A stretch of 64,000 nucleotides of DNA from a virus. The DNA is taken from the IMG/VR virus record IMGVR_UViG_3300045988_175656. One strand, 5' to 3'. Shown here one piece after another: positions 1-64,000 of the stretch. The position numbers and the translations under genes are program-made. Position 1 is the stretch's first letter; each line of letters starts with the position of its first letter. A model generated the notes under the pieces. It had not been told where the DNA came from, searched no databases, and worked only from the letters and a program-made list of their open reading frames with translations.

Positions 1-75
1 GAACCTGTTGATAACAAATTAGAAGATTCTGAATCAAAAGATATTGTAAGTCAAGTAAAAAGGAAAAAATATGTG

Positions 76-603
76 ATGTCTCAAAAAGATGAAACATCTC
101 CTGTTTATTTGAAGATGGATAATGGTGAATTAATTGGACCATTTTATCGTAATAAAAATCATGAAAAAACAGCATTAGATGCTTTTTCTAAAGAAATAAT
201 GTATAGTGAAATAAGAAATTTGATTAAAAAATATCCTAATATTGAAGATATTATCAAAGAAGTTAGAGAAGAATTAACAAAAAAACATCAAGAAAATATT
301 ATTAATGAGGGAACTGTTTATACAACAGAAGAAGTCTTTAATATGAAGAAAGATAAATCAGCTTTTGATAAAGTAGATTTGAAAAGGTCAAAAGAAATTA
401 TGGACGCTAATAGTATCAATAAAGGCGTTAAAGTTTATTCAAATGATGAATTATATCAAATGATTGAAAATTTAACAACAGAAGTAAATGCTCTTGCTGC
501 TGAAATTGGGGTTAAATTAAATCCATATAGTTTTATTAATGAGCAATCTGATACAAAACAAAATTTAAAAGAGATAGTATTGAAAATAATTGAAAAAATA
601 TGA
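76..603 (+). CDS. hypothetical protein (possibly 5'-truncated by window edge)
   Basis: ORF track; the same frame is open back to nt 1, so the real start may lie upstream of the window; no motif recognised. Confidence 0.5.
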   Translation: MSQKDETSPVYLKMDNGELIGPFYRNKNHEKTALDAFSKEIMYSEIRNLIKKYPNIEDIIKEVREELTKKHQENIINEGTVYTTEEVFNMKKDKSAFDKVDLKRSKEIMDANSINKGVKVYSNDELYQMIENLTTEVNALAAEIGVKLNPYSFINEQSDTKQNLKEIVLKIIEKI

Positions 604-690
604 TAGAAAAAGATAATCAAGTTGGAATCACTGAAACATTCTAAATGAAATTTTTAAAATTCATATTATTTATATATAAAATGTGATAAT

Positions 691-1641
691 ATGAATTTTA
701 AATGGAATAAAGAGAAATGTTTAGAATATGCAAAAAAATGCACAACAAAAATGGAATTTAGAACAAAATTTCCCAAAGCTTATAGTGCATGTTGGAGATA
801 TAAATGGTTTGATGAAATTACATGGTTTGAGCCAACAAATTATTCAATTAATTATTCTTGTAAAGAATATGTAATATATTCCTATGAAATTTCAATTTTG
901 AAATCAGTATATGTTGGTTTGACTAAAAATATTAAAAGACGAGATAAACAACATAGAAATGGGTCAAAACATAGTAATGGTACTATAAATTATAGTAGTT
1001 TATATACTTTTTGTTACATGAATAAAGTATCAATACCTGTATATAAAATTTTAAATAATAATTTAGATTGTAAGCAGTGCCAAGTTCTTGAAAAAGAATG
1101 GATTGATTATTATAAAAGTAATGGGTGGAATATTATTAATATAGCTCCAACTGGTTTAAATGTTAGTTCTATTGGCTCTATTCCTAAATGGAATTATGAT
1201 ATGTGTTATGAAGAAGCTAAAAAATATAACTCAAAAACAAATTTTAAACATAATTCAAGTGGGGCTTATGCAAGTGCATGTAAAAATGGGTGGATTAATG
1301 ATTATATATGGTTATCCAAAAATTTAAATAATAATACGCATAAAAAAAATTATTGGAATTACGAAACTTGTTTTGAAGAAGCTAAAAAATATAATTCTAA
1401 AAAAGAGTTTGAACAAAAATCAGAAACTTCGTTTAAAGTTGCAGTAAAAAATAAGTGGCTTAATGATTATACATGGTTTGTGAATCCTAAAAAAAATAGA
1501 AATTATTGGAATTATGAAACTTGTTTTGAAGCTTCAAAACAATGTAAAAATAAGAAAGAATTTTCTATTAAATATAATAGGGCATATAAATTAAGTTTAC
1601 AAAATAAATGGTTAAATAAATTTTTTAATGAAAGTAGATAG
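691..1641 (+). CDS. GIY-YIG homing-endonuclease-like protein with repeated W-N-Y-E-x-C modules
   Basis: GIY-YIG-like core YVIYSYEI..VYVGLTKNIKRRDKQH; four copies of a ~45-aa module (WNYETCFEEAKKYNSKKEF..NKWLNDYTWF). Confidence 0.65.
   Translation: MNFKWNKEKCLEYAKKCTTKMEFRTKFPKAYSACWRYKWFDEITWFEPTNYSINYSCKEYVIYSYEISILKSVYVGLTKNIKRRDKQHRNGSKHSNGTINYSSLYTFCYMNKVSIPVYKILNNNLDCKQCQVLEKEWIDYYKSNGWNIINIAPTGLNVSSIGSIPKWNYDMCYEEAKKYNSKTNFKHNSSGAYASACKNGWINDYIWLSKNLNNNTHKKNYWNYETCFEEAKKYNSKKEFEQKSETSFKVAVKNKWLNDYTWFVNPKKNRNYWNYETCFEASKQCKNKKEFSIKYNRAYKLSLQNKWLNKFFNESR
1189..1620 (+). repeat. three tandem in-frame ~150-165-nt repeats inside the GIY-YIG gene (a fourth degenerate copy near nt 703)
   Basis: TGG of the WNY(D/E) motif recurs at 1189, 1354 and 1507; DNA-level identity visible (aattattggaatta.gaaacttgttttgaag). 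Confidence 0.6.
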
Positions 1642-2368
1642 TAGTCAACAAATAGGAACCACCGAAACTGGTGAAATTGCATTTAATTTGGAAGCATTTG
1701 ACAATTTAAAAAAAGCCAACATTATCATAACTAAAAGATTAACTGATAAGTTAATTGATAAATTAATTGAGTTTAAGAGTAAATGTATATTGCATTTAAC
1801 TATAACAGGGATGGGTGGCACTAAATTAGAGCCACTTGTCCCTTCTCTTGAAATGAGTAAGCAGAAGTTTGATTTATTAATTAGTAAAGGCTTTCCTGTT
1901 GAACAAGTTGTGCTTCGTATAGACCCTATCATTCCAACTCCAAAGGGAGTTCAAACTGCTTTGAAAGTATTAAAAACATTTATAAATAGTGGAATAAAAA
2001 GAGTGCGTTGGTCATCTCTTGATATGTATAACCATGTTAAAGAAAGGTTTACAGAAGAACATATCAAAATGCCTTATGAAACTTTTCACGCAAACAAAGT
2101 TTTAATAAATGGTTTATATTCTATATTAGAAAGTGTTTGCTATATTAATGATATGGAGTTAGAAGCGTGTGGAGAACCTGGTTTTGACCCAACTCCTTGC
2201 ATATCTCAAAAAGATATTGATATATTGGGATTGTCTGATGAAATTAAACTTATTGGTAATGCTGAACAAAGACATGGTTGTAGTTGTCCAGCAAATAAAG
2301 TCCAGATATTAAAGCAAAAACCTGCTCAATGTGAAAATAAGTGTCTCTATTGTTTCTGGAAGGATTAA
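1628..2368 (+). CDS. DUF1848-like protein (Cys-rich C-terminus)
   Basis: HLTITGMGGTKLEP, RIDPIIPT and C-terminal QRHGCSCP..CENKCLYCFW resemble the DUF1848 pattern as I recall it; overlaps upstream gene by 14 nt. Confidence 0.45.
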   Translation: MKVDSSQQIGTTETGEIAFNLEAFDNLKKANIIITKRLTDKLIDKLIEFKSKCILHLTITGMGGTKLEPLVPSLEMSKQKFDLLISKGFPVEQVVLRIDPIIPTPKGVQTALKVLKTFINSGIKRVRWSSLDMYNHVKERFTEEHIKMPYETFHANKVLINGLYSILESVCYINDMELEACGEPGFDPTPCISQKDIDILGLSDEIKLIGNAEQRHGCSCPANKVQILKQKPAQCENKCLYCFWKD

Positions 2369-2411
2369 CTAATTTTAATAATTAAAATTTGGTTAATACA
2401 TAAATTGTTCT

Positions 2412-2421
2412 TATATTTGCA
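2412..2421 (+). promoter_or_regulatory. Bacteroidota-type -7 promoter box (TAnnTTTG)
   Basis: tatatttgca, about 40 nt upstream of ATG 2461. Confidence 0.6.
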
Positions 2422-2460
2422 TCATGAAAAATCAAATAATTAATTTAATAATAAAAAGAA

Positions 2461-3183
2461 ATGGCTAAAAAGAATTTTTTAAACATTGTTAAAGGAGCTT
2501 TCTTAACTGAAGTTCCTGATGAAACAAAAGCCGAAGAAGTTGTTCAACCAGTAACAGTTCAACAAGTAGTTCCGCAAACTGTGGTTCAATCACAACCAAC
2601 AGTTAGTGTTCAACCATCTATTGCTACAACCAATTTAATTCAACCTGTTCAGGGAAATGGACAAGTAGTAGGACAAGTTGATGCAAATATTTTGGAAAAT
2701 TTATGTACTGTTCTTGATGAAAAAAATCTTCCAGGTCCTGATTATTTGGAGTTGAAGAGTGCTGCTAATGATGCTGTTATGCAAAAAGCAATTCCTGATG
2801 AAACAGCACGTTTTACATGTGCATATATTAGCATGAAAGTTAATGCACCACATTTAAACAAAGAAGTAATCATTAACAGTATTGACAAATATGTTGAATA
2901 TTTGGAAGCTGAAAGACAAAGTGGTTTAAATGAACTTGCAATTAAATGGAAAGAAGAAGTTGATGATAAGGAAGCATTAGTTGATACTGCTCAAAAAGAA
3001 CTTCTTGAACTTCAAGAAGCTTTAAATGCAAAGATTAAGTTTATTTCAGAAACGACAGCCGAAATAACAACGTCAAAAAATCAATGTACAGTTAGTAAAG
3101 CTAATTTTAATGCAACTGTTGATTATGTTATCAATAATTTAAATACTGATAAAACAAAGTTAAACGAAATATTAAAAGATTAA
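2461..3183 (+). CDS. hypothetical protein, Q/V/P-rich N-terminus and coiled-coil C-terminus
   Basis: ORF track; low-complexity VVQPVTVQQVVPQTVVQSQP; promoter box upstream. Confidence 0.6.
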   Translation: MAKKNFLNIVKGAFLTEVPDETKAEEVVQPVTVQQVVPQTVVQSQPTVSVQPSIATTNLIQPVQGNGQVVGQVDANILENLCTVLDEKNLPGPDYLELKSAANDAVMQKAIPDETARFTCAYISMKVNAPHLNKEVIINSIDKYVEYLEAERQSGLNELAIKWKEEVDDKEALVDTAQKELLELQEALNAKIKFISETTAEITTSKNQCTVSKANFNATVDYVINNLNTDKTKLNEILKD

Positions 3184-3187
3184 AAAA

Positions 3188-4261
3188 ATGATGAATAATT
3201 TACCTTCAATGGATGAAAATACTAAAGTATCAGCATGGCAAAAACCAGGTGGTACACTTGGTATGATTGTAGCAGGTGTAGCAATTGCTGGTGGTGTAAT
3301 CTTAATCAATAAGATTCTTCCATTTTTAATTGCTTTAACTACCAATATGATTACATTGGCATTTCTTGTCGCAGTATTAGCTGGAATTGCTTTTCTTGTG
3401 ACAAACAAACAATTTAGAAAAGCTTTTTCAATGACTTATTTTATCATTATGAGAAAAATAACAGGACTTATCATTGAAATTGACCCAATTGCCATTGTTG
3501 AGAAAAAAATTGGTGAGATGAATAATAAGATTTTGGAGATTCAAAAACATATGGGAAGTTTGAATGGTCTTATTATTAATAACAAACGTAAGTTAGAAGA
3601 TAAAAAGTCTGATTTTGAAAATCAGTTACGAAGATTAGAAGAATATAAACGGCAAGGGAAAGTAGCTGACGCAAATGTGACAGAAAGACAAGTTGTTCGT
3701 TTGAAAGCAACAATCGAACGCCAAGCAAAACGTTTGGAAGATTCGAAAAAGTGGTATGAGATTCTGAAACAATTGAAACATGCTGCTGAATTAACAGTTC
3801 TTGATACTCAGAATGAAGTTAACGATAGAAAAGAAGAATTTGAATCAATTAAAGCTCAACATAAGGCATTTTCTTCTATAATGTCTATTATGAAAGGCAG
3901 TCCTGATGAAATGGAAGATTTCACCCGTGCTATGGATTTCATGGCTTATGATATTACACAAAAATTGGGAGAAATGTCTAATGTTATTGATGAAACAGGC
4001 GGTTTGTTATCACAAATTGCTGTTGATGAAGGAGTTGCATCTCATAAGGCTGATGAATTGTTGCAACAATATGAAAAATATGGTATTGATGGTTTATTTG
4101 CAACTTTCAAAAAAGTTGAAGAACCAAAAGCAATTGCAAATGATAATGTATCATATGTAAATTTGAATAATTTAAAAAGCCAAAAACCAATTGAGGTAGA
4201 AGCTACACCAATTGGTAGAAGTGAAACGTCATTATCAAAAACTGAAAGAAAATATTTTTAA
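3188..4261 (+). CDS. membrane-anchored coiled-coil protein, PspA/IM30-like
   Basis: two to three N-terminal hydrophobic segments, then IDPIAIVEKKIGEMNNKILEIQ and long heptad-rich helices resembling the PspA/IM30 N-terminal signature (DP..l....I.EM). Confidence 0.35.
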   Translation: MMNNLPSMDENTKVSAWQKPGGTLGMIVAGVAIAGGVILINKILPFLIALTTNMITLAFLVAVLAGIAFLVTNKQFRKAFSMTYFIIMRKITGLIIEIDPIAIVEKKIGEMNNKILEIQKHMGSLNGLIINNKRKLEDKKSDFENQLRRLEEYKRQGKVADANVTERQVVRLKATIERQAKRLEDSKKWYEILKQLKHAAELTVLDTQNEVNDRKEEFESIKAQHKAFSSIMSIMKGSPDEMEDFTRAMDFMAYDITQKLGEMSNVIDETGGLLSQIAVDEGVASHKADELLQQYEKYGIDGLFATFKKVEEPKAIANDNVSYVNLNNLKSQKPIEVEATPIGRSETSLSKTERKYF

Positions 4262-4302
4262 CATTTTTTAAAGAAATAAATTTGGTGATGTGAAATATTT
4301 GT

Positions 4303-4314
4303 TATATCTTTGCA
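4303..4314 (+). promoter_or_regulatory. Bacteroidota-type promoter (variant -7 box)
   Basis: tatatctttgca, with TTTG at 4281-4284 about 20 nt upstream; precedes ATG 4360. Confidence 0.5.
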
Positions 4315-4359
4315 TCATCAAATTAAACGAAGAACTAATAATTTAAATTTTAAAAGAAA

Positions 4360-5952
4360 ATGAGTAAAACAGTAGTTAAACCTTGGGTTAAAACAACAGG
4401 GATTATTTTGGCAGTAGCAGCAATCGTTTTTGGATTGTGGTACACAGGTAAAACAACAGGTCTGATTGAAGAATCAAAATCAAACAGTGGCGATTCAAAA
4501 GGCTTCTTTTCAGGATTGTTTAGTGGTGGTGGGAGTGATTATATCACAGTTGGCACTAATACTTATGCAGGGTTTTTGCCTTTCATGTATTTGAATAATG
4601 GTCTTGACCCAACAGAAGATTGTATTCTTTATAAGGAGTATGGTTTGAAGTTAAAAATTGTGGTACAAGATGACTTTCAAGCAGGTCGTTCAGCGTTTAA
4701 AAATGGAGATATTGATATTATCTATTGTACAGCAGATGCATTTCCAGTAGAAATGTCAGAAGGTTCACAAATGGCAGACGCACGATTCTTTAATATTAGT
4801 AACTGGTCACGTGGTGCTGATGCAATTGTTGTTAATAAAAATATCAGAACAGTTGGTGATTTAATTGGTAAAGTGGTTGCTTGTTCTGAAGGTACTGCTT
4901 CACATACACTTTTGTTAAATACTCTTGAAACTAATGGAATTGGTTCAGATAAAGTAAATACTAAATCTAGTATTGATAAATCAAAGGTTAATATTAAGAT
5001 TGTAGGTAGTGGATTGGATGCAGCTTCAATTTTTAAAGCAGGTCAATGTGATGCAGCCGTAGTATTTTCACCCGATGACCAAGATATTGTTGCAAGTATT
5101 GCAGGTTCTAAAGTATTGGTGTCAACAAAACAAGCATCAAATATTATTTGTGATGGTTTGATTGCAAAACAATCTTATTTGGATGCAAATAAAGAAGATG
5201 TAAAGAAACTTATTTCTGCATTGCTTTCAGCTAATGTTAAAATGAACACTGATGATGTAGCCGTAGCACAAGCAGCTAAAGCGTTTGCGAAATCTTATGG
5301 AACTGATGAAACATTTGCAATTAGTGGTTCTAAAAATATTCGTTATATTACATTGGAAGATGCAGCTAATTTCTTTGGCTTGAATAGTTCATATACAGGC
5401 ATTAAGGGAGATGAACTTTATTCCAAGATGGCTCGTACTTATGAAAGCTTGAATTTGTGTAAACGTCCACTTGCATGGAGAAAAGTTTCAGATGCTTCAG
5501 TGATTGAAGAATTGATGGCAGACCCAAGTGCAATTAAGGGAGACCAACATGCAGAAGCTAAAAAAACATTTACAGCTCCAACTAAAGAACTTGAAACGAA
5601 AGCTGAAATGTCTAATAAAAAGCTTACAATTGAATATCCTGTGAATGGTGATTTGCTTGATAATGATGCTAAAGCATTGATTGATAGAGAGTTCGTAAGC
5701 ATTGCTAAACAATTTTCAGGTGCTCGTGTTAGAATTGAGGGTAATACTGATAATACTGGTAATGCAGCATATAATGTTGAATTGTCAAAACGTAGAGCAC
5801 AAAGTGTTGCAAATTACTTGATTAAGGAATATGGTTTTGATACGAACCGATTTATCATTGTTGGTAACGGTCCTAAGAAAGCAGTTGAAGATGGCGTTTC
5901 AGGAAGTAATCAGAGTTACCGAACCACTGATTTCCAACTTGTTAATGAATAA
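4360..5952 (+). CDS. ABC transporter substrate-binding protein (NMT1/TauA-like) fused to a C-terminal OmpA-like domain
   Basis: N-terminal TM anchor; periplasmic-binding-like body; C-terminal RIEGNTDNTGNAAYNVELSKRRAQSVANYL, the OmpA/MotB peptidoglycan-binding signature. Confidence 0.65.
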   Translation: MSKTVVKPWVKTTGIILAVAAIVFGLWYTGKTTGLIEESKSNSGDSKGFFSGLFSGGGSDYITVGTNTYAGFLPFMYLNNGLDPTEDCILYKEYGLKLKIVVQDDFQAGRSAFKNGDIDIIYCTADAFPVEMSEGSQMADARFFNISNWSRGADAIVVNKNIRTVGDLIGKVVACSEGTASHTLLLNTLETNGIGSDKVNTKSSIDKSKVNIKIVGSGLDAASIFKAGQCDAAVVFSPDDQDIVASIAGSKVLVSTKQASNIICDGLIAKQSYLDANKEDVKKLISALLSANVKMNTDDVAVAQAAKAFAKSYGTDETFAISGSKNIRYITLEDAANFFGLNSSYTGIKGDELYSKMARTYESLNLCKRPLAWRKVSDASVIEELMADPSAIKGDQHAEAKKTFTAPTKELETKAEMSNKKLTIEYPVNGDLLDNDAKALIDREFVSIAKQFSGARVRIEGNTDNTGNAAYNVELSKRRAQSVANYLIKEYGFDTNRFIIVGNGPKKAVEDGVSGSNQSYRTTDFQLVNE

Positions 5953-5961
5953 TAAGAAAAT

Positions 5962-5992
5962 GGGGATATTAACAAGTGTCCCCTTTTCTTTT
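5962..5992 (+). terminator. putative rho-independent terminator
   Basis: ggggata..tgtcccc hairpin followed by ttttctttt. Confidence 0.45.
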
Positions 5993-6009
5993 AAAAACAA
6001 TCAAAAACT

Positions 6010-6189
6010 ATGAGAAAGATTGTATTATTTTTAGTATTGGTTATTATATTGGCATTTGTCATGCCTAGTTTATTAAATGTAGTATTTACCATTGGAGTTT
6101 TGGTAATTATGACTGTTTTCGGTTATGCTATCTATAAAATAGTAAAGTTTATAGATAACACAAACAAAAAGAAAGAGATGAAACAATAG
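6010..6189 (+). CDS. small two-TM membrane protein (59 aa, below ORF-track cutoff)
   Basis: hand-translated MRKIVLFLVLVIILAFVMPSLLNVVFTIGVLVIMTVFGYAIYKIV..; lies between binding-protein and permease genes. Confidence 0.4.
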   Translation: MRKIVLFLVLVIILAFVMPSLLNVVFTIGVLVIMTVFGYAIYKIVKFIDNTNKKKEMKQ

Positions 6190-6215
6190 ATTGTATAATC
6201 TAAAATAAAACAATA

Positions 6216-7082
6216 ATGTTTAAAAAATTATTCAAAATGGGTGGAGATAGTAATTTTAATAAACTATCTTTACTTTTGATAACCATAATAGGTTTCACAT
6301 TAATAATTGGTGCGTGGTATTTTGTAACTTATTTACAAATTATTCCAACCAAAGTACTTCCTAATCCTTTTGATGTAATTGGGAGCTATGGTAAATTGAT
6401 TAGTGAATATAACATGTTTGGTAATGCGTGGTATTCAATTAAATTAAATTTTATGAGTTATTTTTATGCAATTTTGATAGCATTACCAATTGGATTTTTT
6501 ATTGCATTATATCCTATTAATAATATTTTAATTGGTAAATATATTAATTCTGTTAGGTATTTACCAATTCCTGCAATGAGTGGTATTTTTATTGCTATAT
6601 TTGGTTTAACATTTGGCATGAAAGTGTCTTTTTTAACATTTGCGTTATTAATTTATATTTTACCAGCAGTTGCTAATAAAGTTAATGATTTACAAAATCC
6701 AAATAATGATAAAGATTATGTGTATCTTCAAACGATAAGAACATTGGGTGGTAGTAATTGGCAAAAGTTTAAATATGTTTATTTTCCTTATGTAACACGA
6801 AATATTTCAAATGAAATTATTAATTTAACAGGTATTTCATGGTCATATGTTGTTATTTGTGAATTACTTTATAAAGACGGTTCAATTAGTGGTATTGGGG
6901 CGATGATTAATAATATGATGCGCCAATCTTATGTGCCTGAAGCATATGCTTTATTATTTTTAGTAATTCTTATTGGGTTTGGGCAAGATTATTTGTTGAA
7001 AGGATTGGATAAAGTATTATTTCCATCAAAATACAATAAAAAGCCGTTTAAAATTAGTAATTGGTTTGTAACAGAAAAATAA
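6216..7082 (+). CDS. ABC transporter permease (NitT/TauT-like)
   Basis: about 6 hydrophobic segments; sits between binding-protein and ATPase genes; 6-nt gap to the ATPase. Confidence 0.7.
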   Translation: MFKKLFKMGGDSNFNKLSLLLITIIGFTLIIGAWYFVTYLQIIPTKVLPNPFDVIGSYGKLISEYNMFGNAWYSIKLNFMSYFYAILIALPIGFFIALYPINNILIGKYINSVRYLPIPAMSGIFIAIFGLTFGMKVSFLTFALLIYILPAVANKVNDLQNPNNDKDYVYLQTIRTLGGSNWQKFKYVYFPYVTRNISNEIINLTGISWSYVVICELLYKDGSISGIGAMINNMMRQSYVPEAYALLFLVILIGFGQDYLLKGLDKVLFPSKYNKKPFKISNWFVTEK

Positions 7083-7088
7083 TAAAAT

Positions 7089-8147
7089 ATGGCAGGAAGA
7101 TTTACATCACTTTTTTCAAAAAGTGAAAAAAAGCCTGAACAAACAGTTCAGCAAACAATTGAAGTTGTAGAACAAACGACTTCTCCAGAAGTCATTGATA
7201 TTCAACAAACAATTACAGAAACAGCAAAAAAGAGTGCATCATTTTTAAATGGGGTTATGGATATTGTAAAAGAAGAATTATCAATACCACCAGTAACAAA
7301 TATTGTATCTACTCCTATTCAACAAGATACAAATGGAAAATTTGAGTGTGAAGCTGTTGATGTTATTAATTTATCAAATATTTGCCAATCATTTAAAACT
7401 GATAATGGTGAGTTTAAATTATTTGATAATTTTAATTTAGATATTAAAGATTTTAAAGATGTTGGACAATTTGTTTCCATTATGGGGGCTTCAGGTTGTG
7501 GTAAATCACAATTGTTGAAAATTATATCAGGACTAAATAAACCAACATCAGGTTCAATCAAAATATATGGTAAAGAACAAACAGATAAAGATTCTATACC
7601 AATGGTATTTCAGCAATATAGTTCTTATCCTTGGATGACTGTACTTGAAAATGTAGCACTTCCTCTTAAAATGAGAGGTGTCCCTAAAAAAGAACGAGAA
7701 GAACAAGCTCGTAATATGTTAAAAATTGTAGGATTAGAGGGACAAGAAAATAAATGGGCGCAATATCCAATTTTAAGTGGTGGTCAATTACAACGTGTAT
7801 CTCTTGCTCGTAATCTTGTATTTTCATCACAAATTTTGTTATTAGATGAAGCAACTGGGGCATTGGATATTAAGTCTAAAAGAGATATGCAAGATACACT
7901 TTTAGATGTGTTTTATAACGCAAAACTTGACCCAACTATCATTTCAGTAACACATTCAATTGAAGAAGCTGTTTATTTGTCAAATAGAGTTTATATATTG
8001 ACTGCTAATCCATGTACAATTCATTCTGTAATTGATATTGATTTTGGAAGCCAATATGCAAGAAGAACTTCTGAAGTTAGACAAACAGCTAAATTTGCTG
8101 AATATGTTAAACAAATTGAGACTATAATGGATGAAATAAACAAATAA
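7089..8147 (+). CDS. ABC transporter ATP-binding protein with ~110-aa N-terminal extension
   Basis: Walker A GASGCGKSQ, signature LSGGQLQRVSLAR, Walker B LLLDEATGALD, H-loop VTHS. Confidence 0.9.
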   Translation: MAGRFTSLFSKSEKKPEQTVQQTIEVVEQTTSPEVIDIQQTITETAKKSASFLNGVMDIVKEELSIPPVTNIVSTPIQQDTNGKFECEAVDVINLSNICQSFKTDNGEFKLFDNFNLDIKDFKDVGQFVSIMGASGCGKSQLLKIISGLNKPTSGSIKIYGKEQTDKDSIPMVFQQYSSYPWMTVLENVALPLKMRGVPKKEREEQARNMLKIVGLEGQENKWAQYPILSGGQLQRVSLARNLVFSSQILLLDEATGALDIKSKRDMQDTLLDVFYNAKLDPTIISVTHSIEEAVYLSNRVYILTANPCTIHSVIDIDFGSQYARRTSEVRQTAKFAEYVKQIETIMDEINK

Positions 8148-8168
8148 AACTGTCATTTTGACAGTTTT
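8146..8168 (+). terminator. putative rho-independent terminator
   Basis: aaaactgtc attt gacagtttt followed by attttg. Confidence 0.5.
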
Positions 8169-8219
8169 ATTTTGTGGCATATAATTTGAGAATAAAAAGA
8201 TAAAAATTAGAAAGTAAAA

Positions 8220-10142
8220 ATGAAAAGAATTTTAGGTATTGATTTAGGCTCTACAAACTCAGCAGTGAGTGTGATTGAGAGTGGAAAAGCAATAATTGTA
8301 GTTAATGAGGAAGGTAGAAGAACTACCCCATCTGTGATTGCATTAAAGAATGGGGAAAGAAAAGTTGGAGAAGCTGCAAAAAGACAACGTGTTGTTAATC
8401 CTAAAGAAACTGTATCAATAATTAAAAGATTTATGGGGGCTGATTTTAATTCTTCTGAATGTCAAGAAGCTATTAAAAAAGTACCTTATGAAATTATTAA
8501 TAAGGATGGTAAAGCAAGAGTTCTAATTGAAAACAGAGAATATTCTCCTGAAGAATTATCTTCTTATATCATTTCTAAACTTAAAAAATGTGCCGAAGAT
8601 TATGTAGGTGGGGAAATTAAAGATGCTGTTATTACAGTTCCAGCATATTTTAATGATTCACAACGTACAGCAACTAAAGTCGCAGGTGAACTAGCTGGTT
8701 TGAATGTGTTAAGAATTATTAATGAACCAACAGCAGCTATTCTTTCTTCTGATATTGATATTAAACATGGTGAGAAAAATATTATGGTGTGTGACTTTGG
8801 TGGTGCAACAACTGATTTTTCTGTATGTAATTTGTCAGAAGGATTAACAGAAGTATTATCAACTTATGGTGATGTATTCCTAGGTGGTAGTGATATTGAT
8901 AATGCTATTGCAGAATGGATTATAAGCTCATTTAATGAAGAAAATGGTGTGGATTTAAAGAGTGATGCCCAAGCATTACAACGTGTCGTAGAAGCGGCTG
9001 AAACTGCTAAAATAGAGCTATCATCTTCTAGTTCTGCTGAAATTAATTTGCCTTATATTTGTAGTAAAGATAATACACCATTACATTTACAATATACATT
9101 AACAAGAGCTAAGTTTAATCAATTAACACAACCATTGATTGATAAACTGATTAAATGTGGTAAAGAGTCTTTGAAAAAAGCAAATCTTAAAGCAAATGAA
9201 CTTAATGGTATTTTGCTTGTTGGTGGGTCTTGTCGTTGTTTGAATGTACAAGATGCTTTAACCAAAGAATTTGGTGTAGAACTATTGAAATCAGCTAATT
9301 TGGATGAAGCTGTTTCATTAGGTGCAGCTATTCAAGCTAATATTATAGTTGGTGGAGAAGGAAGTTCTGATATGGTATTACTTGATGTAACTCCACTTTC
9401 AATGGGTATTGAAACAATGGGTAATGTGATGACAAAACTTATTGATGCAAATACAACAATTCCATGCAAAAAAAGCCAAATTTTCACAACTGCTGTGGAT
9501 AATCAGCCATCTGTTGATATTCATGTATTACAAGGTGAAAGACCAATGGCTAAAGATAATAAAACAATTGGTATGTTCCAATTAACTGATATTTTACCAG
9601 CAAGACGTGGTGTGCCACAAATTGAAGTAACATTTGATATTGATGCTAATGGTATTTTGAATGTTTCTGCAAAAGATAAAGGTACAGGAAAAGAACAGTC
9701 AATTAGAATTGAAGCAAGTAATGGTCTTTCTGATGCTGAAATTGAAAAAATCAAGCAAGAAGCAAAAGAACATGAAGCAGCAGATAAGAAATTGAAAGAA
9801 GAAGCTGATATAATTAATAATGGAGATGCTATGGTTTTTCAAACTGAAAAACAGATTGAAGAATATGGTGATAAAATTTCTTCAGATAGTAAGAAATCTT
9901 TAGAAGAACTAATTGAAAAGTTAAAAAATTCTTTAAAAGATAGAAATATATCTGATATTAAAGAAAACACTGATAAAATCACATCACAATGGCAAAAAAT
10001 TACTTCTGAAATGTATGCAACAGGTACTAATGGTGGTACATCTAATTTTGAAGATATTTTAAGAGGTGCAGCAAATGGTAATACAAAAACAGATACCAAA
10101 GAAGATAATGTAACTGATGCTGATTTTGAAGAAGTTAAATAA
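8220..10142 (+). CDS. dnaK: Hsp70 chaperone DnaK
   Basis: [69 protein letters not shown]; full length 640 aa. Confidence 0.95.
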
Positions 10143-10193
10143 TATTTAAGGTAAATTAACATTAATAATGGTGCAGATTACGAATTAATTTTG

Positions 10194-10203
10194 TATATTT
10201 GTA
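10194..10203 (+). promoter_or_regulatory. Bacteroidota-type -7 promoter box
   Basis: tatatttgta upstream of dnaJ; bracketed by inverted repeat 10164-10172 / 10203-10211. Confidence 0.5.
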
Positions 10204-10239
10204 CCATTATTGGTTTAATAACACATTAAAGAAAGATAT

Positions 10240-11331
10240 ATGGCAGAAAAAAGAGATTATTATGAAGTGCTAGGAGTTGATAGAAATTCATCAAATGATG
10301 ATATTAAAAAGGCATATCGTAAGAAAGCAATTGTATTACATCCTGATAAACAACAAGGAAAAACAGATGAAGAAAAGAAAATAGCAGAAGAAGAGTTTAA
10401 AGAAGTTGCTGAAGCATATGAAGTTTTATCAAACCCTCAAAAAAGAACTGAATATGACCAATTTGGTTTTGCTGGACGTAATGGTCAAGGATTTGATATT
10501 AACATGCAAGACATCATGGAAGAAATGATGCGTATGAATCCATTTGGCAATCCATTTCATAGAAATCAATCACGCCAATATATGAAAGGTAGTGATATAA
10601 GAATACCACTTGTTTTATCATTAGAAGATATATTTAATGGGGTGCATAAAACAGGCAAATATAAAAGAAAAATAAAATGTCCTGATTGTAATGGTCTAGG
10701 TGCAAAAAATAAAGATGATATAACAGAATGTCCTCATTGTCATGGTACAGGTGTGTATGTTGAAACTGTAATGCAAGGAAATATGATTTTTCAGAATCAA
10801 ACAACATGCCCATATTGTTATGGTAAAGGTAAAATAGTTTCCAAACCATGTGATAGATGTCATGGAGAAGGTCTTATCACAGTTGAAGAGACTATTGAGA
10901 TTGATGTACCAAAAGGGGTAGAAGAAAATATGGCAATAACATTTAATGGTATGGGAAACTTCCCACAAGGAGAAGGTGTTCCTGGGGATTTAATTGTCAT
11001 TATTAAACTTAAACCTCATGGTAGATTTGATAAACAAGGTGCAACAATTTATGCAATGAAAGAAGTGTCAGTTATTGATTGTATTCTGGGTGTTAATTCT
11101 ACAATTCAGGGGATTGATGGAAATATTTACAAATTTAGAATACGTCAAGGTACAATGAATGGTGAACAATATAGGATTGCAGGAAAAGGTTTGCCAATAC
11201 TTCATACTGATAAACGTGGTGATTTGATTGTTATGATTAAACAAGATATGCCAAAAAATCTTACATCAGAAGAAATTGAATTGCTAAAAAAGTTAAGAGA
11301 AATGCCACATTTTAAAACTGAAGAAGAATGA
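10240..11331 (+). CDS. dnaJ: Hsp40 co-chaperone DnaJ (type I)
   Basis: J domain [12 protein letters not shown]; four CxxCxGxG zinc motifs ([32 protein letters not shown]); C-terminal substrate-binding region. Confidence 0.9.
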
Positions 11332-11987
11332 ATGAAAACGAAATGTTAGATTATATTAAAAAATATGATTTAAAAAAATGTTTAAGTGTTATACTTCGAC
11401 AAAGTATATTCTTAAAATCAGCAATCAATCCTTATCATAATAATTTACATGCATTATGCGTATTTTATAATGCTATGAAAATTGTTGATGATATTAATAA
11501 AAAACAAACAGTTATATCTTGGGAACAAGCAAGAGTTTTAGGAATTGCTTGCTTGTTCCATGATTGTGGTCATGATGGTGGTAAATTCAATTTATGTGAT
11601 GAAGATAATGTTAAAACAGCTATAAAAAAAGCGCAAGAATATTTAAATGAATATGATGATAATAAGCTGTTTGATACTGTTGAAATGTTAATCAAAGCCA
11701 CTGAATTTCCTTATAAATTAGAGCCATCTAATATTCTTGAAAAAATTATCAGAGATGCAGACCTTATGATGATTTTTGAACCTAATCTAATTTATCAAAT
11801 GGTTTGTGGAATATGGAAAGAATATATACAGAAAGGTAGTTTTTGTGAATTAGATGAAGTAATTGAATGGTGTATTGGTTTTTATAGTGATGTTAATTAT
11901 TATACTAACTATGCTAAAAAAATGAAAGAAATTAAATTATCTTATAGTATTGAAAAACTTGAAAAATTAATAAATATATTAACTTAA
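11328..11987 (+). CDS. HD-domain phosphohydrolase
   Basis: NNLHALCV .. [10 protein letters not shown] .. RDADL; ATGA overlap with dnaJ. Confidence 0.5.
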
Positions 11988-12025
11988 TTTAATATTGTAT
12001 TATAGCTTTAATTAGATATTAGTTG

Positions 12026-12035
12026 TATATTTGCA
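12026..12035 (+). promoter_or_regulatory. Bacteroidota-type -7 promoter box
   Basis: tatatttgca; ATG at 12050. Confidence 0.55.
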
Positions 12036-12049
12036 AAAACATTAATAAA

Positions 12050-12418
12050 ATGAATGAACAATATATCAATAAATTATTAGATTGTATTAGGAAAACTGAA
12101 AATAGTATTAATATAGAGATAGTGTATAATTTATATGATATTGATATGACAGAGTTAAACGATAATGATAAAATGTCATTAATTATTATGTTATATAATA
12201 TGTTTGAGTATGGATGCAAAAAGAAAACTATTAAAAAAGTTTTTCCAGAATGGTCTGATTATAAGATAAAAAATATAGCTAAAAAAGTAGGATTAAATAT
12301 AGTAACATTATTTGATGATGAAGGGCATTTAGCTGGAAAAGGTTATATGTTTAAATGGGATGATGTGAAAAAATTTATGAGAGAATATAATTTTCGTTTT
12401 AATAAAAATTTAGTATAA
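12050..12418 (+). CDS. hypothetical protein
   Basis: ORF track frame; start moved to first ATG (12050) because 12023 is a TTG inside the promoter box. Confidence 0.55.
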   Translation: MNEQYINKLLDCIRKTENSINIEIVYNLYDIDMTELNDNDKMSLIIMLYNMFEYGCKKKTIKKVFPEWSDYKIKNIAKKVGLNIVTLFDDEGHLAGKGYMFKWDDVKKFMREYNFRFNKNLV

Positions 12419-12422
12419 TAAA

Positions 12423-12932
12423 ATGAGCAAATCCGCAGGTATTATTCCATATAGAATCAATAATGGACATATCGAATTTTTTGTTGGTCATCCAGGCGGT
12501 CCTTATTGGAAAAACAACCCATATTATGCGTTTTTAAAAGGCGGTCTTGAAGAAGGTGAGGATAGTTTTATGGCTGCAATTAGGGAATTTAAAGAGGAAT
12601 CAGGATTATCTCTTCCATCAGTTCCATTTATTAGTTTAGGTGCAGTAAAACAAAACTCTAAAAAAACTGTTTATGCTTATGGGGCATTGTTTGATATTGA
12701 CCCTGAGAAATGCTTTTCAAATGAATGTGAAGTGGAACACCCATCTAATTCAGGCATTAAAATAAAAATACCAGAAATTGATAAATATGCTTGGATGACT
12801 TTTGATAAGTTAAAAGAAATTACCAATAAAAACCATTTACTTTTTTATAAAGAAATTATAAATTATGAAAGAAATCAGGGCTTATATAAAGGTATAATGG
12901 ATGAAAATGGAAACATTATTAATGAAAAGTAA
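12423..12932 (+). CDS. Nudix hydrolase
   Basis: Nudix box GGLEEGEDSFMAAIREFKEESGL; HPGGPYW as in COG4119-type Nudix proteins. Confidence 0.75.
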   Translation: MSKSAGIIPYRINNGHIEFFVGHPGGPYWKNNPYYAFLKGGLEEGEDSFMAAIREFKEESGLSLPSVPFISLGAVKQNSKKTVYAYGALFDIDPEKCFSNECEVEHPSNSGIKIKIPEIDKYAWMTFDKLKEITNKNHLLFYKEIINYERNQGLYKGIMDENGNIINEK

Positions 12933-13495
12933 TGAATATTATTAAGGATTCAGATTTGATATGGGAAACAGATAATTTTGATGTTATTTTGGTTGGAACT
13001 ACAATATATTGTTCTTTACCAGATGGTTTTCAAAGAAAAATGAGACGAAAATATCCATATATTAATGATGCTAATAATACAACGCCATATGCTGACCCAA
13101 GAAAATTAGGTAAACGATTAACAATCCAAGGAAAACCTATTATTAGTTTGTGTTATATTTCAAAATTTAAAACTAAGAATGAATTTATTGATTATGATGC
13201 ATTAGAAAATTGTATTAAGACTGCAAACATTGAGTTTAATGGTCTTAATGTTGCAACAACTGTAATAGGTTCTTCTTGTTTTGATGGTAATGGTGACAGA
13301 GATAAAATTATGAAAATATTAGAGGAAAATTCAGATAAAATGAATTTAACAGTATATGATTATAATCAAATGTCACGGGCTGAGGAAAATAAAAAACAAT
13401 GGAAATATATTCAATCATTTAAAAAAAGTGACCCTGAAAAATATAAGAAATTAACTGAAAGTAGAAAAAAAAATTGGGATAAATTATATTTGTAA
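12932..13495 (+). CDS. macrodomain-like protein (tentative)
   Basis: FDVILVGTTIYCSLPDGFQRKMRRKYP resembles the macro-domain pattern (D.I.h..Nc...mG.G.a..i...yP); abuts the Nudix gene. Confidence 0.35.
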   Translation: MNIIKDSDLIWETDNFDVILVGTTIYCSLPDGFQRKMRRKYPYINDANNTTPYADPRKLGKRLTIQGKPIISLCYISKFKTKNEFIDYDALENCIKTANIEFNGLNVATTVIGSSCFDGNGDRDKIMKILEENSDKMNLTVYDYNQMSRAEENKKQWKYIQSFKKSDPEKYKKLTESRKKNWDKLYL

Positions 13496-13499
13496 TAAT

Positions 13500-13721
13500 A
13501 TGATAGGTGAGTTAACTGAAGAGAGATTTCTTCAATTAAAAATTGAAGAACTTATGATAGAAAAAGAACATTTTCGTTTGTTAAAAGAAAGTTATGAGGA
13601 TTTGTGTTGGAATAATCCAACAAATAGTTCTTATGAAATTTTGTTTAAACAAGCACAAGATAATTATGATTTAATCAGTGAAAAATTGAGTGTTTATAAT
13701 AGTTTATTAATGAATATATAG
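13500..13721 (+). CDS. hypothetical protein
   Basis: ORF track; ends in TAG; next ORF is in the same frame. Confidence 0.5.
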   Translation: MIGELTEERFLQLKIEELMIEKEHFRLLKESYEDLCWNNPTNSSYEILFKQAQDNYDLISEKLSVYNSLLMNI

Positions 13722-13724
13722 AAG

Positions 13725-14120
13725 ATGGTAAAACGTTTAAAATTAACAGAAGATATTATTTCTTTGATTTCAAATTTTCGTTTTAAGAAAATTAATGATA
13801 AGATGTCAGGATTTGATACTTATGATTTGTATGGTGGGACATATCTATATGAAGATATGGCATTAATTCTTGGTAAATTTGACCAAATGATACCAGGAAC
13901 AGAAAATAGTCCAATGGGTAGACAGTTTCCAGAGGAGTTAGTAAAATATTTCAAAGAGCTAGATGAATTTATTATAGAAAATCTATCTGATTTAGAAAAT
14001 ATTGTACATCAATTTATTCGTAAGGGTTTAAAACCTGGAATTTACGAAACAATTGATTATGAACAAATTTGGAAGTTCAAAGAAGAGGTAATTGAAAAGA
14101 AAATTGAAAAAGTAATGTAG
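13725..14120 (+). CDS. hypothetical protein
   Basis: ORF track; ends in TAG; next ORF (IF3) is in the same frame. Confidence 0.55.
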   Translation: MVKRLKLTEDIISLISNFRFKKINDKMSGFDTYDLYGGTYLYEDMALILGKFDQMIPGTENSPMGRQFPEELVKYFKELDEFIIENLSDLENIVHQFIRKGLKPGIYETIDYEQIWKFKEEVIEKKIEKVM

Positions 14121-14129
14121 TTTTTTTTA

Positions 14130-14648
14130 ATGGCTAATATTAAAAATAAAATAAATGAACCACGAATTAATGACGAAATTTGTGGTGTTGAAACAGTTAG
14201 AATTGTTGGAGACAACATTGAAAGTCGTGAAATTTCTCTTAGAGAAGCTAAGAGAATTGCAAGCAATTTGGAACTGGATTTAGTTGAAATTAACGGAAAT
14301 GTCAACCCACCTATTGTTAAAGTGGTAGACTATTCAAAATATATGTTTGAACTAAAAAAAGCATTAAAGAATAAAAATAAGAAAAATTGTGTTTTGAAAG
14401 AAATACAGTTAAGTACAAACATATCATCTAATGACCTTAACACAAAGGTCAGAAAAGCAAAAGAATTTATTGAGGATGGTAATAAGGTAAAAGTTGTTTT
14501 AACAATGAAAGGGCGTGAATTAGGACGTAGAGAAGATTCTAAGAAATCGTTATTGACTTTTATTGTTGAAATGGATGAAGTAGCTGTACCTGAGTCACTA
14601 CCCAGAGATGAAGGAAATAAGTGTACTGTTATTTTAAAGAAAAAATAA
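14130..14648 (+). CDS. infC: translation initiation factor IF-3 homologue
   Basis: INDEICGVETVRIVGDN..LDLVEIN..PPIVKVVDYSKYMFE (N domain) and KEIQLSTNISSNDLNTKVRKAKEFIEDGNKVKVVLTMKGRE (C domain). Confidence 0.85.
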   Translation: MANIKNKINEPRINDEICGVETVRIVGDNIESREISLREAKRIASNLELDLVEINGNVNPPIVKVVDYSKYMFELKKALKNKNKKNCVLKEIQLSTNISSNDLNTKVRKAKEFIEDGNKVKVVLTMKGRELGRREDSKKSLLTFIVEMDEVAVPESLPRDEGNKCTVILKKK

Positions 14649-14662
14649 ATTTTAATTAATAT

Positions 14663-15553
14663 ATGGCTTTAATTGTAGATTGCAAATCATCAAGTTTATA
14701 TTGGAATCGTAATAATGTTACAATGTTATATTTTGATGATATTAAAAAGTATGATATACTTACACCGACAGAAGAATATGAATTATTTGAAAAAATAAAG
14801 TTTGGTACTCCATCGGAAAAAGTAAAAGCGAGAGAAAAAATAATACAATGTAATCAACGATTTATTGTATCAGCAGCAAGAAGATGGTCAACATATAACA
14901 ATCTTCCTGATTTAATCAATGAAGCAAACATTGGATTGATGAAAGCCATTGATAATTTTGACCATACAATTAATAAAAGGTTTTTAACTTATGCAATATG
15001 GTGGATTCGCAAAGAGTTGAATGCATATTTAATAACAAAGGAAAATGTTGTAAAAACAAAAAATGCACATAAAATATATACTTCAGCAAATAAAGTTAGA
15101 AACGAATTTTATTCACGTGAAGGTAGATACCCAACCACTGAAGAAATAAAAGAATTAATTTATAAAAATTATAATTATGATATTCGTCATAATGAAGATT
15201 TATATGAGTTAAGAGTTTCATCAATTGATGAAACCTATTCTAATGATGGTGATGATGCAAGTTTTACAATGGAAGATAATAGTGAATATGCAATGGTTTC
15301 TTCAAGTTGTAACATTGAAGAAAATATTGAGAAAGACTATGAAAAAAGTTTTGTAGAATCATTATTGGTAACATTAAATGACAGAGAACAAGAAATAATT
15401 AAATTGTTATATGGCATTAATGAAGTTCGAGAGTTAAGTATTGATGAAGTTGCAGATAAATTGAATATGTCTCGTGAGAGAGTAAGACAATTAAAGTTTG
15501 CAATTCTTGATAAATTGAAAAAAGAGATGGAAGAGCTAAGAATAGCTATATAA
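14663..15553 (+). CDS. RNA polymerase sigma-70 family factor
   Basis: region 2: EANIGLMKAIDNFD, FLTYAIWWIRKEL; region 4.2: SIDEVADKLNMSRERVRQLKFAILDKLKKE. Confidence 0.85.
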   Translation: MALIVDCKSSSLYWNRNNVTMLYFDDIKKYDILTPTEEYELFEKIKFGTPSEKVKAREKIIQCNQRFIVSAARRWSTYNNLPDLINEANIGLMKAIDNFDHTINKRFLTYAIWWIRKELNAYLITKENVVKTKNAHKIYTSANKVRNEFYSREGRYPTTEEIKELIYKNYNYDIRHNEDLYELRVSSIDETYSNDGDDASFTMEDNSEYAMVSSSCNIEENIEKDYEKSFVESLLVTLNDREQEIIKLLYGINEVRELSIDEVADKLNMSRERVRQLKFAILDKLKKEMEELRIAI

Positions 15554-15589
15554 TAATAAATGGGAACTACATAGTTCCCATTTATTATT
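15552..15589. terminator. bidirectional terminator hairpin between convergent genes
   Basis: 17-bp stem aataataaatgggaact / agttcccatttattatt with loop acat; arm core identical to the hairpin at 24586. Confidence 0.7.
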
Positions 15590-16022
15590 TACCAATACCT
15601 CTAATTAATTCATATAGTTTGTTAATTTCATCAGGTGTAAAATGTCTTACAACACCATCTGCATCAGGTGTACCAGTTGCCATCTTAGAAAACAAAGAAC
15701 GTAATTCATCCTCTTTCTTCTTATCTGATGGATGCCATAAATCTCTCATTAATTGTGCATGATTTAAACTATCATCTTTTAATGAGTTCATTACTGATTT
15801 ATATTTGTTTTGTGTCATACCACTTTTTTCTGCATTTTTCTTCTCTTTAGATTTAGGAGAAAATCTTCGTATTGTGGATTTTGACGCTTCATCTAATTTA
15901 GATTTAATTACTTTTTGTAATGATTCAGATACAACTTGCTCAACTTGTTTTCTAACAACAAGTTCTTGTAATGATTCTGAAACTATATTTTTAATATTAT
16001 CTTTTGATATGTTATGTATCAT
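15585..16022 (-). CDS. hypothetical protein (K/E/S-rich)
   Basis: ORF track; isolated minus-strand gene; the + strand ORF 15805..16047 is treated as its shadow. Confidence 0.55.
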   Translation of the reverse strand: MIHNISKDNIKNIVSESLQELVVRKQVEQVVSESLQKVIKSKLDEASKSTIRRFSPKSKEKKNAEKSGMTQNKYKSVMNSLKDDSLNHAQLMRDLWHPSDKKKEDELRSLFSKMATGTPDADGVVRHFTPDEINKLYELIRGIGK

Positions 16023-16123
16023 ATTATATAAAACATTTTATATATAAATATCTAAATTAGATTAATAACATATTTTAATAGAAAAAAATTCGATAAATAT
16101 TTGGTAAGTTCAATATTAAGTTG

Positions 16124-16133
16124 TATATTTGCA
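16124..16133 (+). promoter_or_regulatory. Bacteroidota-type promoter
   Basis: tatatttgca, with TTTG at 16100-16103 (20-nt spacer). Confidence 0.6.
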
Positions 16134-16198
16134 ATGTCATTAGAAATAATGATAAAGAGATAAAGAAAAATAAGCAATAATTTAAAAAGTTTTCTGTT

Positions 16199-17851
16199 AT
16201 GACACAAAATTTATTTTTAGCAAATTTAGGTAAACATGCAGCACAAACAGCTAATGGTGCAGTAAGTAATTCAACAACTGGTCGTCTGTTAGTTGACCAA
16301 TTTGCAAAAGCAGGTGCAGCAAAGGGAAGAAATATTCAAGAAGTATTTGCTGACCAATCAGCTATATGGGGTGAGGATGCATTAGGTGCATTACGTTTTG
16401 CATTCTATTTGCGTATGATTACTCGTAAAACAAAGTTGTTTGGTGGAGAACAAACTGAAACTGTTCAACGAGGACAAGGTAATCAAGATGAAGCTTTAAA
16501 GCGTATGCTTTGGGTGGCTTTGTATCATCCTGAAACATTTTATAAAAACTTGTGGATTGTTCCACTTGTCGGTTCTTGGAAAGATTTGTGGATTTTACTT
16601 ACAATGTCTGATGAATTGAAAAAGGAAGAGTTTTTCAAAACAATGGCTGAAGGTATCAATGATGAAAATCAAAAAGGTCTGGTATTGAAATATTTACCTC
16701 GTATTCGCTCAAATAAGAAATGTGTTTCAGAATGGGCAATTAAGACTAATCAATTGGCTAAGGAATTTTGTAATTTTATTGGCTGGAAAGCTGAACATTA
16801 CCGTAAATTTAAGTCAACAGGTATTGCACATAAGTTCCAACAACTAATGTGTGGCGGATTATATGATAACATTGATTTTAATCAAATCCCTGGTCGTGCA
16901 TTGTCTATTATGTTGGCAAATGGTGGAAAATGGCTAAAAAATCACAATCTTGAAACTAAATATCAAGAATGGATTGAAAAACAACCAGTAGCCAAATTTA
17001 CAGGTTTTGTTTATGAACTTGGAAAACAAGTTCCATCAGTAAACAATTACATGACGAAGCCATTGTCATATATTCAAAAAATGACAATTGACAAACAATT
17101 TGATGGGTTAATCAAATTGGCAAAATCAGATAATGGTGGAATTAAAGGCAATGTGTGGTGTTGTCTTGATACTTCAGGCTCTATGAATACAAGCATTCAT
17201 GGTTTGAAAGATGTGAGATGTTGTGATATTGCTAATTCATTGGCAGTTTATTTTTCAACTTTAAATGAAGGTGCATTTCATAAGAGTGTATTAGCATTTG
17301 ATAATACAAGTAAACATTACAAATTGTCAGGTACATTTACTGATATGATGTCTAATCTTCCTCGTGTTGGATGTGGTGGTACGAACTTTCAAGGTGCTAT
17401 TGATGAAATTCTTCGTGTAAGAAGAAGTAATCCTAAAATTCCATTGGAAGATTACCCAAAAACATTGCTGGTAATATCAGATATGCAATTTAACCCAACT
17501 AGCAATAGTGGGTATTGGGGTTACAGCAATCGTAAATCATCAAATGCTGAAGTTTCCACAAATTATGAGGAATCCAAAAGAAAACTTCTTCAGGCATTCC
17601 CAAAAGAATTTGTTGATGAAATGAAGTTTATATGGTGGCATGTAACTTCTCAATATAAAGATTTCCCATCAAGTATTGATGACCCAGGAACATACATGTT
17701 CTCAGGTTTTGATGGGGCTGTTGTTAGTTTACTTCTTGGTGGAGATGCTACTGTTGTAGATGAAAAAACAGGTGAAACTCGTCAACTTTCAATGGAAGAA
17801 ATGGTTCAAAAGGCTTTGACACAAGAATTGTTATTGCAATTGAAGTTGTAG
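16199..17851 (+). CDS. TROVE/DUF2828-like helical domain plus vWA domain protein (Ro60-like architecture)
   Basis: N-terminal TANGAVSNSTTG..LRFAFYLRMITR..GSWKDLW pattern; C-terminal vWA with MIDAS-like CCLDTSGSM and LLVISDMQFN. Confidence 0.55.
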   Translation: MTQNLFLANLGKHAAQTANGAVSNSTTGRLLVDQFAKAGAAKGRNIQEVFADQSAIWGEDALGALRFAFYLRMITRKTKLFGGEQTETVQRGQGNQDEALKRMLWVALYHPETFYKNLWIVPLVGSWKDLWILLTMSDELKKEEFFKTMAEGINDENQKGLVLKYLPRIRSNKKCVSEWAIKTNQLAKEFCNFIGWKAEHYRKFKSTGIAHKFQQLMCGGLYDNIDFNQIPGRALSIMLANGGKWLKNHNLETKYQEWIEKQPVAKFTGFVYELGKQVPSVNNYMTKPLSYIQKMTIDKQFDGLIKLAKSDNGGIKGNVWCCLDTSGSMNTSIHGLKDVRCCDIANSLAVYFSTLNEGAFHKSVLAFDNTSKHYKLSGTFTDMMSNLPRVGCGGTNFQGAIDEILRVRRSNPKIPLEDYPKTLLVISDMQFNPTSNSGYWGYSNRKSSNAEVSTNYEESKRKLLQAFPKEFVDEMKFIWWHVTSQYKDFPSSIDDPGTYMFSGFDGAVVSLLLGGDATVVDEKTGETRQLSMEEMVQKALTQELLLQLKL

Positions 17852-17870
17852 AGATTAGTCTTTAATTTTA

Positions 17871-17898
17871 AGAGGGAGAGAAGCAAAAATCTCCCTCT
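17871..17898 (+). terminator. rho-independent terminator
   Basis: agagggaga..tctccctct 9-bp GC-rich stem followed by ttttt. Confidence 0.65.
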
Positions 17899-17910
17899 TT
17901 TTGTTAAAAA

Positions 17911-18621
17911 ATGAAAATTATGAATATAATCGAAAAAATAGATAAAAGATTTGCTATTAATTCAAATTATAATGAAACATTTGATAAGTTTGCAATAGCA
18001 TGTTATGATTTACATGATAATGTAAATCAAAAATATGATAACAATCCTTATTCTTTACATTTGAGAATGGTAACTAATATGTTGCCAATTGTTTTTAATG
18101 ATGCGTGGGAGTGTGGTTTTATCATTAATAATGCGTATGAACAAACTTTATTAAAAGACTATATAAAATGTTTTTACTCTGCATTATTGCATGATTCAAT
18201 TGAAGATGCAAGACTTACATATAACGATGTAAAAAAAATGGTTTCTTTTTATAATTCATTTTGTTTTTCTTGTTATGATGATGAAGAGATGCGAACATTT
18301 CATTATATGTTAATGATTGAACCTGAAGATGTTGCTGATATTGTTTATGCTGTAACAAATGAAAAAGGTAAAAATCGTTCAGAACGAGCAAATGAAAAGT
18401 ATTATCAAGGAATTAGAGAAAACAAACTTGCTGTTATTGTGAAAATTTGTGATAGGCTAGCTAATGCTCTCTACTCAAAATTAATTAATAGTAGAATGCT
18501 TGATGTTTATAAAAAAGAACATGAACATTTTATAAACTCAGTTATTGAGGATGATAATAGTGAATTTTATAAAAAAATTGAAGCACATTTTACTAAAATA
18601 TACAATGATGAATTAATATGA
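17911..18621 (+). CDS. HD hydrolase, RelA/SpoT-type (alarmone-hydrolase-like)
   Basis: HLRMV.. and ALLHDSIEDARLTYNDV match the SpoT/MESH1 HD signature. Confidence 0.55.
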   Translation: MKIMNIIEKIDKRFAINSNYNETFDKFAIACYDLHDNVNQKYDNNPYSLHLRMVTNMLPIVFNDAWECGFIINNAYEQTLLKDYIKCFYSALLHDSIEDARLTYNDVKKMVSFYNSFCFSCYDDEEMRTFHYMLMIEPEDVADIVYAVTNEKGKNRSERANEKYYQGIRENKLAVIVKICDRLANALYSKLINSRMLDVYKKEHEHFINSVIEDDNSEFYKKIEAHFTKIYNDELI

Positions 18622-20177
18622 AAAAAATATTTACTCTATCAGAAAAAGCTTCATTAGAATATAGTGCAGCTATATGTAGAATTGGCGAAGTAAAGCCAAT
18701 TAAAGGCTCTGAATTTTTAGGACAAACAATTGTGTTTGGTCAGTCATTAGTTGTTAGAAAAGATGAAATGAAAGAAGGCGATATTGTCATATATTGTCCT
18801 ATTGAAACTATTCTTAACAAAGATTTTTTATCTGCTAATAATCTTTATGAAATGGGCGAAAGAAAACGAAATGCTAATTTCGAAGAAGTTCAAAAGTTAT
18901 ATGAAGAAGGTAAAGAAGAAGAAGCTAAATCTAAAGTGGGCTTTTTTAATAAACATGGGCGTATTAAATTATTAACATTAAGAAATACACCATCAGTAGG
19001 TTTTATATTTAAACCAGAAAATTTATTGAAGTGGAAACCTAATTTGGATTTATCTGATATTGAGTCTCATATTAATGAACAATTTGACACAATTGATGAT
19101 GAATTATTTATTAAAGTATATGTTCCATATACCCCACCACAACAACAGCCCTCTGGTGATAGAAAGCTCAGAAAACGCAATAAAAAGATAAAGAGAATGA
19201 GTAGAATGGTTGAAGGTGAATTTTCATTTCATTTTGATACCAATCAATTTAACAATAATGTGTGGAGATTTTCGCCAAACGATATTGTAACAATATCTCT
19301 TAAAGAACATGGTACATCTGCAATTTTTGCTAATATTTTAGTGAAACATCCAATTGTATTGACTCCTGTTCAACGGATAATTAATAAACATATTAAAAAA
19401 ACAATAAGAAATACATCTATTACTTTTGGCAAAAGTAAAAATAAAAATATTTCTAATAGTTGTTATAAAAAACTTCATATGTTAGAAAAACATATAATAC
19501 CATCATATACTTTAAAGTATGGAAATGTTTATTCTTCAAGAGGTGTTATTAAAAATGAGTTTATTAACCAAAACGTTACAAGCGGATTTTATAAAACAGA
19601 TGTATGGGGAGAATATAATAAATTAATCTCTCCTTATATTGAAAAAGGAATGTCACTTTACGGAGAAATTGTAGGATATGTATCAGGTTCACAAAAAATG
19701 ATACAAAAGTCTTATGATTATGGTTGTATGGAAGGTGAAAACTATCTTATGATTTATCGTATAACAACAAAAGATAAAGATGGGGTTAAAAAGGAATGGA
19801 ATGTAACTGATGTAGAAAAGTGGACTAAAAATTTATTAAAAAAACATCCTGAACTAAAGAAAAATATTCACCCAATTAAGATTTTATATCATGGTACATT
19901 AGCGGACCTTTATCCTGAAATATCAACAACTGACCATTGGCATGAAAATATATTAGAAGCTATGAAAGCTGATAAAATGCACTTTGGAATGGAAGAAGAT
20001 GAACCTTATTGTAAAAATAAAGTTCCAAGAGAAGGAATTGTTATTAGAATTGATAATGATAAAAAACCTGAAGCTTTTAAATTGAAATGTTTAAAGTTTT
20101 ATCAAAGAGAACGAAAAATGATTGATAAAGGCGAAGTGGATATTGAGATGGTACAAGGCTATACAGAGGAAAACTAA
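18618..20177 (+). CDS. ATP-dependent RNA ligase, DRB0094/Rnl5-like
   Basis: N-terminal PIKGSEFLGQTIVFGQSLVVRKDEMKEGDIVIYCPIE, GRIKLLTLRNTPSVGF, lysine-nucleotidylation motif KEHGTS; ATGA overlap with the HD gene. Confidence 0.7.
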   Translation: MKKIFTLSEKASLEYSAAICRIGEVKPIKGSEFLGQTIVFGQSLVVRKDEMKEGDIVIYCPIETILNKDFLSANNLYEMGERKRNANFEEVQKLYEEGKEEEAKSKVGFFNKHGRIKLLTLRNTPSVGFIFKPENLLKWKPNLDLSDIESHINEQFDTIDDELFIKVYVPYTPPQQQPSGDRKLRKRNKKIKRMSRMVEGEFSFHFDTNQFNNNVWRFSPNDIVTISLKEHGTSAIFANILVKHPIVLTPVQRIINKHIKKTIRNTSITFGKSKNKNISNSCYKKLHMLEKHIIPSYTLKYGNVYSSRGVIKNEFINQNVTSGFYKTDVWGEYNKLISPYIEKGMSLYGEIVGYVSGSQKMIQKSYDYGCMEGENYLMIYRITTKDKDGVKKEWNVTDVEKWTKNLLKKHPELKKNIHPIKILYHGTLADLYPEISTTDHWHENILEAMKADKMHFGMEEDEPYCKNKVPREGIVIRIDNDKKPEAFKLKCLKFYQRERKMIDKGEVDIEMVQGYTEEN

Positions 20178-20192
20178 CCTGGCAAGGTCGTA

Positions 20193-20254
20193 GCGAATGG
20201 GAATAAATTGTTTATTCTGTTTGGTGAAAGTGGGTTCAACTCCCACCATTCGCT
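20193..20254 (+). ncRNA. tRNA-like element (acceptor stem and T-arm, no D-arm, atypical central hairpin)
   Basis: GCGAATG (20193-99) pairs with CATTCGC (20247-53); T-arm GTGGG-TTCAACT-CCCAC (20230-46); central hairpin GAATAAA-TTG-TTTATTC (20201-17); only 62 nt, no encoded CCA. Confidence 0.5.
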
Positions 20255-20410
20255 CTATTTAATCTATTATGTTGAACAAGGGTTTAAAGTAAACTATACA
20301 AACCAGAAACCCTGAACCTTTAAGCAATTATTGGTAACAGACCATTGGGTAATTCCATAGGAGTGCTGTTAGGTATAGTATATTAGATTTTCATAATTTA
20401 AATTGATAAT

Positions 20411-20608
20411 ATGGCATTTAAGTTTAGTTTTGATAAATATATGGAAGATGTATATTCTCAGTTAGAATGTAATGCATCAAATGAATATGAAAAAATGTAT
20501 ATTACTTTTACATATTCAAAGGAAGAAGTAGAAAACAATATAGATTACTTTAAAAGATGTTATAACAAAAATATATCAGCTTATAAAGCACTAACATTTA
20601 TGAAATAA
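20411..20608 (+). CDS. hypothetical protein
   Basis: ORF track; one nt before the next gene. Confidence 0.5.
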   Translation: MAFKFSFDKYMEDVYSQLECNASNEYEKMYITFTYSKEEVENNIDYFKRCYNKNISAYKALTFMK

Positions 20609-20609
20609 T

Positions 20610-21200
20610 ATGAACAAAATTAAAATTGTGTTTGCTTCACATAACAAACACAAAATAGATGAAATTAAGCAAATTCTTGGTGATAGATTTGAAATTACCA
20701 GTTTGACTGATTTAGGTGTAACAGAAGAAATTCCAGAAACAGGAAACAGTTATTTTGAAAACGCAAATATAAAAGCAAGTTATGTTTACAATAAATTTGG
20801 TTTAAATTGTTTTGCTGATGATAGTGGTATTGAATTTTCAGGTTTATTAGGCGAACCAGGCATATTTTCAGCTCGCTGGGCAGGCGAAAATGCCACAGGC
20901 GAGGATTTGGTTGAAAAGTCGTTAAAATTGCTTGGTGACTCTTTAAATAGGTCTGCAATACAACTTACAACGATAGTAGTTTATATTGATGGAGAAATGC
21001 ATATGTTTAATGGAAGTTTAAGTGGGTTTATCACTTATCAACCATTTGGCTGTAATGGGTTTGCTTATGATAAAATATTTGTACCTAATAACTGTGAAAA
21101 GACTTTAGCTGAAATGACAAATGAAGAAAAGAATGTTATTTCTCATAGAGGTATAGCAGTTAGAAAATTAAAAGAGTTTCTTTTGAATAAAATATGTTAA
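20610..21200 (+). CDS. rdgB: non-canonical purine NTP pyrophosphatase (RdgB/HAM1)
   Basis: IVFASHNKHKIDEI, DDSGIEFSGLLGEPGIFSARW, GFAYDKIFVP, SHRGIA. Confidence 0.8.
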   Translation: MNKIKIVFASHNKHKIDEIKQILGDRFEITSLTDLGVTEEIPETGNSYFENANIKASYVYNKFGLNCFADDSGIEFSGLLGEPGIFSARWAGENATGEDLVEKSLKLLGDSLNRSAIQLTTIVVYIDGEMHMFNGSLSGFITYQPFGCNGFAYDKIFVPNNCEKTLAEMTNEEKNVISHRGIAVRKLKEFLLNKIC

Positions 21201-21313
21201 AAAAGATTAGAAAATTCATTCAAAGTGAGGATTTTGCAATTTATTTTAGTATATTTGCATTACTGATTACATTTGCACTTGTTTACATAACATATATTAA
21301 ACCAACATTATGA
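21194..21313 (+). CDS. possible 39-aa membrane peptide
   Basis: hand-translated MLKKIRKFIQSEDFAIYFSIFALLITFALVYITYIKPTL; ATGA overlap with the next gene; contains a promoter box, so may be non-coding. Confidence 0.25.
   Translation: MLKKIRKFIQSEDFAIYFSIFALLITFALVYITYIKPTL
21250..21259 (+). promoter_or_regulatory. Bacteroidota-type -7 promoter box
   Basis: tatatttgca about 50 nt upstream of ATG 21310. Confidence 0.45.
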
Positions 21314-21696
21314 AACGTAGAATCGAAAAAAAGAAAGACCCTAAGTATTTAGGAATTCCAAATATAAATTTTTCTTTATCAAAATCATCAGATAAAAGAG
21401 AAGGAAAATATATGAATCAAAGAAAGTTAAGAGGGTTTGATGATACAGAACTGTGGTCATTGGATTGTACAATATGTCGTTTTATTGCACCTCGTTTAAA
21501 AGTTTTTATTGAAAATACAATGAGTTCTTGCCCTGGTAAATTTATGGATAATCCTGATGAATGGGTTGAAATTTTAAATAAAATGTTATATGCATTTGAA
21601 CATTATGAAGTGAATTATAAGATGGATGAAAATGCAGATAAAATAGAAGAAGGGTTAAATTTGTTTCATGAATATTTTAATATGTTATGGGATTAA
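21310..21696 (+). CDS. hypothetical protein
   Basis: ORF track. Confidence 0.55.
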   Translation: MKRRIEKKKDPKYLGIPNINFSLSKSSDKREGKYMNQRKLRGFDDTELWSLDCTICRFIAPRLKVFIENTMSSCPGKFMDNPDEWVEILNKMLYAFEHYEVNYKMDENADKIEEGLNLFHEYFNMLWD

Positions 21697-21863
21697 AAGA
21701 GAATGAATTTATTATATGTCCTAATTGTAAAGGTAGAAAATATGTATATGACCATATGTTAGGTTGTTTTACATTAGGAATTGGATATTTGATGGGCAGA
21801 GATGATAAATGCCCTACTTGTGATGGTAAAGGATTTATAAAAGTTACAGATGGTAAAAAATAA
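21687..21863 (+). CDS. small zinc-ribbon protein (58 aa) with DnaJ-like CxxCxGxG motifs
   Basis: hand-translated MGLKENEFIICPNCKGRKY..DDKCPTCDGKGFIKV; overlaps upstream gene by 10 nt. Confidence 0.45.
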   Translation: MGLKENEFIICPNCKGRKYVYDHMLGCFTLGIGYLMGRDDKCPTCDGKGFIKVTDGKK

Positions 21864-21875
21864 AACAGAAGTATT

Positions 21876-22343
21876 ATGATTAGTGATAAATTAGACAATT
21901 TGATTGCAGAAGCAATGAAAAACCATGAAACTGAAAAGTTAGAAGTTTTAAGATTAATTAAGACTAAGTTCATGGAGTATAAAACAGCTAAAGCTGGAAA
22001 TGTATTGGATGAACAGACTGAAGCAAGTATATTAATTAAGATGATTTCTCAAAGAGAAGATTCGATTAAACAATATACCAATGCAAAACGTCCTGAATTA
22101 GCTGAACAAGAAGCAAAAGAAATTAATATTATTCAAGAGTTTGCACCAAAACAAGCAACAGATGAAGAAATTGAAAATTTCACAAGTTCTACAATTACAG
22201 CTTATAAATTAACAAAAGAAGAAGGTTATATAATTTCTATGAGAGATATGAAACCAATTATGGAGCTTGTTAAAGCTGAATATCCTATGGCTAATGGGAA
22301 AGTTGTGTCTAAAGTAATGAATAACTATATTAATGGTAAGTAA
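21876..22343 (+). CDS. GatB/YqeY-domain protein
   Basis: N-terminal L..L...AMK....E.L.vLRLI pattern and overall size typical of YqeY. Confidence 0.65.
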   Translation: MISDKLDNLIAEAMKNHETEKLEVLRLIKTKFMEYKTAKAGNVLDEQTEASILIKMISQREDSIKQYTNAKRPELAEQEAKEINIIQEFAPKQATDEEIENFTSSTITAYKLTKEEGYIISMRDMKPIMELVKAEYPMANGKVVSKVMNNYINGK

Positions 22344-22576
22344 TGGCTAAATTTATAGTAGGTAGTATAGGAACAATACTTAGTGTATTGATTATATTGT
22401 TTGGAAGTTCTTTATTAGAAGGTATTATATTATGGGTATCATATCCATCATTAATAAAATTATTTCCAATTTTAGGATGTTATTTACCATTAAGTATATC
22501 ATATTGGAATAGTGCTATGATAATGGCATTATTGAATTTAATAATTGGAACTATTAGTAAATTATGGAAGAAATAA
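22343..22576 (+). CDS. small membrane protein
   Basis: ORF track; three hydrophobic segments. Confidence 0.5.
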   Translation: MAKFIVGSIGTILSVLIILFGSSLLEGIILWVSYPSLIKLFPILGCYLPLSISYWNSAMIMALLNLIIGTISKLWKK

Positions 22577-22788
22577 GTAAATATCCTTATCTTGGAAAGT
22601 TTAGTTTTCCAAATAATGAGGAAATGGCATATGTTGTATTGTTCAATCGTCCTAAAACTGGTATGATTGTTTCAAGTAACATAGTTGGTAATACATTATT
22701 AGAAATTGGTAGCTATTCTGAAGAATGGGATGAAAATTCATTCACTTATTTACCAAAAGAAATTGATGTAAGATTGAATAATGATTAA
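22564..22788 (+). CDS. hypothetical protein
   Basis: ORF track. Confidence 0.5.
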   Translation: MEEISKYPYLGKFSFPNNEEMAYVVLFNRPKTGMIVSSNIVGNTLLEIGSYSEEWDENSFTYLPKEIDVRLNND

Positions 22789-22799
22789 ATAAAAATAAA

Positions 22800-23336
22800 A
22801 TGAATATGAATTGTTGTAGTAATGAAAGCAAAGCAACTTTGGCTTATGTAAATGATTGTGGTTCAAGTGAAATTTTAACCAAAGAAGTGGACTTGTCAAG
22901 TAAAGAAAGTGTTTTGAAAAGACATAAAGAATTAGAACAAGTACAAAGAAATTTGTATGATAAAATGGAGAATCTAGGAAAGAAATATACAGAATTGTTT
23001 AAGACAGAATTAATTAATAGAAATATTAAAGGCAAATGTTTTGTCTCTGATAAAAATATTAATAGTTGTTATGGTCCAATAAACGATGTTAAGTCCAAAT
23101 ATGTTGAATATTTTAGAGTGACAGAAATTAAATATGTATATTATAATTCAATTACATTAGTTTGCGATTTTTTTAATAAATATGAAGATGAAAATTCAAA
23201 GAAAGCGTATCATTTTGGTCATGGTGTAATTGAAGTACTTCATTCAGCTCTTGATGAAAAGAATGAAATTACACTTCAAGAATTTAAGCAAAAACGTGAA
23301 GAATATTTTAATGAATATAAAGAATATGTTCAATGA
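22800..23336 (+). CDS. hypothetical protein
   Basis: ORF track. Confidence 0.55.
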   Translation: MNMNCCSNESKATLAYVNDCGSSEILTKEVDLSSKESVLKRHKELEQVQRNLYDKMENLGKKYTELFKTELINRNIKGKCFVSDKNINSCYGPINDVKSKYVEYFRVTEIKYVYYNSITLVCDFFNKYEDENSKKAYHFGHGVIEVLHSALDEKNEITLQEFKQKREEYFNEYKEYVQ

Positions 23337-23809
23337 GAGTAAATAAAGATTATGTATTTTTCTGGGGAAGCGAATTTTCTAATTGGTTTCCCTCAGAATT
23401 TCAGTTAGAAGGAAAGAAGTTCTATAATGCAGAACAATATTTCATGTATAAAAAAGCTAAATTTTTTAACGATGAAGAAATGGCTATGGCTATTTTGTGT
23501 ACTGATGACCCTAAAGTAGCTAAGAAATTAGGACGTAAAGTTAAAAATTTTAAAGATATTGCTTGGTCAAAAGTTCGTAAAGAATATATGAAAGAAGCTT
23601 GTAGAGCTAAATTTACACAAAATTTAGATTTAAAAGAGAAACTTCTTAGTCATAAAACACAAACTTATGTTGAAGCTTCTCCTTATGATATTATTTGGGG
23701 TGTTGGATTAAGTGAGGACAATCCACAAATAAATAATAAGGAGAATTGGTTAGGAAAAAATCTTTTAGGAGAAGTTTTAACTGAATTAAGAGATGAACTT
23801 AGTAAATAA
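23333..23809 (+). CDS. NADAR (YbiA/DUF1768) family protein
   Basis: FFWGSEFSNWFPS, YNAEQYFMYKKAKFF, IIWGVGL; ATGA overlap upstream. Confidence 0.7.
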   Translation: MRVNKDYVFFWGSEFSNWFPSEFQLEGKKFYNAEQYFMYKKAKFFNDEEMAMAILCTDDPKVAKKLGRKVKNFKDIAWSKVRKEYMKEACRAKFTQNLDLKEKLLSHKTQTYVEASPYDIIWGVGLSEDNPQINNKENWLGKNLLGEVLTELRDELSK

Positions 23810-23815
23810 AATAAT

Positions 23816-24226
23816 ATGGGTACAGATAGAGTGACTATTGATTTACCATCTTATTTATCAATTGATACTGATGATGGTTTAAAAATTGAAATTGATACTG
23901 ACAAATATCTAAATTCCTTGAAAACTTATGACATTGTATATCATCTTGAAGGTAGGCATGATTATGACCCACTTGACGATGCAGATGATGATGATTTAGT
24001 TGAAGAATTGAGAAACCGTAATTATGACTTTTCAGGCGAATTGGATGACTATGATATAGATTGTGAATATTTCAATAGAGGTCTAGGGGATAATGCAAGT
24101 GTAGTAGATTGCTTAATTCAAGCAGCTAAAATATTAGCACCAAGAAGAATTTTAGATAAAGCCACAATTAAAGAAATAATAAATGATTTTATTGATTCAT
24201 CATTAGATAATAGATGCTATAAGTAA
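23816..24226 (+). CDS. hypothetical acidic protein
   Basis: ORF track; D/E-rich. Confidence 0.5.
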   Translation: MGTDRVTIDLPSYLSIDTDDGLKIEIDTDKYLNSLKTYDIVYHLEGRHDYDPLDDADDDDLVEELRNRNYDFSGELDDYDIDCEYFNRGLGDNASVVDCLIQAAKILAPRRILDKATIKEIINDFIDSSLDNRCYK

Positions 24227-24260
24227 GTGTAATTTTACTTTTTATTATATTTAATATTAA

Positions 24261-24587
24261 ATGATATTACATACAATGAATAAAATTAGTATTAAAGAAT
24301 CGGTATTAATGGATTGTATTATTGAAGCGATACAAGCATCTTTATTTGATGATGGTGTTTCTCCTGAACAAGAAGAATTATATAATAAAAAGAAAATTGC
24401 AAGACAAAATGCAGCAAAGAAAGCAGCCCAAACTCGTTCTGTTAATAAACAGAATAAAGAAAAAGCAATTAACAAAGCACATGTTATAGCAAGAGGGACT
24501 GGAGAAGATTTATTTGGTAATAAGGTATCAGATGATGAACGAAAAGAAGCTGAAAATTATCTTCAGAAAAATGTGAAGAGAAAATAA
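24261..24587 (+). CDS. hypothetical basic protein
   Basis: ORF track; K/R-rich; the antisense ORF 24257..24475 is treated as a shadow. Confidence 0.5.
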   Translation: MILHTMNKISIKESVLMDCIIEAIQASLFDDGVSPEQEELYNKKKIARQNAAKKAAQTRSVNKQNKEKAINKAHVIARGTGEDLFGNKVSDDERKEAENYLQKNVKRK

Positions 24588-24617
24588 AAATGGGAACTAA
24601 AAATAGTTCCCATTTTT
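24586..24617. terminator. bidirectional terminator hairpin between convergent genes
   Basis: aaaaatgggaact / agttcccattttt 13-bp stem; arm core identical to the hairpin at 15552. Confidence 0.7.
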
Positions 24618-24622
24618 GTATA

Positions 24623-25096
24623 TTAAAATTCGTTCCAAGTAAGAACATTTTTACTTATTTTATCATCAACAGTGTTCTTATCATAAAAATTATTATCAAT
24701 ATATTCTTTATCATAAAAGTTATCTATTAATGATGTTAAATCTAAGCTGATGGTTGTTGCATCATTTAATGTGAATACCATAGTATTAGTATCATTATTA
24801 AACAACACATTAGATAAAAATTTATCGACAAGATTTATTGTTTTTGTTGGTTGATTTGAATAAGTAATTTCTAAAGAGTTATTAACTGAATTATATTTTA
24901 TGTCACTAACACCTTGACTCATTCCACCACCATTAACAATCATTTCGTATATTACACGGTAAAATGATACATAATTATCATTTAATTGTATATCATCTCC
25001 ACTAATATCTTTTAGTTGATTTAATGTGCTATTAAGTGGGCTTGGCGTTGTGAATCCCCAGCTAGCAAGTGGATTAGATTTACTTATTTCTCTCAT
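24623..25096 (-). CDS. tail-fibre-associated protein (distal module or assembly factor)
   Basis: last gene of the minus-strand fibre operon; C-terminus LTWNEF parallels LIWGEF of the upstream gene. Confidence 0.4.
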   Translation of the reverse strand: MREISKSNPLASWGFTTPSPLNSTLNQLKDISGDDIQLNDNYVSFYRVIYEMIVNGGGMSQGVSDIKYNSVNNSLEITYSNQPTKTINLVDKFLSNVLFNNDTNTMVFTLNDATTISLDLTSLIDNFYDKEYIDNNFYDKNTVDDKISKNVLTWNEF

Positions 25097-25126
25097 TTTT
25101 GTTTTTTAATTTACATTGAAATATTA

Positions 25127-26344
25127 TTAAAATTCACCCCATATCAAAGATGCTGTTAAACCATTAGCTGTTTTTTCTAAAACAACACCACCTGTTGTTT
25201 CGTCAGGTTGTGGTGCTAATTTTACAGATACACCATTTGCACTTGTTTCTAATGAAGGTGTTGTAGAGTTAATTTTAAGAGCCGCTTTTAAGCCATCGCT
25301 TTCTTTAGTTAAAGTTACATCTCCTTGTGTTGCAGTAATTTTAACATCTGCTTGCAATTCATATGCATTATAAGTCAAATCAACTGTGTTTGTATCAAGC
25401 ACAGTCATTTGAGCAGGAGTTGCCACAAATAAACCATCTGATTTTATTTCCAATGCATTGTTACTTTCAGCAGATTTCTTAACATCAGTTGTTATTTTGT
25501 TAGCTGCAACTGTAACATTTGCTGTTGAGGTGGTATCACCACTTAATGATGGTGTTGGTGGTACATACAAACCATCTGTTTTCCCAACTAATATGTTATC
25601 CCCATCAGTTGTTGATAAATTAACATTTGCTGTAACGTTAACAGTATTAGAAGTTTCAACTGCTGTTAATGTAACAGAACTACTTGATTGAAAAGTATAT
25701 GCTTTATATAAATCGTCAGTTGGCACTACAATGGCTTCATAAGTGATACCACTAGTTGATTCTTCTCTCATAATGAAAACAATACTTGGTTCTGAAATTG
25801 TAGCTGTAATACCACTCCATTCTTTACCAACTATCCATGCATTAAATTCAGCTTGATTTTTGACAAATGTTGCTCCAGCTAAAAATGAATCTTGAAGTAA
25901 ATCAACAGCATCTCCAACATTAGCCCATGCAGTTCCATTATAATATTGTAGTTGTAATGAGCCACTTTCATAAATAGCTTTTATTGTTGAATATAATCCA
26001 CTACCATCATTTATCAATATATTATTTCCAGTTGCAACAGCTTTACTTACCACAACATCAACTGTAATATCTCCGTTGTTATCAATAGTCATATTAGTCG
26101 CATCTCCATTAATACCATTTAATAATGTAACAGTTTTAGTTGTACCATCTGTTTTCGTAAAAGTTGCAACAAGTGCATTGTTATTTGTTGTTATAACAAC
26201 ATCAGTAAAATCTTCACCACCTGCATACCATTTTTTATCTAATAATTGTATGATACCACTATCAGTTTTGAAGTATATGTTACCATCAGTTGTAGCATTC
26301 ACAGGGATTGCATTAGTTCCTTTAAAAAATTTTAAATTCGCCAT
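25127..26344 (-). CDS. tail-fibre-like protein
   Basis: N-terminal KFFKGT..TTDGNIYFKTDSG motif common at fibre N-termini; T/S/N/V-rich beta-like repeats. Confidence 0.55.
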   Translation of the reverse strand: MANLKFFKGTNAIPVNATTDGNIYFKTDSGIIQLLDKKWYAGGEDFTDVVITTNNNALVATFTKTDGTTKTVTLLNGINGDATNMTIDNNGDITVDVVVSKAVATGNNILINDGSGLYSTIKAIYESGSLQLQYYNGTAWANVGDAVDLLQDSFLAGATFVKNQAEFNAWIVGKEWSGITATISEPSIVFIMREESTSGITYEAIVVPTDDLYKAYTFQSSSSVTLTAVETSNTVNVTANVNLSTTDGDNILVGKTDGLYVPPTPSLSGDTTSTANVTVAANKITTDVKKSAESNNALEIKSDGLFVATPAQMTVLDTNTVDLTYNAYELQADVKITATQGDVTLTKESDGLKAALKINSTTPSLETSANGVSVKLAPQPDETTGGVVLEKTANGLTASLIWGEF

Positions 26345-26369
26345 TAATTTTATTTTTATTATTTATTTA

Positions 26370-27227
26370 TTATTTGAAATACATATCATTAATATACATT
26401 GTGACTGATTCACTTTCTGATGAACTACCATTCATTAATATTCCACTTAATTTTTGTATGTTCATACCTGTTGATATAATATCAGAAATAGGTATAATGA
26501 TATGATTCCAGTTTTTAGATTTTAGTTTATTTGTAAAAGATATTTGGTAGTTATATTCTACATTATCCCAACTAATAAATCTTAATTCAAAACCATATGG
26601 TACTTCACTAAACATTGTTATATAAAAATTGTTTAAACCAGCCATGTTTAATGCCCCATTAGGCTCTCCATTAAAGTTAAAAAATAATTGACCTGCACCA
26701 CTTATTTTTTTGATAATAGTTTGACCACCACTAGCAGGAGTGCCATAATCTTCAACTAAAATCTTTCCAATTGGTTCAAACCAAGGTTCTAACGAATAAT
26801 TAACATTTGAGCCTTGGTTGCTGAATATTACTTTTCCACCATTTAATATATCATCAACAGTATGATAATCTATAACAGGTACTTTTCTACCTATTTCTCC
26901 AATTGCTGTATGATATAATCTAAAAGTTGTGTTATCTGGTACTGGTTGCCCTTGATATTCAATAGCACCTTTAATCCAACTTTTAGTATCTAAAAGATAA
27001 GACAATTTATCTGATGTTGTAGTGCCATAAGATTCACCACTAATTTCATCAAGTTTATTATTGATATTATTAATTATTGAATTAAGTTCATTTTCAGTAA
27101 CCCATAGTTTTTTATCACCTAAAAAGCCTTTTAATGTGTCTTTAGTTATGTAAATACTATTGTCATCTTTTTCAGTAATATTGGTATAATTTTCCTCTAA
27201 TCCTTGTAGAAAATGTAAATCTTTCAT
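26370..27227 (-). CDS. tail-fibre-like / receptor-binding protein
   Basis: N-terminal FLQGLEENY..DDNSIYITKDT motif; same operon. Confidence 0.45.
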   Translation of the reverse strand: MKDLHFLQGLEENYTNITEKDDNSIYITKDTLKGFLGDKKLWVTENELNSIINNINNKLDEISGESYGTTTSDKLSYLLDTKSWIKGAIEYQGQPVPDNTTFRLYHTAIGEIGRKVPVIDYHTVDDILNGGKVIFSNQGSNVNYSLEPWFEPIGKILVEDYGTPASGGQTIIKKISGAGQLFFNFNGEPNGALNMAGLNNFYITMFSEVPYGFELRFISWDNVEYNYQISFTNKLKSKNWNHIIIPISDIISTGMNIQKLSGILMNGSSSESESVTMYINDMYFK

Positions 27228-27391
27228 ATTGTTCCAGTTTTTGATTCTAAATCATCTTTTGTTATCCATAATTTTTTAGCTCCTAAATAACCATTATTTT
27301 TATCACTGGTTATATATAAAGTGTATTCATCTTTAATAGATAAATTTTGATAATTTTGTTCTGTACATATTTTTAATTTAAATCTATTCAT
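27224..27391 (-). CDS. small fibre-N-terminus-like protein (55 aa)
   Basis: hand-translated MNRFKLKICTEQNYQNLSIKDEYTLYITSDKNNGYLGAKKLW..; ATGA overlap with the downstream gene. Confidence 0.4.
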   Translation of the reverse strand: MNRFKLKICTEQNYQNLSIKDEYTLYITSDKNNGYLGAKKLWITKDDLESKTGTI

Positions 27392-27484
27392 ATAACAAAA
27401 GGCGTTTGAAATAAATAGTAATTAATAAATTTATTTATTAACGTTAAATTTATGAAAATATTTGGAAGTTTTAATTTTTAGTTG

Positions 27485-27494
27485 TATATTTGCA
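27485..27494 (+). promoter_or_regulatory. Bacteroidota-type promoter
   Basis: tatatttgca, with TTTG at 27461-27464 (20-nt spacer). Confidence 0.6.
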
Positions 27495-27547
27495 AAAAGT
27501 TTAAAAACAATCCATTATAAATAGTGTGAATGGTATTGTGATGTAAT

Positions 27548-27582
27548 TTATTCTATTTTATAGAAAGCGTAAAATAGAATAA
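27548..27582 (+). promoter_or_regulatory. perfect 13-bp hairpin in the long 5' leader
   Basis: ttattctatttta-N9-taaaatagaataa, between the promoter box and ATG 27624; no T-tract after it. Confidence 0.4.
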
Positions 27583-27623
27583 CTTTAGCGAAGTTTAGAA
27601 CATTGATAAAAACAAAAATATTT

Positions 27624-28829
27624 ATGAAACTATTAGAGAAAATTATAAATCAAGAAACTTATATGGTTAATTGGGATGAAGTGGCAAAAATACCAGAATT
27701 TGGCGTTTTAAAAAAAACTGAACAGAATCCTAAATGGCATTCAGAAGGAAATGTATGGAATCATACAGTAAATGTGGTAAATGAAATGTATAAATTAGTA
27801 CCATATAACGAATCAGATAAAATATTCTCTGATATGAGACATCAAAGACGTTTAGTTATGGTTGCTGCTGCTTTGTTTCATGATATAGGCAAAGGTGCTA
27901 CAACCAAATGGTCAGATGAAAAGGGTTCATGGACTTCTCCACGTCATGCGCCTGTTGGTGAACAAATCACACGTAGATTGTTATGGGATGAAGATTTTTT
28001 TGTTAGAGAAAAAATATGCTCTTTGGTTAGAAACCATATGAAACCGTTATATATTTATGATTCTGAAACTCCTGTTCGTGATGTAATATTTTTAGCTGAA
28101 GAGCCTATATCTTTTAACAATTTAATTACGTTAAAAATTGCTGATTGTTTAGGCGCAATTCAAACTGAAGAAGATGGATGGAGAGATAAATTAGAATATG
28201 CAAAAGAAATAGCCCAAGACTATAAATGTTTAGAAAATCCTTATAAGTTTTCTAATGAATATAGTCGTTTTGAATTTTTCCATAATCAAAAAATGGAATA
28301 TCCTGTGGATTTGTATAATCCATCTAATGTAGGTAATTTTACAGTATATTTTATGATTGGATTACCTGGTTCAGGCAAAGATACATATATTAAAAACCAT
28401 TTGTCTAATATTCCAACTGTTTGTAGAGACGAAATTCGCACTGAAATTGGTATTAAAGGTGAAAAGCCAATGGGCAATAAAAAGCAAGAAGATGAAGTTA
28501 CTCGTATTCAAAATGAAAGAATTTTGGAATATGCAAGAAAACATCAATCTTTCATTATCAATGCAACTAATTTAAAAAGAATGTATCGTGATGGGTTTAA
28601 ATCAATGTTAGCTCCATACAATGCTCGTATCGAATATGTGTATGTAGAAGCACCTGATTTTAACAAAACACTTGAAAGAAGAAAAGGTACAATACCACAA
28701 GATGTTATTAAAAGAATGAGAGAATATTTTGAATTTCCACGTCCAAATGAAGCTTATGCAATAAGAATTGATGTACAAAGAAATTCAATTTATGGTAAAA
28801 CAACTGATTATGAAGGAAAAGACAAATGA
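27624..28829 (+). CDS. HD phosphoesterase plus P-loop polynucleotide-kinase-like fusion (RNA end-healing enzyme)
   Basis: N-terminal NPKWHSEGNVWNHT..AALFHDIGKG (HD of the CCA-enzyme type); C-terminal GLPGSGKDTY P-loop; start moved to the first ATG. Confidence 0.6.
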   Translation: MKLLEKIINQETYMVNWDEVAKIPEFGVLKKTEQNPKWHSEGNVWNHTVNVVNEMYKLVPYNESDKIFSDMRHQRRLVMVAAALFHDIGKGATTKWSDEKGSWTSPRHAPVGEQITRRLLWDEDFFVREKICSLVRNHMKPLYIYDSETPVRDVIFLAEEPISFNNLITLKIADCLGAIQTEEDGWRDKLEYAKEIAQDYKCLENPYKFSNEYSRFEFFHNQKMEYPVDLYNPSNVGNFTVYFMIGLPGSGKDTYIKNHLSNIPTVCRDEIRTEIGIKGEKPMGNKKQEDEVTRIQNERILEYARKHQSFIINATNLKRMYRDGFKSMLAPYNARIEYVYVEAPDFNKTLERRKGTIPQDVIKRMREYFEFPRPNEAYAIRIDVQRNSIYGKTTDYEGKDK

Positions 28830-29268
28830 TAAACTTCAAACACCATATGAATTGTTTGGTGTTGAATGTGGAGATGGGTGGAAAGGTTTACTAAAACCCA
28901 TCTTTGATTATATTGAAAAATATAATTCTGAACATACAAAAAATCCAATTGTAATTGAACAAGTTAAAGAAAAATTTGGACAATTAAGATTTTATGTTAA
29001 TTTCGAAACAGAAGAACTTTCAAAATTGATTGAAGATGCTGAATGTGATTCATGGGAAACATGTGAGTTATGTGGTAGTAAAGAACATATTGGTCATACA
29101 ACTGGGTGGGTTATGACTATTTGCCATGATTGTATCAAGAAAAATGCTGTTGGTAGAAAGAATGATAGAATGTGGATTAATTATGCTAATGATAAAAAAT
29201 ATATTATTTCACATGATGAAAATATACCTGATAAAGAAATAGTGAAAAATGAAAGAAATGTGCAATAA
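28810..29268 (+). CDS. hypothetical Cys-rich protein
   Basis: FGVECGDGW..VKEKFGQLRFY..CELCGS..CHDC; start chosen at an internal ATG to limit overlap. Confidence 0.5.
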   Translation: MKEKTNDKLQTPYELFGVECGDGWKGLLKPIFDYIEKYNSEHTKNPIVIEQVKEKFGQLRFYVNFETEELSKLIEDAECDSWETCELCGSKEHIGHTTGWVMTICHDCIKKNAVGRKNDRMWINYANDKKYIISHDENIPDKEIVKNERNVQ

Positions 29269-29407
29269 CAAAATTGAAATATATAAGAAACAAGTAATTG
29301 ATAAATTACATATTCTTATAGGAGCAATGATATTAGATGGTTATGATGAATATGATTCTTGTGTTAAATATGTAAATGAATTGATTAAAGAATTAGAAAA
29401 CGAATGA
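29249..29407 (+). CDS. small hypothetical protein (52 aa)
   Basis: hand-translated MKEMCNNKIEIYKKQVIDKLH..; ends just before the terminator. Confidence 0.3.
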   Translation: MKEMCNNKIEIYKKQVIDKLHILIGAMILDGYDEYDSCVKYVNELIKELENE

Positions 29408-29431
29408 CTTAAATATAGATTAAGAATAATT

Positions 29432-29457
29432 AACGGAACTTATTTGCAAGTTCCGTT
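29432..29457 (+). terminator. rho-independent terminator
   Basis: aacggaact..agttccgtt followed by ttttt. Confidence 0.65.
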
Positions 29458-29466
29458 TTTTGTTTC

Positions 29467-29476
29467 TATATTTGCA
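29467..29476 (+). promoter_or_regulatory. Bacteroidota-type -7 promoter box
   Basis: tatatttgca; ATG at 29502. Confidence 0.6.
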
Positions 29477-29501
29477 TCATAATAATAAATCATAAAACAA
29501 A

Positions 29502-30308
29502 ATGGAAGAACAAAGAATTAGTAGTTTTGCATCTTACAATGCTAACATGAAAAAAAGTTTAATGGATAAAATTTATTTCATTGACAAAACTGAAGCAACT
29601 GTTTTTGTAGATTTTGGCTGTGCTGATGGAGAGTTAATTAAATTTATGAATGCATTGTTTCCTGAATATACATATATTGGATATGATATATCAGAAAGTA
29701 TGATTGAAGCTGCTCATATTAATATTGCAGGTAAAGATAATGTTAATCTTCCAAAAAATATACATCTATATAGTGAATGGAATGCATTAGAAAAATTTTT
29801 GAATGAGAACTATATAAATTCTAAAAAAGCTATTATTCTTAATTCAGTTATACATGAAGTATATTCTTATTCGACACTCCTTGCAATTGATACTTTTTGG
29901 GATGTAGTATTTGGTGGAAAGTTTGAATATGTAGTTATTCGTGATATGTTGCCAAGTATGTCAATTAATAAAAAATCCAATATAAATGACATTGCTAAAG
30001 TAAGAAGAAAGGCAAATAAATCACATCTTTCTGATTATGAAAATCATTGGGGGTCTATTAATGAAAATAAGAATTTGATTCATTTTCTACTTAAATATAG
30101 ATGGATTGAAAATTGGGATAGAGAGGTAAAAGAAAATTATTTTCCAATTTATGTGGAAAATTTTATGGAACATATTACTGACAAATATGTAATTGACTAT
30201 TATGAGGAATTTATTTTACCTTATACTAAAAGACAAATATTAAAAGATTTTGATATTGAATTAAAAGATAATACACACATTAAATGTATATTGAGATATG
30301 ATAAATAA
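29502..30308 (+). CDS. SAM-dependent methyltransferase
   Basis: motif I VFVDFGCADGE; motif II-like YIGYDIS. Confidence 0.6.
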   Translation: MEEQRISSFASYNANMKKSLMDKIYFIDKTEATVFVDFGCADGELIKFMNALFPEYTYIGYDISESMIEAAHINIAGKDNVNLPKNIHLYSEWNALEKFLNENYINSKKAIILNSVIHEVYSYSTLLAIDTFWDVVFGGKFEYVVIRDMLPSMSINKKSNINDIAKVRRKANKSHLSDYENHWGSINENKNLIHFLLKYRWIENWDREVKENYFPIYVENFMEHITDKYVIDYYEEFILPYTKRQILKDFDIELKDNTHIKCILRYDK

Positions 30309-30546
30309 TTTTGAAAAAACAAGACATTCGTTTTCATGGATAACTTTTGGACGTGAAATGAATGAAGAGCCAAGACAGATTCCATTAAAAGATATATCTG
30401 ATAGCCATTTGTTACATATAATTGGTCATATAATGAAAAATGTAGAGATAAAGAATAGTAGTGGAGGGAGAAATATATTAAATGTTATGCACCAAGAAGC
30501 TATATATAGGGCTGAACATAACATTTTTATTAGTGATTATAAATAA
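30298..30546 (+). CDS. hypothetical protein
   Basis: ORF track. Confidence 0.5.
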   Translation: MINNFEKTRHSFSWITFGREMNEEPRQIPLKDISDSHLLHIIGHIMKNVEIKNSSGGRNILNVMHQEAIYRAEHNIFISDYK

Positions 30547-30554
30547 CAAAGAAT

Positions 30555-30842
30555 ATGAGTTTATATGATTTTGATAAATATAATAAAAACCATATAGGTG
30601 AAGATTATATTTTTGTATGGAATGATAAAAAAGGTAAAAATTATAGTTTTGAAGCCTATTTTATGAAATGGAATGGTTATAGTCATGAAGTGCTTGCTGA
30701 TGGTTATGGTGAAGATGAAAGAGATGCATTATATAACCTATTAGAAGATATTGAATCTAGAGTAAAAGAATTATCTAAAATAAATTTAATGATTCAAGAA
30801 GTTTTTGAAAATTGTGATAAAAAATCTTTACTTGTTGACTAA
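30555..30842 (+). CDS. hypothetical protein
   Basis: ORF track. Confidence 0.5.
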   Translation: MSLYDFDKYNKNHIGEDYIFVWNDKKGKNYSFEAYFMKWNGYSHEVLADGYGEDERDALYNLLEDIESRVKELSKINLMIQEVFENCDKKSLLVD

Positions 30843-31015
30843 TGAGAAAACGTTTTCATAATACATCACTTTCTAAACCTATGATAATTAAATTGACTGA
30901 TGTGGAAAAAGATAATATAAATTGTCGAATTATTGGAAAAGTGGGCTTATGTGGAAGTAGATGTTATCTATTTCAACAAAATAAATGCAAGCACTGTAAG
31001 GTTAACATTTATTAA
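30842..31015 (+). CDS. small Cys-rich protein (57 aa)
   Basis: hand-translated MRKRFHNTSLSKPMIIKL..GLCGSRCYLFQQNKCKHCKV. Confidence 0.3.
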   Translation: MRKRFHNTSLSKPMIIKLTDVEKDNINCRIIGKVGLCGSRCYLFQQNKCKHCKVNIY

Positions 31016-31048
31016 TATTATTAAATACCATATATCAAATTTAAATTG

Positions 31049-31058
31049 TATATTTGCA
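31049..31058 (+). promoter_or_regulatory. Bacteroidota-type -7 promoter box
   Basis: tatatttgca; ATG at 31082. Confidence 0.6.
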
Positions 31059-31081
31059 ATAAGAAAATAATATAAATAGAT

Positions 31082-31645
31082 ATGAATCAAAGTAGACAAG
31101 ATAAATATGGTCATATTATGTTTGACCTTGAAACATTGGATAATAAAAATACATCAAGTATATTATCAATTGGTGCTGTTGAATTTAATTTACATACAGG
31201 AGAAATTGGTGAAACATTATATGTAAGAGTTGATTTGCAATCTTGTATTGATGAAGGATTAACTATTAGTGCTGATACTATTATGTGGTGGTTACGTCAA
31301 TCAGATGAAGCTAGAGCACATATTTATGGTACAAGTGGAATTCAATTAGAAGAAGCTTTAGACAAAGTTTTCAATTTTGTTGAAAGTTGTGGTGAGGATG
31401 TTGTGGTATGGGGAAATGGCTCAACGTTTGATATTTCAATTTTAGAATATGCATTTTATAAATTTTATACAACACTTCCGTGGAAATTTTATAATGTGAG
31501 TGATTTGAGAACAATTGTTAATATAAATCCTAAGATAAAGAAAAATTGTCCTTTTGATGGTATCAAACATGATGCAATAGCTGATTGTAAGCATCAAATA
31601 AAATATTTGTGTGATACATATAAGACAATAAAAGTTATTGACTAA
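31082..31645 (+). CDS. DEDD-family 3'-5' exonuclease
   Basis: Exo I IMFDLETLD, Exo II VWGNGSTFDISIL, Exo III KHDAIADC. Confidence 0.65.
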   Translation: MNQSRQDKYGHIMFDLETLDNKNTSSILSIGAVEFNLHTGEIGETLYVRVDLQSCIDEGLTISADTIMWWLRQSDEARAHIYGTSGIQLEEALDKVFNFVESCGEDVVVWGNGSTFDISILEYAFYKFYTTLPWKFYNVSDLRTIVNINPKIKKNCPFDGIKHDAIADCKHQIKYLCDTYKTIKVID

Positions 31646-32079
31646 TGAAAAAATTATCAAATAAGAGAATTTCTGAATTAATTGATAAAGCAATAAATGA
31701 TATGAATGAATGGAATAATTCTCATACCATAGATGAATATGTTATTAATTCTATTAGAAATATTAATTTAATTGATGATGAAAAGAAACTTAAAGATGAA
31801 TTAAAATATTGGTCATGTTCAAGTAATTATTGGATTGGTGTATCAGCTTTAATGACCGCATATGAAGAACGATTAGATAATAAAGATGAAGAATATGCAA
31901 TAATTGAAGCTATCACTAGTAGTAATCCTACAAATGATTTATTAAGGCAAGGACAATCAGCTATAATATTAGATAAAAACAATACAGATGTTTGCCAAAT
32001 AAACCCTGATGGTACTAAAGAAATTATTTTTAAAGTTAAAAACAACTTTTATAAAGTAGAAAAAAGAAATTTAAATTAA
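31645..32079 (+). CDS. hypothetical protein
   Basis: ORF track. Confidence 0.5.
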   Translation: MKKLSNKRISELIDKAINDMNEWNNSHTIDEYVINSIRNINLIDDEKKLKDELKYWSCSSNYWIGVSALMTAYEERLDNKDEEYAIIEAITSSNPTNDLLRQGQSAIILDKNNTDVCQINPDGTKEIIFKVKNNFYKVEKRNLN

Positions 32080-32085
32080 GAAAAG

Positions 32086-32901
32086 ATGTATAAAATTGAA
32101 AGTTTTATAGCTATGGGATGTGCTCATTCGCTTCATTGTGAAGATGATTTTTATGTATATGAAGATGAAGAAGTGATTGTTGCAGCCGTTTTTGATGGAT
32201 GTTCATCTGGTATTGATTCACATTTTGCATCCACTATGCATAAATATTGTTTGAGAGAAGTTTTAATTGACATTCCTTATATTATAAGAGAAGATGATAA
32301 TAGAAATTTTCCTTTTAAAGATATTAATGAAAGTGGAAAAGAAATTATACACTTACTTTATGATAGAATTTATCGCCTTAATTATGAAGTAAATAGTGAA
32401 ATGCTTAGTACAGTTGTATTAACATTGGTTAATAAACTGACAAAAGAATATTTTATATGTTTTGCAGGTGATGGCGTATGCAAAATTAATGATAAAATAC
32501 ACTCTGTACATGATTCAAATAGTAATGCTGTGTGGTATTTATCTAGTGTAAAGTATTCTGATTTCAACTTTTATTATGATACTTATTGTACTAAATATAG
32601 TGGAGTATTTGAAAACGAGATTTCCATATCATCAGATGGCATGGAATCTTTTAAAGATAAATTTGGAACAGATGTTACAACTGAAGCTGAAATTTTGTTT
32701 TTAGGATTGAATCATGATGAATTGAAATTGAATGATAAATATAAAACAATACCAATGTGTCGTTTATATAATATGTTTCAAAATGGAAAGATTGATGAAT
32801 TTAAAAATATTCCAGTAAAGAATTTAGATGATTTTACAATTATTAAAATAACTGAAATAAAAGAAAAAAGTAATGAAACGTCTACTGAGTCTATGGAATA
32901 G
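32086..32901 (+). CDS. PP2C-like protein phosphatase (tentative)
   Basis: CEDDFYVY..VAAVFDGCSSG and later FAGDGV, SSDGM resemble PP2C_2-type metal-binding motifs. Confidence 0.4.
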   Translation: MYKIESFIAMGCAHSLHCEDDFYVYEDEEVIVAAVFDGCSSGIDSHFASTMHKYCLREVLIDIPYIIREDDNRNFPFKDINESGKEIIHLLYDRIYRLNYEVNSEMLSTVVLTLVNKLTKEYFICFAGDGVCKINDKIHSVHDSNSNAVWYLSSVKYSDFNFYYDTYCTKYSGVFENEISISSDGMESFKDKFGTDVTTEAEILFLGLNHDELKLNDKYKTIPMCRLYNMFQNGKIDEFKNIPVKNLDDFTIIKITEIKEKSNETSTESME

Positions 32902-33130
32902 ATATGTCAGATTTGTTCAGTTCCGTAGCCATAAAGCAACCTTTATTGATTATGTTTATATAATATTTGCGAATGTATTTACACTAGCATTTTTATTTCA
33001 CATATTCTTTTTAACACTAACTATATACAATTATATAGCTATGTTCTTAATAATGGGACTGCTTGTGTATATAGAATCAAGCGAAATTAAAAAATGGAAA
33101 AGATACAAAAAGATAAATCATATAAAATAA
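32873..33130 (+). CDS. small membrane protein
   Basis: ORF track; two hydrophobic segments. Confidence 0.4.
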   Translation: MKRLLSLWNRYVRFVQFRSHKATFIDYVYIIFANVFTLAFLFHIFFLTLTIYNYIAMFLIMGLLVYIESSEIKKWKRYKKINHIK

Positions 33131-33327
33131 AAAATATAATGTTGATATTGGAGTTTTTATTGATATTAACATTTATGATAGCATCAATTTATTTGATGAC
33201 AAATGCTATTATTGTTGGAGTGTTTGCTCATATATTTTTTATATCTTTTTGTTTATGGTGGGTATATGAGATATATGGTTTATGGAAAGATTTTTTTAAT
33301 AGGATTAAAAATGAAAAGAATACCTAA
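33094..33327 (+). CDS. small membrane protein
   Basis: ORF track; two hydrophobic segments. Confidence 0.4.
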   Translation: MEKIQKDKSYKIKNIMLILEFLLILTFMIASIYLMTNAIIVGVFAHIFFISFCLWWVYEIYGLWKDFFNRIKNEKNT

Positions 33328-33493
33328 TGTCACGCCTTTATTAAAAGATAATCAAGAATTATTAGCTAAATTAAATAATATTACTAAAGTATCATTTTTA
33401 GATAAAAATGGTATTATTTGGAAACCGTTTAGTAATGGTAAATGGTTTGGGAGAACTGCATACTGGAACAAAAAACTTTTAAAATATGAATAA
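33311..33493 (+). CDS. hypothetical protein
   Basis: ORF track frame, start moved to the internal ATG (MKRIPNV). Confidence 0.4.
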   Translation: MKRIPNVTPLLKDNQELLAKLNNITKVSFLDKNGIIWKPFSNGKWFGRTAYWNKKLLKYE

Positions 33494-33495
33494 AA

Positions 33496-33708
33496 ATGGA
33501 AACAAATGAAAAGAATAATTTGACTGAAAATACCATTGTTAGTTTTAATATAAATGATGCTATTAAAGGAATTGCAAATAGAAGTTTACCTGTAATTGGT
33601 AAATCTTATATTATAGAAATTTTATCTTCCAAAGGTATTGATAAAAAAACATATCCATATTCTAGTATAGTAGTATTTGAGAAATTTATTGAAGTGAAAC
33701 ATTTTTAA
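33496..33708 (+). CDS. hypothetical protein
   Basis: ORF track. Confidence 0.5.
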   Translation: METNEKNNLTENTIVSFNINDAIKGIANRSLPVIGKSYIIEILSSKGIDKKTYPYSSIVVFEKFIEVKHF

Positions 33709-33721
33709 AAGATAAAGTAAT

Positions 33722-34579
33722 ATGAGATTAGATACTTTAGAAAAAAGAATGCTATATTATCGCAGTTTAACTGATTATAAACTATTACCAAATGCGCCTG
33801 TATTATTAATGTTAGATGGTAGGGCATTTTCCAAGTTTTGTAAAAGATTTGAAAAACCATATGATGAAAAATTTATTGATATGATGAATCAAACAGCCCA
33901 ATATTTGTGCGAAAACATTGAAGGTTGTAAATTTGCATATGTACAATCAGATGAAATTTCTCTTTATGTGACTGATATGGAGAATGAAAATTCTGAAAGT
34001 TGGTTTAGTTATCGAATGGTAAAAATGTGTTCTATTGCAGCAAGTTTGGCTACGGCTAAATTCAACCAATTGTTAATGATTGATTATTTAAATGAAAAAT
34101 CAATTGAAACATTAAAAGAACAGAAACTAGTTGAATTTGATTGCAAAGTGTGGAATGTACCAACTTTAAATGATGTTTTTGCGTGGTTTTTGTTTCGCCA
34201 AATTGATTGCATAAGAAATTCTAAACAAATGGCTGCTCAAACTTTCATTCCTCATGACCAATTAAAATGTTTGCACACTGACCAACAAATTGCAAAACTT
34301 AAAGAATGGAAAGGTATTGATTGGAATGATTATTCAGATGATAAAAAATTTGGTCGTTTTCTTTATAAGGAAAGTGTAGTAATTCCTTATATTATTCCTG
34401 AAAAATTTAAGAATGGTAAACTACCAGATAAAATGTTAGAAACACTTATTACTGAAGATAATGATGATGGAACTTTTTATTACATTGAACGTAATAAATG
34501 GATTGCTCACAATGGTTTTGAACTAACAACTGAAGAAGGTAAACAGCAATTTTATGACATACTAGGATGGCAACAATAA
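33722..34579 (+). CDS. Thg1-like protein (tRNA-His guanylyltransferase / 3'-5' RNA polymerase family)
   Basis: LLMLDGRAFSKFCKRFEKPYDEKF and YVQSDEISL match the Thg1 catalytic motifs. Confidence 0.85.
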   Translation: MRLDTLEKRMLYYRSLTDYKLLPNAPVLLMLDGRAFSKFCKRFEKPYDEKFIDMMNQTAQYLCENIEGCKFAYVQSDEISLYVTDMENENSESWFSYRMVKMCSIAASLATAKFNQLLMIDYLNEKSIETLKEQKLVEFDCKVWNVPTLNDVFAWFLFRQIDCIRNSKQMAAQTFIPHDQLKCLHTDQQIAKLKEWKGIDWNDYSDDKKFGRFLYKESVVIPYIIPEKFKNGKLPDKMLETLITEDNDDGTFYYIERNKWIAHNGFELTTEEGKQQFYDILGWQQ

Positions 34580-34607
34580 AAGATAGTAATGGGAAAATAT
34601 ATAAAAT

Positions 34608-34633
34608 TGAATGAGATTATATAATCTCATTCA
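34608..34633. terminator. hairpin at convergent gene junction
   Basis: tgaatgagatta / taatctcattca palindrome; overlaps the 3' end of the minus-strand gene. Confidence 0.45.
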
Positions 34634-35552
34634 ATAATTCATTATGATTTGTAAATACCTTAGATATATATAAATTATTACTTTTATCTGAGTGAGTATA
34701 GTATAGAATTTTTATATTATTGTGCTTACATAAATCATATTTTAACTTATTATTTTTAGATAATTTAATAAAATTTTGTAAACCACCAAAATAATTAATT
34801 GGTTTGAAATGCTGTTCACCCTGACATTCAATCGCAATATTATAATCAGGAAGATAAAAGTCTAATCTTAATTTATATTTTGATTTAAGCCAATCAAATG
34901 TTTTCTCTCGTTCATAATTAATATTGTTTATTTCTAAAAAATTAGATATTTCATTTTCTAATTTTGATTCATTACAAATAGGGCATCCTTTACTTTGTAA
35001 GTGATTGTGTGGCGTTTGCCAAAACTCACCATGTTCAGGACAAACAATACAAACTTTTGTGCAATTGTTTACATAATTTACTTTTGAATAATCGTATTTA
35101 TTGCCATGTATTTCTTTTGCTTTAGTAATAAATTTTTCATTTGTTAATTTGTTATTATCATTTCTATGCTTATTGGCACAAATGGGACATCCTTGCTTTT
35201 GATGGATATGTTTATATAGTGATTGCTGAAATTCACCATGTTCAGGACATATAATTGTTGATTTGGTATCAATATTTAAATAATGAAATTTTGAATAATC
35301 ATATTTATCACCATGTATTTGAATTGCATATTCAACCCATTCATTAATAGTTTTATATAAACCACGACATTTGGGGCAACCATGTTTTCGATTAATATGT
35401 TTAACAGGTGTTTGCCAAAACTCACCATGTTCAGGGCAAATAATACAAACTTTTGTTTTATTGTTTATATATTCTACTTTTGAATAATCATATTTGTTAC
35501 CATGAACTTCCATAGCTCTCTTTATAAAATTCTCAGTTGTGTTTTGTTTCAT
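34617..35552 (-). CDS. free-standing homing-endonuclease-like protein (3 zinc-ribbon repeats plus DUF559/Vsr-like nuclease fold)
   Basis: three copies of GNKYDYSKV.Y.N..TKV.I(I/V)CPEHGEFWQTP..H....GCP.C; C-terminal LDFYLPDYNIAIECQGEQHF; lone minus-strand gene between + genes; paralogue at 56941. Confidence 0.6.
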   Translation of the reverse strand: MKQNTTENFIKRAMEVHGNKYDYSKVEYINNKTKVCIICPEHGEFWQTPVKHINRKHGCPKCRGLYKTINEWVEYAIQIHGDKYDYSKFHYLNIDTKSTIICPEHGEFQQSLYKHIHQKQGCPICANKHRNDNNKLTNEKFITKAKEIHGNKYDYSKVNYVNNCTKVCIVCPEHGEFWQTPHNHLQSKGCPICNESKLENEISNFLEINNINYEREKTFDWLKSKYKLRLDFYLPDYNIAIECQGEQHFKPINYFGGLQNFIKLSKNNKLKYDLCKHNNIKILYYTHSDKSNNLYISKVFTNHNELLNEII

Positions 35553-35631
35553 TAGTAATTCAATTTATATATAAATATATTAAAAATTATTAAAAGTACC
35601 CTTACCTCTTTGAGAATACAAATTTTTATTG

Positions 35632-35641
35632 TATATTTGCA
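35632..35641 (+). promoter_or_regulatory. Bacteroidota-type -7 promoter box
   Basis: tatatttgca; ATG at 35666. Confidence 0.6.
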
Positions 35642-35665
35642 TTGAAATCAATTTAAATATTTAAC

Positions 35666-37324
35666 ATGAATAATATTATATTAAAAGATGATAATGGAAA
35701 AACATATAAAGTTTCCACATCAAACGAAATAAATCGTGGTGGCGAGGGGATGATTGTATCATTAAACAATGGCAAAGTTGTTAAACTATATTTTGAAGCT
35801 TCTAGAGCTATTTCTCAAAGAAAAATAGATGAATTATCACCTTTAGATGATAAATTGTTTGTGAAACCAGAAATTGCGGTTTCTGGAGATTATAATGGCT
35901 TTATAATGCCTGAGCTTGATTGTGTTGATTATTTTCCATTATATTCTCTTTATTCATTAAATTTTGCTATGAAGAGAGGATTGCCATCAGATTATCAAAC
36001 CAAAATAGCTGATAAATTAATAGCAGCAGTAAAAAATGCGCATGATAATAACATCATTATTGGTGACTTAAATCCTTTTAATGTTATGGTCAATAATAAT
36101 TTAGATGTTAAGTTTATTGATGTTGATTCTTATGAGACTACATCTTATAAACATAATGATAAATTATTAGAAGAAATAAGAGATTATAAAAATAATGGTT
36201 TTGTCACTAAGAATAGTGATTATTTTGCATTAGCTGTGTGTATTTTCAATTTGTTCACTGGTATTCATCCATATAAAGGCATTCATAATATATATCGTGA
36301 TAATCTAAAAGACCGAGAAGTGAATGATTTATCATTAGTTAATAAAAAAGAATTTGGGAATATAAAAGTTCCCAAATTTTATAAAGCAATTTCTGATACT
36401 AATCTTTTAGGATTGTTTGAAAAACTGTTTAATAATAATGAGCGATTTTTACTGGATTTACATGGGGCAATTATTAAACAAATTAAATTTGACAAAGTAA
36501 TTTGTTCTGATGATTTATTGATTACTACTATATTGTCAGAAAATATTGTATCAGTTACTTCTTCACAAAATTATTTGTGTATAACAACTGATACACGTCA
36601 TTTAATTATGTCAACAGTGTCTAAGGGAGTTGTAATGAACTTAACTATAATTGATAAATCAATCAATATTATATTGACTGATAAATACATATATGGTTTG
36701 AAAGGTAATAAGTTAAAACTCTTTGATATTAAAAAACAAGAATTTATTGATATTACATCATTAGCAATTAATAATGTACATTGTGTAAAACAATATGAGA
36801 ATATATTATTAATAATAACAGCAAATGATACTATGTACAAGGTATATTTGGATGAAACATTTTGTAATTCAGTTAAATATACAGTTGAAAATGTATATCA
36901 TAAATCGTTTATTAAACGTGATGGATTATTTCAACGACTTGGAGCTAATAATATTATATTCTATAATAATGGTAAAACATTAAATTCTTGTATATATCCT
37001 AATAATATTGCAGATATTCAACAAGTAGGGAATGTTGGATTAATCACAAGTGTGCAAAATTCTAAAATTGTTTATGAATTATTTTCAATAAACAAAATGG
37101 GTAAAATGAATACAATTCAAATTCCTGAACAATATAATTTTACAGCAAATGAGAAGTTCATATTGTTATTTAAAGATGATAAATTAAGGTTTATTGATAA
37201 AGAAACCTTAAATGAAGTAATATCATTTAAGATAAATGACGTTGATGATTACCAAATGTTATCAACAAAATCTGGAATTATTGCATATAATTCTAGTAAT
37301 GTTAAATTATTAAATACTAAATAA
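35666..37324 (+). CDS. Ser/Thr protein-kinase-like domain with large C-terminal (beta-rich) domain
   Basis: GGEGMIV..KVVKLY (G-loop/Lys), IIIGDLNPFNVMV (HRDLKPxN equivalent), KFIDVDSY (DFG equivalent), SDYFALAVCIFNLFTGIHPY. Confidence 0.65.
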   Translation: MNNIILKDDNGKTYKVSTSNEINRGGEGMIVSLNNGKVVKLYFEASRAISQRKIDELSPLDDKLFVKPEIAVSGDYNGFIMPELDCVDYFPLYSLYSLNFAMKRGLPSDYQTKIADKLIAAVKNAHDNNIIIGDLNPFNVMVNNNLDVKFIDVDSYETTSYKHNDKLLEEIRDYKNNGFVTKNSDYFALAVCIFNLFTGIHPYKGIHNIYRDNLKDREVNDLSLVNKKEFGNIKVPKFYKAISDTNLLGLFEKLFNNNERFLLDLHGAIIKQIKFDKVICSDDLLITTILSENIVSVTSSQNYLCITTDTRHLIMSTVSKGVVMNLTIIDKSINIILTDKYIYGLKGNKLKLFDIKKQEFIDITSLAINNVHCVKQYENILLIITANDTMYKVYLDETFCNSVKYTVENVYHKSFIKRDGLFQRLGANNIIFYNNGKTLNSCIYPNNIADIQQVGNVGLITSVQNSKIVYELFSINKMGKMNTIQIPEQYNFTANEKFILLFKDDKLRFIDKETLNEVISFKINDVDDYQMLSTKSGIIAYNSSNVKLLNTK

Positions 37325-37363
37325 AAATATATTAAAATTGTGGTAAGTATGGCAAATAAGTCG

Positions 37364-37373
37364 TATATTTGCA
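37364..37373 (+). promoter_or_regulatory. Bacteroidota-type -7 promoter box
   Basis: tatatttgca; ATG at 37414. Confidence 0.6.
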
Positions 37374-37413
37374 ATGAAATTAATTTTAAAAATAAATAAA
37401 AACTTTAAGAAAA

Positions 37414-37878
37414 ATGAGAACATTAATTGTAAGTGGATTTTTAGCTAAAGATGCTCAAATTGATACTATTCCCACAAGTGGAAATAAAGTATTGAAACTT
37501 GTATTGGCTTCTAATGAATATGGTGATGAAAAAAATGCAGATGGAACAAACAAAGCTGTATGGGTTAACATTTCTTCATTTAAAGAAGAAGCTATGAGAA
37601 TGGCACAGTATTTGAAAAAAGGTAGTAATATTATTGCCATTGGTGATATGAGAACAAGAATGTATCAAAACAAAGCCCAAGAATGGGTATGTGGTGTTGA
37701 AATATATAATGCTGATATTAAGTTTAACGGAACTGGTACAAAGAAAGAAGATAATGCATCAACAGATGAAACTCCTGTTCCTGCACCCAAAAGTACTGCA
37801 AAACATACTGACATGAATATTGCTGTACAACCTGCACCATCAACACAAAATGATGATACAGATGACCTTCCATTCTAA
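37414..37878 (+). CDS. ssb: single-stranded DNA-binding protein
   Basis: OB-fold-sized N-terminus, disordered P/T/A-rich linker, acidic tail DDTDDLPF. Confidence 0.85.
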   Translation: MRTLIVSGFLAKDAQIDTIPTSGNKVLKLVLASNEYGDEKNADGTNKAVWVNISSFKEEAMRMAQYLKKGSNIIAIGDMRTRMYQNKAQEWVCGVEIYNADIKFNGTGTKKEDNASTDETPVPAPKSTAKHTDMNIAVQPAPSTQNDDTDDLPF

Positions 37879-37904
37879 TAAAAAATTAGTTATGTAATAT
37901 AAAA

Positions 37905-37925
37905 AGCTATACAACGTGTATAGCT
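37905..37925 (+). terminator. rho-independent terminator
   Basis: agctatac..gtatagct followed by tttttt. Confidence 0.65.
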
Positions 37926-37978
37926 TTTTTTGTTTATTTATGGTTTTCAATTAAGTATTTATTAATAAACAAAATATT

Positions 37979-38386
37979 ATGATTTTAACTGTCGTTTTAG
38001 TAATTGCTGTTATTGGATGCGCAATTGGTTTTTACTTTTATAAGAAAAACAATAAACCACATGTAGACCCTACTCCAGAGCCTAAACCAGAGCCAACACC
38101 TGACCCTGAACCAGAGCCTGAACCTGTTGTTGATAGTGTTAAATGGAAAAACACTAAAACTGTTCATATACCAAAAGAAGGTAAAGTATTAAATGATGTT
38201 GAATTAGATATAACAGGAGACCCTTTTATTAAATTTGAAGCAAGAGTAAATGGTGTTATAGATAATAGTATCAAATTTACACCATCAGAAGGAAACGGAT
38301 TCACCAAAACTACAATATCAGTAGATGAAAATACTTCAGATGAATCAAGAATAATCGAAATTACTGTAAAGAAAGATGGCGAGTAA
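37979..38386 (+). CDS. membrane-anchored protein with Pro/Glu linker and BACON/Ig-like domain (tentative)
   Basis: N-terminal TM, PEPKPEPTPDPEPEPEP linker, C-terminal TTISVDENTSDESRIIEITV resembles the BACON tail motif. Confidence 0.3.
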   Translation: MILTVVLVIAVIGCAIGFYFYKKNNKPHVDPTPEPKPEPTPDPEPEPEPVVDSVKWKNTKTVHIPKEGKVLNDVELDITGDPFIKFEARVNGVIDNSIKFTPSEGNGFTKTTISVDENTSDESRIIEITVKKDGE

Positions 38387-39098
38387 AACAACAAAAATAC
38401 AAGTATTACATAGCAATTCTCCAATTGTTCCAAGTTTAGATAAACTTGATGAAGGGGTTATTGCAATTAATAATAGAAAAGATAAAGAAAAAATTTATTT
38501 TAAAGGTGAAGTAGATGAAAGTGGTACAAATAGAATTGTTGAGTTTGACCCTACTTCAACTATAATGAAATTAGTTGACCAAAAAATACAAGATACTGAT
38601 ATTGGTCATTTACAAGACCAAATTGATATTATTAATGGTGGTGATAATGTTGATGGGTCATTTGCACATGCTGATAAAGTTTTGGAAGATAAATTAACCC
38701 CACTAATTAATAATAAAGTACAACAAATTAATGCTGGTAAAGGTATTAAAGTTACTGAAAGTGTTGTTAATGATGCTAAATCAGTGTTAGTTGAAACAGT
38801 GGTTAAAGCAAATGATTTAGTATTATCAGTAGATGCAACTAGTGGTATTACAAGTACTATTAAAATGAATATATCTGGTAACACCATATCTTTATTAGGA
38901 CGCAATGATATGGTTATTAGTAGTATTGTCGTCCCTGGTATGAATTTAACCTTTACATCAACTGATGGTATTGATTTAACAAATACAAATGGTGATGTTA
39001 CAGCAAATTTAAAAATAGATTCTAATCCTGATAACCGTTTGGAACTAAGCAATAATGGACTTTTTTCTTCAAGAATTATTAATTGTGGAAACTATTAG
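38376..39098 (+). CDS. tail-fibre-like protein
   Basis: N-terminal LDEGVIAINNRKDKEKIYFKG fibre-type motif; S/T/N/V-rich body. Confidence 0.45.
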   Translation: MASKTTKIQVLHSNSPIVPSLDKLDEGVIAINNRKDKEKIYFKGEVDESGTNRIVEFDPTSTIMKLVDQKIQDTDIGHLQDQIDIINGGDNVDGSFAHADKVLEDKLTPLINNKVQQINAGKGIKVTESVVNDAKSVLVETVVKANDLVLSVDATSGITSTIKMNISGNTISLLGRNDMVISSIVVPGMNLTFTSTDGIDLTNTNGDVTANLKIDSNPDNRLELSNNGLFSSRIINCGNY

Positions 39099-39163
39099 AA
39101 TAATTATTATATAATGTGAACAATATGACTGATTGTGGCGCATTTTAACAGTTAAAAAATATA

Positions 39164-39188
39164 AAGTCTGTAATCCGATTACAGACTT
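39164..39188 (+). terminator. rho-independent terminator
   Basis: aagtctgtaat ccg attacagactt (11-bp stem) followed by tttttg. Confidence 0.7.
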
Positions 39189-39213
39189 TTTTGTTTTATT
39201 GGATTTAAAGTCG

Positions 39214-39223
39214 TATATTTGCA
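39214..39223 (+). promoter_or_regulatory. Bacteroidota-type -7 promoter box
   Basis: tatatttgca; ATG at 39244. Confidence 0.6.
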
Positions 39224-39243
39224 TAAACATAAATAATTTTAAT

Positions 39244-39567
39244 ATGACTATATTTTTAATTCTCATAGGATGTGTTTTAGTATTTGCTCTTTTTGCTAGA
39301 TGGATATTTTTAGAAATATTTAAGAAAAATATTGATATAACTAGAAAACTAAGAGTTGTTTCTATTTCTGAAAGTAATACTATTAATGGAGAAAAATATT
39401 ATAAAATAAAATGCAAAGCGTGTGAAACTAGTAATGAATATCTTAATTTAGAAATTGATTTTGGTAAAACAATTACAATTAATTTATTTGATATAGGGGA
39501 AGTGAATGTGGGTGATGAAATTGTGTTTGAAAAATTTATAAATAAAGAATTAAAATGGGATAAATAA
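39244..39567 (+). CDS. small membrane-anchored protein
   Basis: ORF track frame, start moved downstream of the promoter box (MTIFLILIGCVLVFALF). Confidence 0.5.
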   Translation: MTIFLILIGCVLVFALFARWIFLEIFKKNIDITRKLRVVSISESNTINGEKYYKIKCKACETSNEYLNLEIDFGKTITINLFDIGEVNVGDEIVFEKFINKELKWDK

Positions 39568-40445
39568 TGTTAAATATAAAAGAAATTTTAGAGTTTAGAA
39601 AAACTAATCCAGAACCTAAAGAAGTTACTAAAATTAGGGAGAAAATACTATCAACTTTTAATAAGTTGCAATTTGTTGAAGAAACACACCAATATTTTCT
39701 TCCTGATACAAAAGGTAATCTTATAGAATATGACTGTGTAAGTAATGTAACACATAAATTTGTACCACATGAGAATTGGGATTTAATTGCTGAGAATTAT
39801 GCAATTAAGCATAACAAGCCAAAAGAATTAGTACAAGAAGAGTGGCATTATAATAATATAAGAGCAACCAATAGTGGTACTGGAGTACATTTGTATGGAG
39901 AAATGTGGATGGAACTATTTTTAGGTCATCCAGACAATATTTGTGATATAATTAAACCACAATACCAAGATGGATATTTATTGCCACATTCGCCAAAAGA
40001 AGAAGCCGTAGCAAAGTTTAATGAGGACTTATTTAGAACGCCTAACATGTACCCTGTTTTAGCTGAAACAAGAGTTTATACAGGTGTTAATAAAAAGGTG
40101 AAAAAATTAAATAATAACTATGCAGGCACATTTGATATTTTATATTATTTTAAACACCCAACAGATAATGAAAAAAGTGGTTTATTAATATTGGATTATA
40201 AAACAAATAATGATTTATATAGTAAATTTAATATTGATAATAATAAAATGCTATTAGAACCATTTACCAACATGGTAAATCAAAATTTATCATTATATAC
40301 CCTTCAATTATCATGTTATCAAATACCACTTGAAGATATTGGGATGAAAGTATTAGGTAGAAGAATAATTTGGGTTAAGCCTGATGGAAGTTATGAAAAA
40401 ATTCCTGTACCTGATGTAACTAATGTATTAAGAAATGTATTGTAA
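39567..40445 (+). CDS. PD-(D/E)XK nuclease (RecB/Cas4-like exonuclease fold)
   Basis: GTGVHLYGE, GTFDILYY, LLILDYKTN (D..D-x-K), YTLQLSCYQ (QxxxY). Confidence 0.5.
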   Translation: MLNIKEILEFRKTNPEPKEVTKIREKILSTFNKLQFVEETHQYFLPDTKGNLIEYDCVSNVTHKFVPHENWDLIAENYAIKHNKPKELVQEEWHYNNIRATNSGTGVHLYGEMWMELFLGHPDNICDIIKPQYQDGYLLPHSPKEEAVAKFNEDLFRTPNMYPVLAETRVYTGVNKKVKKLNNNYAGTFDILYYFKHPTDNEKSGLLILDYKTNNDLYSKFNIDNNKMLLEPFTNMVNQNLSLYTLQLSCYQIPLEDIGMKVLGRRIIWVKPDGSYEKIPVPDVTNVLRNVL

Positions 40446-40447
40446 TT

Positions 40448-40612
40448 ATGACAAGAGAAGAAATTGAAAAAGATATAGAATGGGAGTTTGGTAATTCTTG
40501 TGGCATCTGGTACCCATTTAGAAATATAATAGACAATTATACTGATGAAGATATATATGATGTTATGATTCAATGGACTAAAAAACATGGTGCTAAGTTT
40601 GATGATGAATAA
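40448..40612 (+). CDS. small hypothetical protein (54 aa)
   Basis: hand-translated MTREEIEKDIEWEFGNSCGIWYPF..; ends before the terminator. Confidence 0.35.
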   Translation: MTREEIEKDIEWEFGNSCGIWYPFRNIIDNYTDEDIYDVMIQWTKKHGAKFDDE

Positions 40613-40624
40613 TTAACCATATTT

Positions 40625-40650
40625 AACGAGATTTCTTTTGGAATCTCGTT
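40625..40650 (+). terminator. rho-independent terminator whose loop carries the next promoter's TTTG
   Basis: aacgagatt tcttttgg aatctcgtt followed by tttt. Confidence 0.65.
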
Positions 40651-40659
40651 TTTTATTTG

Positions 40660-40669
40660 TACATTTGTA
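40660..40669 (+). promoter_or_regulatory. Bacteroidota-type -7 promoter box (variant)
   Basis: tacatttgta; ATG at 40693. Confidence 0.5.
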
Positions 40670-40692
40670 CCAAAATAAAAAACCATAGAATT

Positions 40693-41091
40693 ATGAGACG
40701 AGAACATTATCTTCCAAAACAGCCTAAATATGGCAATAAACAGTGTGAAACTTTCTCCCATATAGATATAAATGGAGAAAAAGTTATGAAAAATAAACAA
40801 AAATATGATACTGATAAGGAAGCAATTGAAGAAGCAAGAAAATTAAATTGTTTGCCTGAAACAATTCATAAAGTAGTTGCATATAAGTGTATAACCTGTG
40901 GAAAGTGGCACATTGGTAGAACTACTAAAGTTTTAACTGAAAAAGAAAAAGAACATTATAGAAGTCTTGGGACACCTTTTAATTTTAAAAAAGTCATATA
41001 TAAAACTGATATATCAGAGGGTAAGTTTAAACGTATAATTCCAAGTGCTGAACAGGAACTTATTATTAAAAGAAATTTAGGTCTATTATGA
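40693..41091 (+). CDS. zinc-ribbon protein
   Basis: YKCITCGKWHIG; start moved to the ATG downstream of the promoter box. Confidence 0.5.
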   Translation: MRREHYLPKQPKYGNKQCETFSHIDINGEKVMKNKQKYDTDKEAIEEARKLNCLPETIHKVVAYKCITCGKWHIGRTTKVLTEKEKEHYRSLGTPFNFKKVIYKTDISEGKFKRIIPSAEQELIIKRNLGLL

Positions 41092-41390
41092 GTGAATCAA
41101 AAAAAGTACAAAATATGAGGGCTGATTTTATAAACTTCATAAAATCAGTTGTGTTCATGAAAGGAAAATTAAATATATGTGGTGAACAAGAGATAAATTT
41201 TGATAATTTATCAAATGTAATTTCTTTGGATTATTTTGATATTAATGGTGCAAGTCATTCAAGTTATATTGAAAGTGTTTTATTATGTAATGATAAATTA
41301 GTTTTCAATACCAAAAATGGTGATGCATTAACACCATCTGATTTAGAAATGGAAGTTTTGGAGAACATTGTAGACATTTTAAAAGAATAG
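41088..41390 (+). CDS. hypothetical protein
   Basis: ORF track; ATGA overlap upstream; ends in TAG. Confidence 0.5.
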   Translation: MSESKKVQNMRADFINFIKSVVFMKGKLNICGEQEINFDNLSNVISLDYFDINGASHSSYIESVLLCNDKLVFNTKNGDALTPSDLEMEVLENIVDILKE

Positions 41391-41396
41391 TTAAAT

Positions 41397-41951
41397 ATGA
41401 AGTTAAAAAAACAATATATTAGAATACTCCAAAAAGCATTCAGAGTATGGAGTAATAAATTAGATGATTATGACTTGCATTATGCAATGGATGAAATTTA
41501 TTATGCTAAAAGTCCAGCAGCCGCTATTCAAAAGTTTTTATCTTCTGAATATGGATATGATTCATCATTTAATGATTGTAAAACACAACGTGTTCCAAGT
41601 GATGATAAAATTGAATATAATGATGGTGTGATATGTAAAACAGGGTTTAGAAGTTGTATTGAAGATTATATGGAAGAACTTGAACGTATGGATATAATTC
41701 GTAAACTTCCTGATGATACAATGTTTTACATACAAGATAGAAGAAACTATGTTGGCAATTCAGTTCTTTGGTGGGGTTTAAATAGTGGTGGTTATGTTAC
41801 AAACCCAAAGAAAGCAATGAAAGTATCAAAAGAATATATTTTAAAACATACATGGAGAAAAACTGATATTATATGGGAAGCGACTGAAGTAGAAAATAAT
41901 ATTACATCACATGTTGATGCTCAATATCTTAATAAAAAGAAAAGTTTTTAA
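41397..41951 (+). CDS. hypothetical protein
   Basis: ORF track. Confidence 0.55.
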   Translation: MKLKKQYIRILQKAFRVWSNKLDDYDLHYAMDEIYYAKSPAAAIQKFLSSEYGYDSSFNDCKTQRVPSDDKIEYNDGVICKTGFRSCIEDYMEELERMDIIRKLPDDTMFYIQDRRNYVGNSVLWWGLNSGGYVTNPKKAMKVSKEYILKHTWRKTDIIWEATEVENNITSHVDAQYLNKKKSF

Positions 41952-41952
41952 T

Positions 41953-42429
41953 ATGAAAAAAGGTGATAAAGTATTAATTAAAGAATGTCCTATTAAAAAA
42001 TATGTAGGAAAAGAAGGAGTTATTACAAATGTAATTTGTAAATGGAATTGTGAAAAATTATATAAAGTAACAATTGGTAATACAACAATTAAAAATTGGG
42101 CAACAGATGATTGCCTTGAATTAATTGTTGAAAAGAAAACAATAGCAGAATTGTATGATACCGAAACTGAAGATATTAAACGTTTTTGTGACCATGTTAA
42201 TAAGCAGAAAAACGAATATAAAGTAAATGAAGAGTGTTATCATTGTAAATACAAATATAACATTCCAGGAAATGCTCATGTTGGGTGTCGTAAATATTGT
42301 GAAGGAAACACATTTGCATCTTATGGCATTGCAAATGGATGGGTTATTAATATTCCAACATTAGGAATTTCTTGTTTTGACCCAATTTGGAAAGATACAA
42401 AGTGTCCACATTTTGAAGAAAAAGAATAA
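41953..42429 (+). CDS. hypothetical Cys-rich protein
   Basis: ORF track frame, start at MKKGDKV directly after the previous stop. Confidence 0.5.
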   Translation: MKKGDKVLIKECPIKKYVGKEGVITNVICKWNCEKLYKVTIGNTTIKNWATDDCLELIVEKKTIAELYDTETEDIKRFCDHVNKQKNEYKVNEECYHCKYKYNIPGNAHVGCRKYCEGNTFASYGIANGWVINIPTLGISCFDPIWKDTKCPHFEEKE

Positions 42430-42430
42430 T

Positions 42431-42766
42431 ATGAAAAAAGTTGATATTAATAGAATTTTAACAGATGTTTTATTTGTTGTTTTTAACAATGAAGGTAGTA
42501 ACTCTCCTGAAGATATTACTGATTATGTAGATTCAGAAACAATTCTTGATTATATGTTAGAAGATAATGATTATTTTTTAAGTAATTTTTTAACATATCT
42601 TGAAAGTGCATATATGAATGGTAAATATCCATGTAATGATGGTGATAAATGTTATTATAATGTGTTATTTGTAATGATACGAAATCCTCATTATAAAGAA
42701 AAATGCCAAGACTTCATGAATCGTTATGGGTTTGATTTAGATATAATTAATAGAGATTTTTTGTAA
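42431..42766 (+). CDS. hypothetical protein
   Basis: ORF track frame, start at MKKVDIN directly after the previous stop. Confidence 0.5.
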   Translation: MKKVDINRILTDVLFVVFNNEGSNSPEDITDYVDSETILDYMLEDNDYFLSNFLTYLESAYMNGKYPCNDGDKCYYNVLFVMIRNPHYKEKCQDFMNRYGFDLDIINRDFL

Positions 42767-42767
42767 T

Positions 42768-43337
42768 ATGCTTAAATTATCTGATATTAGAAAGCCATTA
42801 AAAATTGATGTTCAATCACCTTGTGTTATAACAAGACTTGGGAGGATTGAAAACAGATATGACATTGATTGGGATATTATATTAAGCAATGGGAAACCAT
42901 TACAAAGAGATTTTTGTTGGTCACATGAACAAAAATCTGAATTGATATTATCAGTTCTTAAAAATATTCCAATACCACCTTTTAGTTTTATAATTGGCGG
43001 TAAAGATGACAAAACATTAAGAGTTATTGATGGTAAACAAAGATTATCAACTTTAATTGATTTTTATAAAGGGGTAATTTCATTTCATTATGAAGGGAAA
43101 AATTATTTTTATAAAGATTTAGATAAATCTGCACAATTTGAATTTGAATATTTTGATATTATGGCTTCAGTGGCTTATGAGCCTTTCGTTGAAGATACAC
43201 AATTAAGAAAAACAGAAAAATGTGTACCATTTAATGATGAAGATATTATTGAATGGTTTAAATTAATCAATTTTGCAGGAACACCTCAAAATAAAGAGCA
43301 TTTAAATTATTTAAATAGTATTATTAAAAATAGTTAA
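42768..43337 (+). CDS. DUF262 (ParB-like nuclease/NTPase domain) protein
   Basis: IPIPPFSF..LRVIDGKQRLSTL matches the DUF262 DGQQR motif; no DUF1524/HNH half present. Confidence 0.55.
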   Translation: MLKLSDIRKPLKIDVQSPCVITRLGRIENRYDIDWDIILSNGKPLQRDFCWSHEQKSELILSVLKNIPIPPFSFIIGGKDDKTLRVIDGKQRLSTLIDFYKGVISFHYEGKNYFYKDLDKSAQFEFEYFDIMASVAYEPFVEDTQLRKTEKCVPFNDEDIIEWFKLINFAGTPQNKEHLNYLNSIIKNS

Positions 43338-43375
43338 ACTTTATATTAATATTTGGTAGTATGAAAATTTTGCCA

Positions 43376-43385
43376 TATATTTGCA
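43376..43385 (+). promoter_or_regulatory. Bacteroidota-type promoter
   Basis: tatatttgca, with TTTG at 43352-43355 (20-nt spacer). Confidence 0.6.
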
Positions 43386-43416
43386 CTATAAATTAATAAC
43401 AATAATAAAAAATAAC

Positions 43417-44637
43417 ATGGGACAAATAATTAACAGTATTCTTGACACAGATTTATATTCATTTAGTATTCAGTATCTTTATTTACAAAAATTTCCTCGT
43501 GCAAAAGGAACTTTTAAATTTAAAGATAGAAGTAACACAGTTTATCCAGAAGGGTTTGCTGAAAAAGTAATGTCTGAAGTTAGAAAGATGGATAATCTTC
43601 AGCTTCAAGATGATGAAGCTGAATGGATGGAAAATAAGTTGTATTATTTTCCTAAATGGTATATTACAACCTTTTTAAAAGGTTATCGCTTTAATTCTAA
43701 AGAAGTTAGTTTGCGGCAAGATGAAGAAGGGCATTTACATGGGGAGATAAAAGGATATTTGTGGAGAACCCTTTTTTGGGAAGAACCAATTTTGGCAATT
43801 GTATCAGAACTTTATCATAAAGAAATAGGAGAAGTAGCTGATTTACAAGAAGTGGCTGAAATTACACGAAGAAAATTTGAAAAATTCCAATTACATGGCA
43901 TTACATTTTCTGATTTTGGAACACGTAGACGTTTTTCATTTGCTGTACAAGAAACTGTTGTGAAAGTATTTGATGACTTATCAAAACTATATGCTCGTGG
44001 GACATCTAAAGATAGAATCTGTTTCAAAGGCACATCAAATACATATTTGGCATTTAAATATGATTTGACACCTATTGGCACAATGGCACATCAAATTGTA
44101 TCAGCAATTGGCGCACTGTTTGGTTATAAAGAAGCTAATTATTTAGCAATGGAAAATTGGTTTGATGTTTATAATGCAGACCTTGGAATTTTTCTTTATG
44201 ACACTTATGGATGGGATGCATTTGAAAAGAACTTTGCCAAAAAACATGCACTTCTCTATGATGGATTACGAGTTGATTCAGGTGATAATATTGACCAATT
44301 AGAAAAAATTATTGCCAAATATATATCTCTTGGAATTGACCCATCAACTAAAAGTGTTGTATTTTCAAATGCACTAACAACTGATGATGCAGTCCAAATT
44401 CATTTAAAAGTACGTGGGCGTATTAAAGATAGTTATGGAATTGGTACACATTTCACTTGTGATATTCCAGGTGTTAAACCGTTGAATATTGTCATTAAAT
44501 TAGATGAAGTATCTATTACTGAAAAAACCGAAACTAAAAAAGCAGTAAAACTATCTAATGATTTTGGAAAATATACTGGAGATGCTGATGAAGTACAAAT
44601 AGCATTACTAACTTTAGGTATAAAAAATAAAGAATAA
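43417..44637 (+). CDS. pncB: nicotinate phosphoribosyltransferase
   Basis: near end-to-end resemblance to E. coli PncB as I remember it: LDTDLYSFS, FSDFGTRRRFS..VQETVV, GTSN, LTPIGTMAHQ, LRVDSGD, GIDP..K.VVFSN.L, SYGIGTHFTCDIPGVKPLNIVIKL. Confidence 0.9.
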   Translation: MGQIINSILDTDLYSFSIQYLYLQKFPRAKGTFKFKDRSNTVYPEGFAEKVMSEVRKMDNLQLQDDEAEWMENKLYYFPKWYITTFLKGYRFNSKEVSLRQDEEGHLHGEIKGYLWRTLFWEEPILAIVSELYHKEIGEVADLQEVAEITRRKFEKFQLHGITFSDFGTRRRFSFAVQETVVKVFDDLSKLYARGTSKDRICFKGTSNTYLAFKYDLTPIGTMAHQIVSAIGALFGYKEANYLAMENWFDVYNADLGIFLYDTYGWDAFEKNFAKKHALLYDGLRVDSGDNIDQLEKIIAKYISLGIDPSTKSVVFSNALTTDDAVQIHLKVRGRIKDSYGIGTHFTCDIPGVKPLNIVIKLDEVSITEKTETKKAVKLSNDFGKYTGDADEVQIALLTLGIKNKE

Positions 44638-44918
44638 TGGGTGTTATGGATGCAGTACTAATAACATTATTTATAATAACATGGATTGTATGTATAGTTA
44701 TTGTAAATATATTTATATATGAGTCTTATAAAGAAGAACATAATGGAATAACAACAGGTCAAACTATTGTAATGAACACTATTGGAATACTGCCACTTTT
44801 TAATCAATTGTATGTAATATATTGGTTAATAATGAAAGCATATCGTAATAGAAAAATAATTCTTAAAGGTTTTTCATTGACAAATATTTTTAATTCATTT
44901 AAAGTATTAAAATTATAA
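44637..44918 (+). CDS. small membrane protein
   Basis: ORF track; two hydrophobic segments. Confidence 0.5.
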   Translation: MGVMDAVLITLFIITWIVCIVIVNIFIYESYKEEHNGITTGQTIVMNTIGILPLFNQLYVIYWLIMKAYRNRKIILKGFSLTNIFNSFKVLKL

Positions 44919-44921
44919 TTC

Positions 44922-45395
44922 ATGGGCATATTAGTATTTTTTTGGTTACTTGCTATTGCAATACTTTTGTTTCTTGTAATAAATATTATTAATTTTCTAT
45001 ACACTAAAAATATTAAATACAGAGAATTAAAAAGAAGATACAGAGAATATGTAAATTATATTAAAGCAAATCAATATATTTTTGAAACAGCAATCAAAAC
45101 TTTTGATGAAATCAAAGATGATAAATTTGAGGAAATGTTATCTGATGAATCAGTTGTTTTTGGTATAAGAACTAAAGATGGAAAATTAGCTTGTTTTAAT
45201 TCTAATAATTTAATGAATGTGAAATTTGGGACTTATGTATTTCATATACCTTATATTAAAGAATATAGAAATACAATAAAAAAGTTACAATTTCATATTA
45301 ATCATATTTCTCTTAGCAGAAAATTTAATGCTGATAAAGAAACAATTGATAAAGCACATAAAATTAAAGACGATATATTAAAAAATAACTTATAA
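44922..45395 (+). CDS. membrane-anchored protein
   Basis: ORF track; N-terminal TM. Confidence 0.5.
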   Translation: MGILVFFWLLAIAILLFLVINIINFLYTKNIKYRELKRRYREYVNYIKANQYIFETAIKTFDEIKDDKFEEMLSDESVVFGIRTKDGKLACFNSNNLMNVKFGTYVFHIPYIKEYRNTIKKLQFHINHISLSRKFNADKETIDKAHKIKDDILKNNL

Positions 45396-45399
45396 TTAA

Positions 45400-45834
45400 A
45401 TGAACGAATTAAAATACAATAATGAAGAAAGACTTACTAATTTTAAAGAACATTTTGGCAAATTAGTAAATAATTGTAAAGCATTTGATTATATGCTAAA
45501 TGAATTACTGCAATTAGAAGATAAGAGATTAGTATATATCATCATCAATAAATTTTGGTTTATTGAACGACAAAGATGCCACTATTGGAACAATTTACCA
45601 AAAAATGTAAAAAGTTATTATAGACCATATTTTATAAAAAATATGAGAAATGTAATGATAACTACATTAAGTAAATGTGGTTCTATTGATATAACTGCTC
45701 ATATGATAACTGAAGAGGGAAAACCTGTATGGGCTGATGAATCTGAAACTGCATATCAATTTAATAAATCAAGATGTCATGGTTTTGTTTTAAATGTTCT
45801 CTCTACTTATTTTAAAATAAGATGTAAAGTATGA
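45400..45834 (+). CDS. hypothetical protein
   Basis: ORF track. Confidence 0.5.
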   Translation: MNELKYNNEERLTNFKEHFGKLVNNCKAFDYMLNELLQLEDKRLVYIIINKFWFIERQRCHYWNNLPKNVKSYYRPYFIKNMRNVMITTLSKCGSIDITAHMITEEGKPVWADESETAYQFNKSRCHGFVLNVLSTYFKIRCKV

Positions 45835-46115
45835 AACGAATTTATATAGATTATACCCATATTGGTGGTAATAGTTATCAAATTGGTTTAATGGATGAAC
45901 ATAATTTATCAACTATTTATTTTATGACAGTTATATGGTCAGATGATAATAGTCCACAAATTATAATTCCTTCAACAAAATTGTTACATAAACAATGTTA
46001 TGATGAAATTAGTAGTATATTATATTCAATAAATTCTGACCAAGAAGAAATTTCAAAAAAGAAACTATCTGATATACTGTTGACCAATGGATATACAAAA
46101 AATCCACTAAATTAA
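45831..46115 (+). CDS. hypothetical protein
   Basis: ORF track; ATGA overlap. Confidence 0.5.
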   Translation: MKRIYIDYTHIGGNSYQIGLMDEHNLSTIYFMTVIWSDDNSPQIIIPSTKLLHKQCYDEISSILYSINSDQEEISKKKLSDILLTNGYTKNPLN

Positions 46116-46123
46116 TCAATTTT

Positions 46124-46149
46124 AACGAGAATTCTTTTGGATTCTCGTT
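46124..46149 (+). terminator. rho-independent terminator whose loop carries the next promoter's TTTG
   Basis: aacgagaat tcttttgg attctcgtt followed by tttt; near-copy of the module at 40625. Confidence 0.65.
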
Positions 46150-46158
46150 TTTTGTTTG

Positions 46159-46168
46159 TATATTTGCA
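46159..46168 (+). promoter_or_regulatory. Bacteroidota-type -7 promoter box
   Basis: tatatttgca; ATG at 46204. Confidence 0.6.
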
Positions 46169-46203
46169 TCATAAAATTAGAAAACAACAAAAAATAATAT
46201 TGT

Positions 46204-46407
46204 ATGAAAGTAGAAATTATTGACCATATTTCTGGTAATCAAGAGATTGAAACTAAAAGTAGTGGCATTCTTGTTTATGACAAAGATGGAAATGAATATC
46301 ATATAAAAGAGAGTCAATGGGGTGGATTGGAAGTTTATTCTACAAATGATAAATTATCAATTGAACCATGTTATAGTAATTTAATTTATTTAAAGACAAG
46401 AAAATGA
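46204..46407 (+). CDS. hypothetical protein
   Basis: ORF track. Confidence 0.5.
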   Translation: MKVEIIDHISGNQEIETKSSGILVYDKDGNEYHIKESQWGGLEVYSTNDKLSIEPCYSNLIYLKTRK

Positions 46408-46661
46408 AACTGAGAACACAGAAAAATTTTAATACCAGAACTCATGAAACAGTTTATGGTGTAAGTATTATGGTGGATGGTAGCCGTATGTATTGTAAAT
46501 ATCCAATTGGTTATCAAGAGTTTAAAACAAATAAAGATGCTAAAGAAGCATTGGAAAAAATAAAAAACATATTAGATAATGGTGGAACAATACAATATGC
46601 TCCATCAGGAAGTGCTGGATTAAACAAATCTGAATATGTTTTAATTAAAAACAAAGAATAA
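46404..46661 (+). CDS. hypothetical protein
   Basis: ORF track; ATGA overlap. Confidence 0.5.
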   Translation: MKLRTQKNFNTRTHETVYGVSIMVDGSRMYCKYPIGYQEFKTNKDAKEALEKIKNILDNGGTIQYAPSGSAGLNKSEYVLIKNKE

Positions 46662-46882
46662 TGAAATATCTGGTAATTCTAATAACTTTTATTTTAATGA
46701 GTTCTTTTTATATAGTAAATGATGTAGAAGAATTTCATATTAGAATGGAAGGTAAAAAGAATGTAGAAATTTTTAAGAAAAAACACCCAAAAATAGTAAG
46801 GGATAGAGCCGTTTATATTGCCTATTTACAAAAATATTATAATGGCAATGAAAATGAGTTTATATCACTTTTAAAACATTAA
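46661..46882 (+). CDS. small secreted/membrane protein
   Basis: N-terminal hydrophobic segment MKYLVILITFILMSSF. Confidence 0.5.
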   Translation: MKYLVILITFILMSSFYIVNDVEEFHIRMEGKKNVEIFKKKHPKIVRDRAVYIAYLQKYYNGNENEFISLLKH

Positions 46883-46884
46883 TT

Positions 46885-47154
46885 ATGAAAAAAATTTTGG
46901 TAGGAATTTTTTGTATAACATTATTATTATCATGTACAACTGCAAGGATTCATAGAATGGGTAAACAGTATGTAACAATATATCATATTTTCCCATCTCC
47001 TGATAAAATAGGCTTAGATTATGCTCGTGTATATTTGGTTAATGACACTCTTTGCACAAGACCATATTTCATATATGTACCAAGTAGATTTAATTATGAG
47101 GTAGGAAATACGCTATTGTATAATTTTGAATATTATGATTTTTTAACAAAATAA
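46885..47154 (+). CDS. putative lipoprotein
   Basis: signal peptide with lipobox-like LLLSC (MKKILVGIFCITLLLSCTT). Confidence 0.5.
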   Translation: MKKILVGIFCITLLLSCTTARIHRMGKQYVTIYHIFPSPDKIGLDYARVYLVNDTLCTRPYFIYVPSRFNYEVGNTLLYNFEYYDFLTK

Positions 47155-47179
47155 ACTTGTGCTTTTATAAATAAAATAC

Positions 47180-47189
47180 TATATTTGCA
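47180..47189 (+). promoter_or_regulatory. Bacteroidota-type -7 promoter box
   Basis: tatatttgca; ATG at 47211. Confidence 0.6.
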
Positions 47190-47210
47190 TCATTAAAATA
47201 ATAATAAAAA

Positions 47211-48239
47211 ATGGAACAGCACGAAAAATTAATTAAAATTACGCCAAGTTGTTGGCATTATCGTCTTATTAAATACATTTGGAATATTGACCCAAAGATG
47301 TTTATAAATCTTTGCCCATATTTCTGGTTAACAATTGCATCTTTATTTGCATTGCCATTTGTTTGGCTATATAAAGTAATTAAAAATGGTATCACTACAT
47401 TTTTTGATAAAATAGGTGAATATATAGATAAAGTTTTTGATAAAGAATTAGAAAAGTGGGTTAAAACGTTAAATGAAGCTCAAATTATTGAGATTGATAA
47501 ATTTGGTTGGAATTCTGATGATGTTAATGTGCCTTTTTCTTTCAAACAAAAAGCTTCATCATGGGATGCTGTGCATAAATGGTGTAAGTTACATAATATG
47601 TCAACTTCTGACCTTTACAAAAAAGTAGGTCTTTATGAAGAGTTTAAAGAAAAAATGCGTATTAAGAAAGCCGAAAAAAGAAAAAGGGAAGAAGAAAAAG
47701 AATTGCGTAAACAACTCGCTAATAATAAACGCAATATTGATAGAGCTAAAATGAATAAGGTTATTAAAAATACAAAACAGATAGCTGGTTTTCTTATAAC
47801 ACTTCTTTTAGCATTCATATTTTTCTATATTGTTAAATTATTCGTGTTTATTTTCACTATATTTGTTGAGTTTGTAATGCTTAATTCAACTGAATGTGGA
47901 TGTGCTCTTGGCTTTATAGCTCTTAGTTTATTAATTGGATTTATTATATGGTTATATTGTTGTAGAGTTAGTCCAATTGTTGATAGAATTACAGATTGTC
48001 AGTCTGCAAGTGTTAAAGAATGGATTGTAGCATTTCCAGCATTAATCTTTATTGGTTCTTGTTATGTAATATTTTATTGTATTATATATACTTTCTTGTG
48101 GAAATGGATTATATATGCAACTTATGTAGGACTTAGAAATGCGTTTTTTACATTTACAGGTATATTTGGTGAATATTTTGGCGCATCATATTCAGATTAT
48201 TGCCCTGGAATTGAATGGGATGAAAAAGATGAAGATTAA
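47211..48239 (+). CDS. multi-pass membrane protein with central K/E-rich coiled coil
   Basis: ORF track; hydrophobic segments at both ends, KKAEKRKREEEKELRKQ in the middle. Confidence 0.55.
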   Translation: MEQHEKLIKITPSCWHYRLIKYIWNIDPKMFINLCPYFWLTIASLFALPFVWLYKVIKNGITTFFDKIGEYIDKVFDKELEKWVKTLNEAQIIEIDKFGWNSDDVNVPFSFKQKASSWDAVHKWCKLHNMSTSDLYKKVGLYEEFKEKMRIKKAEKRKREEEKELRKQLANNKRNIDRAKMNKVIKNTKQIAGFLITLLLAFIFFYIVKLFVFIFTIFVEFVMLNSTECGCALGFIALSLLIGFIIWLYCCRVSPIVDRITDCQSASVKEWIVAFPALIFIGSCYVIFYCIIYTFLWKWIIYATYVGLRNAFFTFTGIFGEYFGASYSDYCPGIEWDEKDED

Positions 48240-48256
48240 CATTAAAAAATAAAAAT

Positions 48257-48754
48257 ATGTACACTTATATTTTAGTAGTAATTTTATTGTTTATAATTGC
48301 ATCTTGTATTAAAACTTCTTTTCCTAAAAAATTTGTTTTAATTGGATGTGCATTAATTAGTTTGGTGGTTTGTGTAGTCATTAATTGTGTTTATTATGGC
48401 GTTAATTATGACACGATGGAAACAGTTAAAAACACTAAAGTTAAAATTGTTTCAGATGAAGAATTAGAAATGAAGATTAAAAATGATTCTATCATTAGAG
48501 TCGAAACTAAAACTTCAATATATAATATCGCCATTAATGGTACTGAAGGAGAGGTTGTTAAATTAGACACTGTTAATAGAGTAATAACAATTAAAGATGA
48601 ATTTGTTGATAATAATCAATGGATGATGATTTCAAGTTATCCAACTAAACATTCAATCACTATTATTGGACTAAAAAAAGATAAATATGATGTATTTAAG
48701 ACTTATCAAGATTCTATTTGCAAAAGAAAAGATACATTATCAAAGAATGGGTAG
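48257..48754 (+). CDS. membrane/lipoprotein-like protein
   Basis: N-terminal IIASC lipobox-like motif plus a second TM. Confidence 0.5.
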   Translation: MYTYILVVILLFIIASCIKTSFPKKFVLIGCALISLVVCVVINCVYYGVNYDTMETVKNTKVKIVSDEELEMKIKNDSIIRVETKTSIYNIAINGTEGEVVKLDTVNRVITIKDEFVDNNQWMMISSYPTKHSITIIGLKKDKYDVFKTYQDSICKRKDTLSKNG

Positions 48755-48953
48755 TCTTTTTCTTGAACTTGAAAATATAGGTGGTAAATTAATTGCATAT
48801 CCAATTATATTCTGTTTAATAACGTTTTTCCATTATTGTTTCGCATTTATGCATACCTCATTTGAAACTTTTATGTTTTTCTATAATAAAGATAGATTTG
48901 CATTAAATGTGGCTAATATGGAAAAGCGTTTAAATAAAAAATACCATGATTGA
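48747..48953 (+). CDS. small membrane protein
   Basis: ORF track frame, start moved to the internal ATG overlapping the previous stop. Confidence 0.4.
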   Translation: MGSLFLELENIGGKLIAYPIIFCLITFFHYCFAFMHTSFETFMFFYNKDRFALNVANMEKRLNKKYHD

Positions 48954-49182
48954 TTTAATCAAAAGATACTTTAAACAATATTTGTCTTTAAAATATCGAA
49001 TAGTTACAGACCGTTTTGCTGGTTATGAATGTCAAGTAACTTTATTTGGTCTTTTTTGGTACGAAATGGGTGGTACTAATACACAATTCAGTATTGAGAG
49101 GTCATTAGATTACATATATAGAAATACAGGAAAACGTTTTAAATTCTTAAAATTAAAAGAAAAATTATATGAACAATGTTAA
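48946..49182 (+). CDS. hypothetical protein
   Basis: ORF track. Confidence 0.45.
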   Translation: MIDLIKRYFKQYLSLKYRIVTDRFAGYECQVTLFGLFWYEMGGTNTQFSIERSLDYIYRNTGKRFKFLKLKEKLYEQC

Positions 49183-50212
49183 TGAACATACACTAAATAA
49201 CTTGAAAAAACGGTTTGTTAGCGATTATAGCTTACCAATTATAATTTTTGAAGAACCTGATTTTGAATATTTTCTTAATTTATATGAAGAACAGTTTGGT
49301 GCTAAAACTAAATGGGATAAATTGATAAATGTTATTGACGAAAAATTCAATGGTAATCCTAATTTATTTCTGGAAGAGTTTGCAAGGGTAAGAAACAACA
49401 TGATTGAGAGCATACTCAATAATAAATATTATCAAGAATTTAACGAAAATCAATGTGTTCTTTCCAAATATAATTTACCTAAATTGAATTACCCAAAATC
49501 CAATGTATATAAAGAAACTAATAATGGAAGATATTTCTTATCAGTTGATTTAAAAAAAGCTAACTTCTCAGCATTAATGTATCATGATAGTTGGATATTA
49601 GGAGAAGAAACTATAATTCCTTATGAAGATTGGGTTAAGAAATTCACTGATTTAGAGTATATTATAGAATCAAAATATACTCGCCAAGTTGTTTTTGGTA
49701 AATTAAACCCTTCAAGGCAAATTAAAGTAGAAAACTATATGATTTATCAAGCACTTCAAAAATATTTAACATTATTTGAATGTTTAAATATTAATGTTGA
49801 AGTAGCGAGTTTTTGTACTGATGAAGTTGTATTTGATGTAACAGATAACTTTAAATATATTCTTGATAATATGTCTGCAATTAAACATTTGCAGAAATGT
49901 TTAAAAGATGATGACAAAATCAATGTTGATGTTGAGTTTTATCGTTTGAGTTTACAAAAATTCAAAACTTATAAAGATGCTGAAATACCTGTTTATATGA
50001 AAACTTATCTTGATAATAAAGAAAGAGGTAAATTTAGTGCTGTTGTATATGATTTATTTTCAGTACCATCTTTTTACTATGCACAAATATATAAACTTAT
50101 TCATGGTATGAGAGTTACTGAAACTGATATGAAATTTTATATGGAAGGTCAAATTGCTAGATTTTATCATCCATTAATTTATGTAAATTCAATTTTAAAT
50201 TATGATAAGTAG
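49169..50212 (+). CDS. hypothetical protein with polymerase-palm-like motifs (speculative)
   Basis: FLSVDLKKANFSAL (motif-A-like Asp), SKYTRQVVFGKL, SFCTDEVVFDV (motif-C-like acidic pair); spacing fits no family I can name. Confidence 0.5.
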   Translation: MNNVNEHTLNNLKKRFVSDYSLPIIIFEEPDFEYFLNLYEEQFGAKTKWDKLINVIDEKFNGNPNLFLEEFARVRNNMIESILNNKYYQEFNENQCVLSKYNLPKLNYPKSNVYKETNNGRYFLSVDLKKANFSALMYHDSWILGEETIIPYEDWVKKFTDLEYIIESKYTRQVVFGKLNPSRQIKVENYMIYQALQKYLTLFECLNINVEVASFCTDEVVFDVTDNFKYILDNMSAIKHLQKCLKDDDKINVDVEFYRLSLQKFKTYKDAEIPVYMKTYLDNKERGKFSAVVYDLFSVPSFYYAQIYKLIHGMRVTETDMKFYMEGQIARFYHPLIYVNSILNYDK

Positions 50213-50606
50213 AATATTAATAAAGAAAATCAAGAAACATGGATTTGGTAAAAAAGATTCTTTTACTATTATTGATGTTGCTCCAAAAGAGTATTATAAG
50301 TTAGTCAAAATAGACAAATTATATTTTGCCAAAATTATTCTTGGTTTCAGGAAAATTCTAGAGAATATTAAGCCACATGATAACATAGTTGAAACAATGC
50401 CTGATGGCACTTTATGCAAAACTATGGTAGGAAATGAGTTTGTCCTTTCTTTAAGTGAGTTAATTAAAATAGCAGACTCTTTGTATTTCCCACTTAAAAT
50501 TTATGAAGAAAATTTTAAATATTATAATATTCTACATAAAATAATACAAACAGTTCAAAAACATGGCTATCATAATAGAGTAATATTTGTGTTGGAAAAG
50601 AATTAA
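50202..50606 (+). CDS. hypothetical protein
   Basis: ORF track. Confidence 0.5.
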   Translation: MISRILIKKIKKHGFGKKDSFTIIDVAPKEYYKLVKIDKLYFAKIILGFRKILENIKPHDNIVETMPDGTLCKTMVGNEFVLSLSELIKIADSLYFPLKIYEENFKYYNILHKIIQTVQKHGYHNRVIFVLEKN

Positions 50607-50630
50607 TGGGATTAGCTAATCCCATTAATT
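50601..50630. terminator. perfect 30-nt palindrome at convergent gene junction
   Basis: aattaatgggattag|ctaatcccattaatt. Confidence 0.6.
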
Positions 50631-51086
50631 TTACATACAAATAGCACTATGAGAAGTGGAATATAAAAAGTTAGTTAATAATTTCCCCAAAGATTCATAT
50701 TTTTCATCTTTAGGTTTCAACATTAAAAATGTTGAAGGTGAATAACAATCAAAACAAGAATATTCTTGTTCCACTTTTATCATCCATGCAGGTTTTTCAA
50801 TTTCACCTGTTAATACTTGGTCAATTATAATTGAAACATAATTAATTTTGTCACTTGTTGGAGTCATATTGGAAATTAATATATCAGGAACATCAATATT
50901 ATCAGTATTGTAAGTTTCCCAATCAAAATTTGCATATGTTATATAAGCACAGAATATACCAAAATAAAAAATATCATCGGCTCTTAAAGGATTAGATGAT
51001 AAATCAAACATTTCATCAATTAAATTTTTAACTGATGATAAAGTACCACTTGAATAAGTGAAAATCATTACACGATTCATAATCAA
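50631..51086 (-). CDS. hypothetical protein
   Basis: ORF track; isolated minus-strand gene. Confidence 0.5.
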   Translation of the reverse strand: MIMNRVMIFTYSSGTLSSVKNLIDEMFDLSSNPLRADDIFYFGIFCAYITYANFDWETYNTDNIDVPDILISNMTPTSDKINYVSIIIDQVLTGEIEKPAWMIKVEQEYSCFDCYSPSTFLMLKPKDEKYESLGKLLTNFLYSTSHSAICM

Positions 51087-51125
51087 CTATTTTTATGTAT
51101 AAATAGCTTTAATAATGTTTATAAA

Positions 51126-52502
51126 ATGGATAAAATAATAAAATATTTAGATAAAAGTGAAGAGACTATTAACCAATTAATCAATCTAAAGCATGAATTA
51201 AAAGAAGAAAGTCCTGAAACTCAAAGGTATATTTTTTATGACCACAAACAAAATCAAAGGTTTTGTTTTAATGATAATTCATCGTATTCACCAATAACTA
51301 AAAAATATAGTGAATTGCTTGATGGAAATTCTTTGCGTAAATTTATACATGATGATGATAAAATTTGTGTTTGTACATATAGTTACACACCTATGTTTAA
51401 TAAAGTTATATTTTTTAAAAGTAAATGGGAAGAGGGATTAACATATGATAAAAAAACTAAAAAAGTAAAACTTTGGGGTGCTAGTACACTAGATAAATGC
51501 TCATATTTAATTAAAAATATGTTAATTGAGCTTAAACATGAATGGTTTCTTTCATTACCAGATTTTTTTAAAGAAAATTTGACTAAAACTTTATTAGAAA
51601 ACATATTAAATGGCAAAATTACAAATCCTGAAGATTATATTAAAAAATATATGAAAACTTCTCTTAAATATAGTTTTCATTATAAATTAATTAAAAAATG
51701 GTTTGAAGTTGATGGATTTTATTTCAAAAAAGATGAAAATTTTGTGATACCAAAAGGTAAATCTGTTTATGATAAAACATTCTTATCAGAAAATAAGAAA
51801 AATTTCGTTTTTCTTTCTCAGCATCATGAATTTAATAGAGGGTTAAACATGAAATATATTAAAGATTATACTGTTGAACCTAATTTTTCTATGCAAAAAA
51901 TTTTAAGTGGTGAGCTTTCTCAAAGTTATTTAGAAACACTTAATGATATGTTTAACCAATGTAAATTACTTGGAGAAAAAGTCAATTTACATTGGTCATA
52001 CAATAGATTACAAGAAGAACATTTGAAGTTTACTAGAAAAATAGCATCTATTAGATTTATAAATGCTGATTTAGAAAATGTAAAATATTTTGGAACTACT
52101 ACAAACCCTGAATTGATAAAATATGAAATTGTTAATAATGAAAAAATGGCTTTTGAAGAAGGAAACGAAATGTACAATTGTGTATATACAAATTATTGGT
52201 CAAGAGTTAAAGACAAAGAATATTTTATTTTTAAGGTAACTTATCCAGAACGATGTACAGTAGGTGTTTCTAAAACATATTGGGCTAATGATAGTAAAGA
52301 CAGATTTTTCATTGAACAAGCTTATATTAGACATAATAGACCTGTAAAACCTGAAACAAAATTACTATTAATTGGATGGATAAGTAGTAAAGAGATGCAA
52401 AACTTTTTTGTCATGAATTATAAAACATATGATGAAAAAGATATTAAAACATTAGAAGAAATAGAAATAGAAGAATTAAGCCTAAAGAAAAAAGCTGTTT
52501 AA
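51126..52502 (+). CDS. PcfJ-like domain protein (tentative)
   Basis: EEGNEMYNCVYTNYWSRVKDKEYFIFKV resembles the PcfJ-like core (EG..M.HCV..Y......I). Confidence 0.35.
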   Translation: MDKIIKYLDKSEETINQLINLKHELKEESPETQRYIFYDHKQNQRFCFNDNSSYSPITKKYSELLDGNSLRKFIHDDDKICVCTYSYTPMFNKVIFFKSKWEEGLTYDKKTKKVKLWGASTLDKCSYLIKNMLIELKHEWFLSLPDFFKENLTKTLLENILNGKITNPEDYIKKYMKTSLKYSFHYKLIKKWFEVDGFYFKKDENFVIPKGKSVYDKTFLSENKKNFVFLSQHHEFNRGLNMKYIKDYTVEPNFSMQKILSGELSQSYLETLNDMFNQCKLLGEKVNLHWSYNRLQEEHLKFTRKIASIRFINADLENVKYFGTTTNPELIKYEIVNNEKMAFEEGNEMYNCVYTNYWSRVKDKEYFIFKVTYPERCTVGVSKTYWANDSKDRFFIEQAYIRHNRPVKPETKLLLIGWISSKEMQNFFVMNYKTYDEKDIKTLEEIEIEELSLKKKAV

Positions 52503-52545
52503 TGTATTTTAACCATATTAATTTTGCACTTTAAATTATAATGGT

Positions 52546-52555
52546 TACATTTGCA
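52546..52555 (+). promoter_or_regulatory. Bacteroidota-type -7 promoter box (variant)
   Basis: tacatttgca; ATG at 52576. Confidence 0.55.
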
Positions 52556-52575
52556 TAAATAAAAATAAAGACAGT

Positions 52576-53358
52576 ATGAAATTTTTTATACAAACAATAA
52601 AAGGAAAAATAACATTTGATTTCGCATTAGAATTAGTTAATGCAATCGAATCACATAACTATTTTTATCCTAATGATAAAATAGAATATATTCTTGATGA
52701 TGATTACAAAGATTATGCTTGGGAAAATAAATTTCAAGAATGGTGTCCTATTGGAAGTGTAGAATTTGTATGTGGGTGGCTTAGGCATTTTTATGGGGAA
52801 AACATGGTTCCAAAACCAATAAATGTACCAAATGCATTAAAAGACCAATATTTTACACGAAGATTTATTGATGAAGAAACAATTAATGATGAATTTAGAA
52901 AGAAAACAAATTCGTTTGTTTTGAAAATATTCGCAAAGGATGTAAATAAAATTAAATCTGAAAATAATGGACTATATGAATTAGGATATAGAAATATTCC
53001 AGATGGAACATATCAAGTATCAAGTTATATCAAAGAAATTAAAGCTGAATTTAGATGCTTTGTATTTGAGAATAAACTATTAGATGTACGTTTATATAAT
53101 GGTGATTATAAAATATTACCTGACTTTGATAAAATACAGAAAATGATTGATACATATATGGTTGATGCTCCTGTTGCTTATACTCTTGATGTGGCTGTAA
53201 ATGAAGATGATGATACTATTGTTATAGAAGTGCATGATTTCTTCTCTTGTGGATTGTATGGTTTTATGGAAACAAAAAGACTTCCTTATATGTTTTGGAG
53301 ATGGTATTATAACCATATAAACAAAATTAATTATTCCAAATTAAAAAGTGGTTTATGA
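52576..53358 (+). CDS. ATP-grasp family protein (R2K-clade-like)
   Basis: FVLKIFAKDVNKIKS, EFRCFVFENKLLDV, YTLDVAV..TIVIEVHDFFSCGLYG. Confidence 0.45.
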   Translation: MKFFIQTIKGKITFDFALELVNAIESHNYFYPNDKIEYILDDDYKDYAWENKFQEWCPIGSVEFVCGWLRHFYGENMVPKPINVPNALKDQYFTRRFIDEETINDEFRKKTNSFVLKIFAKDVNKIKSENNGLYELGYRNIPDGTYQVSSYIKEIKAEFRCFVFENKLLDVRLYNGDYKILPDFDKIQKMIDTYMVDAPVAYTLDVAVNEDDDTIVIEVHDFFSCGLYGFMETKRLPYMFWRWYYNHINKINYSKLKSGL

Positions 53359-54269
53359 ATATAAAAGAATTTTATCAGCTATTATCAGAAAATAAAATAA
53401 CTATTGATGATAACCATCATACATTTAATCTAACAAATTTTATATATAATCTTAAATTTAAAATTGAAGATTATGAAGAATTATGCGAGGAACATAAAAA
53501 TGATAAGTTTTTTGAATATTATTATCATGTTTTAAATAAACCTATTAATCAATTTGATATTATAGATGCAGGTTATGCTGGTGATAGTAATATAAGATGT
53601 TATTATTGTAATAAGCCATTATGTATGATATATTTAGGAGATAATAGTGTAGTGATAGTTGATTCAAAAATAGCTTATAATTGTTCTAAAACAGGAGAAA
53701 AAATCTCTGATTATATACACACTTCATGTTCTTTATTTGATATGACTAATAAAGGTTATTTAGAAGCTAATATACACATAAAGAATGGACAATTAGTTTT
53801 TGCAAATTTTTTTGAAGATGAAAGACTCTATGATTTTGATAGGGATAAACGTTATAAAGATGAAACTAATATTTGTTATGTAACTGGGCGTAACAATCTC
53901 ATGCAGCATTTAGCACGCAAGAATGTTGGTTATGGTCAAACAGGAAATATGTATATAGGAGTTTTTGTAAGTAATGATAAAAAATCAATAATAATTGCAT
54001 CTCCATATGATGATGAAGGCGAAGATAACAAGATAGAAGGATATAAATTAGATGGAAAAATATCTTGTGACGTGTGGAGATGGCAATGTGCTGATACATC
54101 AGTATTAGAAAAATATGGCACAATTATTGATGAAGATTTTATGGAAGATAACATTGTCATAGAAGTTCCAAAAGGAGAATGGAATATTAAACATTATTAT
54201 GATTTAATTTCAGATGAAGATTACAAGAAAAATAACAAAATTATAGCAGTACTAACATTTATTGAATAA
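53355..54269 (+). CDS. hypothetical protein
   Basis: ORF track; ATGA overlap. Confidence 0.55.
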   Translation: MNIKEFYQLLSENKITIDDNHHTFNLTNFIYNLKFKIEDYEELCEEHKNDKFFEYYYHVLNKPINQFDIIDAGYAGDSNIRCYYCNKPLCMIYLGDNSVVIVDSKIAYNCSKTGEKISDYIHTSCSLFDMTNKGYLEANIHIKNGQLVFANFFEDERLYDFDRDKRYKDETNICYVTGRNNLMQHLARKNVGYGQTGNMYIGVFVSNDKKSIIIASPYDDEGEDNKIEGYKLDGKISCDVWRWQCADTSVLEKYGTIIDEDFMEDNIVIEVPKGEWNIKHYYDLISDEDYKKNNKIIAVLTFIE

Positions 54270-54273
54270 AATT

Positions 54274-54501
54274 ATGAAAAGACCAATAGATAAAGCATTT
54301 GAAAATCTTACTATGAAACAGATTGCTCAAATGGTTGAAGAATTTAATAATGAAACAATTAGTTCTGATGCATTAATCAGGAAGATTACAGCCGAAGTTT
54401 TTGAAGTTGAAATAAATAAAACTTCTATTATGCAAATGCAATTAGTTGTTATACATTGTGCTATTTATATGTCACGTTTTATTTTAAGATTAGATATATG
54501 A
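54274..54501 (+). CDS. hypothetical protein
   Basis: ORF track frame, first ATG (54262 is TTG). Confidence 0.45.
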   Translation: MKRPIDKAFENLTMKQIAQMVEEFNNETISSDALIRKITAEVFEVEINKTSIMQMQLVVIHCAIYMSRFILRLDI

Positions 54502-54944
54502 TGAATGAATGGTCTGAATTAAATAAATTGATAATCACACCTGATGTTAAACAAATACATTGTGATACAAGAGATTTTTATTGTATTTCATCAAAAGATA
54601 ATTTAAAGTACCACAAAAGCGACCATTTAGATGAACAAAAAAGGAAAAAGGGTATTATTAAAACAATAAAAAAACAAGCAGTTAAAGACTGTTATCTTAT
54701 TGAAGAAAGTGAAATTATAACATGGTTAACTAATATGGAATTATCTTCTCGTGATGGTTGTAAAAATACTGTAACATGGAGATTTTTATCATTTGAACAT
54801 TTAGATGGTATTTGGCTAAAATATATTAGAATGTATCGTTATAGTCCCACACAATTTATTGTTTGTGATTCATATAATAATATGATTGTGTGGAAAGATT
54901 GTAATGAAGAAAATTTATGTAAAAAATATTTAAATTCTCATTAA
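54498..54944 (+). CDS. hypothetical protein, paralogue A
   Basis: IHCDTRDFYC..GIWLKYIRMYRYSPTQFIVCDS; paralogue of the next gene. Confidence 0.55.
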   Translation: MMNEWSELNKLIITPDVKQIHCDTRDFYCISSKDNLKYHKSDHLDEQKRKKGIIKTIKKQAVKDCYLIEESEIITWLTNMELSSRDGCKNTVTWRFLSFEHLDGIWLKYIRMYRYSPTQFIVCDSYNNMIVWKDCNEENLCKKYLNSH

Positions 54945-54945
54945 T

Positions 54946-55386
54946 ATGGTAGATGATTGGATTAAAATTGATGAAGTGGAAATCACTTCAGAAATAAATT
55001 GTATTCATTGTGATACAAGAACATTTCATGCAAAATGTAACATTATTGATTTCAAAAAAATTGAAAATGATAGATATTATGAATTAACATATAACAAATT
55101 CATTGATTTTCTTGAAGAAAAGAAAGGTAATATTGATGAAAAGTATTTAATTAACATTAATGAAATTATACCATTTTTGTTAAATCTACGTGAAATCAAG
55201 AATTATGCAAATGAACCGATACTACGTTTTAATGGTGTTTTAGGATGTGGTTTTTGGCTTAAATATGTTCGTATGTATAAAATTAATGATAACCAATTTA
55301 TTGTATGTAATTCAGATTGTGTTCCAATTGAATGGAGACTTTTAAGTAAGAATAATGTAGCTATTACTAACTATGAAAATAAATAA
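54946..55386 (+). CDS. hypothetical protein, paralogue B
   Basis: IHCDTRTFHA..GFWLKYVRMYKINDNQFIVCNS. Confidence 0.55.
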   Translation: MVDDWIKIDEVEITSEINCIHCDTRTFHAKCNIIDFKKIENDRYYELTYNKFIDFLEEKKGNIDEKYLININEIIPFLLNLREIKNYANEPILRFNGVLGCGFWLKYVRMYKINDNQFIVCNSDCVPIEWRLLSKNNVAITNYENK

Positions 55387-55546
55387 GAATGTAACTTTAG
55401 AATGGCTTAGAAAAGAATTTCTTTATTGTAACCATTCTAAATATCGTAAGTATGTTGATGAATGGCTATCAAATCTAACAATGGCACAAATTGAAGGATT
55501 TGAATTACAAAGAATTGGTCAAGAAACTAAATCTAAATGTATATAA
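55373..55546 (+). CDS. small hypothetical protein (57 aa)
   Basis: hand-translated MKINKNVTLEWLRKEFLYCNHSKYRKYVDEW.. Confidence 0.35.
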   Translation: MKINKNVTLEWLRKEFLYCNHSKYRKYVDEWLSNLTMAQIEGFELQRIGQETKSKCI

Positions 55547-55547
55547 T

Positions 55548-55997
55548 ATGGGATTTATTTGTAGTGCTCTAATAAGAAAAAATACTAAAGAAATCCAATC
55601 AAAATTAGAAGATATTGGATGGGTAAAAGCTGAATATGTTGACGAATATCCTCATATAGAAACAAAATTTAATATGCACCCAACAGGAAAATTTTTTGGT
55701 TGTAATAGTGGAGAAAAAGGTGAAACTATATGTGGCATTCCTTTATCATTATTTATTGAAGGAGTTGATTGTGATAAAAATGAAGATTTGTTTTTTGCTT
55801 TATCTTCATTAAGAGATGATACTGATGAAAATCAACTTTTTATGATGGATGTTGAAATATATAATGATATTCCAAAAGATAGTACATTTTACTCAACTAA
55901 TATTGATGGAAAATATCATATTGGGACTAAAATAGACCCTTTTTATTGTCATAAAATGACTAAAGAAGAAATTATTAATTATTTTAATAAAAATTAA
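55548..55997 (+). CDS. hypothetical protein
   Basis: ORF track frame, start at the first ATG (MGFICSAL). Confidence 0.5.
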   Translation: MGFICSALIRKNTKEIQSKLEDIGWVKAEYVDEYPHIETKFNMHPTGKFFGCNSGEKGETICGIPLSLFIEGVDCDKNEDLFFALSSLRDDTDENQLFMMDVEIYNDIPKDSTFYSTNIDGKYHIGTKIDPFYCHKMTKEEIINYFNKN

Positions 55998-56030
55998 CAG
56001 ATAAAATTTTAATATATAAAAAATAATTTG

Positions 56031-56040
56031 TATATTTGCA
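56031..56040 (+). promoter_or_regulatory. Bacteroidota-type -7 promoter box
   Basis: tatatttgca; ATG at 56066. Confidence 0.6.
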
Positions 56041-56065
56041 TTGTTAAATTTTAAAACATATAAAA

Positions 56066-56851
56066 ATGAAGAAAAGAGCAATTTTAGGTATTGACCTACA
56101 AAACGATTTCGTTTTAATTAATGGTGCTTTGAGTGTGAATGGTGCAGAAGAAGATGCAAAACGTATTGGTGCATTTATTTCTAATAATAAGAAAGATATT
56201 CATCACATTTCTCTAACACTTGATTCACATCACCCTTTGCACATTGCAAACCCTATCTATTGGAAAGATAAAGATGGCAATCATCCTTCACCTTTCACAG
56301 TGATTACTTACCAAGACATTAAAGATGGTAAATGGACTACATCTATTAACCCACAATGGTCTTTCCGTTATGTAGAAGAGTTGGAAAAACAAGGAAGCCA
56401 ACTAACAATTTGGAATGAACACTGCCTCCTTGGTACTGATGGATGGGCAATTGTTACTCCTGTTATCAAAGCATGTATTGAATGGGAAGAAACTAATTGT
56501 AAGCCTTATAATTTGTGGTTTAAAGGAAGTAATTGGTTTACTGAACATTATAGCATTTTTAAAGCTGCTGTAACATATCCTGGTGCTCCTGAGACTGATT
56601 TGAATCAACAATTAATTCAGGTATTGAATGAATATGATGAAGTTTATATTTGTGGAGAAGCAATGAATTATTGTTGTTTGAATAGTATTAAAGATTTGAA
56701 TACATATGCTCCAGATTTAATGAAAAAAGTATTAATTCTTGAAGATTGTATGTCTCCTATTGGCACTTTTGACATCAATACAGACCCAGTTTATCAAGAA
56801 GCTGTTCGTTTAGGGGCAAAAATTATAAAATCAACTGATGTTTTGTTTTAA
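56066..56851 (+). CDS. pncA: isochorismatase-family hydrolase, nicotinamidase-like
   Basis: AILGIDLQNDF..GALSV.G, LTLDSHHP, ICGEAMNYCCLNS (catalytic Cys context). Confidence 0.65.
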   Translation: MKKRAILGIDLQNDFVLINGALSVNGAEEDAKRIGAFISNNKKDIHHISLTLDSHHPLHIANPIYWKDKDGNHPSPFTVITYQDIKDGKWTTSINPQWSFRYVEELEKQGSQLTIWNEHCLLGTDGWAIVTPVIKACIEWEETNCKPYNLWFKGSNWFTEHYSIFKAAVTYPGAPETDLNQQLIQVLNEYDEVYICGEAMNYCCLNSIKDLNTYAPDLMKKVLILEDCMSPIGTFDINTDPVYQEAVRLGAKIIKSTDVLF

Positions 56852-56940
56852 CACAATTTGAACAATATTTTATTACTGTATATACTTTATTTTTTATTGT
56901 TATTTTTGAGTTAAATCATTATATTTATAATAAAAATATA

Positions 56941-58572
56941 ATGAATACTGAAGAATTTATAAAAAAAGCTAAAAGTATATATGGTAATAAATACAATTAT
57001 TCAAAAATAAATTATGTTAATGCAAAAACCAAAGTTTGTGTAATATGCCCTGAACATGGAGAATTTTGGCAATTACCATATAGTCATTTTGTAAGAGGTT
57101 GTAATAAATGTTCAAAACCAATTTTCGATAAAGATTCTTTTATTAAAAAAGCTAAAGAGATACATGGGAACAAATATGATTATTCTAAAGTAAAATATGT
57201 AAAATGTTCTGAGAAAGTTTGTGTAATATGCCCTGAACATGGAGAATTTTGGGTATCACCAAATAATCATTGTAATGGTAAACACAAACAAGGATGTCCT
57301 AAATGTGGAAAATTAGAAGCTCAAAAAGATAATAAAAAACGTCTTGTAACAGCAGCTAATTCATTTATTCAGAAAGCACAGGAGATTCATGGGGATAAAT
57401 ATGATTATTCAAAAGTGATATATAAAGGGGCACATAAAAAAGTTTGTCTAATATGTCCTGAACATGGTGAATTTTGGCAAACACCTGATAAACATATTAA
57501 TGCTAAACAAGGATGTCCTAAATGTAAAGAAAGCTTATTAGAAAAAGAAGTAAGATTATTGTTAGATTGCAACAACATATATTATGAGCAAGAATATTCT
57601 GCCAAATGGTTAGGAAAACAACGTTTAGATTTTTATTTACCTAATTATGGTATTGCAATTGAATGCCAAGGAGAACAACATTATAGACCAATTGATTTTG
57701 CTAACAAAGGAAATGAATGGGCTAAAAAATCGTTTTTACAAACCCTAAAAAATGATTATAATAAAAAAAGAAAATTAATTGAAAATAATATTGAACTTAT
57801 ATATTACACAAAACCAGAATTAAAACAAATAAATGAATTTATAGATAAAGAAGATTTATTAACATATATAAAAAATAAAAAGATGAACGAACAAGAAACT
57901 TTTCAAACAACAATGGGTATTAATTTTACCAATTTTGATGTAAATAATATCCAAGAAGCTGAAACTATCAATGTAGTATTTGTTATTGATAAATCATCTT
58001 CAACAAACCGTTTTATCAATGACTTGAACAACACATTGAATGAGTTTTTACATGAATTTCAACGTTCTCATGTAGCAAGTAAAATGCTTATTTCAGTTAT
58101 TGAATTTAATGATAAAATTGATGTTGTTTCAGCATTTCAACCTATTTCAGACTTGAAAGACTTTAATGTTCAACCTTATGGTTGCACAAATCTTTATGGA
58201 GCAGTTCTTGCAGGTCTTGAAAATGCTGTACAATATCGTAAAGACCTTGAAAATAATGGAATTAGTGTAAAAACACTTGTTTTCATTATTACTGATGGCG
58301 AAGATAATGAAGGAGTTGACCCATCATTGGTAAAACAAAAAATTGATGAAATTTATCAAGATGAATCAAATTGTTTTAGTTTCACTGTTATGATGTTTGG
58401 TCTTGGTGATGAAGCTAATTTTGATGAAGCTCGTGAAAAAATGGGTATTAAACCTGAAATGCTTGGCAAACTTGGAGCTACTGCTAAAGATTTGCGTAAA
58501 ATGGTGTCATTTATTTCAAGTTCCGTTTCTTCAAGTGCAAGCGGACAAAATGTTTCTGCAATCACATTCTAA
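56941..58572 (+). CDS. homing-endonuclease-like module fused in frame to a vWA (TerY-like) domain
   Basis: aa 1-300: three KY(N/D)YSKx.Y..CPEHGEFW repeats plus RLDFYLPNYGIAIECQGEQHY; from the ATG at 57883: vWA with VVFVIDKSSSTN, GCTNLYGA, FIITDGEDN; no stop between the two parts. Confidence 0.6.
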   Translation: MNTEEFIKKAKSIYGNKYNYSKINYVNAKTKVCVICPEHGEFWQLPYSHFVRGCNKCSKPIFDKDSFIKKAKEIHGNKYDYSKVKYVKCSEKVCVICPEHGEFWVSPNNHCNGKHKQGCPKCGKLEAQKDNKKRLVTAANSFIQKAQEIHGDKYDYSKVIYKGAHKKVCLICPEHGEFWQTPDKHINAKQGCPKCKESLLEKEVRLLLDCNNIYYEQEYSAKWLGKQRLDFYLPNYGIAIECQGEQHYRPIDFANKGNEWAKKSFLQTLKNDYNKKRKLIENNIELIYYTKPELKQINEFIDKEDLLTYIKNKKMNEQETFQTTMGINFTNFDVNNIQEAETINVVFVIDKSSSTNRFINDLNNTLNEFLHEFQRSHVASKMLISVIEFNDKIDVVSAFQPISDLKDFNVQPYGCTNLYGAVLAGLENAVQYRKDLENNGISVKTLVFIITDGEDNEGVDPSLVKQKIDEIYQDESNCFSFTVMMFGLGDEANFDEAREKMGIKPEMLGKLGATAKDLRKMVSFISSSVSSSASGQNVSAITF

Positions 58573-58617
58573 AAGATTGCAACACTTTATGGTGTTTTTA
58601 TAATTAATTATAGTAGT

Positions 58618-58649
58618 AAAACCATTTGTCTGTGAAGATAGATGGTTTT
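58618..58649 (+). terminator. rho-independent terminator
   Basis: aaaaccatttgtct gtga agatagatggtttt followed by a T-run. Confidence 0.55.
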
Positions 58650-58694
58650 TATTTTTTTTAACTAATAAAATTTTGATATTATGAGAAAATATAC

Positions 58695-58704
58695 TATATT
58701 TGCA
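58695..58704 (+). promoter_or_regulatory. Bacteroidota-type -7 promoter box
   Basis: tatatttgca; ATG at 58745. Confidence 0.6.
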
Positions 58705-58744
58705 TAAGAATAATAAAACAAAAAATAAAATTAATTATTGAAAA

Positions 58745-59299
58745 ATGGAAAAAGAAAAATCATCTAAAAATTATACCATTATTGGTATTATTATTGCAAT
58801 TGTGTTTATAATTGGTATTGGATTTGCAATGAATATTAATTATAGCAACAAAGAAGTTAAACTGACTAATCAGTTTAATATGGAGATGAAAAATCGTGAA
58901 GCAACTTTTGACAATATGTTTAAAGTAGTTAACCAAACAGCACAAGTTGCTGAAAAGTACAAAGAATCGTTTAAAGACATTTATGTTCACATTACATCTG
59001 AAAGATATAGTAAAGATGATGGTGTATTAATGAAATGGATTCAAGAAAGTAACCCTAATTTTGATAGTAAATTATATGACAAACTAGCGTCTGAAATTGA
59101 GATTAAAAGGCAAGAATTTCTAATGGTTCAAAGAAAACTTATGGATATTGAGAACCAACATAATAATTTACTTGATATGATTCCTTCTTCATGGTTTTTA
59201 AGTGGTAAACAACGTCTTGAATATAAAGTAATTAGTTCAACTCGTTCTAAACAAGTTATGGAAACTGGTGTAGAAGATGATATTGATTTATTCAACTAA
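58745..59299 (+). CDS. LemA-like membrane-anchored protein (tentative)
   Basis: N-terminal TM, then YSNKEVKLTNQFNMEMKNREATFDNMFKVV resembling the LemA pattern. Confidence 0.35.
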   Translation: MEKEKSSKNYTIIGIIIAIVFIIGIGFAMNINYSNKEVKLTNQFNMEMKNREATFDNMFKVVNQTAQVAEKYKESFKDIYVHITSERYSKDDGVLMKWIQESNPNFDSKLYDKLASEIEIKRQEFLMVQRKLMDIENQHNNLLDMIPSSWFLSGKQRLEYKVISSTRSKQVMETGVEDDIDLFN

Positions 59300-59312
59300 A
59301 TAAATAAACCGT

Positions 59313-59621
59313 ATGATTTTTTTATTAATTGTCTTATTTGCAACATTCATTTATATAATTACAGTACTATTAATTTGTATTGATAGATACAGATTTTTCA
59401 GTGGTGGAAAAATAAAAGATTATTTTAATGAAGAATATTATGGAGATTCTTTATACTCTGATGAAATAACAAAGATTGCAACATTTATGCCATTTATAAA
59501 CGTTTTATTTGCTTTTATTAGATGTATATATTTGTTTGTTGAACTTATAAAATGGATTTTAACCAAAATTGGTGTTACAAAATGGTATAATCATTTTATT
59601 AATTTAGATTTAAAAAAATGA
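59313..59621 (+). CDS. small two-TM protein, paralogue 1 of 3
   Basis: TM - acidic loop - TM - basic tail; ATGA overlap with the next gene. Confidence 0.55.
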   Translation: MIFLLIVLFATFIYIITVLLICIDRYRFFSGGKIKDYFNEEYYGDSLYSDEITKIATFMPFINVLFAFIRCIYLFVELIKWILTKIGVTKWYNHFINLDLKK

Positions 59622-59914
59622 GTAAAATTTTATATGTAATATTAATAGCATATATATTACCAACAATTATATCAACAATTGGATTTTATCTTTATGATTT
59701 TAAAGGTCATACAATAGGAGAATTTTGTGAATATCTTACAACAGAAGAAGATGACATGAAACCATTACCTTTTATAGTATGTCCTGTGGTTAATATATTA
59801 TTTGGTATTATTGCAATAATAATCATATGTACCAATATAATAATATTACCAATAAAGATATTAAATAAGAAATATAAACTTTGGAGCAAAATACAAAAAA
59901 TTAGAATAAAATGA
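59618..59914 (+). CDS. small two-TM protein, paralogue 2 of 3
   Basis: YLYDFKGHTIGEFCEY..KYKLWSKIQKIRIK parallels paralogue 3. Confidence 0.55.
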   Translation: MSKILYVILIAYILPTIISTIGFYLYDFKGHTIGEFCEYLTTEEDDMKPLPFIVCPVVNILFGIIAIIIICTNIIILPIKILNKKYKLWSKIQKIRIK

Positions 59915-60228
59915 TAACAGATATAATATTTTTAATAATATATTTTTATATTATTCCTTTTATAATTGTAATTGCTGGATATTATATAGATTTTGAAGGA
60001 GAAACATTAGGGGAATTTAAAGAAGATATGTTTTTTATGGATGAACATGCTGATGACCCAGTATCAAAATTTATGCAATCCACAATACCTGGTATGAACA
60101 TAATAGTAGCATTTATATTTTTAGTTATTGGTATTCATAGATGTATAAAATTCCCATTTAAGATTATTAATAAAAAGTTTGATGTTTGGAATAAAATTAA
60201 AAATTTAAAGATTAAAAAACATATATAA
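59911..60228 (+). CDS. small two-TM protein, paralogue 3 of 3
   Basis: YYIDFEGETLGEFKED..KFDVWNKIKNLKIKK. Confidence 0.55.
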   Translation: MITDIIFLIIYFYIIPFIIVIAGYYIDFEGETLGEFKEDMFFMDEHADDPVSKFMQSTIPGMNIIVAFIFLVIGIHRCIKFPFKIINKKFDVWNKIKNLKIKKHI

Positions 60229-61394
60229 TGGAATATCTAATTTTAATTATACCTGTTATTGCTGCTATAATACTAGCTGTAAAATTTAGAGAACAAACTG
60301 TGTGGTGGGAATATGGGTTATTGTTAATTCCATCAATTATTATTGTATTTACTCTTAAATTTTCGTTTGAAGCTTATGAGACTTCAACTAAAGAATATTT
60401 AAGTTATTACTATGTAAAAGCTCGTCATACTGATGAATGGAATGAATGGATTCATAAGACGTGTACTAGACGAGTTCCTAATGGTAGAGATTCTAAAGGA
60501 AATACTACATATCGAACTGAAACTTATGATTGTTCTTATTGTCAAACACACCCTGAAAGATGGATTTTAATTGATAATACAGGCAATGAAATTTATACTA
60601 ATAAGACCACTTTTGATAGAGTAAGAACAAAATGGAAAGCTCCAATGGTTTTTGTGGATATGAATAGGCATTATTACACAAAAGACGGAGATGCACAAGA
60701 TTATTATTGGGATAAACAAGAAATGACTGCTGAGACTTATACAGTTGCAAAATCTTATTCTAATAAAATTAGAGCTTCTAGGTCAGTTTTTAATTTTAAA
60801 GAAATTAGTAAAAACGAAGCTAAAGAATTAGGTTTATATGATTACCCTGAAATTATAAATGACCATCAAAACCCTCTTATTGGATATAAAAATCCACGTT
60901 CAATTGATATTAATAGATTAAGATATATTAATGCTCTTTATGGTAAAACAAAACAATTTAGAACATTTGTTATAGTATTCTATGATAAACCTGCATCCAT
61001 AGCTGAAATGCAAAGGTCTTATTGGTTTGGTGGGAATAAAAATGAATTTGTAACATGTGTGGGAATAAATTCTCAAACAAATGAAGTTGATTGGGTTAAT
61101 GTTTTTAACTGGTTAGAAACTCCAAAAATGAATGTTGAATGTGAATATTATTTTTCAGGTAAAAAATATTTTGACCCATGTGAATATGCTGATTGGATTC
61201 ATAATAATATTAATCAATGGCAAAGAAGAGAGTTTAAAGATTTTGATTATCTTGAAGTAGAATTATCTGACACACAATATATGTGGATGTTTATCATTAC
61301 ATTAATGTATAGTATTGGGATTTCTATATTCATTGTTATGAACAATGCAAGAAATGATGAAAAAAACTATAAAAGAAATCGTTACAGATATTGA
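60228..61394 (+). CDS. membrane protein (two N-terminal TM, one C-terminal TM, large central domain)
   Basis: ORF track. Confidence 0.55.
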   Translation: MEYLILIIPVIAAIILAVKFREQTVWWEYGLLLIPSIIIVFTLKFSFEAYETSTKEYLSYYYVKARHTDEWNEWIHKTCTRRVPNGRDSKGNTTYRTETYDCSYCQTHPERWILIDNTGNEIYTNKTTFDRVRTKWKAPMVFVDMNRHYYTKDGDAQDYYWDKQEMTAETYTVAKSYSNKIRASRSVFNFKEISKNEAKELGLYDYPEIINDHQNPLIGYKNPRSIDINRLRYINALYGKTKQFRTFVIVFYDKPASIAEMQRSYWFGGNKNEFVTCVGINSQTNEVDWVNVFNWLETPKMNVECEYYFSGKKYFDPCEYADWIHNNINQWQRREFKDFDYLEVELSDTQYMWMFIITLMYSIGISIFIVMNNARNDEKNYKRNRYRY

Positions 61395-61396
61395 TT

Positions 61397-61768
61397 ATGG
61401 AAACAATAAATGAAAATACACGCATTTGCCCTTTATGCGGAAAAAAAATTCATTACAGAAACGTTTATGAAGATGGTTCTGATTGGTTAGGTCATCAAAG
61501 AGGGTCATCAAAATCATATACTATTGGTTATGAATGTACATGTGATAACATCAAATTTAAAAAAATGTGTTTAAATTGTTCGTTTTACCAAGCTGATACT
61601 TGTATCAATAAAAGTGTAATTGAAAAATATAAAAACACTATTGAGACACTTGATAGTCCTTTTTCAGTTGAAAAAATTTCAATTACTGTAAAAAAACCAA
61701 CTAATGCCTGTGATTGTTGGAAAGTTAATTCTGAAATTATTTCAAGAATTTTTAAGCAAACAATTTAA
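61397..61768 (+). CDS. zinc-ribbon protein
   Basis: CPLCGKK..; several CxxC-like pairs; start at the first ATG (61391 is TTG). Confidence 0.5.
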   Translation: METINENTRICPLCGKKIHYRNVYEDGSDWLGHQRGSSKSYTIGYECTCDNIKFKKMCLNCSFYQADTCINKSVIEKYKNTIETLDSPFSVEKISITVKKPTNACDCWKVNSEIISRIFKQTI

Positions 61769-61802
61769 AACCTATTTATTATAAGTAAAAACATATAATA
61801 AT

Positions 61803-62378
61803 ATGGCAAACACATTAAAAGTTACAAGAAAAATTTTAGAAAATATAGTAGAAAATACCATTAATGAAGTAATGAATGAAATAACTGCTTATCATGGAAC
61901 TGATGCTAATTTTGATAATTTTGATTTAGCATATATGGGAACAGGAGCAGGTAAACAAGATTATGGATATGGTATCTACTTATCAATACTCCCTGATGGT
62001 ACACAACAATATGGTAAAAATGCTTATACAGTTGAAATCCCAAGTGATAACAAAAAATATTTAATAGCAGATAAAGTTTATTCTCCATCTTTTGTTAATA
62101 AACTTAAAAATAAACTTTATCAACTTATTATCACACAAGATGATACCTATAAAGGTGCAGAAAAAGAATTAATGCAAGATTTGAATATTACCTTCAATGA
62201 TATTGATGGCACTAGTATATATGGCAGCATTGAAACTTATTTAGGAAGTGATAAAAGAACTTCAGAATTCCTTTACTCAATGGGTTTTATTGGTCTTAAA
62301 TATCGCAATGGAAAATATGAGAATGTAGTTATGTTTAACCCGAAAGATATTAAAATTATAAATAAGAAATTGGGATAA
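61803..62378 (+). CDS. hypothetical protein with YHGT..FD..GTGAG..YGYGIY module (polyvalent-protein / ART-like, tentative)
   Basis: AYHGTDANFDNFDLAYMGTGAGKQDYGYGIYLS resembles a module I recall at N-termini of phage/plasmid polyvalent proteins. Confidence 0.5.
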   Translation: MANTLKVTRKILENIVENTINEVMNEITAYHGTDANFDNFDLAYMGTGAGKQDYGYGIYLSILPDGTQQYGKNAYTVEIPSDNKKYLIADKVYSPSFVNKLKNKLYQLIITQDDTYKGAEKELMQDLNITFNDIDGTSIYGSIETYLGSDKRTSEFLYSMGFIGLKYRNGKYENVVMFNPKDIKIINKKLG

Positions 62379-62424
62379 ACAATAAAAATATCTATTAAAA
62401 TTTGCATTTTAAAAAATATAGTCG

Positions 62425-62434
62425 TATATTTGCA
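62425..62434 (+). promoter_or_regulatory. Bacteroidota-type -7 promoter box
   Basis: tatatttgca; ATG at 62483. Confidence 0.6.
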
Positions 62435-62482
62435 TTGCTTTTGAAAAAGAGCAATATTGTTTAATTAAAAAATAGATTAAAA

Positions 62483-63580
62483 ATGAAAAAAATTATTTTA
62501 TTATTAATGGCACTAGTACTTACTGTTAGTATTAATGCGCAAGAAAAAGCAGTTAAAACAAGTCAAGTGACTGATAATGTTTTTGTTGGTATTAATGGTG
62601 GTGGTTCATGGTCATTAATGAATAGAGATTCCAAATTCTGGAACAATGTCAATCCAATGGCTACAATTAATGTAGGACGTTACATTACCCCAATAACAGG
62701 TTTACAAGTTTCATTTGAAGCTGGAGCAAGAGAAGGTGGCAGATGTTTCATAGACCATACTAATTTGACTTTAGATGGTTTATTAAATATGTCAAACCTA
62801 TTTGGTGGATATAAAGGCTCACCACGTGTATTTGAAGTTGTTGGTGTGTTAGGTGGTGGTTGGTTTCACACTTATGGTAATGTAAGTAATAGTGCTTCTG
62901 TTAAAGGTGCTGTTGAACTTAATTTCAATCTTGGGAAAGAAAAAGCATGGCAATTAAATATTATCCCAAGTTATACTTATTTACCTGCAAAAGCAATTGA
63001 AAATTCTTATGTAGCTCTTTCAGCAGGTTTTACTTATAAGTTTAGAAATAGCAACAATACACATAATTTTGTATTAGTGGATGTAAGAAATCAAAGCGAA
63101 ATTGATTTGCTTAATCAACAAATTAATGCTTTACGTGAAAAAGCTGAATTGTTAGCTAAACAAAACGAAGAAAATAGTTCTTTGATTAAGGAACAAATGA
63201 AAACCATTGAAGAATTGACTAAATGTTGCCAAAAAGCAAGAGAAACAAAACAAGTAGTTTCTTTGACTAATATGGTATCATTTGAGATTGGTAAAGCTAA
63301 AGTTGATGAACTTCAAATGGCTAATTTGTCTCAAATTGCTAAAGTATTGAATGAAAATTCAGATTTAAACATTGAAATTAAGGGATATGCTGATAAAGAT
63401 ACTGGTACAGCAGAACTTAACCAAAAACTTTCTGAACAACGTGCTTTAAATGTTAAAAATGTGTTAGTAAATACATTTAATATTGATGAAAAGCGCATTT
63501 TAACAGTTGGAGTAGGGGCTACTGAACAACTCTTTGATGAAAACAATTGGAATCGTGTTGCAATCTTTGTTAGTAAGTAA
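62483..63580 (+). CDS. OmpA-family outer-membrane protein (signal peptide, beta-barrel-like N domain, coiled coil, OmpA C domain)
   Basis: MKKIILLLMALVLTVSINAQ signal; alternating aromatic/Gly strands; IEIKGYADKDTGTAELNQKLSEQRALNV. Confidence 0.75.
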   Translation: MKKIILLLMALVLTVSINAQEKAVKTSQVTDNVFVGINGGGSWSLMNRDSKFWNNVNPMATINVGRYITPITGLQVSFEAGAREGGRCFIDHTNLTLDGLLNMSNLFGGYKGSPRVFEVVGVLGGGWFHTYGNVSNSASVKGAVELNFNLGKEKAWQLNIIPSYTYLPAKAIENSYVALSAGFTYKFRNSNNTHNFVLVDVRNQSEIDLLNQQINALREKAELLAKQNEENSSLIKEQMKTIEELTKCCQKARETKQVVSLTNMVSFEIGKAKVDELQMANLSQIAKVLNENSDLNIEIKGYADKDTGTAELNQKLSEQRALNVKNVLVNTFNIDEKRILTVGVGATEQLFDENNWNRVAIFVSK

Positions 63581-63606
63581 TATTGATACAACTAAACATA
63601 TAAAAA

Positions 63607-63633
63607 AGGTGAGTATAAAGTTTATACTCACCT
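63607..63633 (+). terminator. rho-independent terminator
   Basis: aggtgagtataa agt ttatactcacct followed by tttttt. Confidence 0.7.
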
Positions 63634-63681
63634 TTTTTATATTATTAACAGTTATTATTTTAATAATACCAATTAAAATAT

Positions 63682-63691
63682 TATATTTGCA
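63682..63691 (+). promoter_or_regulatory. Bacteroidota-type -7 promoter box
   Basis: tatatttgca; ATG at 63714. Confidence 0.6.
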
Positions 63692-63713
63692 TTGAAATAA
63701 TAAATAAAACAAT

Positions 63714-64000
63714 ATGGAAAATAGTATTTATGTACTTGAATTACCTTTAAAAGTTGAGAAATGGCAAGAAGATATTATGGTTAAACGCTTTAATTTATTG
63801 CGTATATTATACAATAATATTCTTCATAAATATGAACTTAGATATAACCAATTAATTAAGATTAAAGAATATCGTGAAGCTAAAACTAAGTTATATAATT
63901 TAGATGCAAAAAAAGAAATTAAGGCTAAGATAAAAGCAATAGAAAAAGAACTAGGCAAAAAAAATGCTATCAACAATGAAAACTATAATCTATTAATTAA
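63714..64000 (+). CDS. 3'-truncated ORF with TnpB/Cas12-like N-terminal pattern (tentative)
   Basis: hand-translated MENSIYVLELPLKVEKWQEDIMVKRFNLLRILYNNILHKYE..; open to the window end; pattern Y.hxLPLxxxxWQxxxhxKRFxxxRxLYN resembles OrfB/TnpB and type V effector N-termini. Confidence 0.3.
   Translation, partial: MENSIYVLELPLKVEKWQEDIMVKRFNLLRILYNNILHKYELRYNQLIKIKEYREAKTKLYNLDAKKEIKAKIKAIEKELGKKNAINNENYNLLI

What the first reader, a model, noticed from the sequence alone, without database searches (positions are those of the whole stretch)
16124..20410. Ro60/TROVE-like vWA protein, SpoT-type HD hydrolase, Rnl5-type RNA ligase and a tRNA-like RNA form one co-directional block: a candidate phage RNA surveillance/repair module
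Seen: a promoter box at 16124 is followed by three same-strand ORFs. The first (16199-17851) has a helical N-domain and a vWA domain with a DTSGS MIDAS-like motif. The second (17911-18621) is an HD hydrolase carrying LLHDSIEDA. The third (18618-20177) is an RNA ligase with KEHGTS and an OB-like N-module, and it overlaps the HD gene by ATGA. The block ends in the longest non-coding tract of the window (20178-20410), which opens with a tRNA-like fold. Established: bacterial Ro60 orthologues (Rsr) are TROVE-plus-vWA proteins encoded beside Y RNAs that contain a tRNA-like domain. In Salmonella these genes share an operon with the RtcB RNA ligase. Inference: this block may be an analogous module in which an ATP-dependent ligase replaces RtcB and an alarmone-type hydrolase has been added. 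I am not aware of this combination having been described.
Basis: partly seen in the sequence, partly recalled or inferred. Interest (0 to 1): 0.8.

Follow-up and report, generated by a model that had tools for sequence, protein, structure and literature searches.

The report
Phage Ro60-like RNA-repair operon plus small RNAs
A giant gut phage carries one operon encoding a Ro60-like RNA-binding protein, a SpoT-type hydrolase and an RNA ligase, probably to repair tRNAs damaged by bacterial defences; the tRNA-like RNA behind it is not a conserved partner, but next to it lies a widespread, undescribed structured RNA.

Summary
The three ORFs, the ATGA overlap, the promoter box and the tRNA-like fold are real. 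ORF1 (DUF2828 plus vWA with an intact MIDAS) models as a full-length Ro60 fold. ORF2 is a small alarmone hydrolase of the RelA/SpoT (HDxxED) type. ORF3 is an Rnl5-type nick-sealing RNA ligase.

The Ro60-like–ligase pair is adjacent in relatives down to 47-63% identity. The hydrolase is a later insertion, present only at 79% identity or more. Most ~50% relatives have no ligase within 6 kb.

A distant Listeria phage has a parallel island: tRNA array, DUF2828, HDxxED hydrolase, RtcB, NADAR, PF09414 ligase. This supports an RNA/tRNA-repair counter-defence role.

The Y-RNA reading of the tRNA-like element is not supported. It is a 62-nt acceptor/T-arm mini-tRNA present only in the closest relatives, absent as a clean ~70-nt indel at 85% identity, and not YrlA-like.

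The tract is not the longest in the window. Its second half (20271-20386) is a separate pseudoknotted RNA with strong covariation. It occurs in more than 70 large-phage contigs, usually inside tRNA arrays, and is absent from Rfam.

Verdict: new variant of a known kind, plus an unclassified RNA family.

The parts
16123..16133 (+). Promoter box GTATATTTGCA (contains a Bacteroidetes-type -7 element, TAnnTTTG)
   Evidence: There are 11 copies on the + strand and none on the - strand of the window; those compared with the ORF-free gaps lie inside them. It is invariant upstream of ORF1 in six lineages. The next copy, at 21249, bounds the transcription unit.
16199..17851 (+). Ro60-like protein: helical DUF2828 N-domain plus a vWA domain with MIDAS (DTSGS...T395...D428)
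   Evidence: Pfam DUF2828, DUF7788 and VWA_2. PHROG 850 'RNA-binding protein', E 3e-56. AlphaFold2 model with pLDDT 84 and pTM 0.86. Foldseek full-length matches to 9kop, 9nen and 9l5y Ro60. tblastn to a mycobacteriophage Ro-like protein, E 4e-10.
17911..18621 (+). Small alarmone hydrolase (RelA/SpoT-homologue HD domain, HDxxED)
   Evidence: Homologues carry PF13328 HD_4 and are named (p)ppGpp hydrolases. The family profile hits Mesh1 3nqw at E 1e-8 and P. aeruginosa SAH 6yvc. H35, H50, H94, D95, E98, D99 and D181 are invariant. The gene is present only in relatives of 79% identity or more.
18618..20177 (+). Rnl5-type ATP-dependent RNA ligase (N-terminal OB plus nucleotidyltransferase domain, with insertions)
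   Evidence: Pfam PHA02142 OB and PF09414. TIGR02306 DraRnl, N-terminus only. Foldseek top 13 matches are NgrRnl, E 2e-13, target TM 0.6-0.66, against T4 Rnl2 at 6e-5. K229/H231/G232, E350/G353 and K488/K490 are invariant.
20192..20254 (+). Armless tRNA-like element: 8-bp acceptor stem, hairpin 20201-20217, T arm 20230-20246; no anticodon arm
   Evidence: Rfam tRNA 27.1 bits, below the gathering threshold. The fold is the minimum-free-energy and centroid structure, z -1.96. Kept in L087 with one compensatory change; absent as a ~70-nt indel in L082/L083.
20271..20386 (+). Pseudoknotted structured RNA (model R1). Pseudoknot GGGTTT 20280-85 with AAACCC 20307-12. Outer helix 20293-99 with 20373-79. 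CAG 20304-06 with CTG 20366-68. Variable hairpin closed by ACC/GGT. Conserved core around 20335-20365.
   Evidence: The 25-mer at 20337-20361 has exact matches in 71 IMG/VR contigs. In the covariation count, 16 of 20 pairs show compensatory changes and 89% of cells are paired, against 36-50% in slid controls. The covariance model scores 114.5 bits here, and this is the only hit in the window. No Rfam match. In 46 of 69 loci it lies within 1 kb of tRNA genes.
20411..21200 (+). orf65 and Ham1/ITPase, the last genes of the same transcription unit
   Evidence: Ham1p_like, E 9e-55. No promoter box or predicted + strand terminator lies between 16124 and 21249. The order is kept in L087 and L089.
21876..23809 (+). 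Neighbouring YqeY (21876-22343) and NADAR (23333-23809) genes
   Evidence: Pfam YqeY E 5e-29 and NADAR E 2e-46. Both are syntenic in all close relatives. NADAR also lies in the Listeria phage island and is 51% identical.
27603..28829 (+). HD-Pnk-type end-healing enzyme candidate (HD phosphoesterase plus P-loop polynucleotide kinase)
   Evidence: Pfam HD E 1.5e-9 and AAA_33 E 2e-17. It lies about 4.3 kb downstream of the ligase in L082. A 907-aa homologue, P0140, fuses HD, AAA_33 and the Rnl5 OB/ligase.

Best explanation
The block is one transcription unit. It is driven by a repeated phage promoter box at 16123 and runs to about 21200. It encodes a tRNA/RNA damage-repair, counter-defence module.

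Shown: ORF1 has the Ro60 fold, a helical TROVE-like domain plus vWA/MIDAS. ORF2 is a RelA/SpoT-type small alarmone hydrolase. ORF3 is an Rnl5-type nick-sealing ligase. An HD-Pnk end-healing gene lies 7.4 kb downstream.

Inferred mechanism: host defences cut tRNA anticodon loops or pyrophosphorylate the tRNA 3' CCA end (toxSAS enzymes such as CapRel or FaRel2). The Ro60-like protein captures damaged or misfolded RNA ends. The hydrolase strips 3'-pyrophosphate from tRNA, or degrades (p)ppGpp/(p)ppApp. HD-Pnk makes 3'-OH and 5'-phosphate ends. The Rnl5 ligase seals the nick.

The non-coding tract is not a Y RNA locus. It is a two-element RNA cassette of the kind found in phage tRNA arrays. The first element is a degenerate acceptor/T-arm mini-tRNA. 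I infer that it serves as an RNase P/RNase Z processing handle. The second is an independent, widely distributed pseudoknotted small RNA of unknown function, co-transcribed with the operon.
For: Fold and family assignments.

Single promoter family and operon bounds.

Conserved adjacency: Ro60-like and ligase genes are adjacent in L087, L082/83, L088, L089, L084, L085, L090, L086 and L031, spanning 98% down to 47% identity.

Independent parallel island: in Listeria phage LP-064 the order is tRNA array, DUF2828, HDxxED HD, RtcB, NADAR, PF09414 ligase, phosphoesterase. Leptolyngbya phage has DUF2828 with an HD_4 hydrolase 3.3 kb away.

tRNA association of the DUF2828 family: the gene sits next to tRNA genes or aberrant tRNA-like or YrlA-like RNAs in many distant phages.

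HD-Pnk: the gene is present in the window and an HD-Pnk-Rnl5 fusion exists among homologues.

Literature: SAH enzymes remove tRNA 3'-pyrophosphate (bioRxiv 10.1101/2021.04.30.441581). A phage Ro60 binds Y-like RNAs (PMC12135203). Bas63 gp130, which by my inference belongs to this DUF2828 family, is Ro60-like, lies upstream of tRNA genes and counters a defence system (bioRxiv 10.1101/2024.10.10.617714). TROVE proteins are listed among jumbo-phage RNA-repair components (PMC7824862).

The RNA cassette.
Against: No biochemical evidence is available.

In most ~50%-identity relatives (L003-L036) no ligase lies within 6 kb of DUF2828. In several GenBank phages the neighbours are unrelated to RNA repair. 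The linkage is therefore facultative.

The hydrolase is a recent insertion and could act on alarmones only.

There is no sequence-level match to TROVE or to Ro60 in the PDB. Ring closure of the model was not inspected. The TM-scores to Ro60 are modest (0.29-0.55).

The only reported phenotype for a probable family member, Bas63 gp130, is against a defence system with a predicted phosphodiester-hydrolysing PHP domain that the authors propose degrades DNA.

The processing-handle role of the mini-tRNA is pure inference. L082 keeps the downstream RNA without it.
Confidence: 0.55

Rival explanations
1. One reading: the tRNA-like RNA at 20192-20254 is the Y-RNA-like partner of the Ro60-like protein. 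It forms an RNP that tethers the ligase or hydrolase, as YrlA does with Rsr.
For: The element has a tRNA-like acceptor and T arm, is co-transcribed with the Ro60-like gene, and is kept in L087 with a compensatory change. Its 5' strand AGCGAATG resembles the bacterial Ro-binding motif GNCGAAN0-1G reported in PMC4201824. Distant DUF2828 genes do have YrlA-like or aberrant tRNA-like RNAs beside them: L092 at 45 bits (E 7e-7) and L037 at 39 bits.
Against: The element is present only in the window, L001/L002 and L087. It is cleanly absent from L082/L083, which keep all three genes. It is also absent from L084, L085, L086, L089 and L090. There is no YrlA hit at E up to 10 here, nor at E up to 1 in five close relatives. 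It has no D arm. Its ends lie on the acceptor stem, unlike YrlA. The motif match is imperfect, with A in place of the first G.
Confidence: 0.12
2. The adjacency is incidental. These are independent auxiliary early genes in a hot-spot for insertions. The DUF2828 protein is an anti-defence factor unrelated to RNA repair, the hydrolase only resets host alarmone levels, and the ligase works alone with HD-Pnk.
For: The region is an insertion hot-spot. LAGLIDADG ORFs and an intein interrupt it in L084 and L088, and the hydrolase and the RNA tract come and go. Most ~50% relatives lack a nearby ligase. Bas63 gp130 counters 'ppl', a defence system with a predicted phosphodiester-hydrolysing PHP domain that the authors propose degrades DNA. 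Contexts in Bacillus, Staphylococcus and Fusobacterium phages show no ligase.
Against: The DUF2828-ligase pair persists from 98% to 47% identity while the surroundings change. The ATGA-coupled hydrolase and ligase share one promoter with ORF1. The same set of functions recurs in a Listeria phage, with RtcB.
Confidence: 0.25
3. The tRNA-like element is simply a decaying tRNA gene or a recombination scar. It was carried in with the neighbouring array-type RNA and has no function of its own.
For: It has lost the anticodon arm and scores below the tRNA threshold. It behaves as a presence/absence indel. The neighbouring R1 RNA normally lives inside tRNA arrays. A loose descriptor finds equally good candidates in shuffled sequence.
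Against: The acceptor and T arm are perfectly paired and identical in the window and L087. The hairpin changed by a compensatory substitution rather than decaying.
Confidence: 0.35

Closest known systems
Bacterial rsr-yrlBA-rtcBA RNA repair operon (Salmonella) and Ro60/Y RNA RNPs
   Same: A Ro60-fold protein with vWA/MIDAS is encoded in one operon with an RNA ligase, in a tRNA-related context.
   Different: The ligase is an ATP-dependent Rnl5 type, not RtcB. No RtcB was found in the window. RtcA and RtcR were not searched for. No YrlA-like RNA was detected. The protein belongs to the DUF2828 branch, not Pfam TROVE. A small alarmone hydrolase is added.
Phage Ro60 homologues: Thermus phage phiLo phiRo60 with Yrl1/Yrl2 (PMC12135203), mycobacteriophage Ro-like proteins (PMC4201824), and Bas63 gp130 (bioRxiv 10.1101/2024.10.10.617714)
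   Same: Best structural matches. tblastn link to mycobacteriophage Douge at E 4e-10. Felixounaviruses, the genus I take Bas63 to belong to (my own knowledge, not shown by a tool result), carry a homologue directly upstream of a tRNA array.
   Different: In those phages the partner RNAs or tRNAs are adjacent to the gene and no ligase or hydrolase is in the operon. Here the adjacent genes are enzymes and the RNA is not conserved.
Listeria phage LP-064 (Pecentumvirus) RNA-repair island
   Same: DUF2828 protein, HDxxED HD protein, RNA ligase and NADAR lie in one co-directional cluster.
   Different: That island sits directly behind a tRNA array and uses RtcB plus an Rnl2-like PF09414 ligase and a calcineurin-type phosphoesterase. 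The proteins are only 23% (DUF2828) to 51% (NADAR) identical to those of the window.
Naegleria gruberi / Deinococcus radiodurans Rnl5 ligases and bacterial HD-Pnk end-healing enzymes
   Same: N-terminal OB plus nucleotidyltransferase architecture and the motif I lysine. An HD-Pnk gene lies nearby, and an HD-Pnk-ligase fusion exists among homologues.
   Different: The protein is 519 aa against 340 aa, with large insertions. Sequence similarity is detectable only in the OB domain.
Small alarmone hydrolases (Mesh1, P. aeruginosa SAH, ATfaRel)
   Same: HD_4 family, the HDxxED motif and the conserved metal and catalytic residues.
   Different: There is an N-terminal extension and a ~30-aa insertion. 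The gene sits in a phage RNA-repair operon. The substrate is unknown.
T4 stable RNAs rnaC/rnaD (species 1 and 2) in the T4 tRNA cluster
   Same: They are non-tRNA small RNAs embedded in a phage tRNA array and, as far as I know, still without an assigned function. rnaC ends in a tRNA-like T arm.
   Different: Model R1 does not match them. There is no sequence similarity to any GenBank phage.

Membership tests
Ro60 / TROVE (Rsr) proteins | Helical HEAT-repeat (TROVE) domain followed by a vWA domain, overall Ro60 fold | tested here: met
   AlphaFold2 model with pLDDT 84. The top three Foldseek PDB matches span ~560 columns: 9kop (E 3e-7, TM 0.48/0.55), 9nen and 9l5y_B. All later matches cover the vWA domain only.
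Ro60 / TROVE (Rsr) proteins | Closed ring with a central cavity for single-stranded RNA ends | not testable with these tools
   Model coordinates could not be inspected. The modest TM-scores leave ring geometry open.
Ro60 / TROVE (Rsr) proteins | Sequence membership in Pfam TROVE (PF05731) or similarity to solved Ro60 chains | tested here: not met
   No TROVE hit at E up to 1 in any of 35 members. Only four weak vWA_Ro60 hits, best E 0.014. Neither phmmer nor the family profile found anything in the PDB. An indirect link exists: tblastn to a mycobacteriophage 'Ro-like RNA binding protein', E 4e-10.
Ro60 / TROVE (Rsr) proteins | MIDAS motif in the vWA domain | tested here: met
   D324, S326, S328, T395 and D428 are invariant in 35 sequences.
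Ro60 / TROVE (Rsr) proteins | Adjacent Y RNA gene (Ro-binding stem plus tRNA-like D/T domain) | tested here: not met
   No YrlA or Y_RNA match in the window tract at E up to 10, nor in L084, L085, L087, L090 or L031 at E up to 1. The tRNA-like element is not conserved. YrlA-like hits do occur beside distant DUF2828 genes.
Small alarmone hydrolase (RelA/SpoT homologue, HD_4) | HD domain with the HDxxED motif and the conserved His/Asp metal ligands | tested here: met
   H94-D95-x-x-E98-D99 plus H35, H50 and D181 are invariant. Ten of 23 family members hit PF13328. The family profile hits Mesh1, SAH and Rel hydrolase domains at E 1e-8 to 1e-4. The window protein alone does not reach the Pfam thresholds.
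Small alarmone hydrolase (RelA/SpoT homologue, HD_4) | Hydrolysis of a 3'-pyrophosphate from (p)ppGpp, (p)ppApp or tRNA | not testable with these tools
   Requires an enzyme assay.
Rnl5 RNA ligases (NgrRnl/DraRnl) | N-terminal OB domain fused to an adenylyltransferase domain, with no C-terminal domain | tested here: met
   Pfam PHA02142 OB (residues 17-68) and PF09414 (315-488). Foldseek matches NgrRnl across its full length, E 2e-13, target TM 0.60-0.66, well ahead of Rnl2, Rnl1 and Rnl3.
Rnl5 RNA ligases (NgrRnl/DraRnl) | Covalent nucleotidyltransferase motifs (motif I lysine, motifs IV and V) | tested here: met
   K229-x-H231-G232, E350...G353 and K488-x-K490 are invariant in 24 sequences.
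tRNA | Cloverleaf with D, anticodon and T arms, and a score above the Rfam/ARAGORN thresholds | tested here: not met
   ARAGORN finds none. Rfam gives 27.1 bits against a threshold of 29, with the anticodon arm reduced to 8 nt.
YrlA / bacterial Y RNA | T and D arms flanking a closed acceptor-like stem, with the 5'/3' ends forming the Ro-binding helix that carries GNCGAAN0-1G | tested here: not met
   No covariance-model match. No D arm. The ends lie on the acceptor stem. The motif is only approximate (AGCGAATG).
Any Rfam 15 family (for the RNA at 20271-20386) | Covariance-model match | tested here: not met
   No match at E up to 10 here or at E up to 1 in five other instances. T4 rnaC and rnaD are not matched by model R1.

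The most novel reading that the evidence does not exclude
The ~115-nt pseudoknotted RNA at 20271-20386 is a new class of phage functional RNA that normally lives in tRNA arrays. In this megaphage lineage it has been recruited behind the Ro60-like/SAH/Rnl5 operon as that system's RNA partner. It would be a structurally new Y-RNA analogue, or a decoy or ribozyme acting on damaged tRNA. Together they would form a previously undescribed phage RNP that reverses both nuclease damage and pyrophosphorylation damage to tRNA.
Probability: 0.1. Interest if true: 0.85.

Novelty: new variant of a known kind. Interest (0 to 1): 0.6.

Why it matters
Ro60-like DUF2828 proteins occur in hundreds of cultured phages: 586 GenBank records, including Felix O1-like, P100/A511-like, T4-like and jumbo phages. 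Their function is essentially untested.

Here the gene is operon-linked to an Rnl5 ligase and a SpoT-type hydrolase. A parallel island exists in Listeria phages with RtcB instead. Together these give a concrete, testable hypothesis: the family is the substrate-capture component of phage tRNA repair, and phage small alarmone hydrolases may undo tRNA 3'-pyrophosphorylation by toxSAS defences such as CapRel.

Separately, the tract contains an unclassified, strongly covarying pseudoknotted RNA. It is shared by many large gut and rumen phages and is embedded in their tRNA arrays. That makes it a candidate new RNA family whose function is open (ribozyme, decoy or regulator).

Tried and rejected
1. 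The tRNA-like element as YrlA or another Rfam family. Only a sub-threshold tRNA hit was found, and there are no YrlA hits in close relatives.

2. Conservation of the tRNA-like element. An exact 24-mer search found only the two 98% contigs. Alignment shows it in L087 but deleted in L082/L083.

3. A home-made acceptor/T-arm descriptor as a significance test. It was rejected because, with G-U pairs allowed, it finds about one hit per shuffled window.

4. Sequence-level homology of ORF1 to Ro60. phmmer and profile searches against the PDB found nothing, and there are no Pfam TROVE hits. Only fold search and an indirect tblastn link worked.

5. The R1 RNA as a partner of DUF2828. The model found no copy within ±6 kb of DUF2828 in 67 other loci. 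No window protein is a recurrent neighbour of R1 except an OmpA-domain protein, in five loci. Flanking-ORF clustering gave only clade-specific neighbours.

6. R1 as T4 rnaC/rnaD, as something in GenBank phages (blastn, no match), or as a bacterial RNA (only six MAG contigs, which look like mis-binned phage contigs). A full-text search for the core sequence gave no paper.

7. The ligase profile against PDB by sequence.

8. Burroughs and Aravind 2016 (RNA repair systems) could not be read because the paper is not held. Whether that paper already lists DUF2828-Rnl or DUF2828-RtcB neighbourhoods remains unchecked.

9. The sigma-70 promoter scan is uninformative here: 33 found against 38.8 expected.

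Full report
**Source.** The window is AT-rich. Its only nucleotide matches in GenBank phages are short stretches of Prevotella Lak megaphages. Near-identical (98%) copies of the region lie on IMG/VR contigs of 232 and 380 kb. The window is therefore part of a Lak-like megaphage.

**Observation.** The three + strand ORFs are as described, and the second and third overlap by ATGA.
- ORF1 (550 aa) matches Pfam DUF2828 at its N-terminus and DUF7788/VWA_2 at its C-terminus. It also matches PHROG 850 'RNA-binding protein' at E 3e-56. In 35 homologues the MIDAS residues D324, S326, S328, T395 and D428 are invariant.
- ORF2 (236 aa) gives only weak HD hits on its own. Its homologues at 40-50% identity are 170-200-aa proteins carrying PF13328 (HD_4) and are named (p)ppGpp hydrolases. 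A family profile hits Drosophila Mesh1 (E 1e-8), Pseudomonas SAH and Rel hydrolase domains. The HDxxED signature and the His/Asp ligands are invariant.
- ORF3 (519 aa) has the PHA02142 OB fold and the PF09414 ligase domain. Motif I (K229-x-H-G), motif IV and motif V residues are invariant. An AlphaFold2 model (pLDDT 82) matches Naegleria Rnl5 over its full length (E 2e-13, target TM 0.60-0.66). That is far ahead of T4 Rnl2, Rnl1 and archaeal Rnl3.

**Promoter and operon.** TATATTTG at 16124 is the core of GTATATTTGCA. That 11-mer occurs 11 times on the + strand and never on the - strand; the copies I compared with the ORF-free gaps (16123, 27484, 31048) lie inside them. It is invariant upstream of ORF1 in six lineages, within an otherwise variable spacer. 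The next copy is at 21249. No + strand terminator is predicted in between. The transcription unit therefore probably runs through ORF1-3, the non-coding tract, orf65 and a Ham1/ITPase gene.

**Non-coding tract length.** The claim that 20178-20410 is the longest non-coding tract is wrong. At least three ORF-free gaps are longer.

**Is ORF1 Ro60-like?** Yes, at the level of fold. The model (pLDDT 84, pTM 0.86) has three best PDB matches that span both domains: the Thermus phage phiLo Ro60/TROVE crystal structure (E 3e-7, TM 0.48/0.55), human Ro60, and the phiLo Ro60-Yrl2 complex. Every later match covers the vWA domain only. Sequence methods do not reach TROVE or Ro60 directly. However, tblastn links the protein to a mycobacteriophage 'Ro-like RNA binding protein' at E 4e-10.

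The family is large: 586 GenBank phage records. They include Felixounaviruses. I take Bas63 to be a Felixounavirus from my own knowledge, not from a tool result. A 2024 preprint reports that Bas63 gp130 is structurally Ro60-like, sits upstream of the tRNA genes and counters the 'ppl' defence system. I confirmed the same layout in phage finno, where the DUF2828 gene is followed 165 nt later by about 20 tRNAs. The Ro60 resemblance of this family is therefore already noted in the literature. TROVE proteins are also listed as RNA-repair components of some jumbo phages (PMC7824862).

**Gene order.** Within the close clade the backbone is HSP70, DnaJ, NUDIX, IF3, sigma factor, (a - strand ORF), DUF2828, [HD], Rnl5, YqeY, NADAR, HD-Pnk.
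- The DUF2828-Rnl5 pair is adjacent in L087 (91%), L082/83 (85%), L088 (82%), L089 (79%), L085 (71%), L090 (69%) and L086 (63%).
- In L084 (80%) one LAGLIDADG-containing ORF lies between them.
- In L031 (47%) a ~450-nt stretch that reads as one small ORF lies between them.
- The hydrolase is present only at 79% identity or more, so it is a later insertion into an older pair.
- In most other ~50% relatives (L003-L036) no ligase lies within 6 kb, although IF3 and the sigma factor are often still upstream.

The linkage is therefore real but restricted to a clade. An HD-Pnk-type gene (HD plus AAA_33) is present in the window at 27603-28829. One ligase homologue is a 907-aa fusion of HD, AAA_33 and the ligase. 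This fits an end-healing plus sealing pathway.

**Independent support from a distant phage.** In Listeria phage LP-064 (Herelleviridae) the order is:
- a tRNA array;
- DUF2828;
- an HTH protein;
- a 143-aa HD protein with LLHDIFEDT (hhalign against the hydrolase family, E 2.8e-4);
- RtcB (E 2e-59);
- NADAR;
- a PF09414 RNA ligase;
- a calcineurin-type phosphoesterase.

These are supported. The window has no RtcB. Leptolyngbya phage Lbo-JY46 also has an HD_4 protein 3.3 kb from its DUF2828 gene. Other phages (Bacillus PBC2, Staphylococcus 6ec, Fusobacterium phiKSUM) show no ligase nearby.

**Link of the DUF2828 family to tRNA.**
- Among the distant IMG/VR loci, many have a tRNA within a few hundred bases of the gene on the same strand. 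These include L038-L042, L057, L060, L062, L065 and L069-L076.
- Several have aberrant tRNA-like or YrlA-like hits directly beside it. Examples are Enterococcus phage EfV12-phi1 (YrlA 45 bits, E 7e-7, and a second hit at 34 bits), L037 (39 bits), an insert-bearing tRNA in Vibrio phage BUCT194, L039, L044 and L053.

The Ro60/Y-RNA analogy is therefore reasonable for the family as a whole.

**The tRNA-like element in the window.** It does not behave like a partner RNA. It is a 62-63-nt mini-tRNA at 20192-20254. It has an 8-bp acceptor, one hairpin and a canonical T arm, but no anticodon arm. Rfam tRNA scores 27.1 bits, below threshold, and ARAGORN finds nothing. It is present in the window, L001/L002 and L087, where the hairpin changed by a compensatory A-T to G-C substitution. 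It is cleanly missing as a ~70-nt indel in L082/L083, which keep all three genes. L084 and L089 lack the whole spacer. L085 and L086 have a terminator-like hairpin instead. It does not match YrlA, and neither does anything in five close relatives.

Acceptor/T-arm minihelices are the minimal substrates of RNase P, RNase Z and the CCA-adding enzyme (established knowledge). I therefore consider a processing-handle role most likely. A decaying tRNA is the main alternative.

**The second half of the tract.** This is a different object. Positions ~20271-20386 are almost identical between the window and L082. The 25-mer at 20337-20361 has exact matches in 71 IMG/VR contigs, mostly 100-380 kb. An alignment of 22 diverse copies shows four helices:
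- a pseudoknot (GGGnnU with AnnCCC);
- a long outer helix;
- a CAG/CUG helix;
- a helix closing a hairpin of variable length.

In the covariation count, 16 of 20 pairs have compensatory changes. 89% of cells are paired, against 36-50% when partners are slid. No shuffle reaches the observed values. The invariance of the core is partly a consequence of how the copies were found.

A covariance model scores the window copy at 114.5 bits. It finds no other copy in the window, and none within 6 kb of DUF2828 in 67 other loci. The RNA is always intergenic and co-oriented with its neighbours, and it has no constant protein neighbour. In 46 of 69 loci it lies within 1 kb of tRNA genes on the same strand, often occupying a slot in the array.

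It matches no Rfam 15 family, no GenBank phage, and not T4 rnaC or rnaD. In GTDB it occurs only in six MAG contigs that look like mis-binned phage contigs. No paper prints its core sequence.

I conclude that the tract is a small tRNA-array-type RNA cassette that happens to lie behind the repair operon in this sub-lineage.

**Mechanism (inferred).** After infection, host anticodon nucleases or toxSAS enzymes damage tRNAs.
- The Ro60-like protein captures damaged or misfolded RNAs. Its vWA/MIDAS domain may recruit partner proteins.
- The small alarmone hydrolase removes 3'-pyrophosphate from tRNA. This activity has been shown for MESH1 and ATfaRel. Alternatively it lowers alarmone levels.
- HD-Pnk heals the broken ends.
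- The Rnl5 ligase seals nicks in the folded tRNA.

None of these steps has been tested for these proteins.

**Novelty.** The components and the concept (phage Ro60-like proteins, phage RNA-repair modules) are known. An operon joining a DUF2828-type Ro60-like protein to an Rnl5 ligase and a SpoT-type hydrolase, and its parallel with an RtcB-based island in Listeria phages, is to my knowledge undescribed. I could not read Burroughs and Aravind 2016 to exclude prior mention. I rate the finding as a new variant of a known kind. The pseudoknotted RNA is a candidate new RNA family, recorded as a separate lead.

Noticed in passing
window 20271-20386 (+); also L082, L087, L095-L169: A ~110-200-nt pseudoknotted RNA with very strong covariation and a conserved core GACAGACCATTGGGTAATTCCATAGGAG. 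It occurs in more than 70 large-phage contigs, usually inside tRNA arrays. It matches no Rfam family, no GenBank phage and no paper. It is a candidate new RNA family of unknown function.
   Followed up: partly
window + strand: 12025, 16123, 21249, 27484, 31048, 35631, 37363, 39213, 46158, 56030, 62424: The 11-mer GTATATTTGCA occurs 11 times, on the + strand only; the copies checked lie in ORF-free gaps. It is probably the promoter consensus of one temporal gene class of this megaphage. A phage sigma-70-family gene lies at 14663-15553.
   Followed up: partly
window 27603-28829 (+); P0140: An HD-Pnk-type gene (HD plus P-loop kinase). A 907-aa homologue elsewhere fuses HD, AAA_33 and the Rnl5 ligase. 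Relative to L082, the window has an extra - strand cassette (24623-27227, three ORFs) between the NADAR cluster and HD-Pnk.
   Followed up: partly
L172/L176 (Listeria phage LP-064, NC_041862.1 about 26.4-35.4 kb): An extended RNA-repair island behind a tRNA array: DUF2828, an HDxxED HD protein, RtcB, NADAR, a PF09414 RNA ligase and a calcineurin-type phosphoesterase.
   Followed up: partly
L084 8603-10132; L088 5221-6048 and 6709-8743: In close relatives the block is invaded by mobile elements. A LAGLIDADG-containing ORF lies between DUF2828 and the ligase. In another relative a LAGLIDADG ORF follows DUF2828 and the ligase gene is split, with Intein_splicing hits.
   Followed up: no
L007 4004-4116; L037 7687-7920; L040 2672-2787; L075 3104-3576; L077 12160-12571; L094 3657-3771: tRNA-like sequences of 100-125 nt with good acceptor and T arms but 30-50-nt inserts, several containing CAGCAA. 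ARAGORN missed them. Some lie directly beside DUF2828 genes. They may be intron-bearing tRNAs or Y-like RNAs.
   Followed up: no
L092 3315-3422 and 3648-3761 (Enterococcus phage EfV12-phi1, unannotated gap upstream of the DUF2828 gene): Two YrlA-like hits (34 and 45 bits, E 1e-3 and 7e-7) lie in an 830-nt unannotated gap. These are probably unannotated Y-like RNA genes of a cultured phage.
   Followed up: no
L111 1343-1559; L109 4653-5077: A permuted-tmRNA-like hit (43 bits, just below threshold) and an ARAGORN tmRNA lie just upstream of copies of the pseudoknotted RNA.
   Followed up: no
window 14130-15553 (+): Phage-encoded IF3 and a sigma-70-family factor lie immediately upstream of the block. 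The IF3-sigma-DUF2828 order is conserved in many ~50% relatives, even where the ligase is absent.
   Followed up: no
L170 2909-3047 (T4 rnaC): T4 species 1 RNA ends in a tRNA-like T arm and acceptor-like 3' strand (GGGTTCGAATCCCGG...). This is a precedent for tRNA-like stable RNAs in phage tRNA clusters.
   Followed up: no

What the first reader, a model, noticed from the sequence alone, without database searches (positions are those of the whole stretch)
20178..20410. A 62-nt non-canonical tRNA-like element directly after the RNA ligase stop, followed by further conserved-looking stems
Seen: a 7-bp acceptor-type stem pairs GCGAATG (20193-99) with CATTCGC (20247-53). Immediately before the 3' strand sits a canonical T-arm, GTGGG-TTCAACT-CCCAC. 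There is no D-arm. The only other helix is GAATAAA-TTG-TTTATTC, which can alternatively be drawn as a 5-bp stem with the 7-nt loop AATTGTT, but that loop lacks U33 and a purine at 37. No CCA is encoded. Downstream, AGGGTTT (20279-85) pairs with AAACCCT (20307-13). GTTGAAC (20271-77) is exactly complementary to the T-loop segment GTTCAAC (20234-40), so an alternative fold or pseudoknot is possible. Inference: the element could be a processing signal for RNase P, RNase Z or the CCA-adding enzyme, as with mascRNA-type tRNA mimics. It could also be a decoy or substrate for the neighbouring repair enzymes, or a decoy for host anticodon nucleases.
Basis: seen in the sequence. Interest (0 to 1): 0.7.

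Follow-up and report, generated by a model that had tools for sequence, protein, structure and literature searches.

The report
Anticodon-less mini-tRNA plus new phage RNA
Right after the RNA-repair ligase gene of a giant gut phage sits a conserved 61-base "top half" of a glycine-type tRNA with no anticodon, followed by an uncatalogued knotted small RNA that is widespread in phage tRNA gene clusters; both look functional, but their jobs are inferred, not shown.

Summary
20193-20254(+) is a three-helix tRNA-like RNA. It has a 7-bp acceptor stem, a canonical T-arm and one AT-rich hairpin, with no D-arm and no anticodon arm. Its acceptor signature (G1-C72, C2-G71, G3-C70, U73) is glycine-type. 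Standard tools miss it narrowly (Rfam tRNA 27.1 bits, cut-off 29; ARAGORN finds nothing).

The element is a single ~71-nt insertion shared by two sister phage lineages. In the 81%-ligase relative, 45 nt of acceptor, linker and T-arm carry no substitutions while synonymous sites are only 56-64% identical. The hairpin keeps its pairing through a compensatory change. It is therefore under selection, not debris.

The "further stems" (20273-20387) are a separate pseudoknotted RNA ("DS motif") of about 105 nt. It has no match in Rfam 15. More than 120 metagenomic copies were found, with 97% of base-pair cells paired and 19 of 23 pairs covarying. It lies co-oriented in phage tRNA arrays, and once inside a phage tmRNA.

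Best reading (about 0.37): the mini-tRNA is a handle for RNase P, RNase Z and the CCA-adding enzyme. It would cut the Ro60-like/HD/RNA-ligase transcript from the downstream RNA. The main rival is an RNA partner of the repair proteins. The anticodon-nuclease decoy idea and the GTTGAAC pseudoknot idea are not supported.

The parts
16199..17851 (+). Ro60/TROVE-like RNA-binding protein (HEAT-repeat ring plus VWA domain), first gene of the operon
   Evidence: Pfam DUF7788, DUF2828 and VWA_2. PHROG 850 'RNA-binding protein', E = 2.6e-56. AlphaFold model with pLDDT 87.5. Best Foldseek PDB hits, over the full length: 9kop 'Trove domain' E = 2.3e-7 and 9l5y_B 'Ro60 from Thermus phage phiLo' E = 2.8e-5.
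17911..18621 (+). HD-type metal-dependent phosphohydrolase; its end overlaps the ligase start
   Evidence: PHROG 990 'metal-dependent phosphohydrolase', E = 2.6e-21. Weak Pfam HD match, E = 0.012.
18618..20177 (+). RNA ligase (N-terminal OB domain plus nucleotidyltransferase domain)
   Evidence: Pfam PHA02142 OB-fold and RNA_ligase. PHROG 968 'RNA ligase'. The N-terminus resembles Naegleria gruberi RNA ligase 5cou. Family member P0020 is a fusion of HD, AAA_33 kinase and ligase.
20178..20187 (+). Conserved CCTGGCAAGG / CTTGGCAAGG box directly after the ligase stop codon. It marks the upstream junction of the mini-tRNA insertion.
   Evidence: Present in window, L085, L086, L212 and, slightly altered, L088. 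Function unknown.
20193..20254 (+). Anticodon-less mini-tRNA. Acceptor 20193-99 / 20247-53; hairpin 20200-20218; conserved single-stranded linker GTTTGGTGAAA 20219-29; T-arm 20230-46; discriminator T 20254.
   Evidence: structure; conservation and compensatory change; single insertion in one clade; glycine-type acceptor signature.
20273..20387 (+). DS motif, a pseudoknotted small RNA. Helix C 20279-85 / 20307-13 is interleaved with helix A 20293-99 / 20373-79 and helix E 20304-06 / 20366-68. Hairpin D is 20316-18 / 20333-35 (variable length). Hairpin B is 20346-48 / 20355-57 with loop GTAATT. Invariant joiners are ACAGACCA and TAGGAG.
   Evidence: Covariance model R1 scores 115.3 bits, and this is the only copy in the window. 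98 matches in 100 sources. Covariation counts. No Rfam family matches.
20411..21200 (+). Downstream genes of the same strand: a 65-aa ORF and a Ham1/ITPase-family pyrophosphatase
   Evidence: synteny. No terminator-like site lies between the ligase gene and these genes.
27603..28829 (+). HD plus AAA_33 protein (polynucleotide kinase/phosphatase-like), a likely end-healing partner of the ligase
   Evidence: Pfam AAA_33 E = 2e-17 and HD E = 1.5e-9.

Best explanation
The 61-nt element is a tRNA-derived minihelix. It is the coaxial acceptor/T-arm top half of a tRNA-Gly-type molecule. A single hairpin and an 11-nt conserved linker replace the D-arm and anticodon arm.

It was inserted once, as a unit of about 71 nt, between the stop codon of the RNA ligase gene and a pre-existing small pseudoknotted RNA (the DS motif). 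It has been kept by selection since then.

It cannot decode. It retains precisely the features read by the host tRNA end-processing machinery.

Proposed mechanism:
1. The operon (Ro60-like, HD, ligase, mini-tRNA, DS RNA, downstream genes) is transcribed as one RNA.
2. RNase P cuts 5' of G20193.
3. RNase Z or another 3' nuclease cuts after U20254, and CCA may be added.
4. The mini-tRNA thus acts as tRNA punctuation. It sets the 3' end of the ligase mRNA and frees the DS RNA precursor. This gives DS the same tRNA-flanked processing context it has in phage tRNA arrays.

Shown: the structure, the selection, the insertion history and the DS family with its tRNA-array habitat. Inferred: co-transcription, cleavage by RNase P and RNase Z, and the benefit of the cut.
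For: 1. The invariant parts are the enzyme-recognition parts. The acceptor stem, the T-arm with consensus T-loop and G53-C61, the discriminator and the GG-containing linker show 0 substitutions in 45 nt against L085. Ligase third-codon positions are 64% identical and 4-fold-type positions 56% identical. The hairpin changes sequence and loop but keeps its pairing (A-U to G-C).
2. The fold is stable and unique. The Rfam tRNA model aligns it end to end with the anticodon arm deleted.
3. It is a clean indel. It is present in window, L214, L174 and L085. It is absent at the same junction in L086, L088 and L212, all of which keep DS. The ligase tree makes window and L085 sisters, so one gain next to a pre-existing DS explains the pattern.
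4. DS elsewhere sits in co-transcribed stable-RNA clusters. All 163 tRNAs within 2 kb of 89 distinct DS copies are on the same strand. 16 of 89 copies have a tRNA within 60 nt, and some tRNAs start at the last DS base pair. One DS copy lies inside a phage tmRNA gene.
5. Other lineages of this ligase also carry ARAGORN-uncalled tRNA-like genes starting 22-25 nt after the ligase stop (L013, L053). Only 1 of 82 loci has a normal tRNA within 700 nt downstream. This fits a tRNA-like 3'-end signal for this mRNA.
6. No terminator-like site separates the ligase gene from the RNAs.
7. Precedent: the M. smegmatis Y RNA YrlA, with a 7-bp acceptor-like stem, is cut by RNase P and receives CCA in vivo (PMC4201824). 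That acceptor/T-arm minihelices are substrates for RNase P, RNase Z and the CCA-adding enzyme, and that mascRNA is released from MALAT1 this way, rests on my own knowledge.
Against: There are no expression or end-mapping data. Close relatives L086, L088 and L212 keep DS after the ligase gene without any tRNA-like element, so the handle is dispensable. The maintained hairpin and the sequence-invariant 11-nt linker go beyond what a bare processing signal needs, and they suggest a binding partner or a role for the released RNA. The L013 and L053 tRNA-likes follow the ligase gene without a DS motif, so the link may be to the ligase rather than to DS. Promoters of the host type could not be scanned reliably.
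Confidence: 0.37

Rival explanations
1. The mini-tRNA is a trans-acting RNA partner or cofactor of the repair proteins encoded upstream. It would be a Y-RNA-like tRNA mimic bound by the Ro60-like protein, or a regulator or substrate of the ligase, as in bacterial rsr-yrlA-rtcB operons.
For: The first gene of the operon is Ro60/TROVE-like by structure. Bacterial and phage Ro60 proteins bind Y RNAs encoded next to them, and these contain tRNA-like domains (PMC4201824; PMC12135203; PMC7824862). The linker and hairpin are constrained beyond processing needs. Unusual tRNA-likes sit directly after this ligase in two independent lineages.
Against: The YrlA-type Ro-binding motif GNCGAAN0-1G is absent from the element. 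Nearby copies lie in coding sequence and drift synonymously. The topology is the opposite of YrlA: here the acceptor is open and the other arm is closed. L086, L088 and L211 have the same Ro-like/HD/ligase cassette without the element. L013 and L053 have ligase-adjacent tRNA-likes but no Ro-like gene within 5 kb.
Confidence: 0.25
2. It is a free-standing acceptor-arm mimic of tRNA-Gly. After CCA addition it would be charged by GlyRS, or it would act as a decoy for host toxins that attack tRNA acceptor ends or aminoacyl groups.
For: It carries G1-C72, C2-G71, G3-C70 and U73. That these form the bacterial GlyRS acceptor identity set rests on my own knowledge. A bona fide tRNA-Gly(UCC) of Ca. Phytoplasma mali has the identical acceptor stem, T-stem and U73. 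Phage tRNA-Gly in L015 has the identical acceptor stem and the same 3' trailer TCTA. Among the fetched phage tRNAs, a GCG start combined with U73 is mostly Gly (6 Gly, 2 Met).
Against: There is no evidence of charging. Efficient GlyRS recognition also uses anticodon bases C35 and C36, which are absent here (own knowledge). The same 3' half occurs in cellular tRNA-Leu and tRNA-His genes with other discriminators. The narrow distribution argues against a general counter-defence role.
Confidence: 0.1
3. It is a decaying tRNA-Gly pseudogene, or a remnant of an integration site (a host tRNA fragment), with no function.
For: It is restricted to one small clade. Standard tRNA finders reject it. The bare pattern is not rare in shuffled sequence.
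Against: There are 0 substitutions in 45 nt while neutral sites are 36-44% diverged, and a compensatory pair change sits in the hairpin. Both acceptor strands are retained, whereas attachment sites carry only the 3' part (own knowledge). The 28 exact matches to its 3' half in 185,579 species genomes are ordinary Leu, His and Gly tRNAs of unrelated taxa, and none is a gut Bacteroidota candidate host. The carrier is a phage of about 380 kb with no integrase noted near the element.
Confidence: 0.08
4. The mini-tRNA and DS form one composite RNA, for example a miniature or two-piece tmRNA-like molecule, or an alternative fold through GTTGAAC/GTTCAAC.
For: DS occurs inside a genuine phage tmRNA in L133. 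Both lineages that carry the mini-tRNA have GTTGAAC where lineages without it have TTTGAAA or ATTGAAA.
Against: ARAGORN's tmRNA search finds nothing here. There is no G3-U70 pair and no tag reading frame. DS exists without the mini-tRNA in more than 100 loci, and it predates the mini-tRNA at this locus. The 7-mer complementarity is expected by chance in 57% of shuffles. The A/C variation at that DS flank position occurs across the family without any tRNA-like neighbour.
Confidence: 0.05

Closest known systems
mascRNA / MALAT1-type tRNA-like processing elements, and tRNA punctuation of polycistronic transcripts (own knowledge)
   Same: A tRNA mimic of about 61 nt with no decoding role, embedded in a longer transcript. 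By inference, RNase P and RNase Z would cut on either side of it, defining the ends of the neighbouring RNAs.
   Different: mascRNA keeps a four-arm cloverleaf. This element has only the acceptor stem, the T-arm and one hairpin. It is in a phage and is glycine-type. Its processing is not shown.
Bacterial and phage Y RNAs with a tRNA-like domain (YrlA; Yrl1 and Yrl2 of Thermus phage phiLo)
   Same: A tRNA mimic encoded in an operon with a Ro60-family protein and an RNA ligase. YrlA of M. smegmatis is cut by RNase P and CCA-tailed (PMC4201824).
   Different: It has no Ro-binding stem or motif and no D-arm. The topology is opposite: the ends are at the acceptor stem rather than at the Ro-binding stem. 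Sister phages with the same proteins lack it.
tRNA-like domain of tmRNA
   Same: An acceptor stem plus T-arm without an anticodon arm. The T-loop sequence is identical to the GGGTTCAACTCCC found in many tmRNAs (own knowledge).
   Different: There is no G3-U70 alanine determinant, no mRNA-like region and no pseudoknot ring. ARAGORN's tmRNA mode is negative.
Arm-less mitochondrial tRNAs (own knowledge)
   Same: Truncated tRNA architecture. ARAGORN's mitochondrial mode is the only mode that calls the element.
   Different: Those tRNAs keep a functional anticodon arm. Here the proposed 'anticodon stem' is three G-U pairs and two Watson-Crick pairs, with no support from the relative.
T4 rnaC/rnaD (species 1 and 2 RNAs), ROOL and GOLLD: small or large stable RNAs of unknown function next to phage tRNA genes
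   Same: For the DS motif, the habitat is the same: co-oriented inside or beside phage tRNA clusters.
   Different: No sequence or structure match. Model R1 does not hit T4 rnaC or rnaD. Rfam models, which should include ROOL and GOLLD if my recollection of Rfam's contents is right, do not hit DS. DS is much smaller, at about 105 nt.
HDV-like theta ribozymes of gut phages (PMC10879173)
   Same: For the DS motif: found in gut and rumen phages, associated with tRNAs, pseudoknotted, with highly conserved joining nucleotides.
   Different: Theta ribozymes sit within 5 nt of the tRNA 3' end and have the HDV fold. DS has no P3/L3 between the P2 and P1 strands and no conserved C in the position of J4/2. 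Its spacing to tRNAs is variable.

Membership tests
tRNA (decoding; Rfam RF00005) | 7-bp acceptor stem closed by the 5' and 3' ends, plus a discriminator base | tested here: met
   GCGAATG/CATTCGC, 7 of 7 Watson-Crick pairs, discriminator U.
tRNA (decoding; Rfam RF00005) | 5-bp T-stem with G53-C61 and a 7-nt T-loop T54-T55-C56-R57-A58, abutting the acceptor 3' strand | tested here: met
   GTGGG-TTCAACT-CCCAC at 20230-46.
tRNA (decoding; Rfam RF00005) | Anticodon arm: 5-bp stem and 7-nt loop with U33 and a purine at 37 | tested here: not met
   The Rfam alignment deletes the arm (18 model positions aligned to 8 nt). The only other helix has a 3-nt loop (4 nt in L085).
tRNA (decoding; Rfam RF00005) | D-arm (3-4 bp stem, loop with G18 G19) | tested here: not met
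   The hairpin is 7-8 bp with loop TTG. A GG occurs only in the single-stranded linker.
tRNA (decoding; Rfam RF00005) | Reaches curated detection thresholds | tested here: not met
   27.1 bits against a gathering score of 29. ARAGORN default finds 0 genes in the whole window. Only relaxed or mitochondrial modes call it.
tRNA-Gly acceptor identity | G1-C72, C2-G71, G3-C70 and U73 (bacterial GlyRS acceptor determinants; own knowledge) | tested here: met
   All four are present. The acceptor is identical to those of phage tRNA-Gly in L015 and of Ca. Phytoplasma mali tRNA-Gly(UCC). All 13 phage tRNA-Gly have U73. Actual charging is not testable here.
YrlA-type Y RNA | Encoded next to a Ro60/TROVE protein | tested here: met
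   The protein at 16199-17851 matches TROVE and phage Ro60 structures. It lies 2.3 kb upstream on the same strand.
YrlA-type Y RNA | Ro-binding stem formed by the RNA ends, carrying GNCGAAN0-1G | tested here: not met
   The motif is absent from 20178-20410. The copies at 18684, 18855 and 20130 are within the ligase ORF; the 20130 copy, the only one inside the aligned stretch, drifts at synonymous sites.
YrlA-type Y RNA | tRNA-like domain with D-arm, T-arm and a closed acceptor-like stem-loop | tested here: not met
   Only the T-arm corresponds. The acceptor is open-ended and there is no D-arm.
tmRNA | tRNA-like domain with G3-U70, a tag reading frame and pseudoknots | tested here: not met
   The element has G3-C70. 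ARAGORN tmRNA mode finds 0 genes at a relaxed threshold. No Rfam tmRNA match.
mascRNA-like processing element / tRNA punctuation | Cleavage by RNase P at the 5' end and RNase Z at the 3' end, followed by CCA addition | not testable with these tools
   Requires end mapping or in vitro cleavage. Only the substrate features are shown.
HDV-like / theta ribozyme (for the DS motif) | Order P1-P2-P3-L3-P3'-P1'-P4-J4/2(C)-P2', positioned within 5 nt of a tRNA 3' end | tested here: not met
   The DS order is C-A-E-C'-D-B-E'-A', with no hairpin between the A/E and C' strands. The joiner before E' is TAGGAGYG, without an invariant C. Gaps to upstream tRNAs are 5 to 126 nt (PMC10879173).
Any Rfam 15 family (for the DS motif) | Match to a curated covariance model | tested here: not met
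   No match at E <= 10 in 20000-20600 apart from the tRNA hit on the mini-tRNA and four weak low-scoring hits (E 0.093-5), none within the DS core. In 12 other DS-bearing loci only tRNA-class genes (tRNA, tRNA-Sec, tmRNA) and a weak minus-strand Plastid-ycf2 echo of one tRNA were reported, plus a sub-threshold wcaG hit (27.8 bits against 42) abutting the L133 copy.
T4 rnaC/rnaD (for the DS motif) | Homology to the T4 species 1 or species 2 RNAs | tested here: not met
   Model R1 with filters off gives no match over T4 70908-71171.

The most novel reading that the evidence does not exclude
The mini-tRNA and the DS motif may together be a self-contained RNA-processing cassette. In this reading DS is a new class of small catalytic (self-cleaving) or processing-directing RNA that phages plant inside tRNA arrays and tmRNA genes to cut stable-RNA precursors. 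The anticodon-less tRNA-Gly minihelix would be an add-on handle, letting the same machinery work outside a tRNA array at the end of an RNA-repair operon. That operon's enzymes (HD phosphoesterase, kinase, ligase) could heal the ends that such cuts produce.
Probability: 0.12. Interest if true: 0.85.

Novelty: new variant of a known kind. Interest (0 to 1): 0.6.

Why it matters
First, this is a natural case of a tRNA reduced to its acceptor/T-arm minihelix and kept by selection in a virus. It shows which tRNA parts remain useful once decoding is abandoned. It also offers a compact natural substrate for studying RNase P, RNase Z, the CCA-adding enzyme and GlyRS.

Second, following up the "further stems" uncovered an RNA family that matches no Rfam 15 model and whose core sequence returned no hit in a full-text search of open-access papers. 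The family has strong covariation and a pseudoknot. It has more than 120 copies in gut and rumen phage contigs. Related forms occur in cultured Vibrio and Erwinia phages, so it can be tested experimentally. Its strict co-orientation with tRNA genes, and its one insertion inside a tmRNA, point to a role in stable-RNA biogenesis. How giant phages run their own translation-related RNA economy is still poorly understood.

Third, odd tRNA-like genes recur directly behind this RNA ligase family. This suggests that phage RNA-repair modules have dedicated RNA components, as bacterial Ro60-RtcB operons do.

Tried and rejected
- Ordinary tRNA: rejected. ARAGORN default and Rfam at gathering threshold find nothing. 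ARAGORN's mitochondrial mode calls a 'TV-loop mtRNA-His(gtg)', but its anticodon stem is mostly G-U pairs, so this is not credible.
- Host tRNA fragment or attachment site: rejected. The genome scan for the 3' half returned only ordinary Leu, His and Gly tRNAs from unrelated taxa.
- Wider family of the mini-tRNA: none found. An exact search and two relaxed searches of viral contigs found only the same phage, plus a pattern-forced 41-nt minihelix in L246 and L247. nhmmer and a structural scan over all 210+ loci found no other copies.
- YrlA-type Y RNA: the motif and the topology are not met.
- tmRNA-like reading: rejected.
- DS as TnpB omega RNA or intron: one locus (L089) has TnpB 450 nt upstream and a LAGLIDADG gene downstream. 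The window and other loci do not, so this was dropped.
- DS as HDV-like theta ribozyme: the topology does not fit.
- DS as T4 rnaC/rnaD: no match.
- DS linked to the ligase or Ro-like genes: tblastn over about 700 kb of DS loci found those genes only in copies of the same phage.
- Literature: text searches for the DS core sequence found nothing. No supplementary files were held for the IMG/VR structured-RNA catalogue paper, so I cannot exclude that DS is one of its unnamed candidates.
- Sigma-70 promoter and terminator scan: uninformative for this AT-rich, probably Bacteroidota-infecting phage.
- Folding the whole 235-nt spacer: not distinguishable from shuffles (z = -0.48). Only the two separate elements are significant.
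Full report
**What is there**

The window is AT-rich DNA from a very large phage. The same sequence lies on IMG/VR contigs of 380 kb and 232 kb. Its only similarity to named phages is weak similarity to the Prevotella Lak megaphages. It encodes DnaK, DnaJ, IF3 and a sigma factor.

On the + strand, three genes run in a row:
- 16199-17851, a 550-aa protein;
- 17911-18621, an HD phosphohydrolase;
- 18618-20177, an RNA ligase.

An AlphaFold model of the first protein (pLDDT 87.5) matches a TROVE-domain crystal structure and the Ro60 of Thermus phage phiLo over its full length (E = 2.3e-7 and 2.8e-5). It is therefore a Ro60-like RNA-binding protein. An HD plus AAA_33 kinase-type protein lies at 27603-28829. 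One member of the ligase family is a fused HD-kinase-ligase (P0020). Together these make up a heal-and-seal RNA repair toolkit.

**Checking the observation**

The 62-mer 20193-20254 folds into one dominant structure. A 7-bp acceptor stem stacks on an 8-bp hairpin (7 Watson-Crick pairs and one G-U pair, loop UUG). An 11-nt single strand (GUUUGGUGAAA) follows. A canonical T-arm then abuts the 3' acceptor strand. The MFE is -19.9 kcal/mol with z = -3.39.

ARAGORN finds no tRNA anywhere in the 64 kb. Rfam finds nothing at gathering thresholds. In a local E-value search, the tRNA model aligns the element end to end with the anticodon arm deleted. The score is 27.1 bits against a threshold of 29, E = 0.0019. 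Relaxed ARAGORN modes give only 'tRNA-???' or a mitochondrial-type His call with a stem of mostly G-U pairs.

A loose acceptor-plus-T-arm pattern arises in 21% of dinucleotide shuffles of the window. The pattern alone would therefore not be convincing.

**Conservation settles that it is real**

I fetched syntenic relatives through the ligase protein.

- The element is identical in L214 and L174.
- It is present in L085, whose ligase is 81-82% identical in amino acids.
- In L085, acceptor, linker and T-arm (45 nt) carry no substitution, only a one-U insertion in the linker.
- All differences fall in the hairpin. One A-U pair has become G-C, and the loop has changed from TTG to TAAT.
- Over the same evolutionary distance, ligase third-codon positions are 64% identical and 4-fold-type positions 56% identical. 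The spacers on either side of the DS motif are 79% (before it) and 69% (after it) identical.

This is purifying selection on an RNA structure.

In L086, L088 and L212 the element is missing as a clean block of about 71 nt. The block lies between a conserved CTTGGCAAGG box and the leader of the downstream RNA. L211 and L213 lack both RNAs. A ligase tree places window and L085 as sisters, nested among lineages without the element. The simplest history is one insertion next to a downstream RNA that was already there.

**Origin**

The acceptor stem, the U73 discriminator and the following C match tRNA-Gly.
- A normal tRNA-Gly(UCC) in a related phage (L015) has the identical acceptor stem and the same TCTA trailer.
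- A scan of 185,579 species genomes for the 3' half returned 28 ordinary tRNAs. Those with U73 are tRNA-Gly(UCC). One of them, from Ca. Phytoplasma mali, shares the acceptor stem, T-stem and discriminator exactly.
- In the phage tRNAs fetched here, all 13 tRNA-Gly have U73. A GCG start combined with U73 is mostly Gly.

No match points to a host attachment site.

**The 'further stems' are a different and larger story**

The region 20262-20395 is more conserved than the flanking proteins in all four relatives. It also recurs in unrelated contexts (L078, L089).

The consensus architecture is:
- a variable-length hairpin D;
- a 3-bp hairpin B with invariant loop GUAAUU;
- invariant joiners ACAGACCA and UAGGAG.

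On a 15-sequence MAFFT alignment, 98.6% of cells pair and 15 of 23 pairs show double changes. Slid controls pair at 31-48%. I built a covariance model (R1) without the pseudoknot helix. It found 98 copies in 100 sources. On that alignment 97.1% of cells pair and 19 of 23 pairs covary. The unmodelled pseudoknot helix is 99% paired, with 5 of its 7 pairs covarying.

The window has exactly one copy, at 20273-20387 (115 bits). No Rfam 15 family matches it. Its core sequence occurs in no paper of the searchable library.

**Habitat of the DS motif**

- All 163 tRNA genes within 2 kb of 89 distinct copies are on the same strand as DS.
- 16 of 89 copies have a tRNA within 60 nt. Some tRNAs begin at the last DS base pair.
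- In L133 a DS copy lies inside a bona fide phage tmRNA gene, after the tag stop codon (Rfam 51.5 bits; also called by ARAGORN).
- Related RNAs that share the 5' pseudoknot half lie in the tRNA arrays of cultured Vibrio phage Va1 (R1 49.9 bits) and, more weakly (R1 21.3 bits, E = 0.0025), Erwinia phage Hena1, between tRNA-Gly and tRNA-Glu.
- DS is not linked to the ligase or Ro-like genes elsewhere.
- It does not match T4 rnaC or rnaD.
- Its helix order does not fit HDV-like theta ribozymes.

**How the mini-tRNA most likely works**

It cannot decode, and it cannot mimic an anticodon loop. What selection preserves is the 12-bp acceptor/T-arm stack, the T-loop, the discriminator and a GG-containing linker. 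These are the features read by RNase P, RNase Z and the CCA-adding enzyme (established knowledge). As precedent, YrlA of M. smegmatis is cut by RNase P and CCA-tailed (PMC4201824).

The element sits 15 nt after the ligase stop codon and 25 nt before helix C of an RNA that normally lives among tRNAs. No terminator-like site lies in between. I therefore favour a punctuation role: it separates the repair-operon mRNA from the DS RNA.

Other lineages of the same ligase (L013, L053) carry unusual tRNA-like genes starting 22-25 nt after the ligase stop. These have normal acceptor, D- and T-arms. A 48-59-nt insert replaces the anticodon loop. They score 34.9-40.1 bits on the Rfam tRNA model. Only 1 of 82 loci has a normal tRNA within 700 nt downstream. 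That recurrence fits a tRNA-like 3'-end signal for this mRNA. It equally fits a functional tie between the ligase and non-decoding tRNA mimics.

My confidence in the processing-handle model is therefore only about 0.37. The Ro60/ligase-partner model stands at about 0.25.

Against the partner model:
- the YrlA Ro-binding motif is absent, and the topology is the opposite of YrlA's;
- the element is missing in sister phages with the same three proteins;
- L013 and L053 have no Ro-like gene nearby.

**Interpretation points that fail**

The anticodon-nuclease decoy idea fails because there is no anticodon loop and the hairpin loop is not conserved. The GTTGAAC/GTTCAAC pseudoknot is at chance level, since 57% of shuffles give such a 7-mer. 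In addition, GTTGAAC is part of the DS family's conserved 5' flank (consensus GAAMAAGGG).

**Verdict**

The finding is real and more interesting than an ordinary tRNA pseudogene. The mini-tRNA is a narrowly distributed new variant of the known kind 'tRNA mimic'. Its mechanism is inferred, not shown. The downstream element is a widespread, strongly supported RNA family that matched no Rfam 15 model, and its function is unknown. Overall interest is 0.6.

Noticed in passing
L133 1060-1572 (DS copy at 1241-1347): A phage tmRNA gene carries a DS-motif copy inside it, after the tag stop codon. Evidence for the tmRNA: Rfam 51.5 bits, an ARAGORN call, and the tag AKGRVISFSRPAAIAA read from the Rfam alignment. 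The gene is about 200 nt longer than the tmRNA in L175.
   Followed up: partly
L053 6603-6720, 6725-6841, 8458-8586; L013 about 6594-6703 and 9098-9208: A family of 110-128-nt tRNA-like genes with normal acceptor, D- and T-arms. A 48-59-nt insert replaces the anticodon loop; it holds a capped hairpin and a conserved CAGCAAC. They score above the Rfam tRNA threshold but ARAGORN does not call them. Two of them start 22-25 nt after the RNA ligase stop codon.
   Followed up: partly
L243 (Erwinia phage Hena1, MN732867, 53720-53839) and L244 (Vibrio phage Va1, MK387337, 193187-193282): Cultured phages carry unannotated RNAs in their tRNA arrays. These share the DS 5' pseudoknot half (GAAMAAGGGTTT.AGTA...CAAACCAGAAACCCTGA...CTGTTAGG) but have a different inner domain (Hena1 matches R1 only weakly, 21.3 bits). 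This suggests a wider superfamily.
   Followed up: partly
L071 1730-1835: An element of about 100 nt with tmRNA-like ends (GGGACTGATTCGG...GTGGGTTCAACTCCCACCTTTCCCACCA). It has two T-arm-like hairpins and an encoded CCA, and ARAGORN does not call it. Its T-arm is identical to that of the window element.
   Followed up: no
L093, L142, L095, L100, L109, L112 (100-250 nt downstream of their DS copies): tRNA-Tyr-like genes (GTA anticodon, long variable arm) with a missing or abbreviated D-arm or a mismatched acceptor stem, not called by ARAGORN. Recurring conserved blocks also follow DS in several loci (for example TCTATCCGTACTAATCA...GGAGAAAGGTGGTAGATTA), which may be further RNA motifs.
   Followed up: no
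window 20178-20187, and the same position in L085, L086, L088 and L212: A CTTGGCAAGG / CCTGGCAAGG box directly after the ligase stop codon is conserved in relatives with and without the mini-tRNA. It may be a tiny hairpin or a processing site.
   Followed up: no
window 16015-16205: The divergent intergenic region upstream of the Ro60-like gene is 87% conserved in four relatives. It contains TTGTATATTTGCA, which fits the Bacteroidota -7 promoter box TAnnTTTG (own knowledge). This agrees with a Bacteroidota host and one operon running from the Ro60-like gene onward.
   Followed up: partly
L089 5280-6452(-), 1980-3539(-): In one small contig, a DS copy lies 450 nt downstream of a TnpB (IS605 OrfB) gene and upstream of a LAGLIDADG-domain protein. 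This placement was not seen in other DS loci.
   Followed up: partly
L246 10765-10805(-) and L247 1772-1812(-): A 41-nt acceptor-linker-T-arm minihelix (GGGCTCA-ACTGGTGAAA-GTGGGTTCGATTCCCGC-AGAGTCC) with no other arm sits right after a terminator-like hairpin. The search pattern forced the shared linker, so any relation to the window element is unproven.
   Followed up: no
window 8220-11331, 14130-15553, 21876-22343, 23333-23809, 43381-44637: Phage-encoded DnaK and DnaJ, an IF3 homologue (Pfam IF3_N and IF3_C on the syntenic gene in relatives), a sigma-70 family protein, a YqeY protein, a NADAR protein (by synteny with relatives) and a nicotinate phosphoribosyltransferase. This gene content is typical of giant phages.
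   Followed up: no

Follow-up and report, generated by a model that had tools for sequence, protein, structure and literature searches.

Genes and promoters at the pncB locus

The window (the whole stretch of viral DNA analysed here, 64 kb in length) encodes a nicotinate phosphoribosyltransferase (PncB) and a nicotinamidase-like protein of 261 amino acids, the two genes lying 11.4 kb apart in separate transcription units (Table 1). The listed open reading frame of pncB (43381–44637) opens with a TTG located inside the −7 box of its promoter, and for this reason the ATG at 43417 is most likely the real start. From this codon the N-terminus of the 406-residue product (MGQIINSILDTDLY...) aligns with solved PncB from residue 4.

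Table 1. Coordinates of the pncB unit and of the nicotinamidase-like gene region in the window.
Feature	Position	Strand	Basis
Bacteroidota-type promoter of the pncB unit	43352..43383	+	Pattern enrichment; position before gene starts; published consensus (PMC7366714)
pncB, predicted nicotinate phosphoribosyltransferase, 406 aa	43417..44637	+	TIGR01514; both Pfam domains; PDB 2IM5; dN/dS
Four small ORFs (93, 157, 144 and 94 aa)	44637..46115	+	Packed tightly 3' of pncB; no promoter match between them
Terminator-like hairpin and T-run closing the pncB unit	46124..46149	+	Sequence read
−7 box TATATTTG, 27 nt before the nicotinamidase-like gene	56031..56038	+	Sequence read
Predicted long-form nicotinamidase (PncA/Pnc1-like cysteine hydrolase), 261 aa	56066..56851	+	AlphaFold/Foldseek; Pnc1 alignment
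VWA-domain protein adjoining the nicotinamidase-like gene	56941..58572	+	VWA match at residues 344–505

Both Pfam domains of the family were identified in PncB, namely NAPRTase_N (PF17767; residues 9–130, E = 2.2e-27) and the catalytic barrel domain NAPRTase (PF04095; residues 163–377, E = 1.8e-45). The protein scored 363.7 bits against the NCBIfam equivalog model TIGR01514 (cut-off 269.55), covering model positions 1–397 of 399, and 398.6 bits against PRK05321 (cut-off 379). Its best match among solved structures was 2IM5, a Porphyromonas enzyme (residues 4–405, E = 2.4e-105), and His225 of its GTMAH motif aligns with the histidine of both 2IM5 and 1YIR. The histidine of this GT-x-AH motif is presumably the autophosphorylation site that couples ATP hydrolysis to the reaction. 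The original prediction had noted a likeness to PncB along almost the whole reading frame; these matches confirm a predicted full-length and orthodox PncB whose likeness to the family spans its entire length. The natural reading of its sequence is that it would convert nicotinate and PRPP to NaMN, with the ATP coupling found in the family. The possibility that this protein is Namat-like and takes its ribosyl group from an unusual donor was also considered and rejected, given that the equivalog cut-off was passed and that no PRPS-like partner protein was found in the window.

The pncB gene is under strong purifying selection, with dN/dS values of 0.03–0.09 against three relatives (Nei–Gojobori). 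Homologues of its product with 88–99% identity, followed by a further series with 57–78% identity, occur on phage-like metagenomic contigs, while named cellular PncBs are 52–54% identical and cellular homologues overall 52–57%. PncB is rare among catalogued phages, as a tblastn match was obtained in only 13 of 50,697 GenBank phage records and no PHROG family matched the protein.

The promoter of pncB consists of a −33 TTTG (43352–43355), a spacer of 20 nt and a −7 element TATATTTG (43376–43383), with 33 nt separating its end from the ATG. The pattern TTTG-N19–21-TAnnTTTG occurs 20 times in the window against an expected 3.9, an enrichment of about five-fold that was reached in none of 100 shuffles, and 13 of its 16 copies on the + strand lie 22–131 nt upstream of the next gene on that strand. 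The TTTG-N20-TATATTTG arrangement that had been pointed out before pncB is thereby borne out. Its description as the gene's own phage promoter is not, since the literature gives this type of promoter as the consensus for sigma-ABfr, the primary sigma factor of Bacteroidota (PMC7366714), and it is common to about 13 transcription units of the window. A reading of the same region as a TTGACA/TATAAT (sigma-70) promoter was discarded because sites of this E. coli type show no enrichment (37 found, 47 expected).

The stop codon of pncB overlaps the ATG of the next ORF at 44637, the first of four small ORFs that follow. The first two of these have a hydrophobic N-terminus, and none of the four had a Pfam or PHROG match. 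In one relative (L001) just the last of the four has been kept after pncB. The hairpin that closes the unit shares bases with the −33 TTTG of the promoter that follows (46136–46166).

The nicotinamidase-like protein

A nicotinamidase-like gene had also been placed at 56066, and the ORF is real. Its −33 position reads TTTT and not TTTG, so that the −33 element ahead of its −7 box is imperfect. Profile matches to the protein fall below threshold: Pfam Isochorismatase gave 19.9 bits (cut-off 27), and NCBIfam PRK11609 gave 30.3 bits (cut-off 174) over the N-terminal 56 residues only. A phmmer search against the PDB returned yeast Pnc1 first (E = 2.7e-9) and the PncA of M. tuberculosis second.

Alignment with Pnc1 places D10, K153 and C203 of the phage protein opposite D8, K122 and C167, its catalytic triad, and D53, H55 and H119 opposite D51, H53 and H94, its zinc ligands. 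A metal site composed of Asp-x-His and a distal His distinguishes nicotinamidases from other members of the family. Furthermore, A199, four residues before C203, aligns with A163 of Pnc1, and the aromatic residues F15 and W116 align with F13 and W91. All six catalytic and metal residues, together with F15 and W116, showed no variation across 37 aligned homologues with identities of 43–87%.

An AlphaFold model built from this 37-homologue alignment had a pLDDT of 96.9 and a pTM of 0.92. When the model was compared with the PDB using Foldseek, the 20 best matches were all nicotinamidases (Pnc1, E = 1.3e-14), with target-normalised TM-scores of 0.67–0.79, and these outranked carbamoylsarcosine amidase, maleamate amidase and biuret hydrolase. 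Two insertions of about 50 and 25 residues (roughly residues 62–112 and 155–180) account for the greater length of the phage protein relative to the solved enzymes, which have 180–216 residues. Because of the structure match and the active-site residues, the identification of the 261-residue protein as a nicotinamidase, with nicotinate and ammonia as the predicted products of its action on nicotinamide, is supported.

Members of this long-form family were found in huge phages and also on the chromosome of Dysgonomonas, where the gene does not adjoin NAD genes; cellular homologues of the phage protein occur in Dysgonomonas and Prevotella. The pairing with the adjoining VWA gene recurs in two other phage lineages, L091 and LR756500. 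In the near-identical contig UViG_3300045988_175545 the version of the VWA protein is without the N-terminal zinc-finger repeats. A dN/dS of 0.49 obtained for the nicotinamidase-like gene against this contig was set aside, the comparison being a recombination mosaic.

Phage of origin and predicted host

The window has a G+C content of 25–33%, only 5.5% of it is non-coding, and nearly all of its genes lie on the + strand, with the tail-fibre-like ORFs on the minus strand. No tRNA genes were found in a scan of the window. Its gene cargo is typical of huge phages and includes DnaK, DnaJ, a sigma-70-family protein, IF3, Thg1, an RNA ligase, an HD/AAA_33 protein, a Ser/Thr kinase, PP2C, two VWA proteins, OmpA-domain proteins, the ATPase of an ABC transporter, SSB and Ham1. 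Also encoded are a NUDIX protein and one with a NADAR domain (158 bits); no NAD+-dependent ligase or dehydrogenase was seen within the window.

A megablast search with positions 43000–45000 gave no DNA-level matches among GenBank phages. Two near-identical contigs are present in IMG/VR, UViG_3300045988_175545 (379,916 bp) and UViG_3300045988_179933 (232,397 bp), with PncBs 99% and 98% identical, respectively, to that of the window and, in the latter, a nicotinamidase-like protein that is 100% identical. The sizes of these contigs indicate that the window derives from a huge phage. Its host is most likely a member of the Bacteroidota, based on the class of promoter, a weak BACON match, OmpA lipoprotein-like genes and the Dysgonomonas and Prevotella homologues of the nicotinamidase-like protein.

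Other genes of NAD+ synthesis

Pfam analysis of the ORFs of the window of at least about 65 codons found no NAD synthase, NadD/NMNAT (cytidylyltransferase-like), Nampt, NadR or PnuC, and none of the gene pairs Adps and Namat (NARP1), Nampt and Nmnat (NARP2) or PnuC and NadR (NARP3). In a relative whose PncB is 63% identical (L002), NadE lies 6 kb from PncB, and in two relatives of 282–351 kb NadE directly adjoins a homologue of the third ORF of the window. Walking upstream from the first ORF of the window in contig 175545 located a 287-residue NadE of the NH3 type (PF02540, 106 bits), which ends 597 nt upstream of the base equal to window position 1. Contig 179933 has a 93% identical NadE at the same place. 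NadE is thus outside the window itself and is known from both near-identical contigs. Scanning IMG/VR with the single NadE protein of L002 gave no match.

NadD was sought in the window and, in contig 175545, in flanks of about 20 kb on its upstream side and 10 kb on its downstream side, i.e., ~94 kb of the 380 kb. No CTP_transf_like match was obtained with Pfam for the window ORFs of at least about 65 codons or for the flanks, and an HMM built from 74 phage NadD proteins found nothing in six-frame ORFs of the window and both flanks (L094 and L097). There was likewise no NadD in 50 kb of the phage genome LR756500 (40–90 kb) which hold NadE, a long nicotinamidase and PncB, and tblastn with a NadD from one of the compact gene cassettes (see below) had no huge-phage match. 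A 203-residue ORF between PncB and NadE in the contig L041 was examined as a hidden NadD and rejected (no HMM match; hhalign probability 0.3%). The phage-encoded pathway is therefore incomplete as seen in the ~94 kb covered. The original prediction had the route depending on NadD and NadE of the host, and had proposed that homologues of NadD, NadE or Nmnat be searched for in the rest of the genome. For NadE the dependence does not hold, as the phage has a copy ~0.6 kb upstream of the window, found in both near-identical contigs; for NadD it may hold, neither NadD nor Nmnat having been detected in the window and its ~30 kb of flanks.

Recurrence of the gene set in other phages

The same genes were found together in other huge phages. 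LR756500 (462 kb) has NadE, a long-form nicotinamidase and PncB within 34 kb, and also Tpt1; LR756511 (595 kb) has both the long nicotinamidase and PncB. On the 401-kb IMG/VR contig L041, PncB, the 203-residue ORF, NadE and two paralogues of the long-form nicotinamidase all fall within 5 kb. Tpt1, a NAD+-dependent RNA 2'-phosphotransferase, adjoins NadE in relatives.

Scanning IMG/VR with a NadE profile yielded 174 loci, 80 of which were fetched; the contig of the window itself is not among these. PncB adjoins NadE in 76 of the 80 fetched loci, a nicotinamidase homologue is present in 75 (short-form in the loci inspected) and a NadD-like gene in 74. In 72 of the 80 (from the total of 174), PncA, PncB, NadE and NadD all occur within 6 kb of NadE. 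The order in one of these compact cassettes (L012) is PncA, PncB, NadE, an AAA_28 kinase-like gene and a CTP_transf_like gene. Across phage lineages pncB has been kept at 41–99% identity, always with partner genes. The arrangement in the window is thus the dispersed counterpart of a gene set found widely among gut phages.

Comparison with known NAD+ pathways

The presence of the Preiss-Handler route in gut jumbo phages is already described from sequence analysis and is not new here. Among 668 gut jumbo phages, 174 encode complete salvage or Preiss-Handler pathways according to Li et al. (2024, Microbiome 12:268; PMC11662467), who illustrated this with a pncB-nadD-nadE cluster and also mentioned a phage pncA. 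Bacteroidota were the only predicted hosts of the main clade of these NAD-jumbo phages, for which the authors proposed both self-supply of NAD+ and counter-defence, stressing that none of this was experimentally tested (PMC11662467). The phage of the window resembles those of this clade (Kuafu) in being a huge gut phage with predicted Bacteroidota hosts and in having pncB together with nadE (PMC11662467); no Kuafu marker genes were found within the window. It differs in that its genes are scattered over about 57 kb instead of forming a pncB-nadD-nadE cluster, in that nadD was not found in the ~94 kb covered and in that its predicted nicotinamidase is of the 261-residue long form.

Compared with the deamidated Preiss-Handler salvage of bacteria (PncA, PncB, NadD, NadE), the enzyme families are the same, with PncB matching at equivalog level, and the closest structures are solved cellular PncBs and nicotinamidases. 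Here, in contrast, the genes are phage-encoded, each with its own promoter, NadD is unseen and the nicotinamidase has two insertions. The compact PncA-PncB-NadE-NadD cassettes of gut phage contigs of 60–190 kb, such as L012, represent the same pathway, with PncBs 41–47% identical to that of the window. Unlike the window, they have a short canonical PncA (about 190 residues) and a NadD of their own (CTP_transf_like), and some also have an AAA_28 kinase-like gene.

Of the phage pathways that restore NAD+, NARP1 (Adps and Namat) and NARP2 (Nampt and Nmnat) were defined by Osterman et al., whose preprint has no mention of nicotinate, PncA, PncB or NadE, and NARP3 (PnuC and NadR) was published in 2026 (PMC13464706). 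NARP2 and the NadV/NatV pair of Vibrio phage KVP40 are similar to the route proposed here in using nicotinamide and PRPP for NAD+. They follow an amidated route of two enzymes via NMN, whereas the route of the window would proceed via nicotinate, NaMN and NaAD and require NadE. NARP1 and NARP3 share with it the restoration of NAD+ by phage enzymes; the former reuses ADP-ribose via ADPR-PP and the latter imports nicotinamide riboside, and neither a PRPS-like protein nor PnuC or NadR turned up among the window ORFs of at least about 65 codons. In our search of the literature, no paper was found that put a deamidated-route gene to the test in phage counter-defence or that coupled a nicotinamidase with phage anti-defence.

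Proposed pathway and its possible role

Taken together, we consider it probable that the dispersed phage genes serve deamidated (Preiss-Handler) salvage and so help to hold up NAD+ in the infected cell. The long-form nicotinamidase would convert nicotinamide to nicotinate, and PncB would then join nicotinate with PRPP to form NaMN. This is the chemistry that had been originally proposed for PncA plus PncB and it is the natural reading, both genes being present and, on their sequences, apparently functional. NaMN would be converted to NaAD by the NadD of the host, or by a phage adenylyltransferase encoded beyond the ~94 kb covered, and the NH3-dependent NadE of the phage would complete the synthesis of NAD+. 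As a predicted series, the steps from nicotinamide through nicotinate, NaMN and NaAD to NAD+ are well supported; it is from such sequence and model data that we infer the enzyme activities, the flux through the pathway and its biological role. As pncB has a full promoter of the Bacteroidota primary-sigma type and the nicotinamidase-like gene has its −7 box, both could be transcribed without phage factors. The likely benefit would be that NAD+ is kept up when drained by NADase defences of the host or by NAD+-using enzymes of the phage itself.

The two sides of this benefit correspond to two plausible and not mutually exclusive readings. NADase defences (TIR, SIR2, SEFIR) release nicotinamide, and it is distinctly possible that the genes are mainly selected, as a NARP-like counter-defence, for rebuilding NAD+ from what these enzymes set free. 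A nicotinamidase would make that very product the entry substrate, it is known from NARP1, NARP2 and NARP3 that such defences can be overcome by restoring NAD+, the NADAR domain and NUDIX proteins of the window would be in keeping with the same role, and it is one that was proposed by Li et al. (PMC11662467). However, the published record couples no nicotinamidase with phage anti-defence in our search, and a route of four enzymes and three ATP-consuming steps would take longer and cost more than NARP1 or NARP2. The NADases may also be released from inhibition when nicotinamide is cleared. Removal of nicotinamide in yeast relieves product inhibition of Sir2 enzymes, and since nicotinamide inhibits sirtuin-type NADases, a nicotinamidase alone could speed the loss of NAD+ unless resynthesis keeps pace. 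A possible alternative is that, irrespective of any defence, a huge phage whose infection cycle is long uses the abundant niacin and nicotinamide of the gut to replenish NAD+, both for NAD+-using enzymes of its own and for the metabolism of the host. The position of Tpt1 beside NadE in relatives and the many host-like housekeeping genes of the window (DnaK, DnaJ, IF3, the sigma factor, the ABC transporter) are consistent with such general provisioning, but it is compatible with counter-defence as well, and the window showed neither a NAD+-dependent ligase nor a NAD+-dependent dehydrogenase.

The two remaining readings question the pathway itself. The 261-residue protein could be some other metal-dependent cysteine amidohydrolase, perhaps acting with the VWA protein, in which case PncB would salvage only pre-formed nicotinate. 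Its scores under the curated HMM cut-offs, its insertions relative to the solved enzymes, the VWA adjacency conserved in three lineages and the location of the Dysgonomonas gene away from NAD genes are all in line with this. We nevertheless regard it as unlikely, as the six catalytic and metal residues and both aromatic residues are invariant, Foldseek puts nicotinamidases above all other enzymes of the isochorismatase family, two paralogues lie beside PncB and NadE in L041, and a PncA, short and canonical in the loci inspected, takes the equivalent place in 75 of the 80 cassettes. A last reading, in which pncB and the nicotinamidase-like gene are mere passengers that the phage picked up recently and that play no part in infection, might be suggested by cellular PncB homologues being only slightly more distant than some phage ones, but the low dN/dS of pncB, its retention across phage lineages with partner genes always present and its own consensus promoter make this very improbable.

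A more far-reaching reading can be put forward tentatively: the deamidated route may be a fourth phage pathway of NAD+ reconstitution, common in gut phages as the compact cassette and present in huge phages of Bacteroidota in a reduced or dispersed form (nicotinamidase, PncB and NadE) that would borrow the essential NadD of the host, and it may beat NADase defences by consuming the nicotinamide that they release. The original prediction had counted it as a third route, a number now out of date given the Preiss-Handler gene sets published in 2024 (PMC11662467) and NARP3 in 2026 (PMC13464706). The window offers a natural comparison of the three genes in dispersed form with the four of the compact cassette, which would be a convenient construct for tests against NADase defences, and the predicted long-form nicotinamidase belongs to a branch of a familiar enzyme family that awaits characterisation. 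Should the route operate as proposed, phages of the Bacteroidota, a dominant phylum of the gut, would rebuild NAD+ by the host's own chemistry, and a fourth pathway would stand beside the three tested so far (NARP1, NARP2 and NARP3).

NAD and ADP-ribose genes

A NadE profile scan of the IMG/VR phages gave 174 loci, and among the 80 of these that were fetched (L008-L087), 72 had a compact PncA-PncB-NadE-NadD cassette. The contigs carrying this cassette were mostly 60-190 kb in length, which is below the 200-kb limit that was applied in a study of jumbo phages (PMC11662467).

Further genes related to NAD or ADP-ribose in the window are those for a NADAR domain protein and a NUDIX hydrolase, plus a weak ART-PolyVal-like match; they are listed in the table together with the other features described here. 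The 392-kb relative L091 also carries a gene (16141-16665) with the CinA domain (PF02464), the PncC-type NMN deamidase domain, flanked by Thg1 and a protein kinase; the matching slot of the window is occupied by a DUF723/zinc-finger ORF (34617-35552, minus strand). The GmrSD_N gene likewise neighbours pncB in the relative L001.

Features identified in the window and in related phage sequences
Feature	Location	Remarks
GIY-YIG ORF with repeated modules	window 691-1641	insertion relative to contig 175545
ABC-importer-like set, three genes	window 4360-8147	between NadE side of genome and DnaK/DnaJ
DnaK, DnaJ, IF3, sigma-70-family protein, Thg1-like tRNA-His guanylyltransferase	window 8220-11331, 14130-15553, 33722-34579	host-like genes for chaperones and for translation/transcription; DnaK 713 bits
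NUDIX hydrolase	window 12423-12932	
NADAR domain protein	window 23333-23809	158 bits
GmrSD_N (DUF262-type) gene	window 42768-43337	upstream of pncB; GmrSD_N domain only, 61.5 bits
Nicotinamidase-like gene and VWA-domain gene	window 56066-58572; L091 10001-11485; L093 (part of LR756500, a 462-kb phage) 33020-34560	recurrent pairing
ART-PolyVal-like ADP-ribosyltransferase match	window 61803-62378	weak, below cut-off
PncA-PncB-NadE-NadD cassette, example	L012 3805-8472	
Cas3-like protein, 779 aa	L094 (window flank in contig IMGVR_UViG_3300045988_175545) 11202-16442	just past the end of the window; HD, DEAD helicase and Cas3 C-terminal domains

The VWA-domain gene follows the nicotinamidase-like gene in three phage lineages, among which the gene order is otherwise different. 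Comparison of the window with the near-identical contig 175545 showed window 56644-57863 to be a mosaic: in contig 175545 the nicotinamidase-like gene has a divergent version of its final third, which retains the GEA-x3-C motif. The VWA protein of that contig is also without the N-terminal DUF723/zinc-finger repeats found in the window version.

Insertion, importer-like and CRISPR-Cas-like genes

The GIY-YIG ORF is an insertion: contig 175545 is without window 638-1648 and is 98.5% identical to the window on one flank and 93% on the other. This ORF is likely to encode a homing endonuclease.

Within the ABC-importer-like set, one member (530 aa) is a fusion of an OmpA domain with a substrate-binding domain of the NMT1/THI5-like type, and another is an ABC ATPase; the remaining 288-aa hydrophobic protein gave no match in a Pfam search.

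Along with the Cas3-like protein, a Cas6 match was obtained among the ORFs scanned in the window's flanks, with no specific ORF assigned to it. The phage probably encodes a CRISPR-Cas system.
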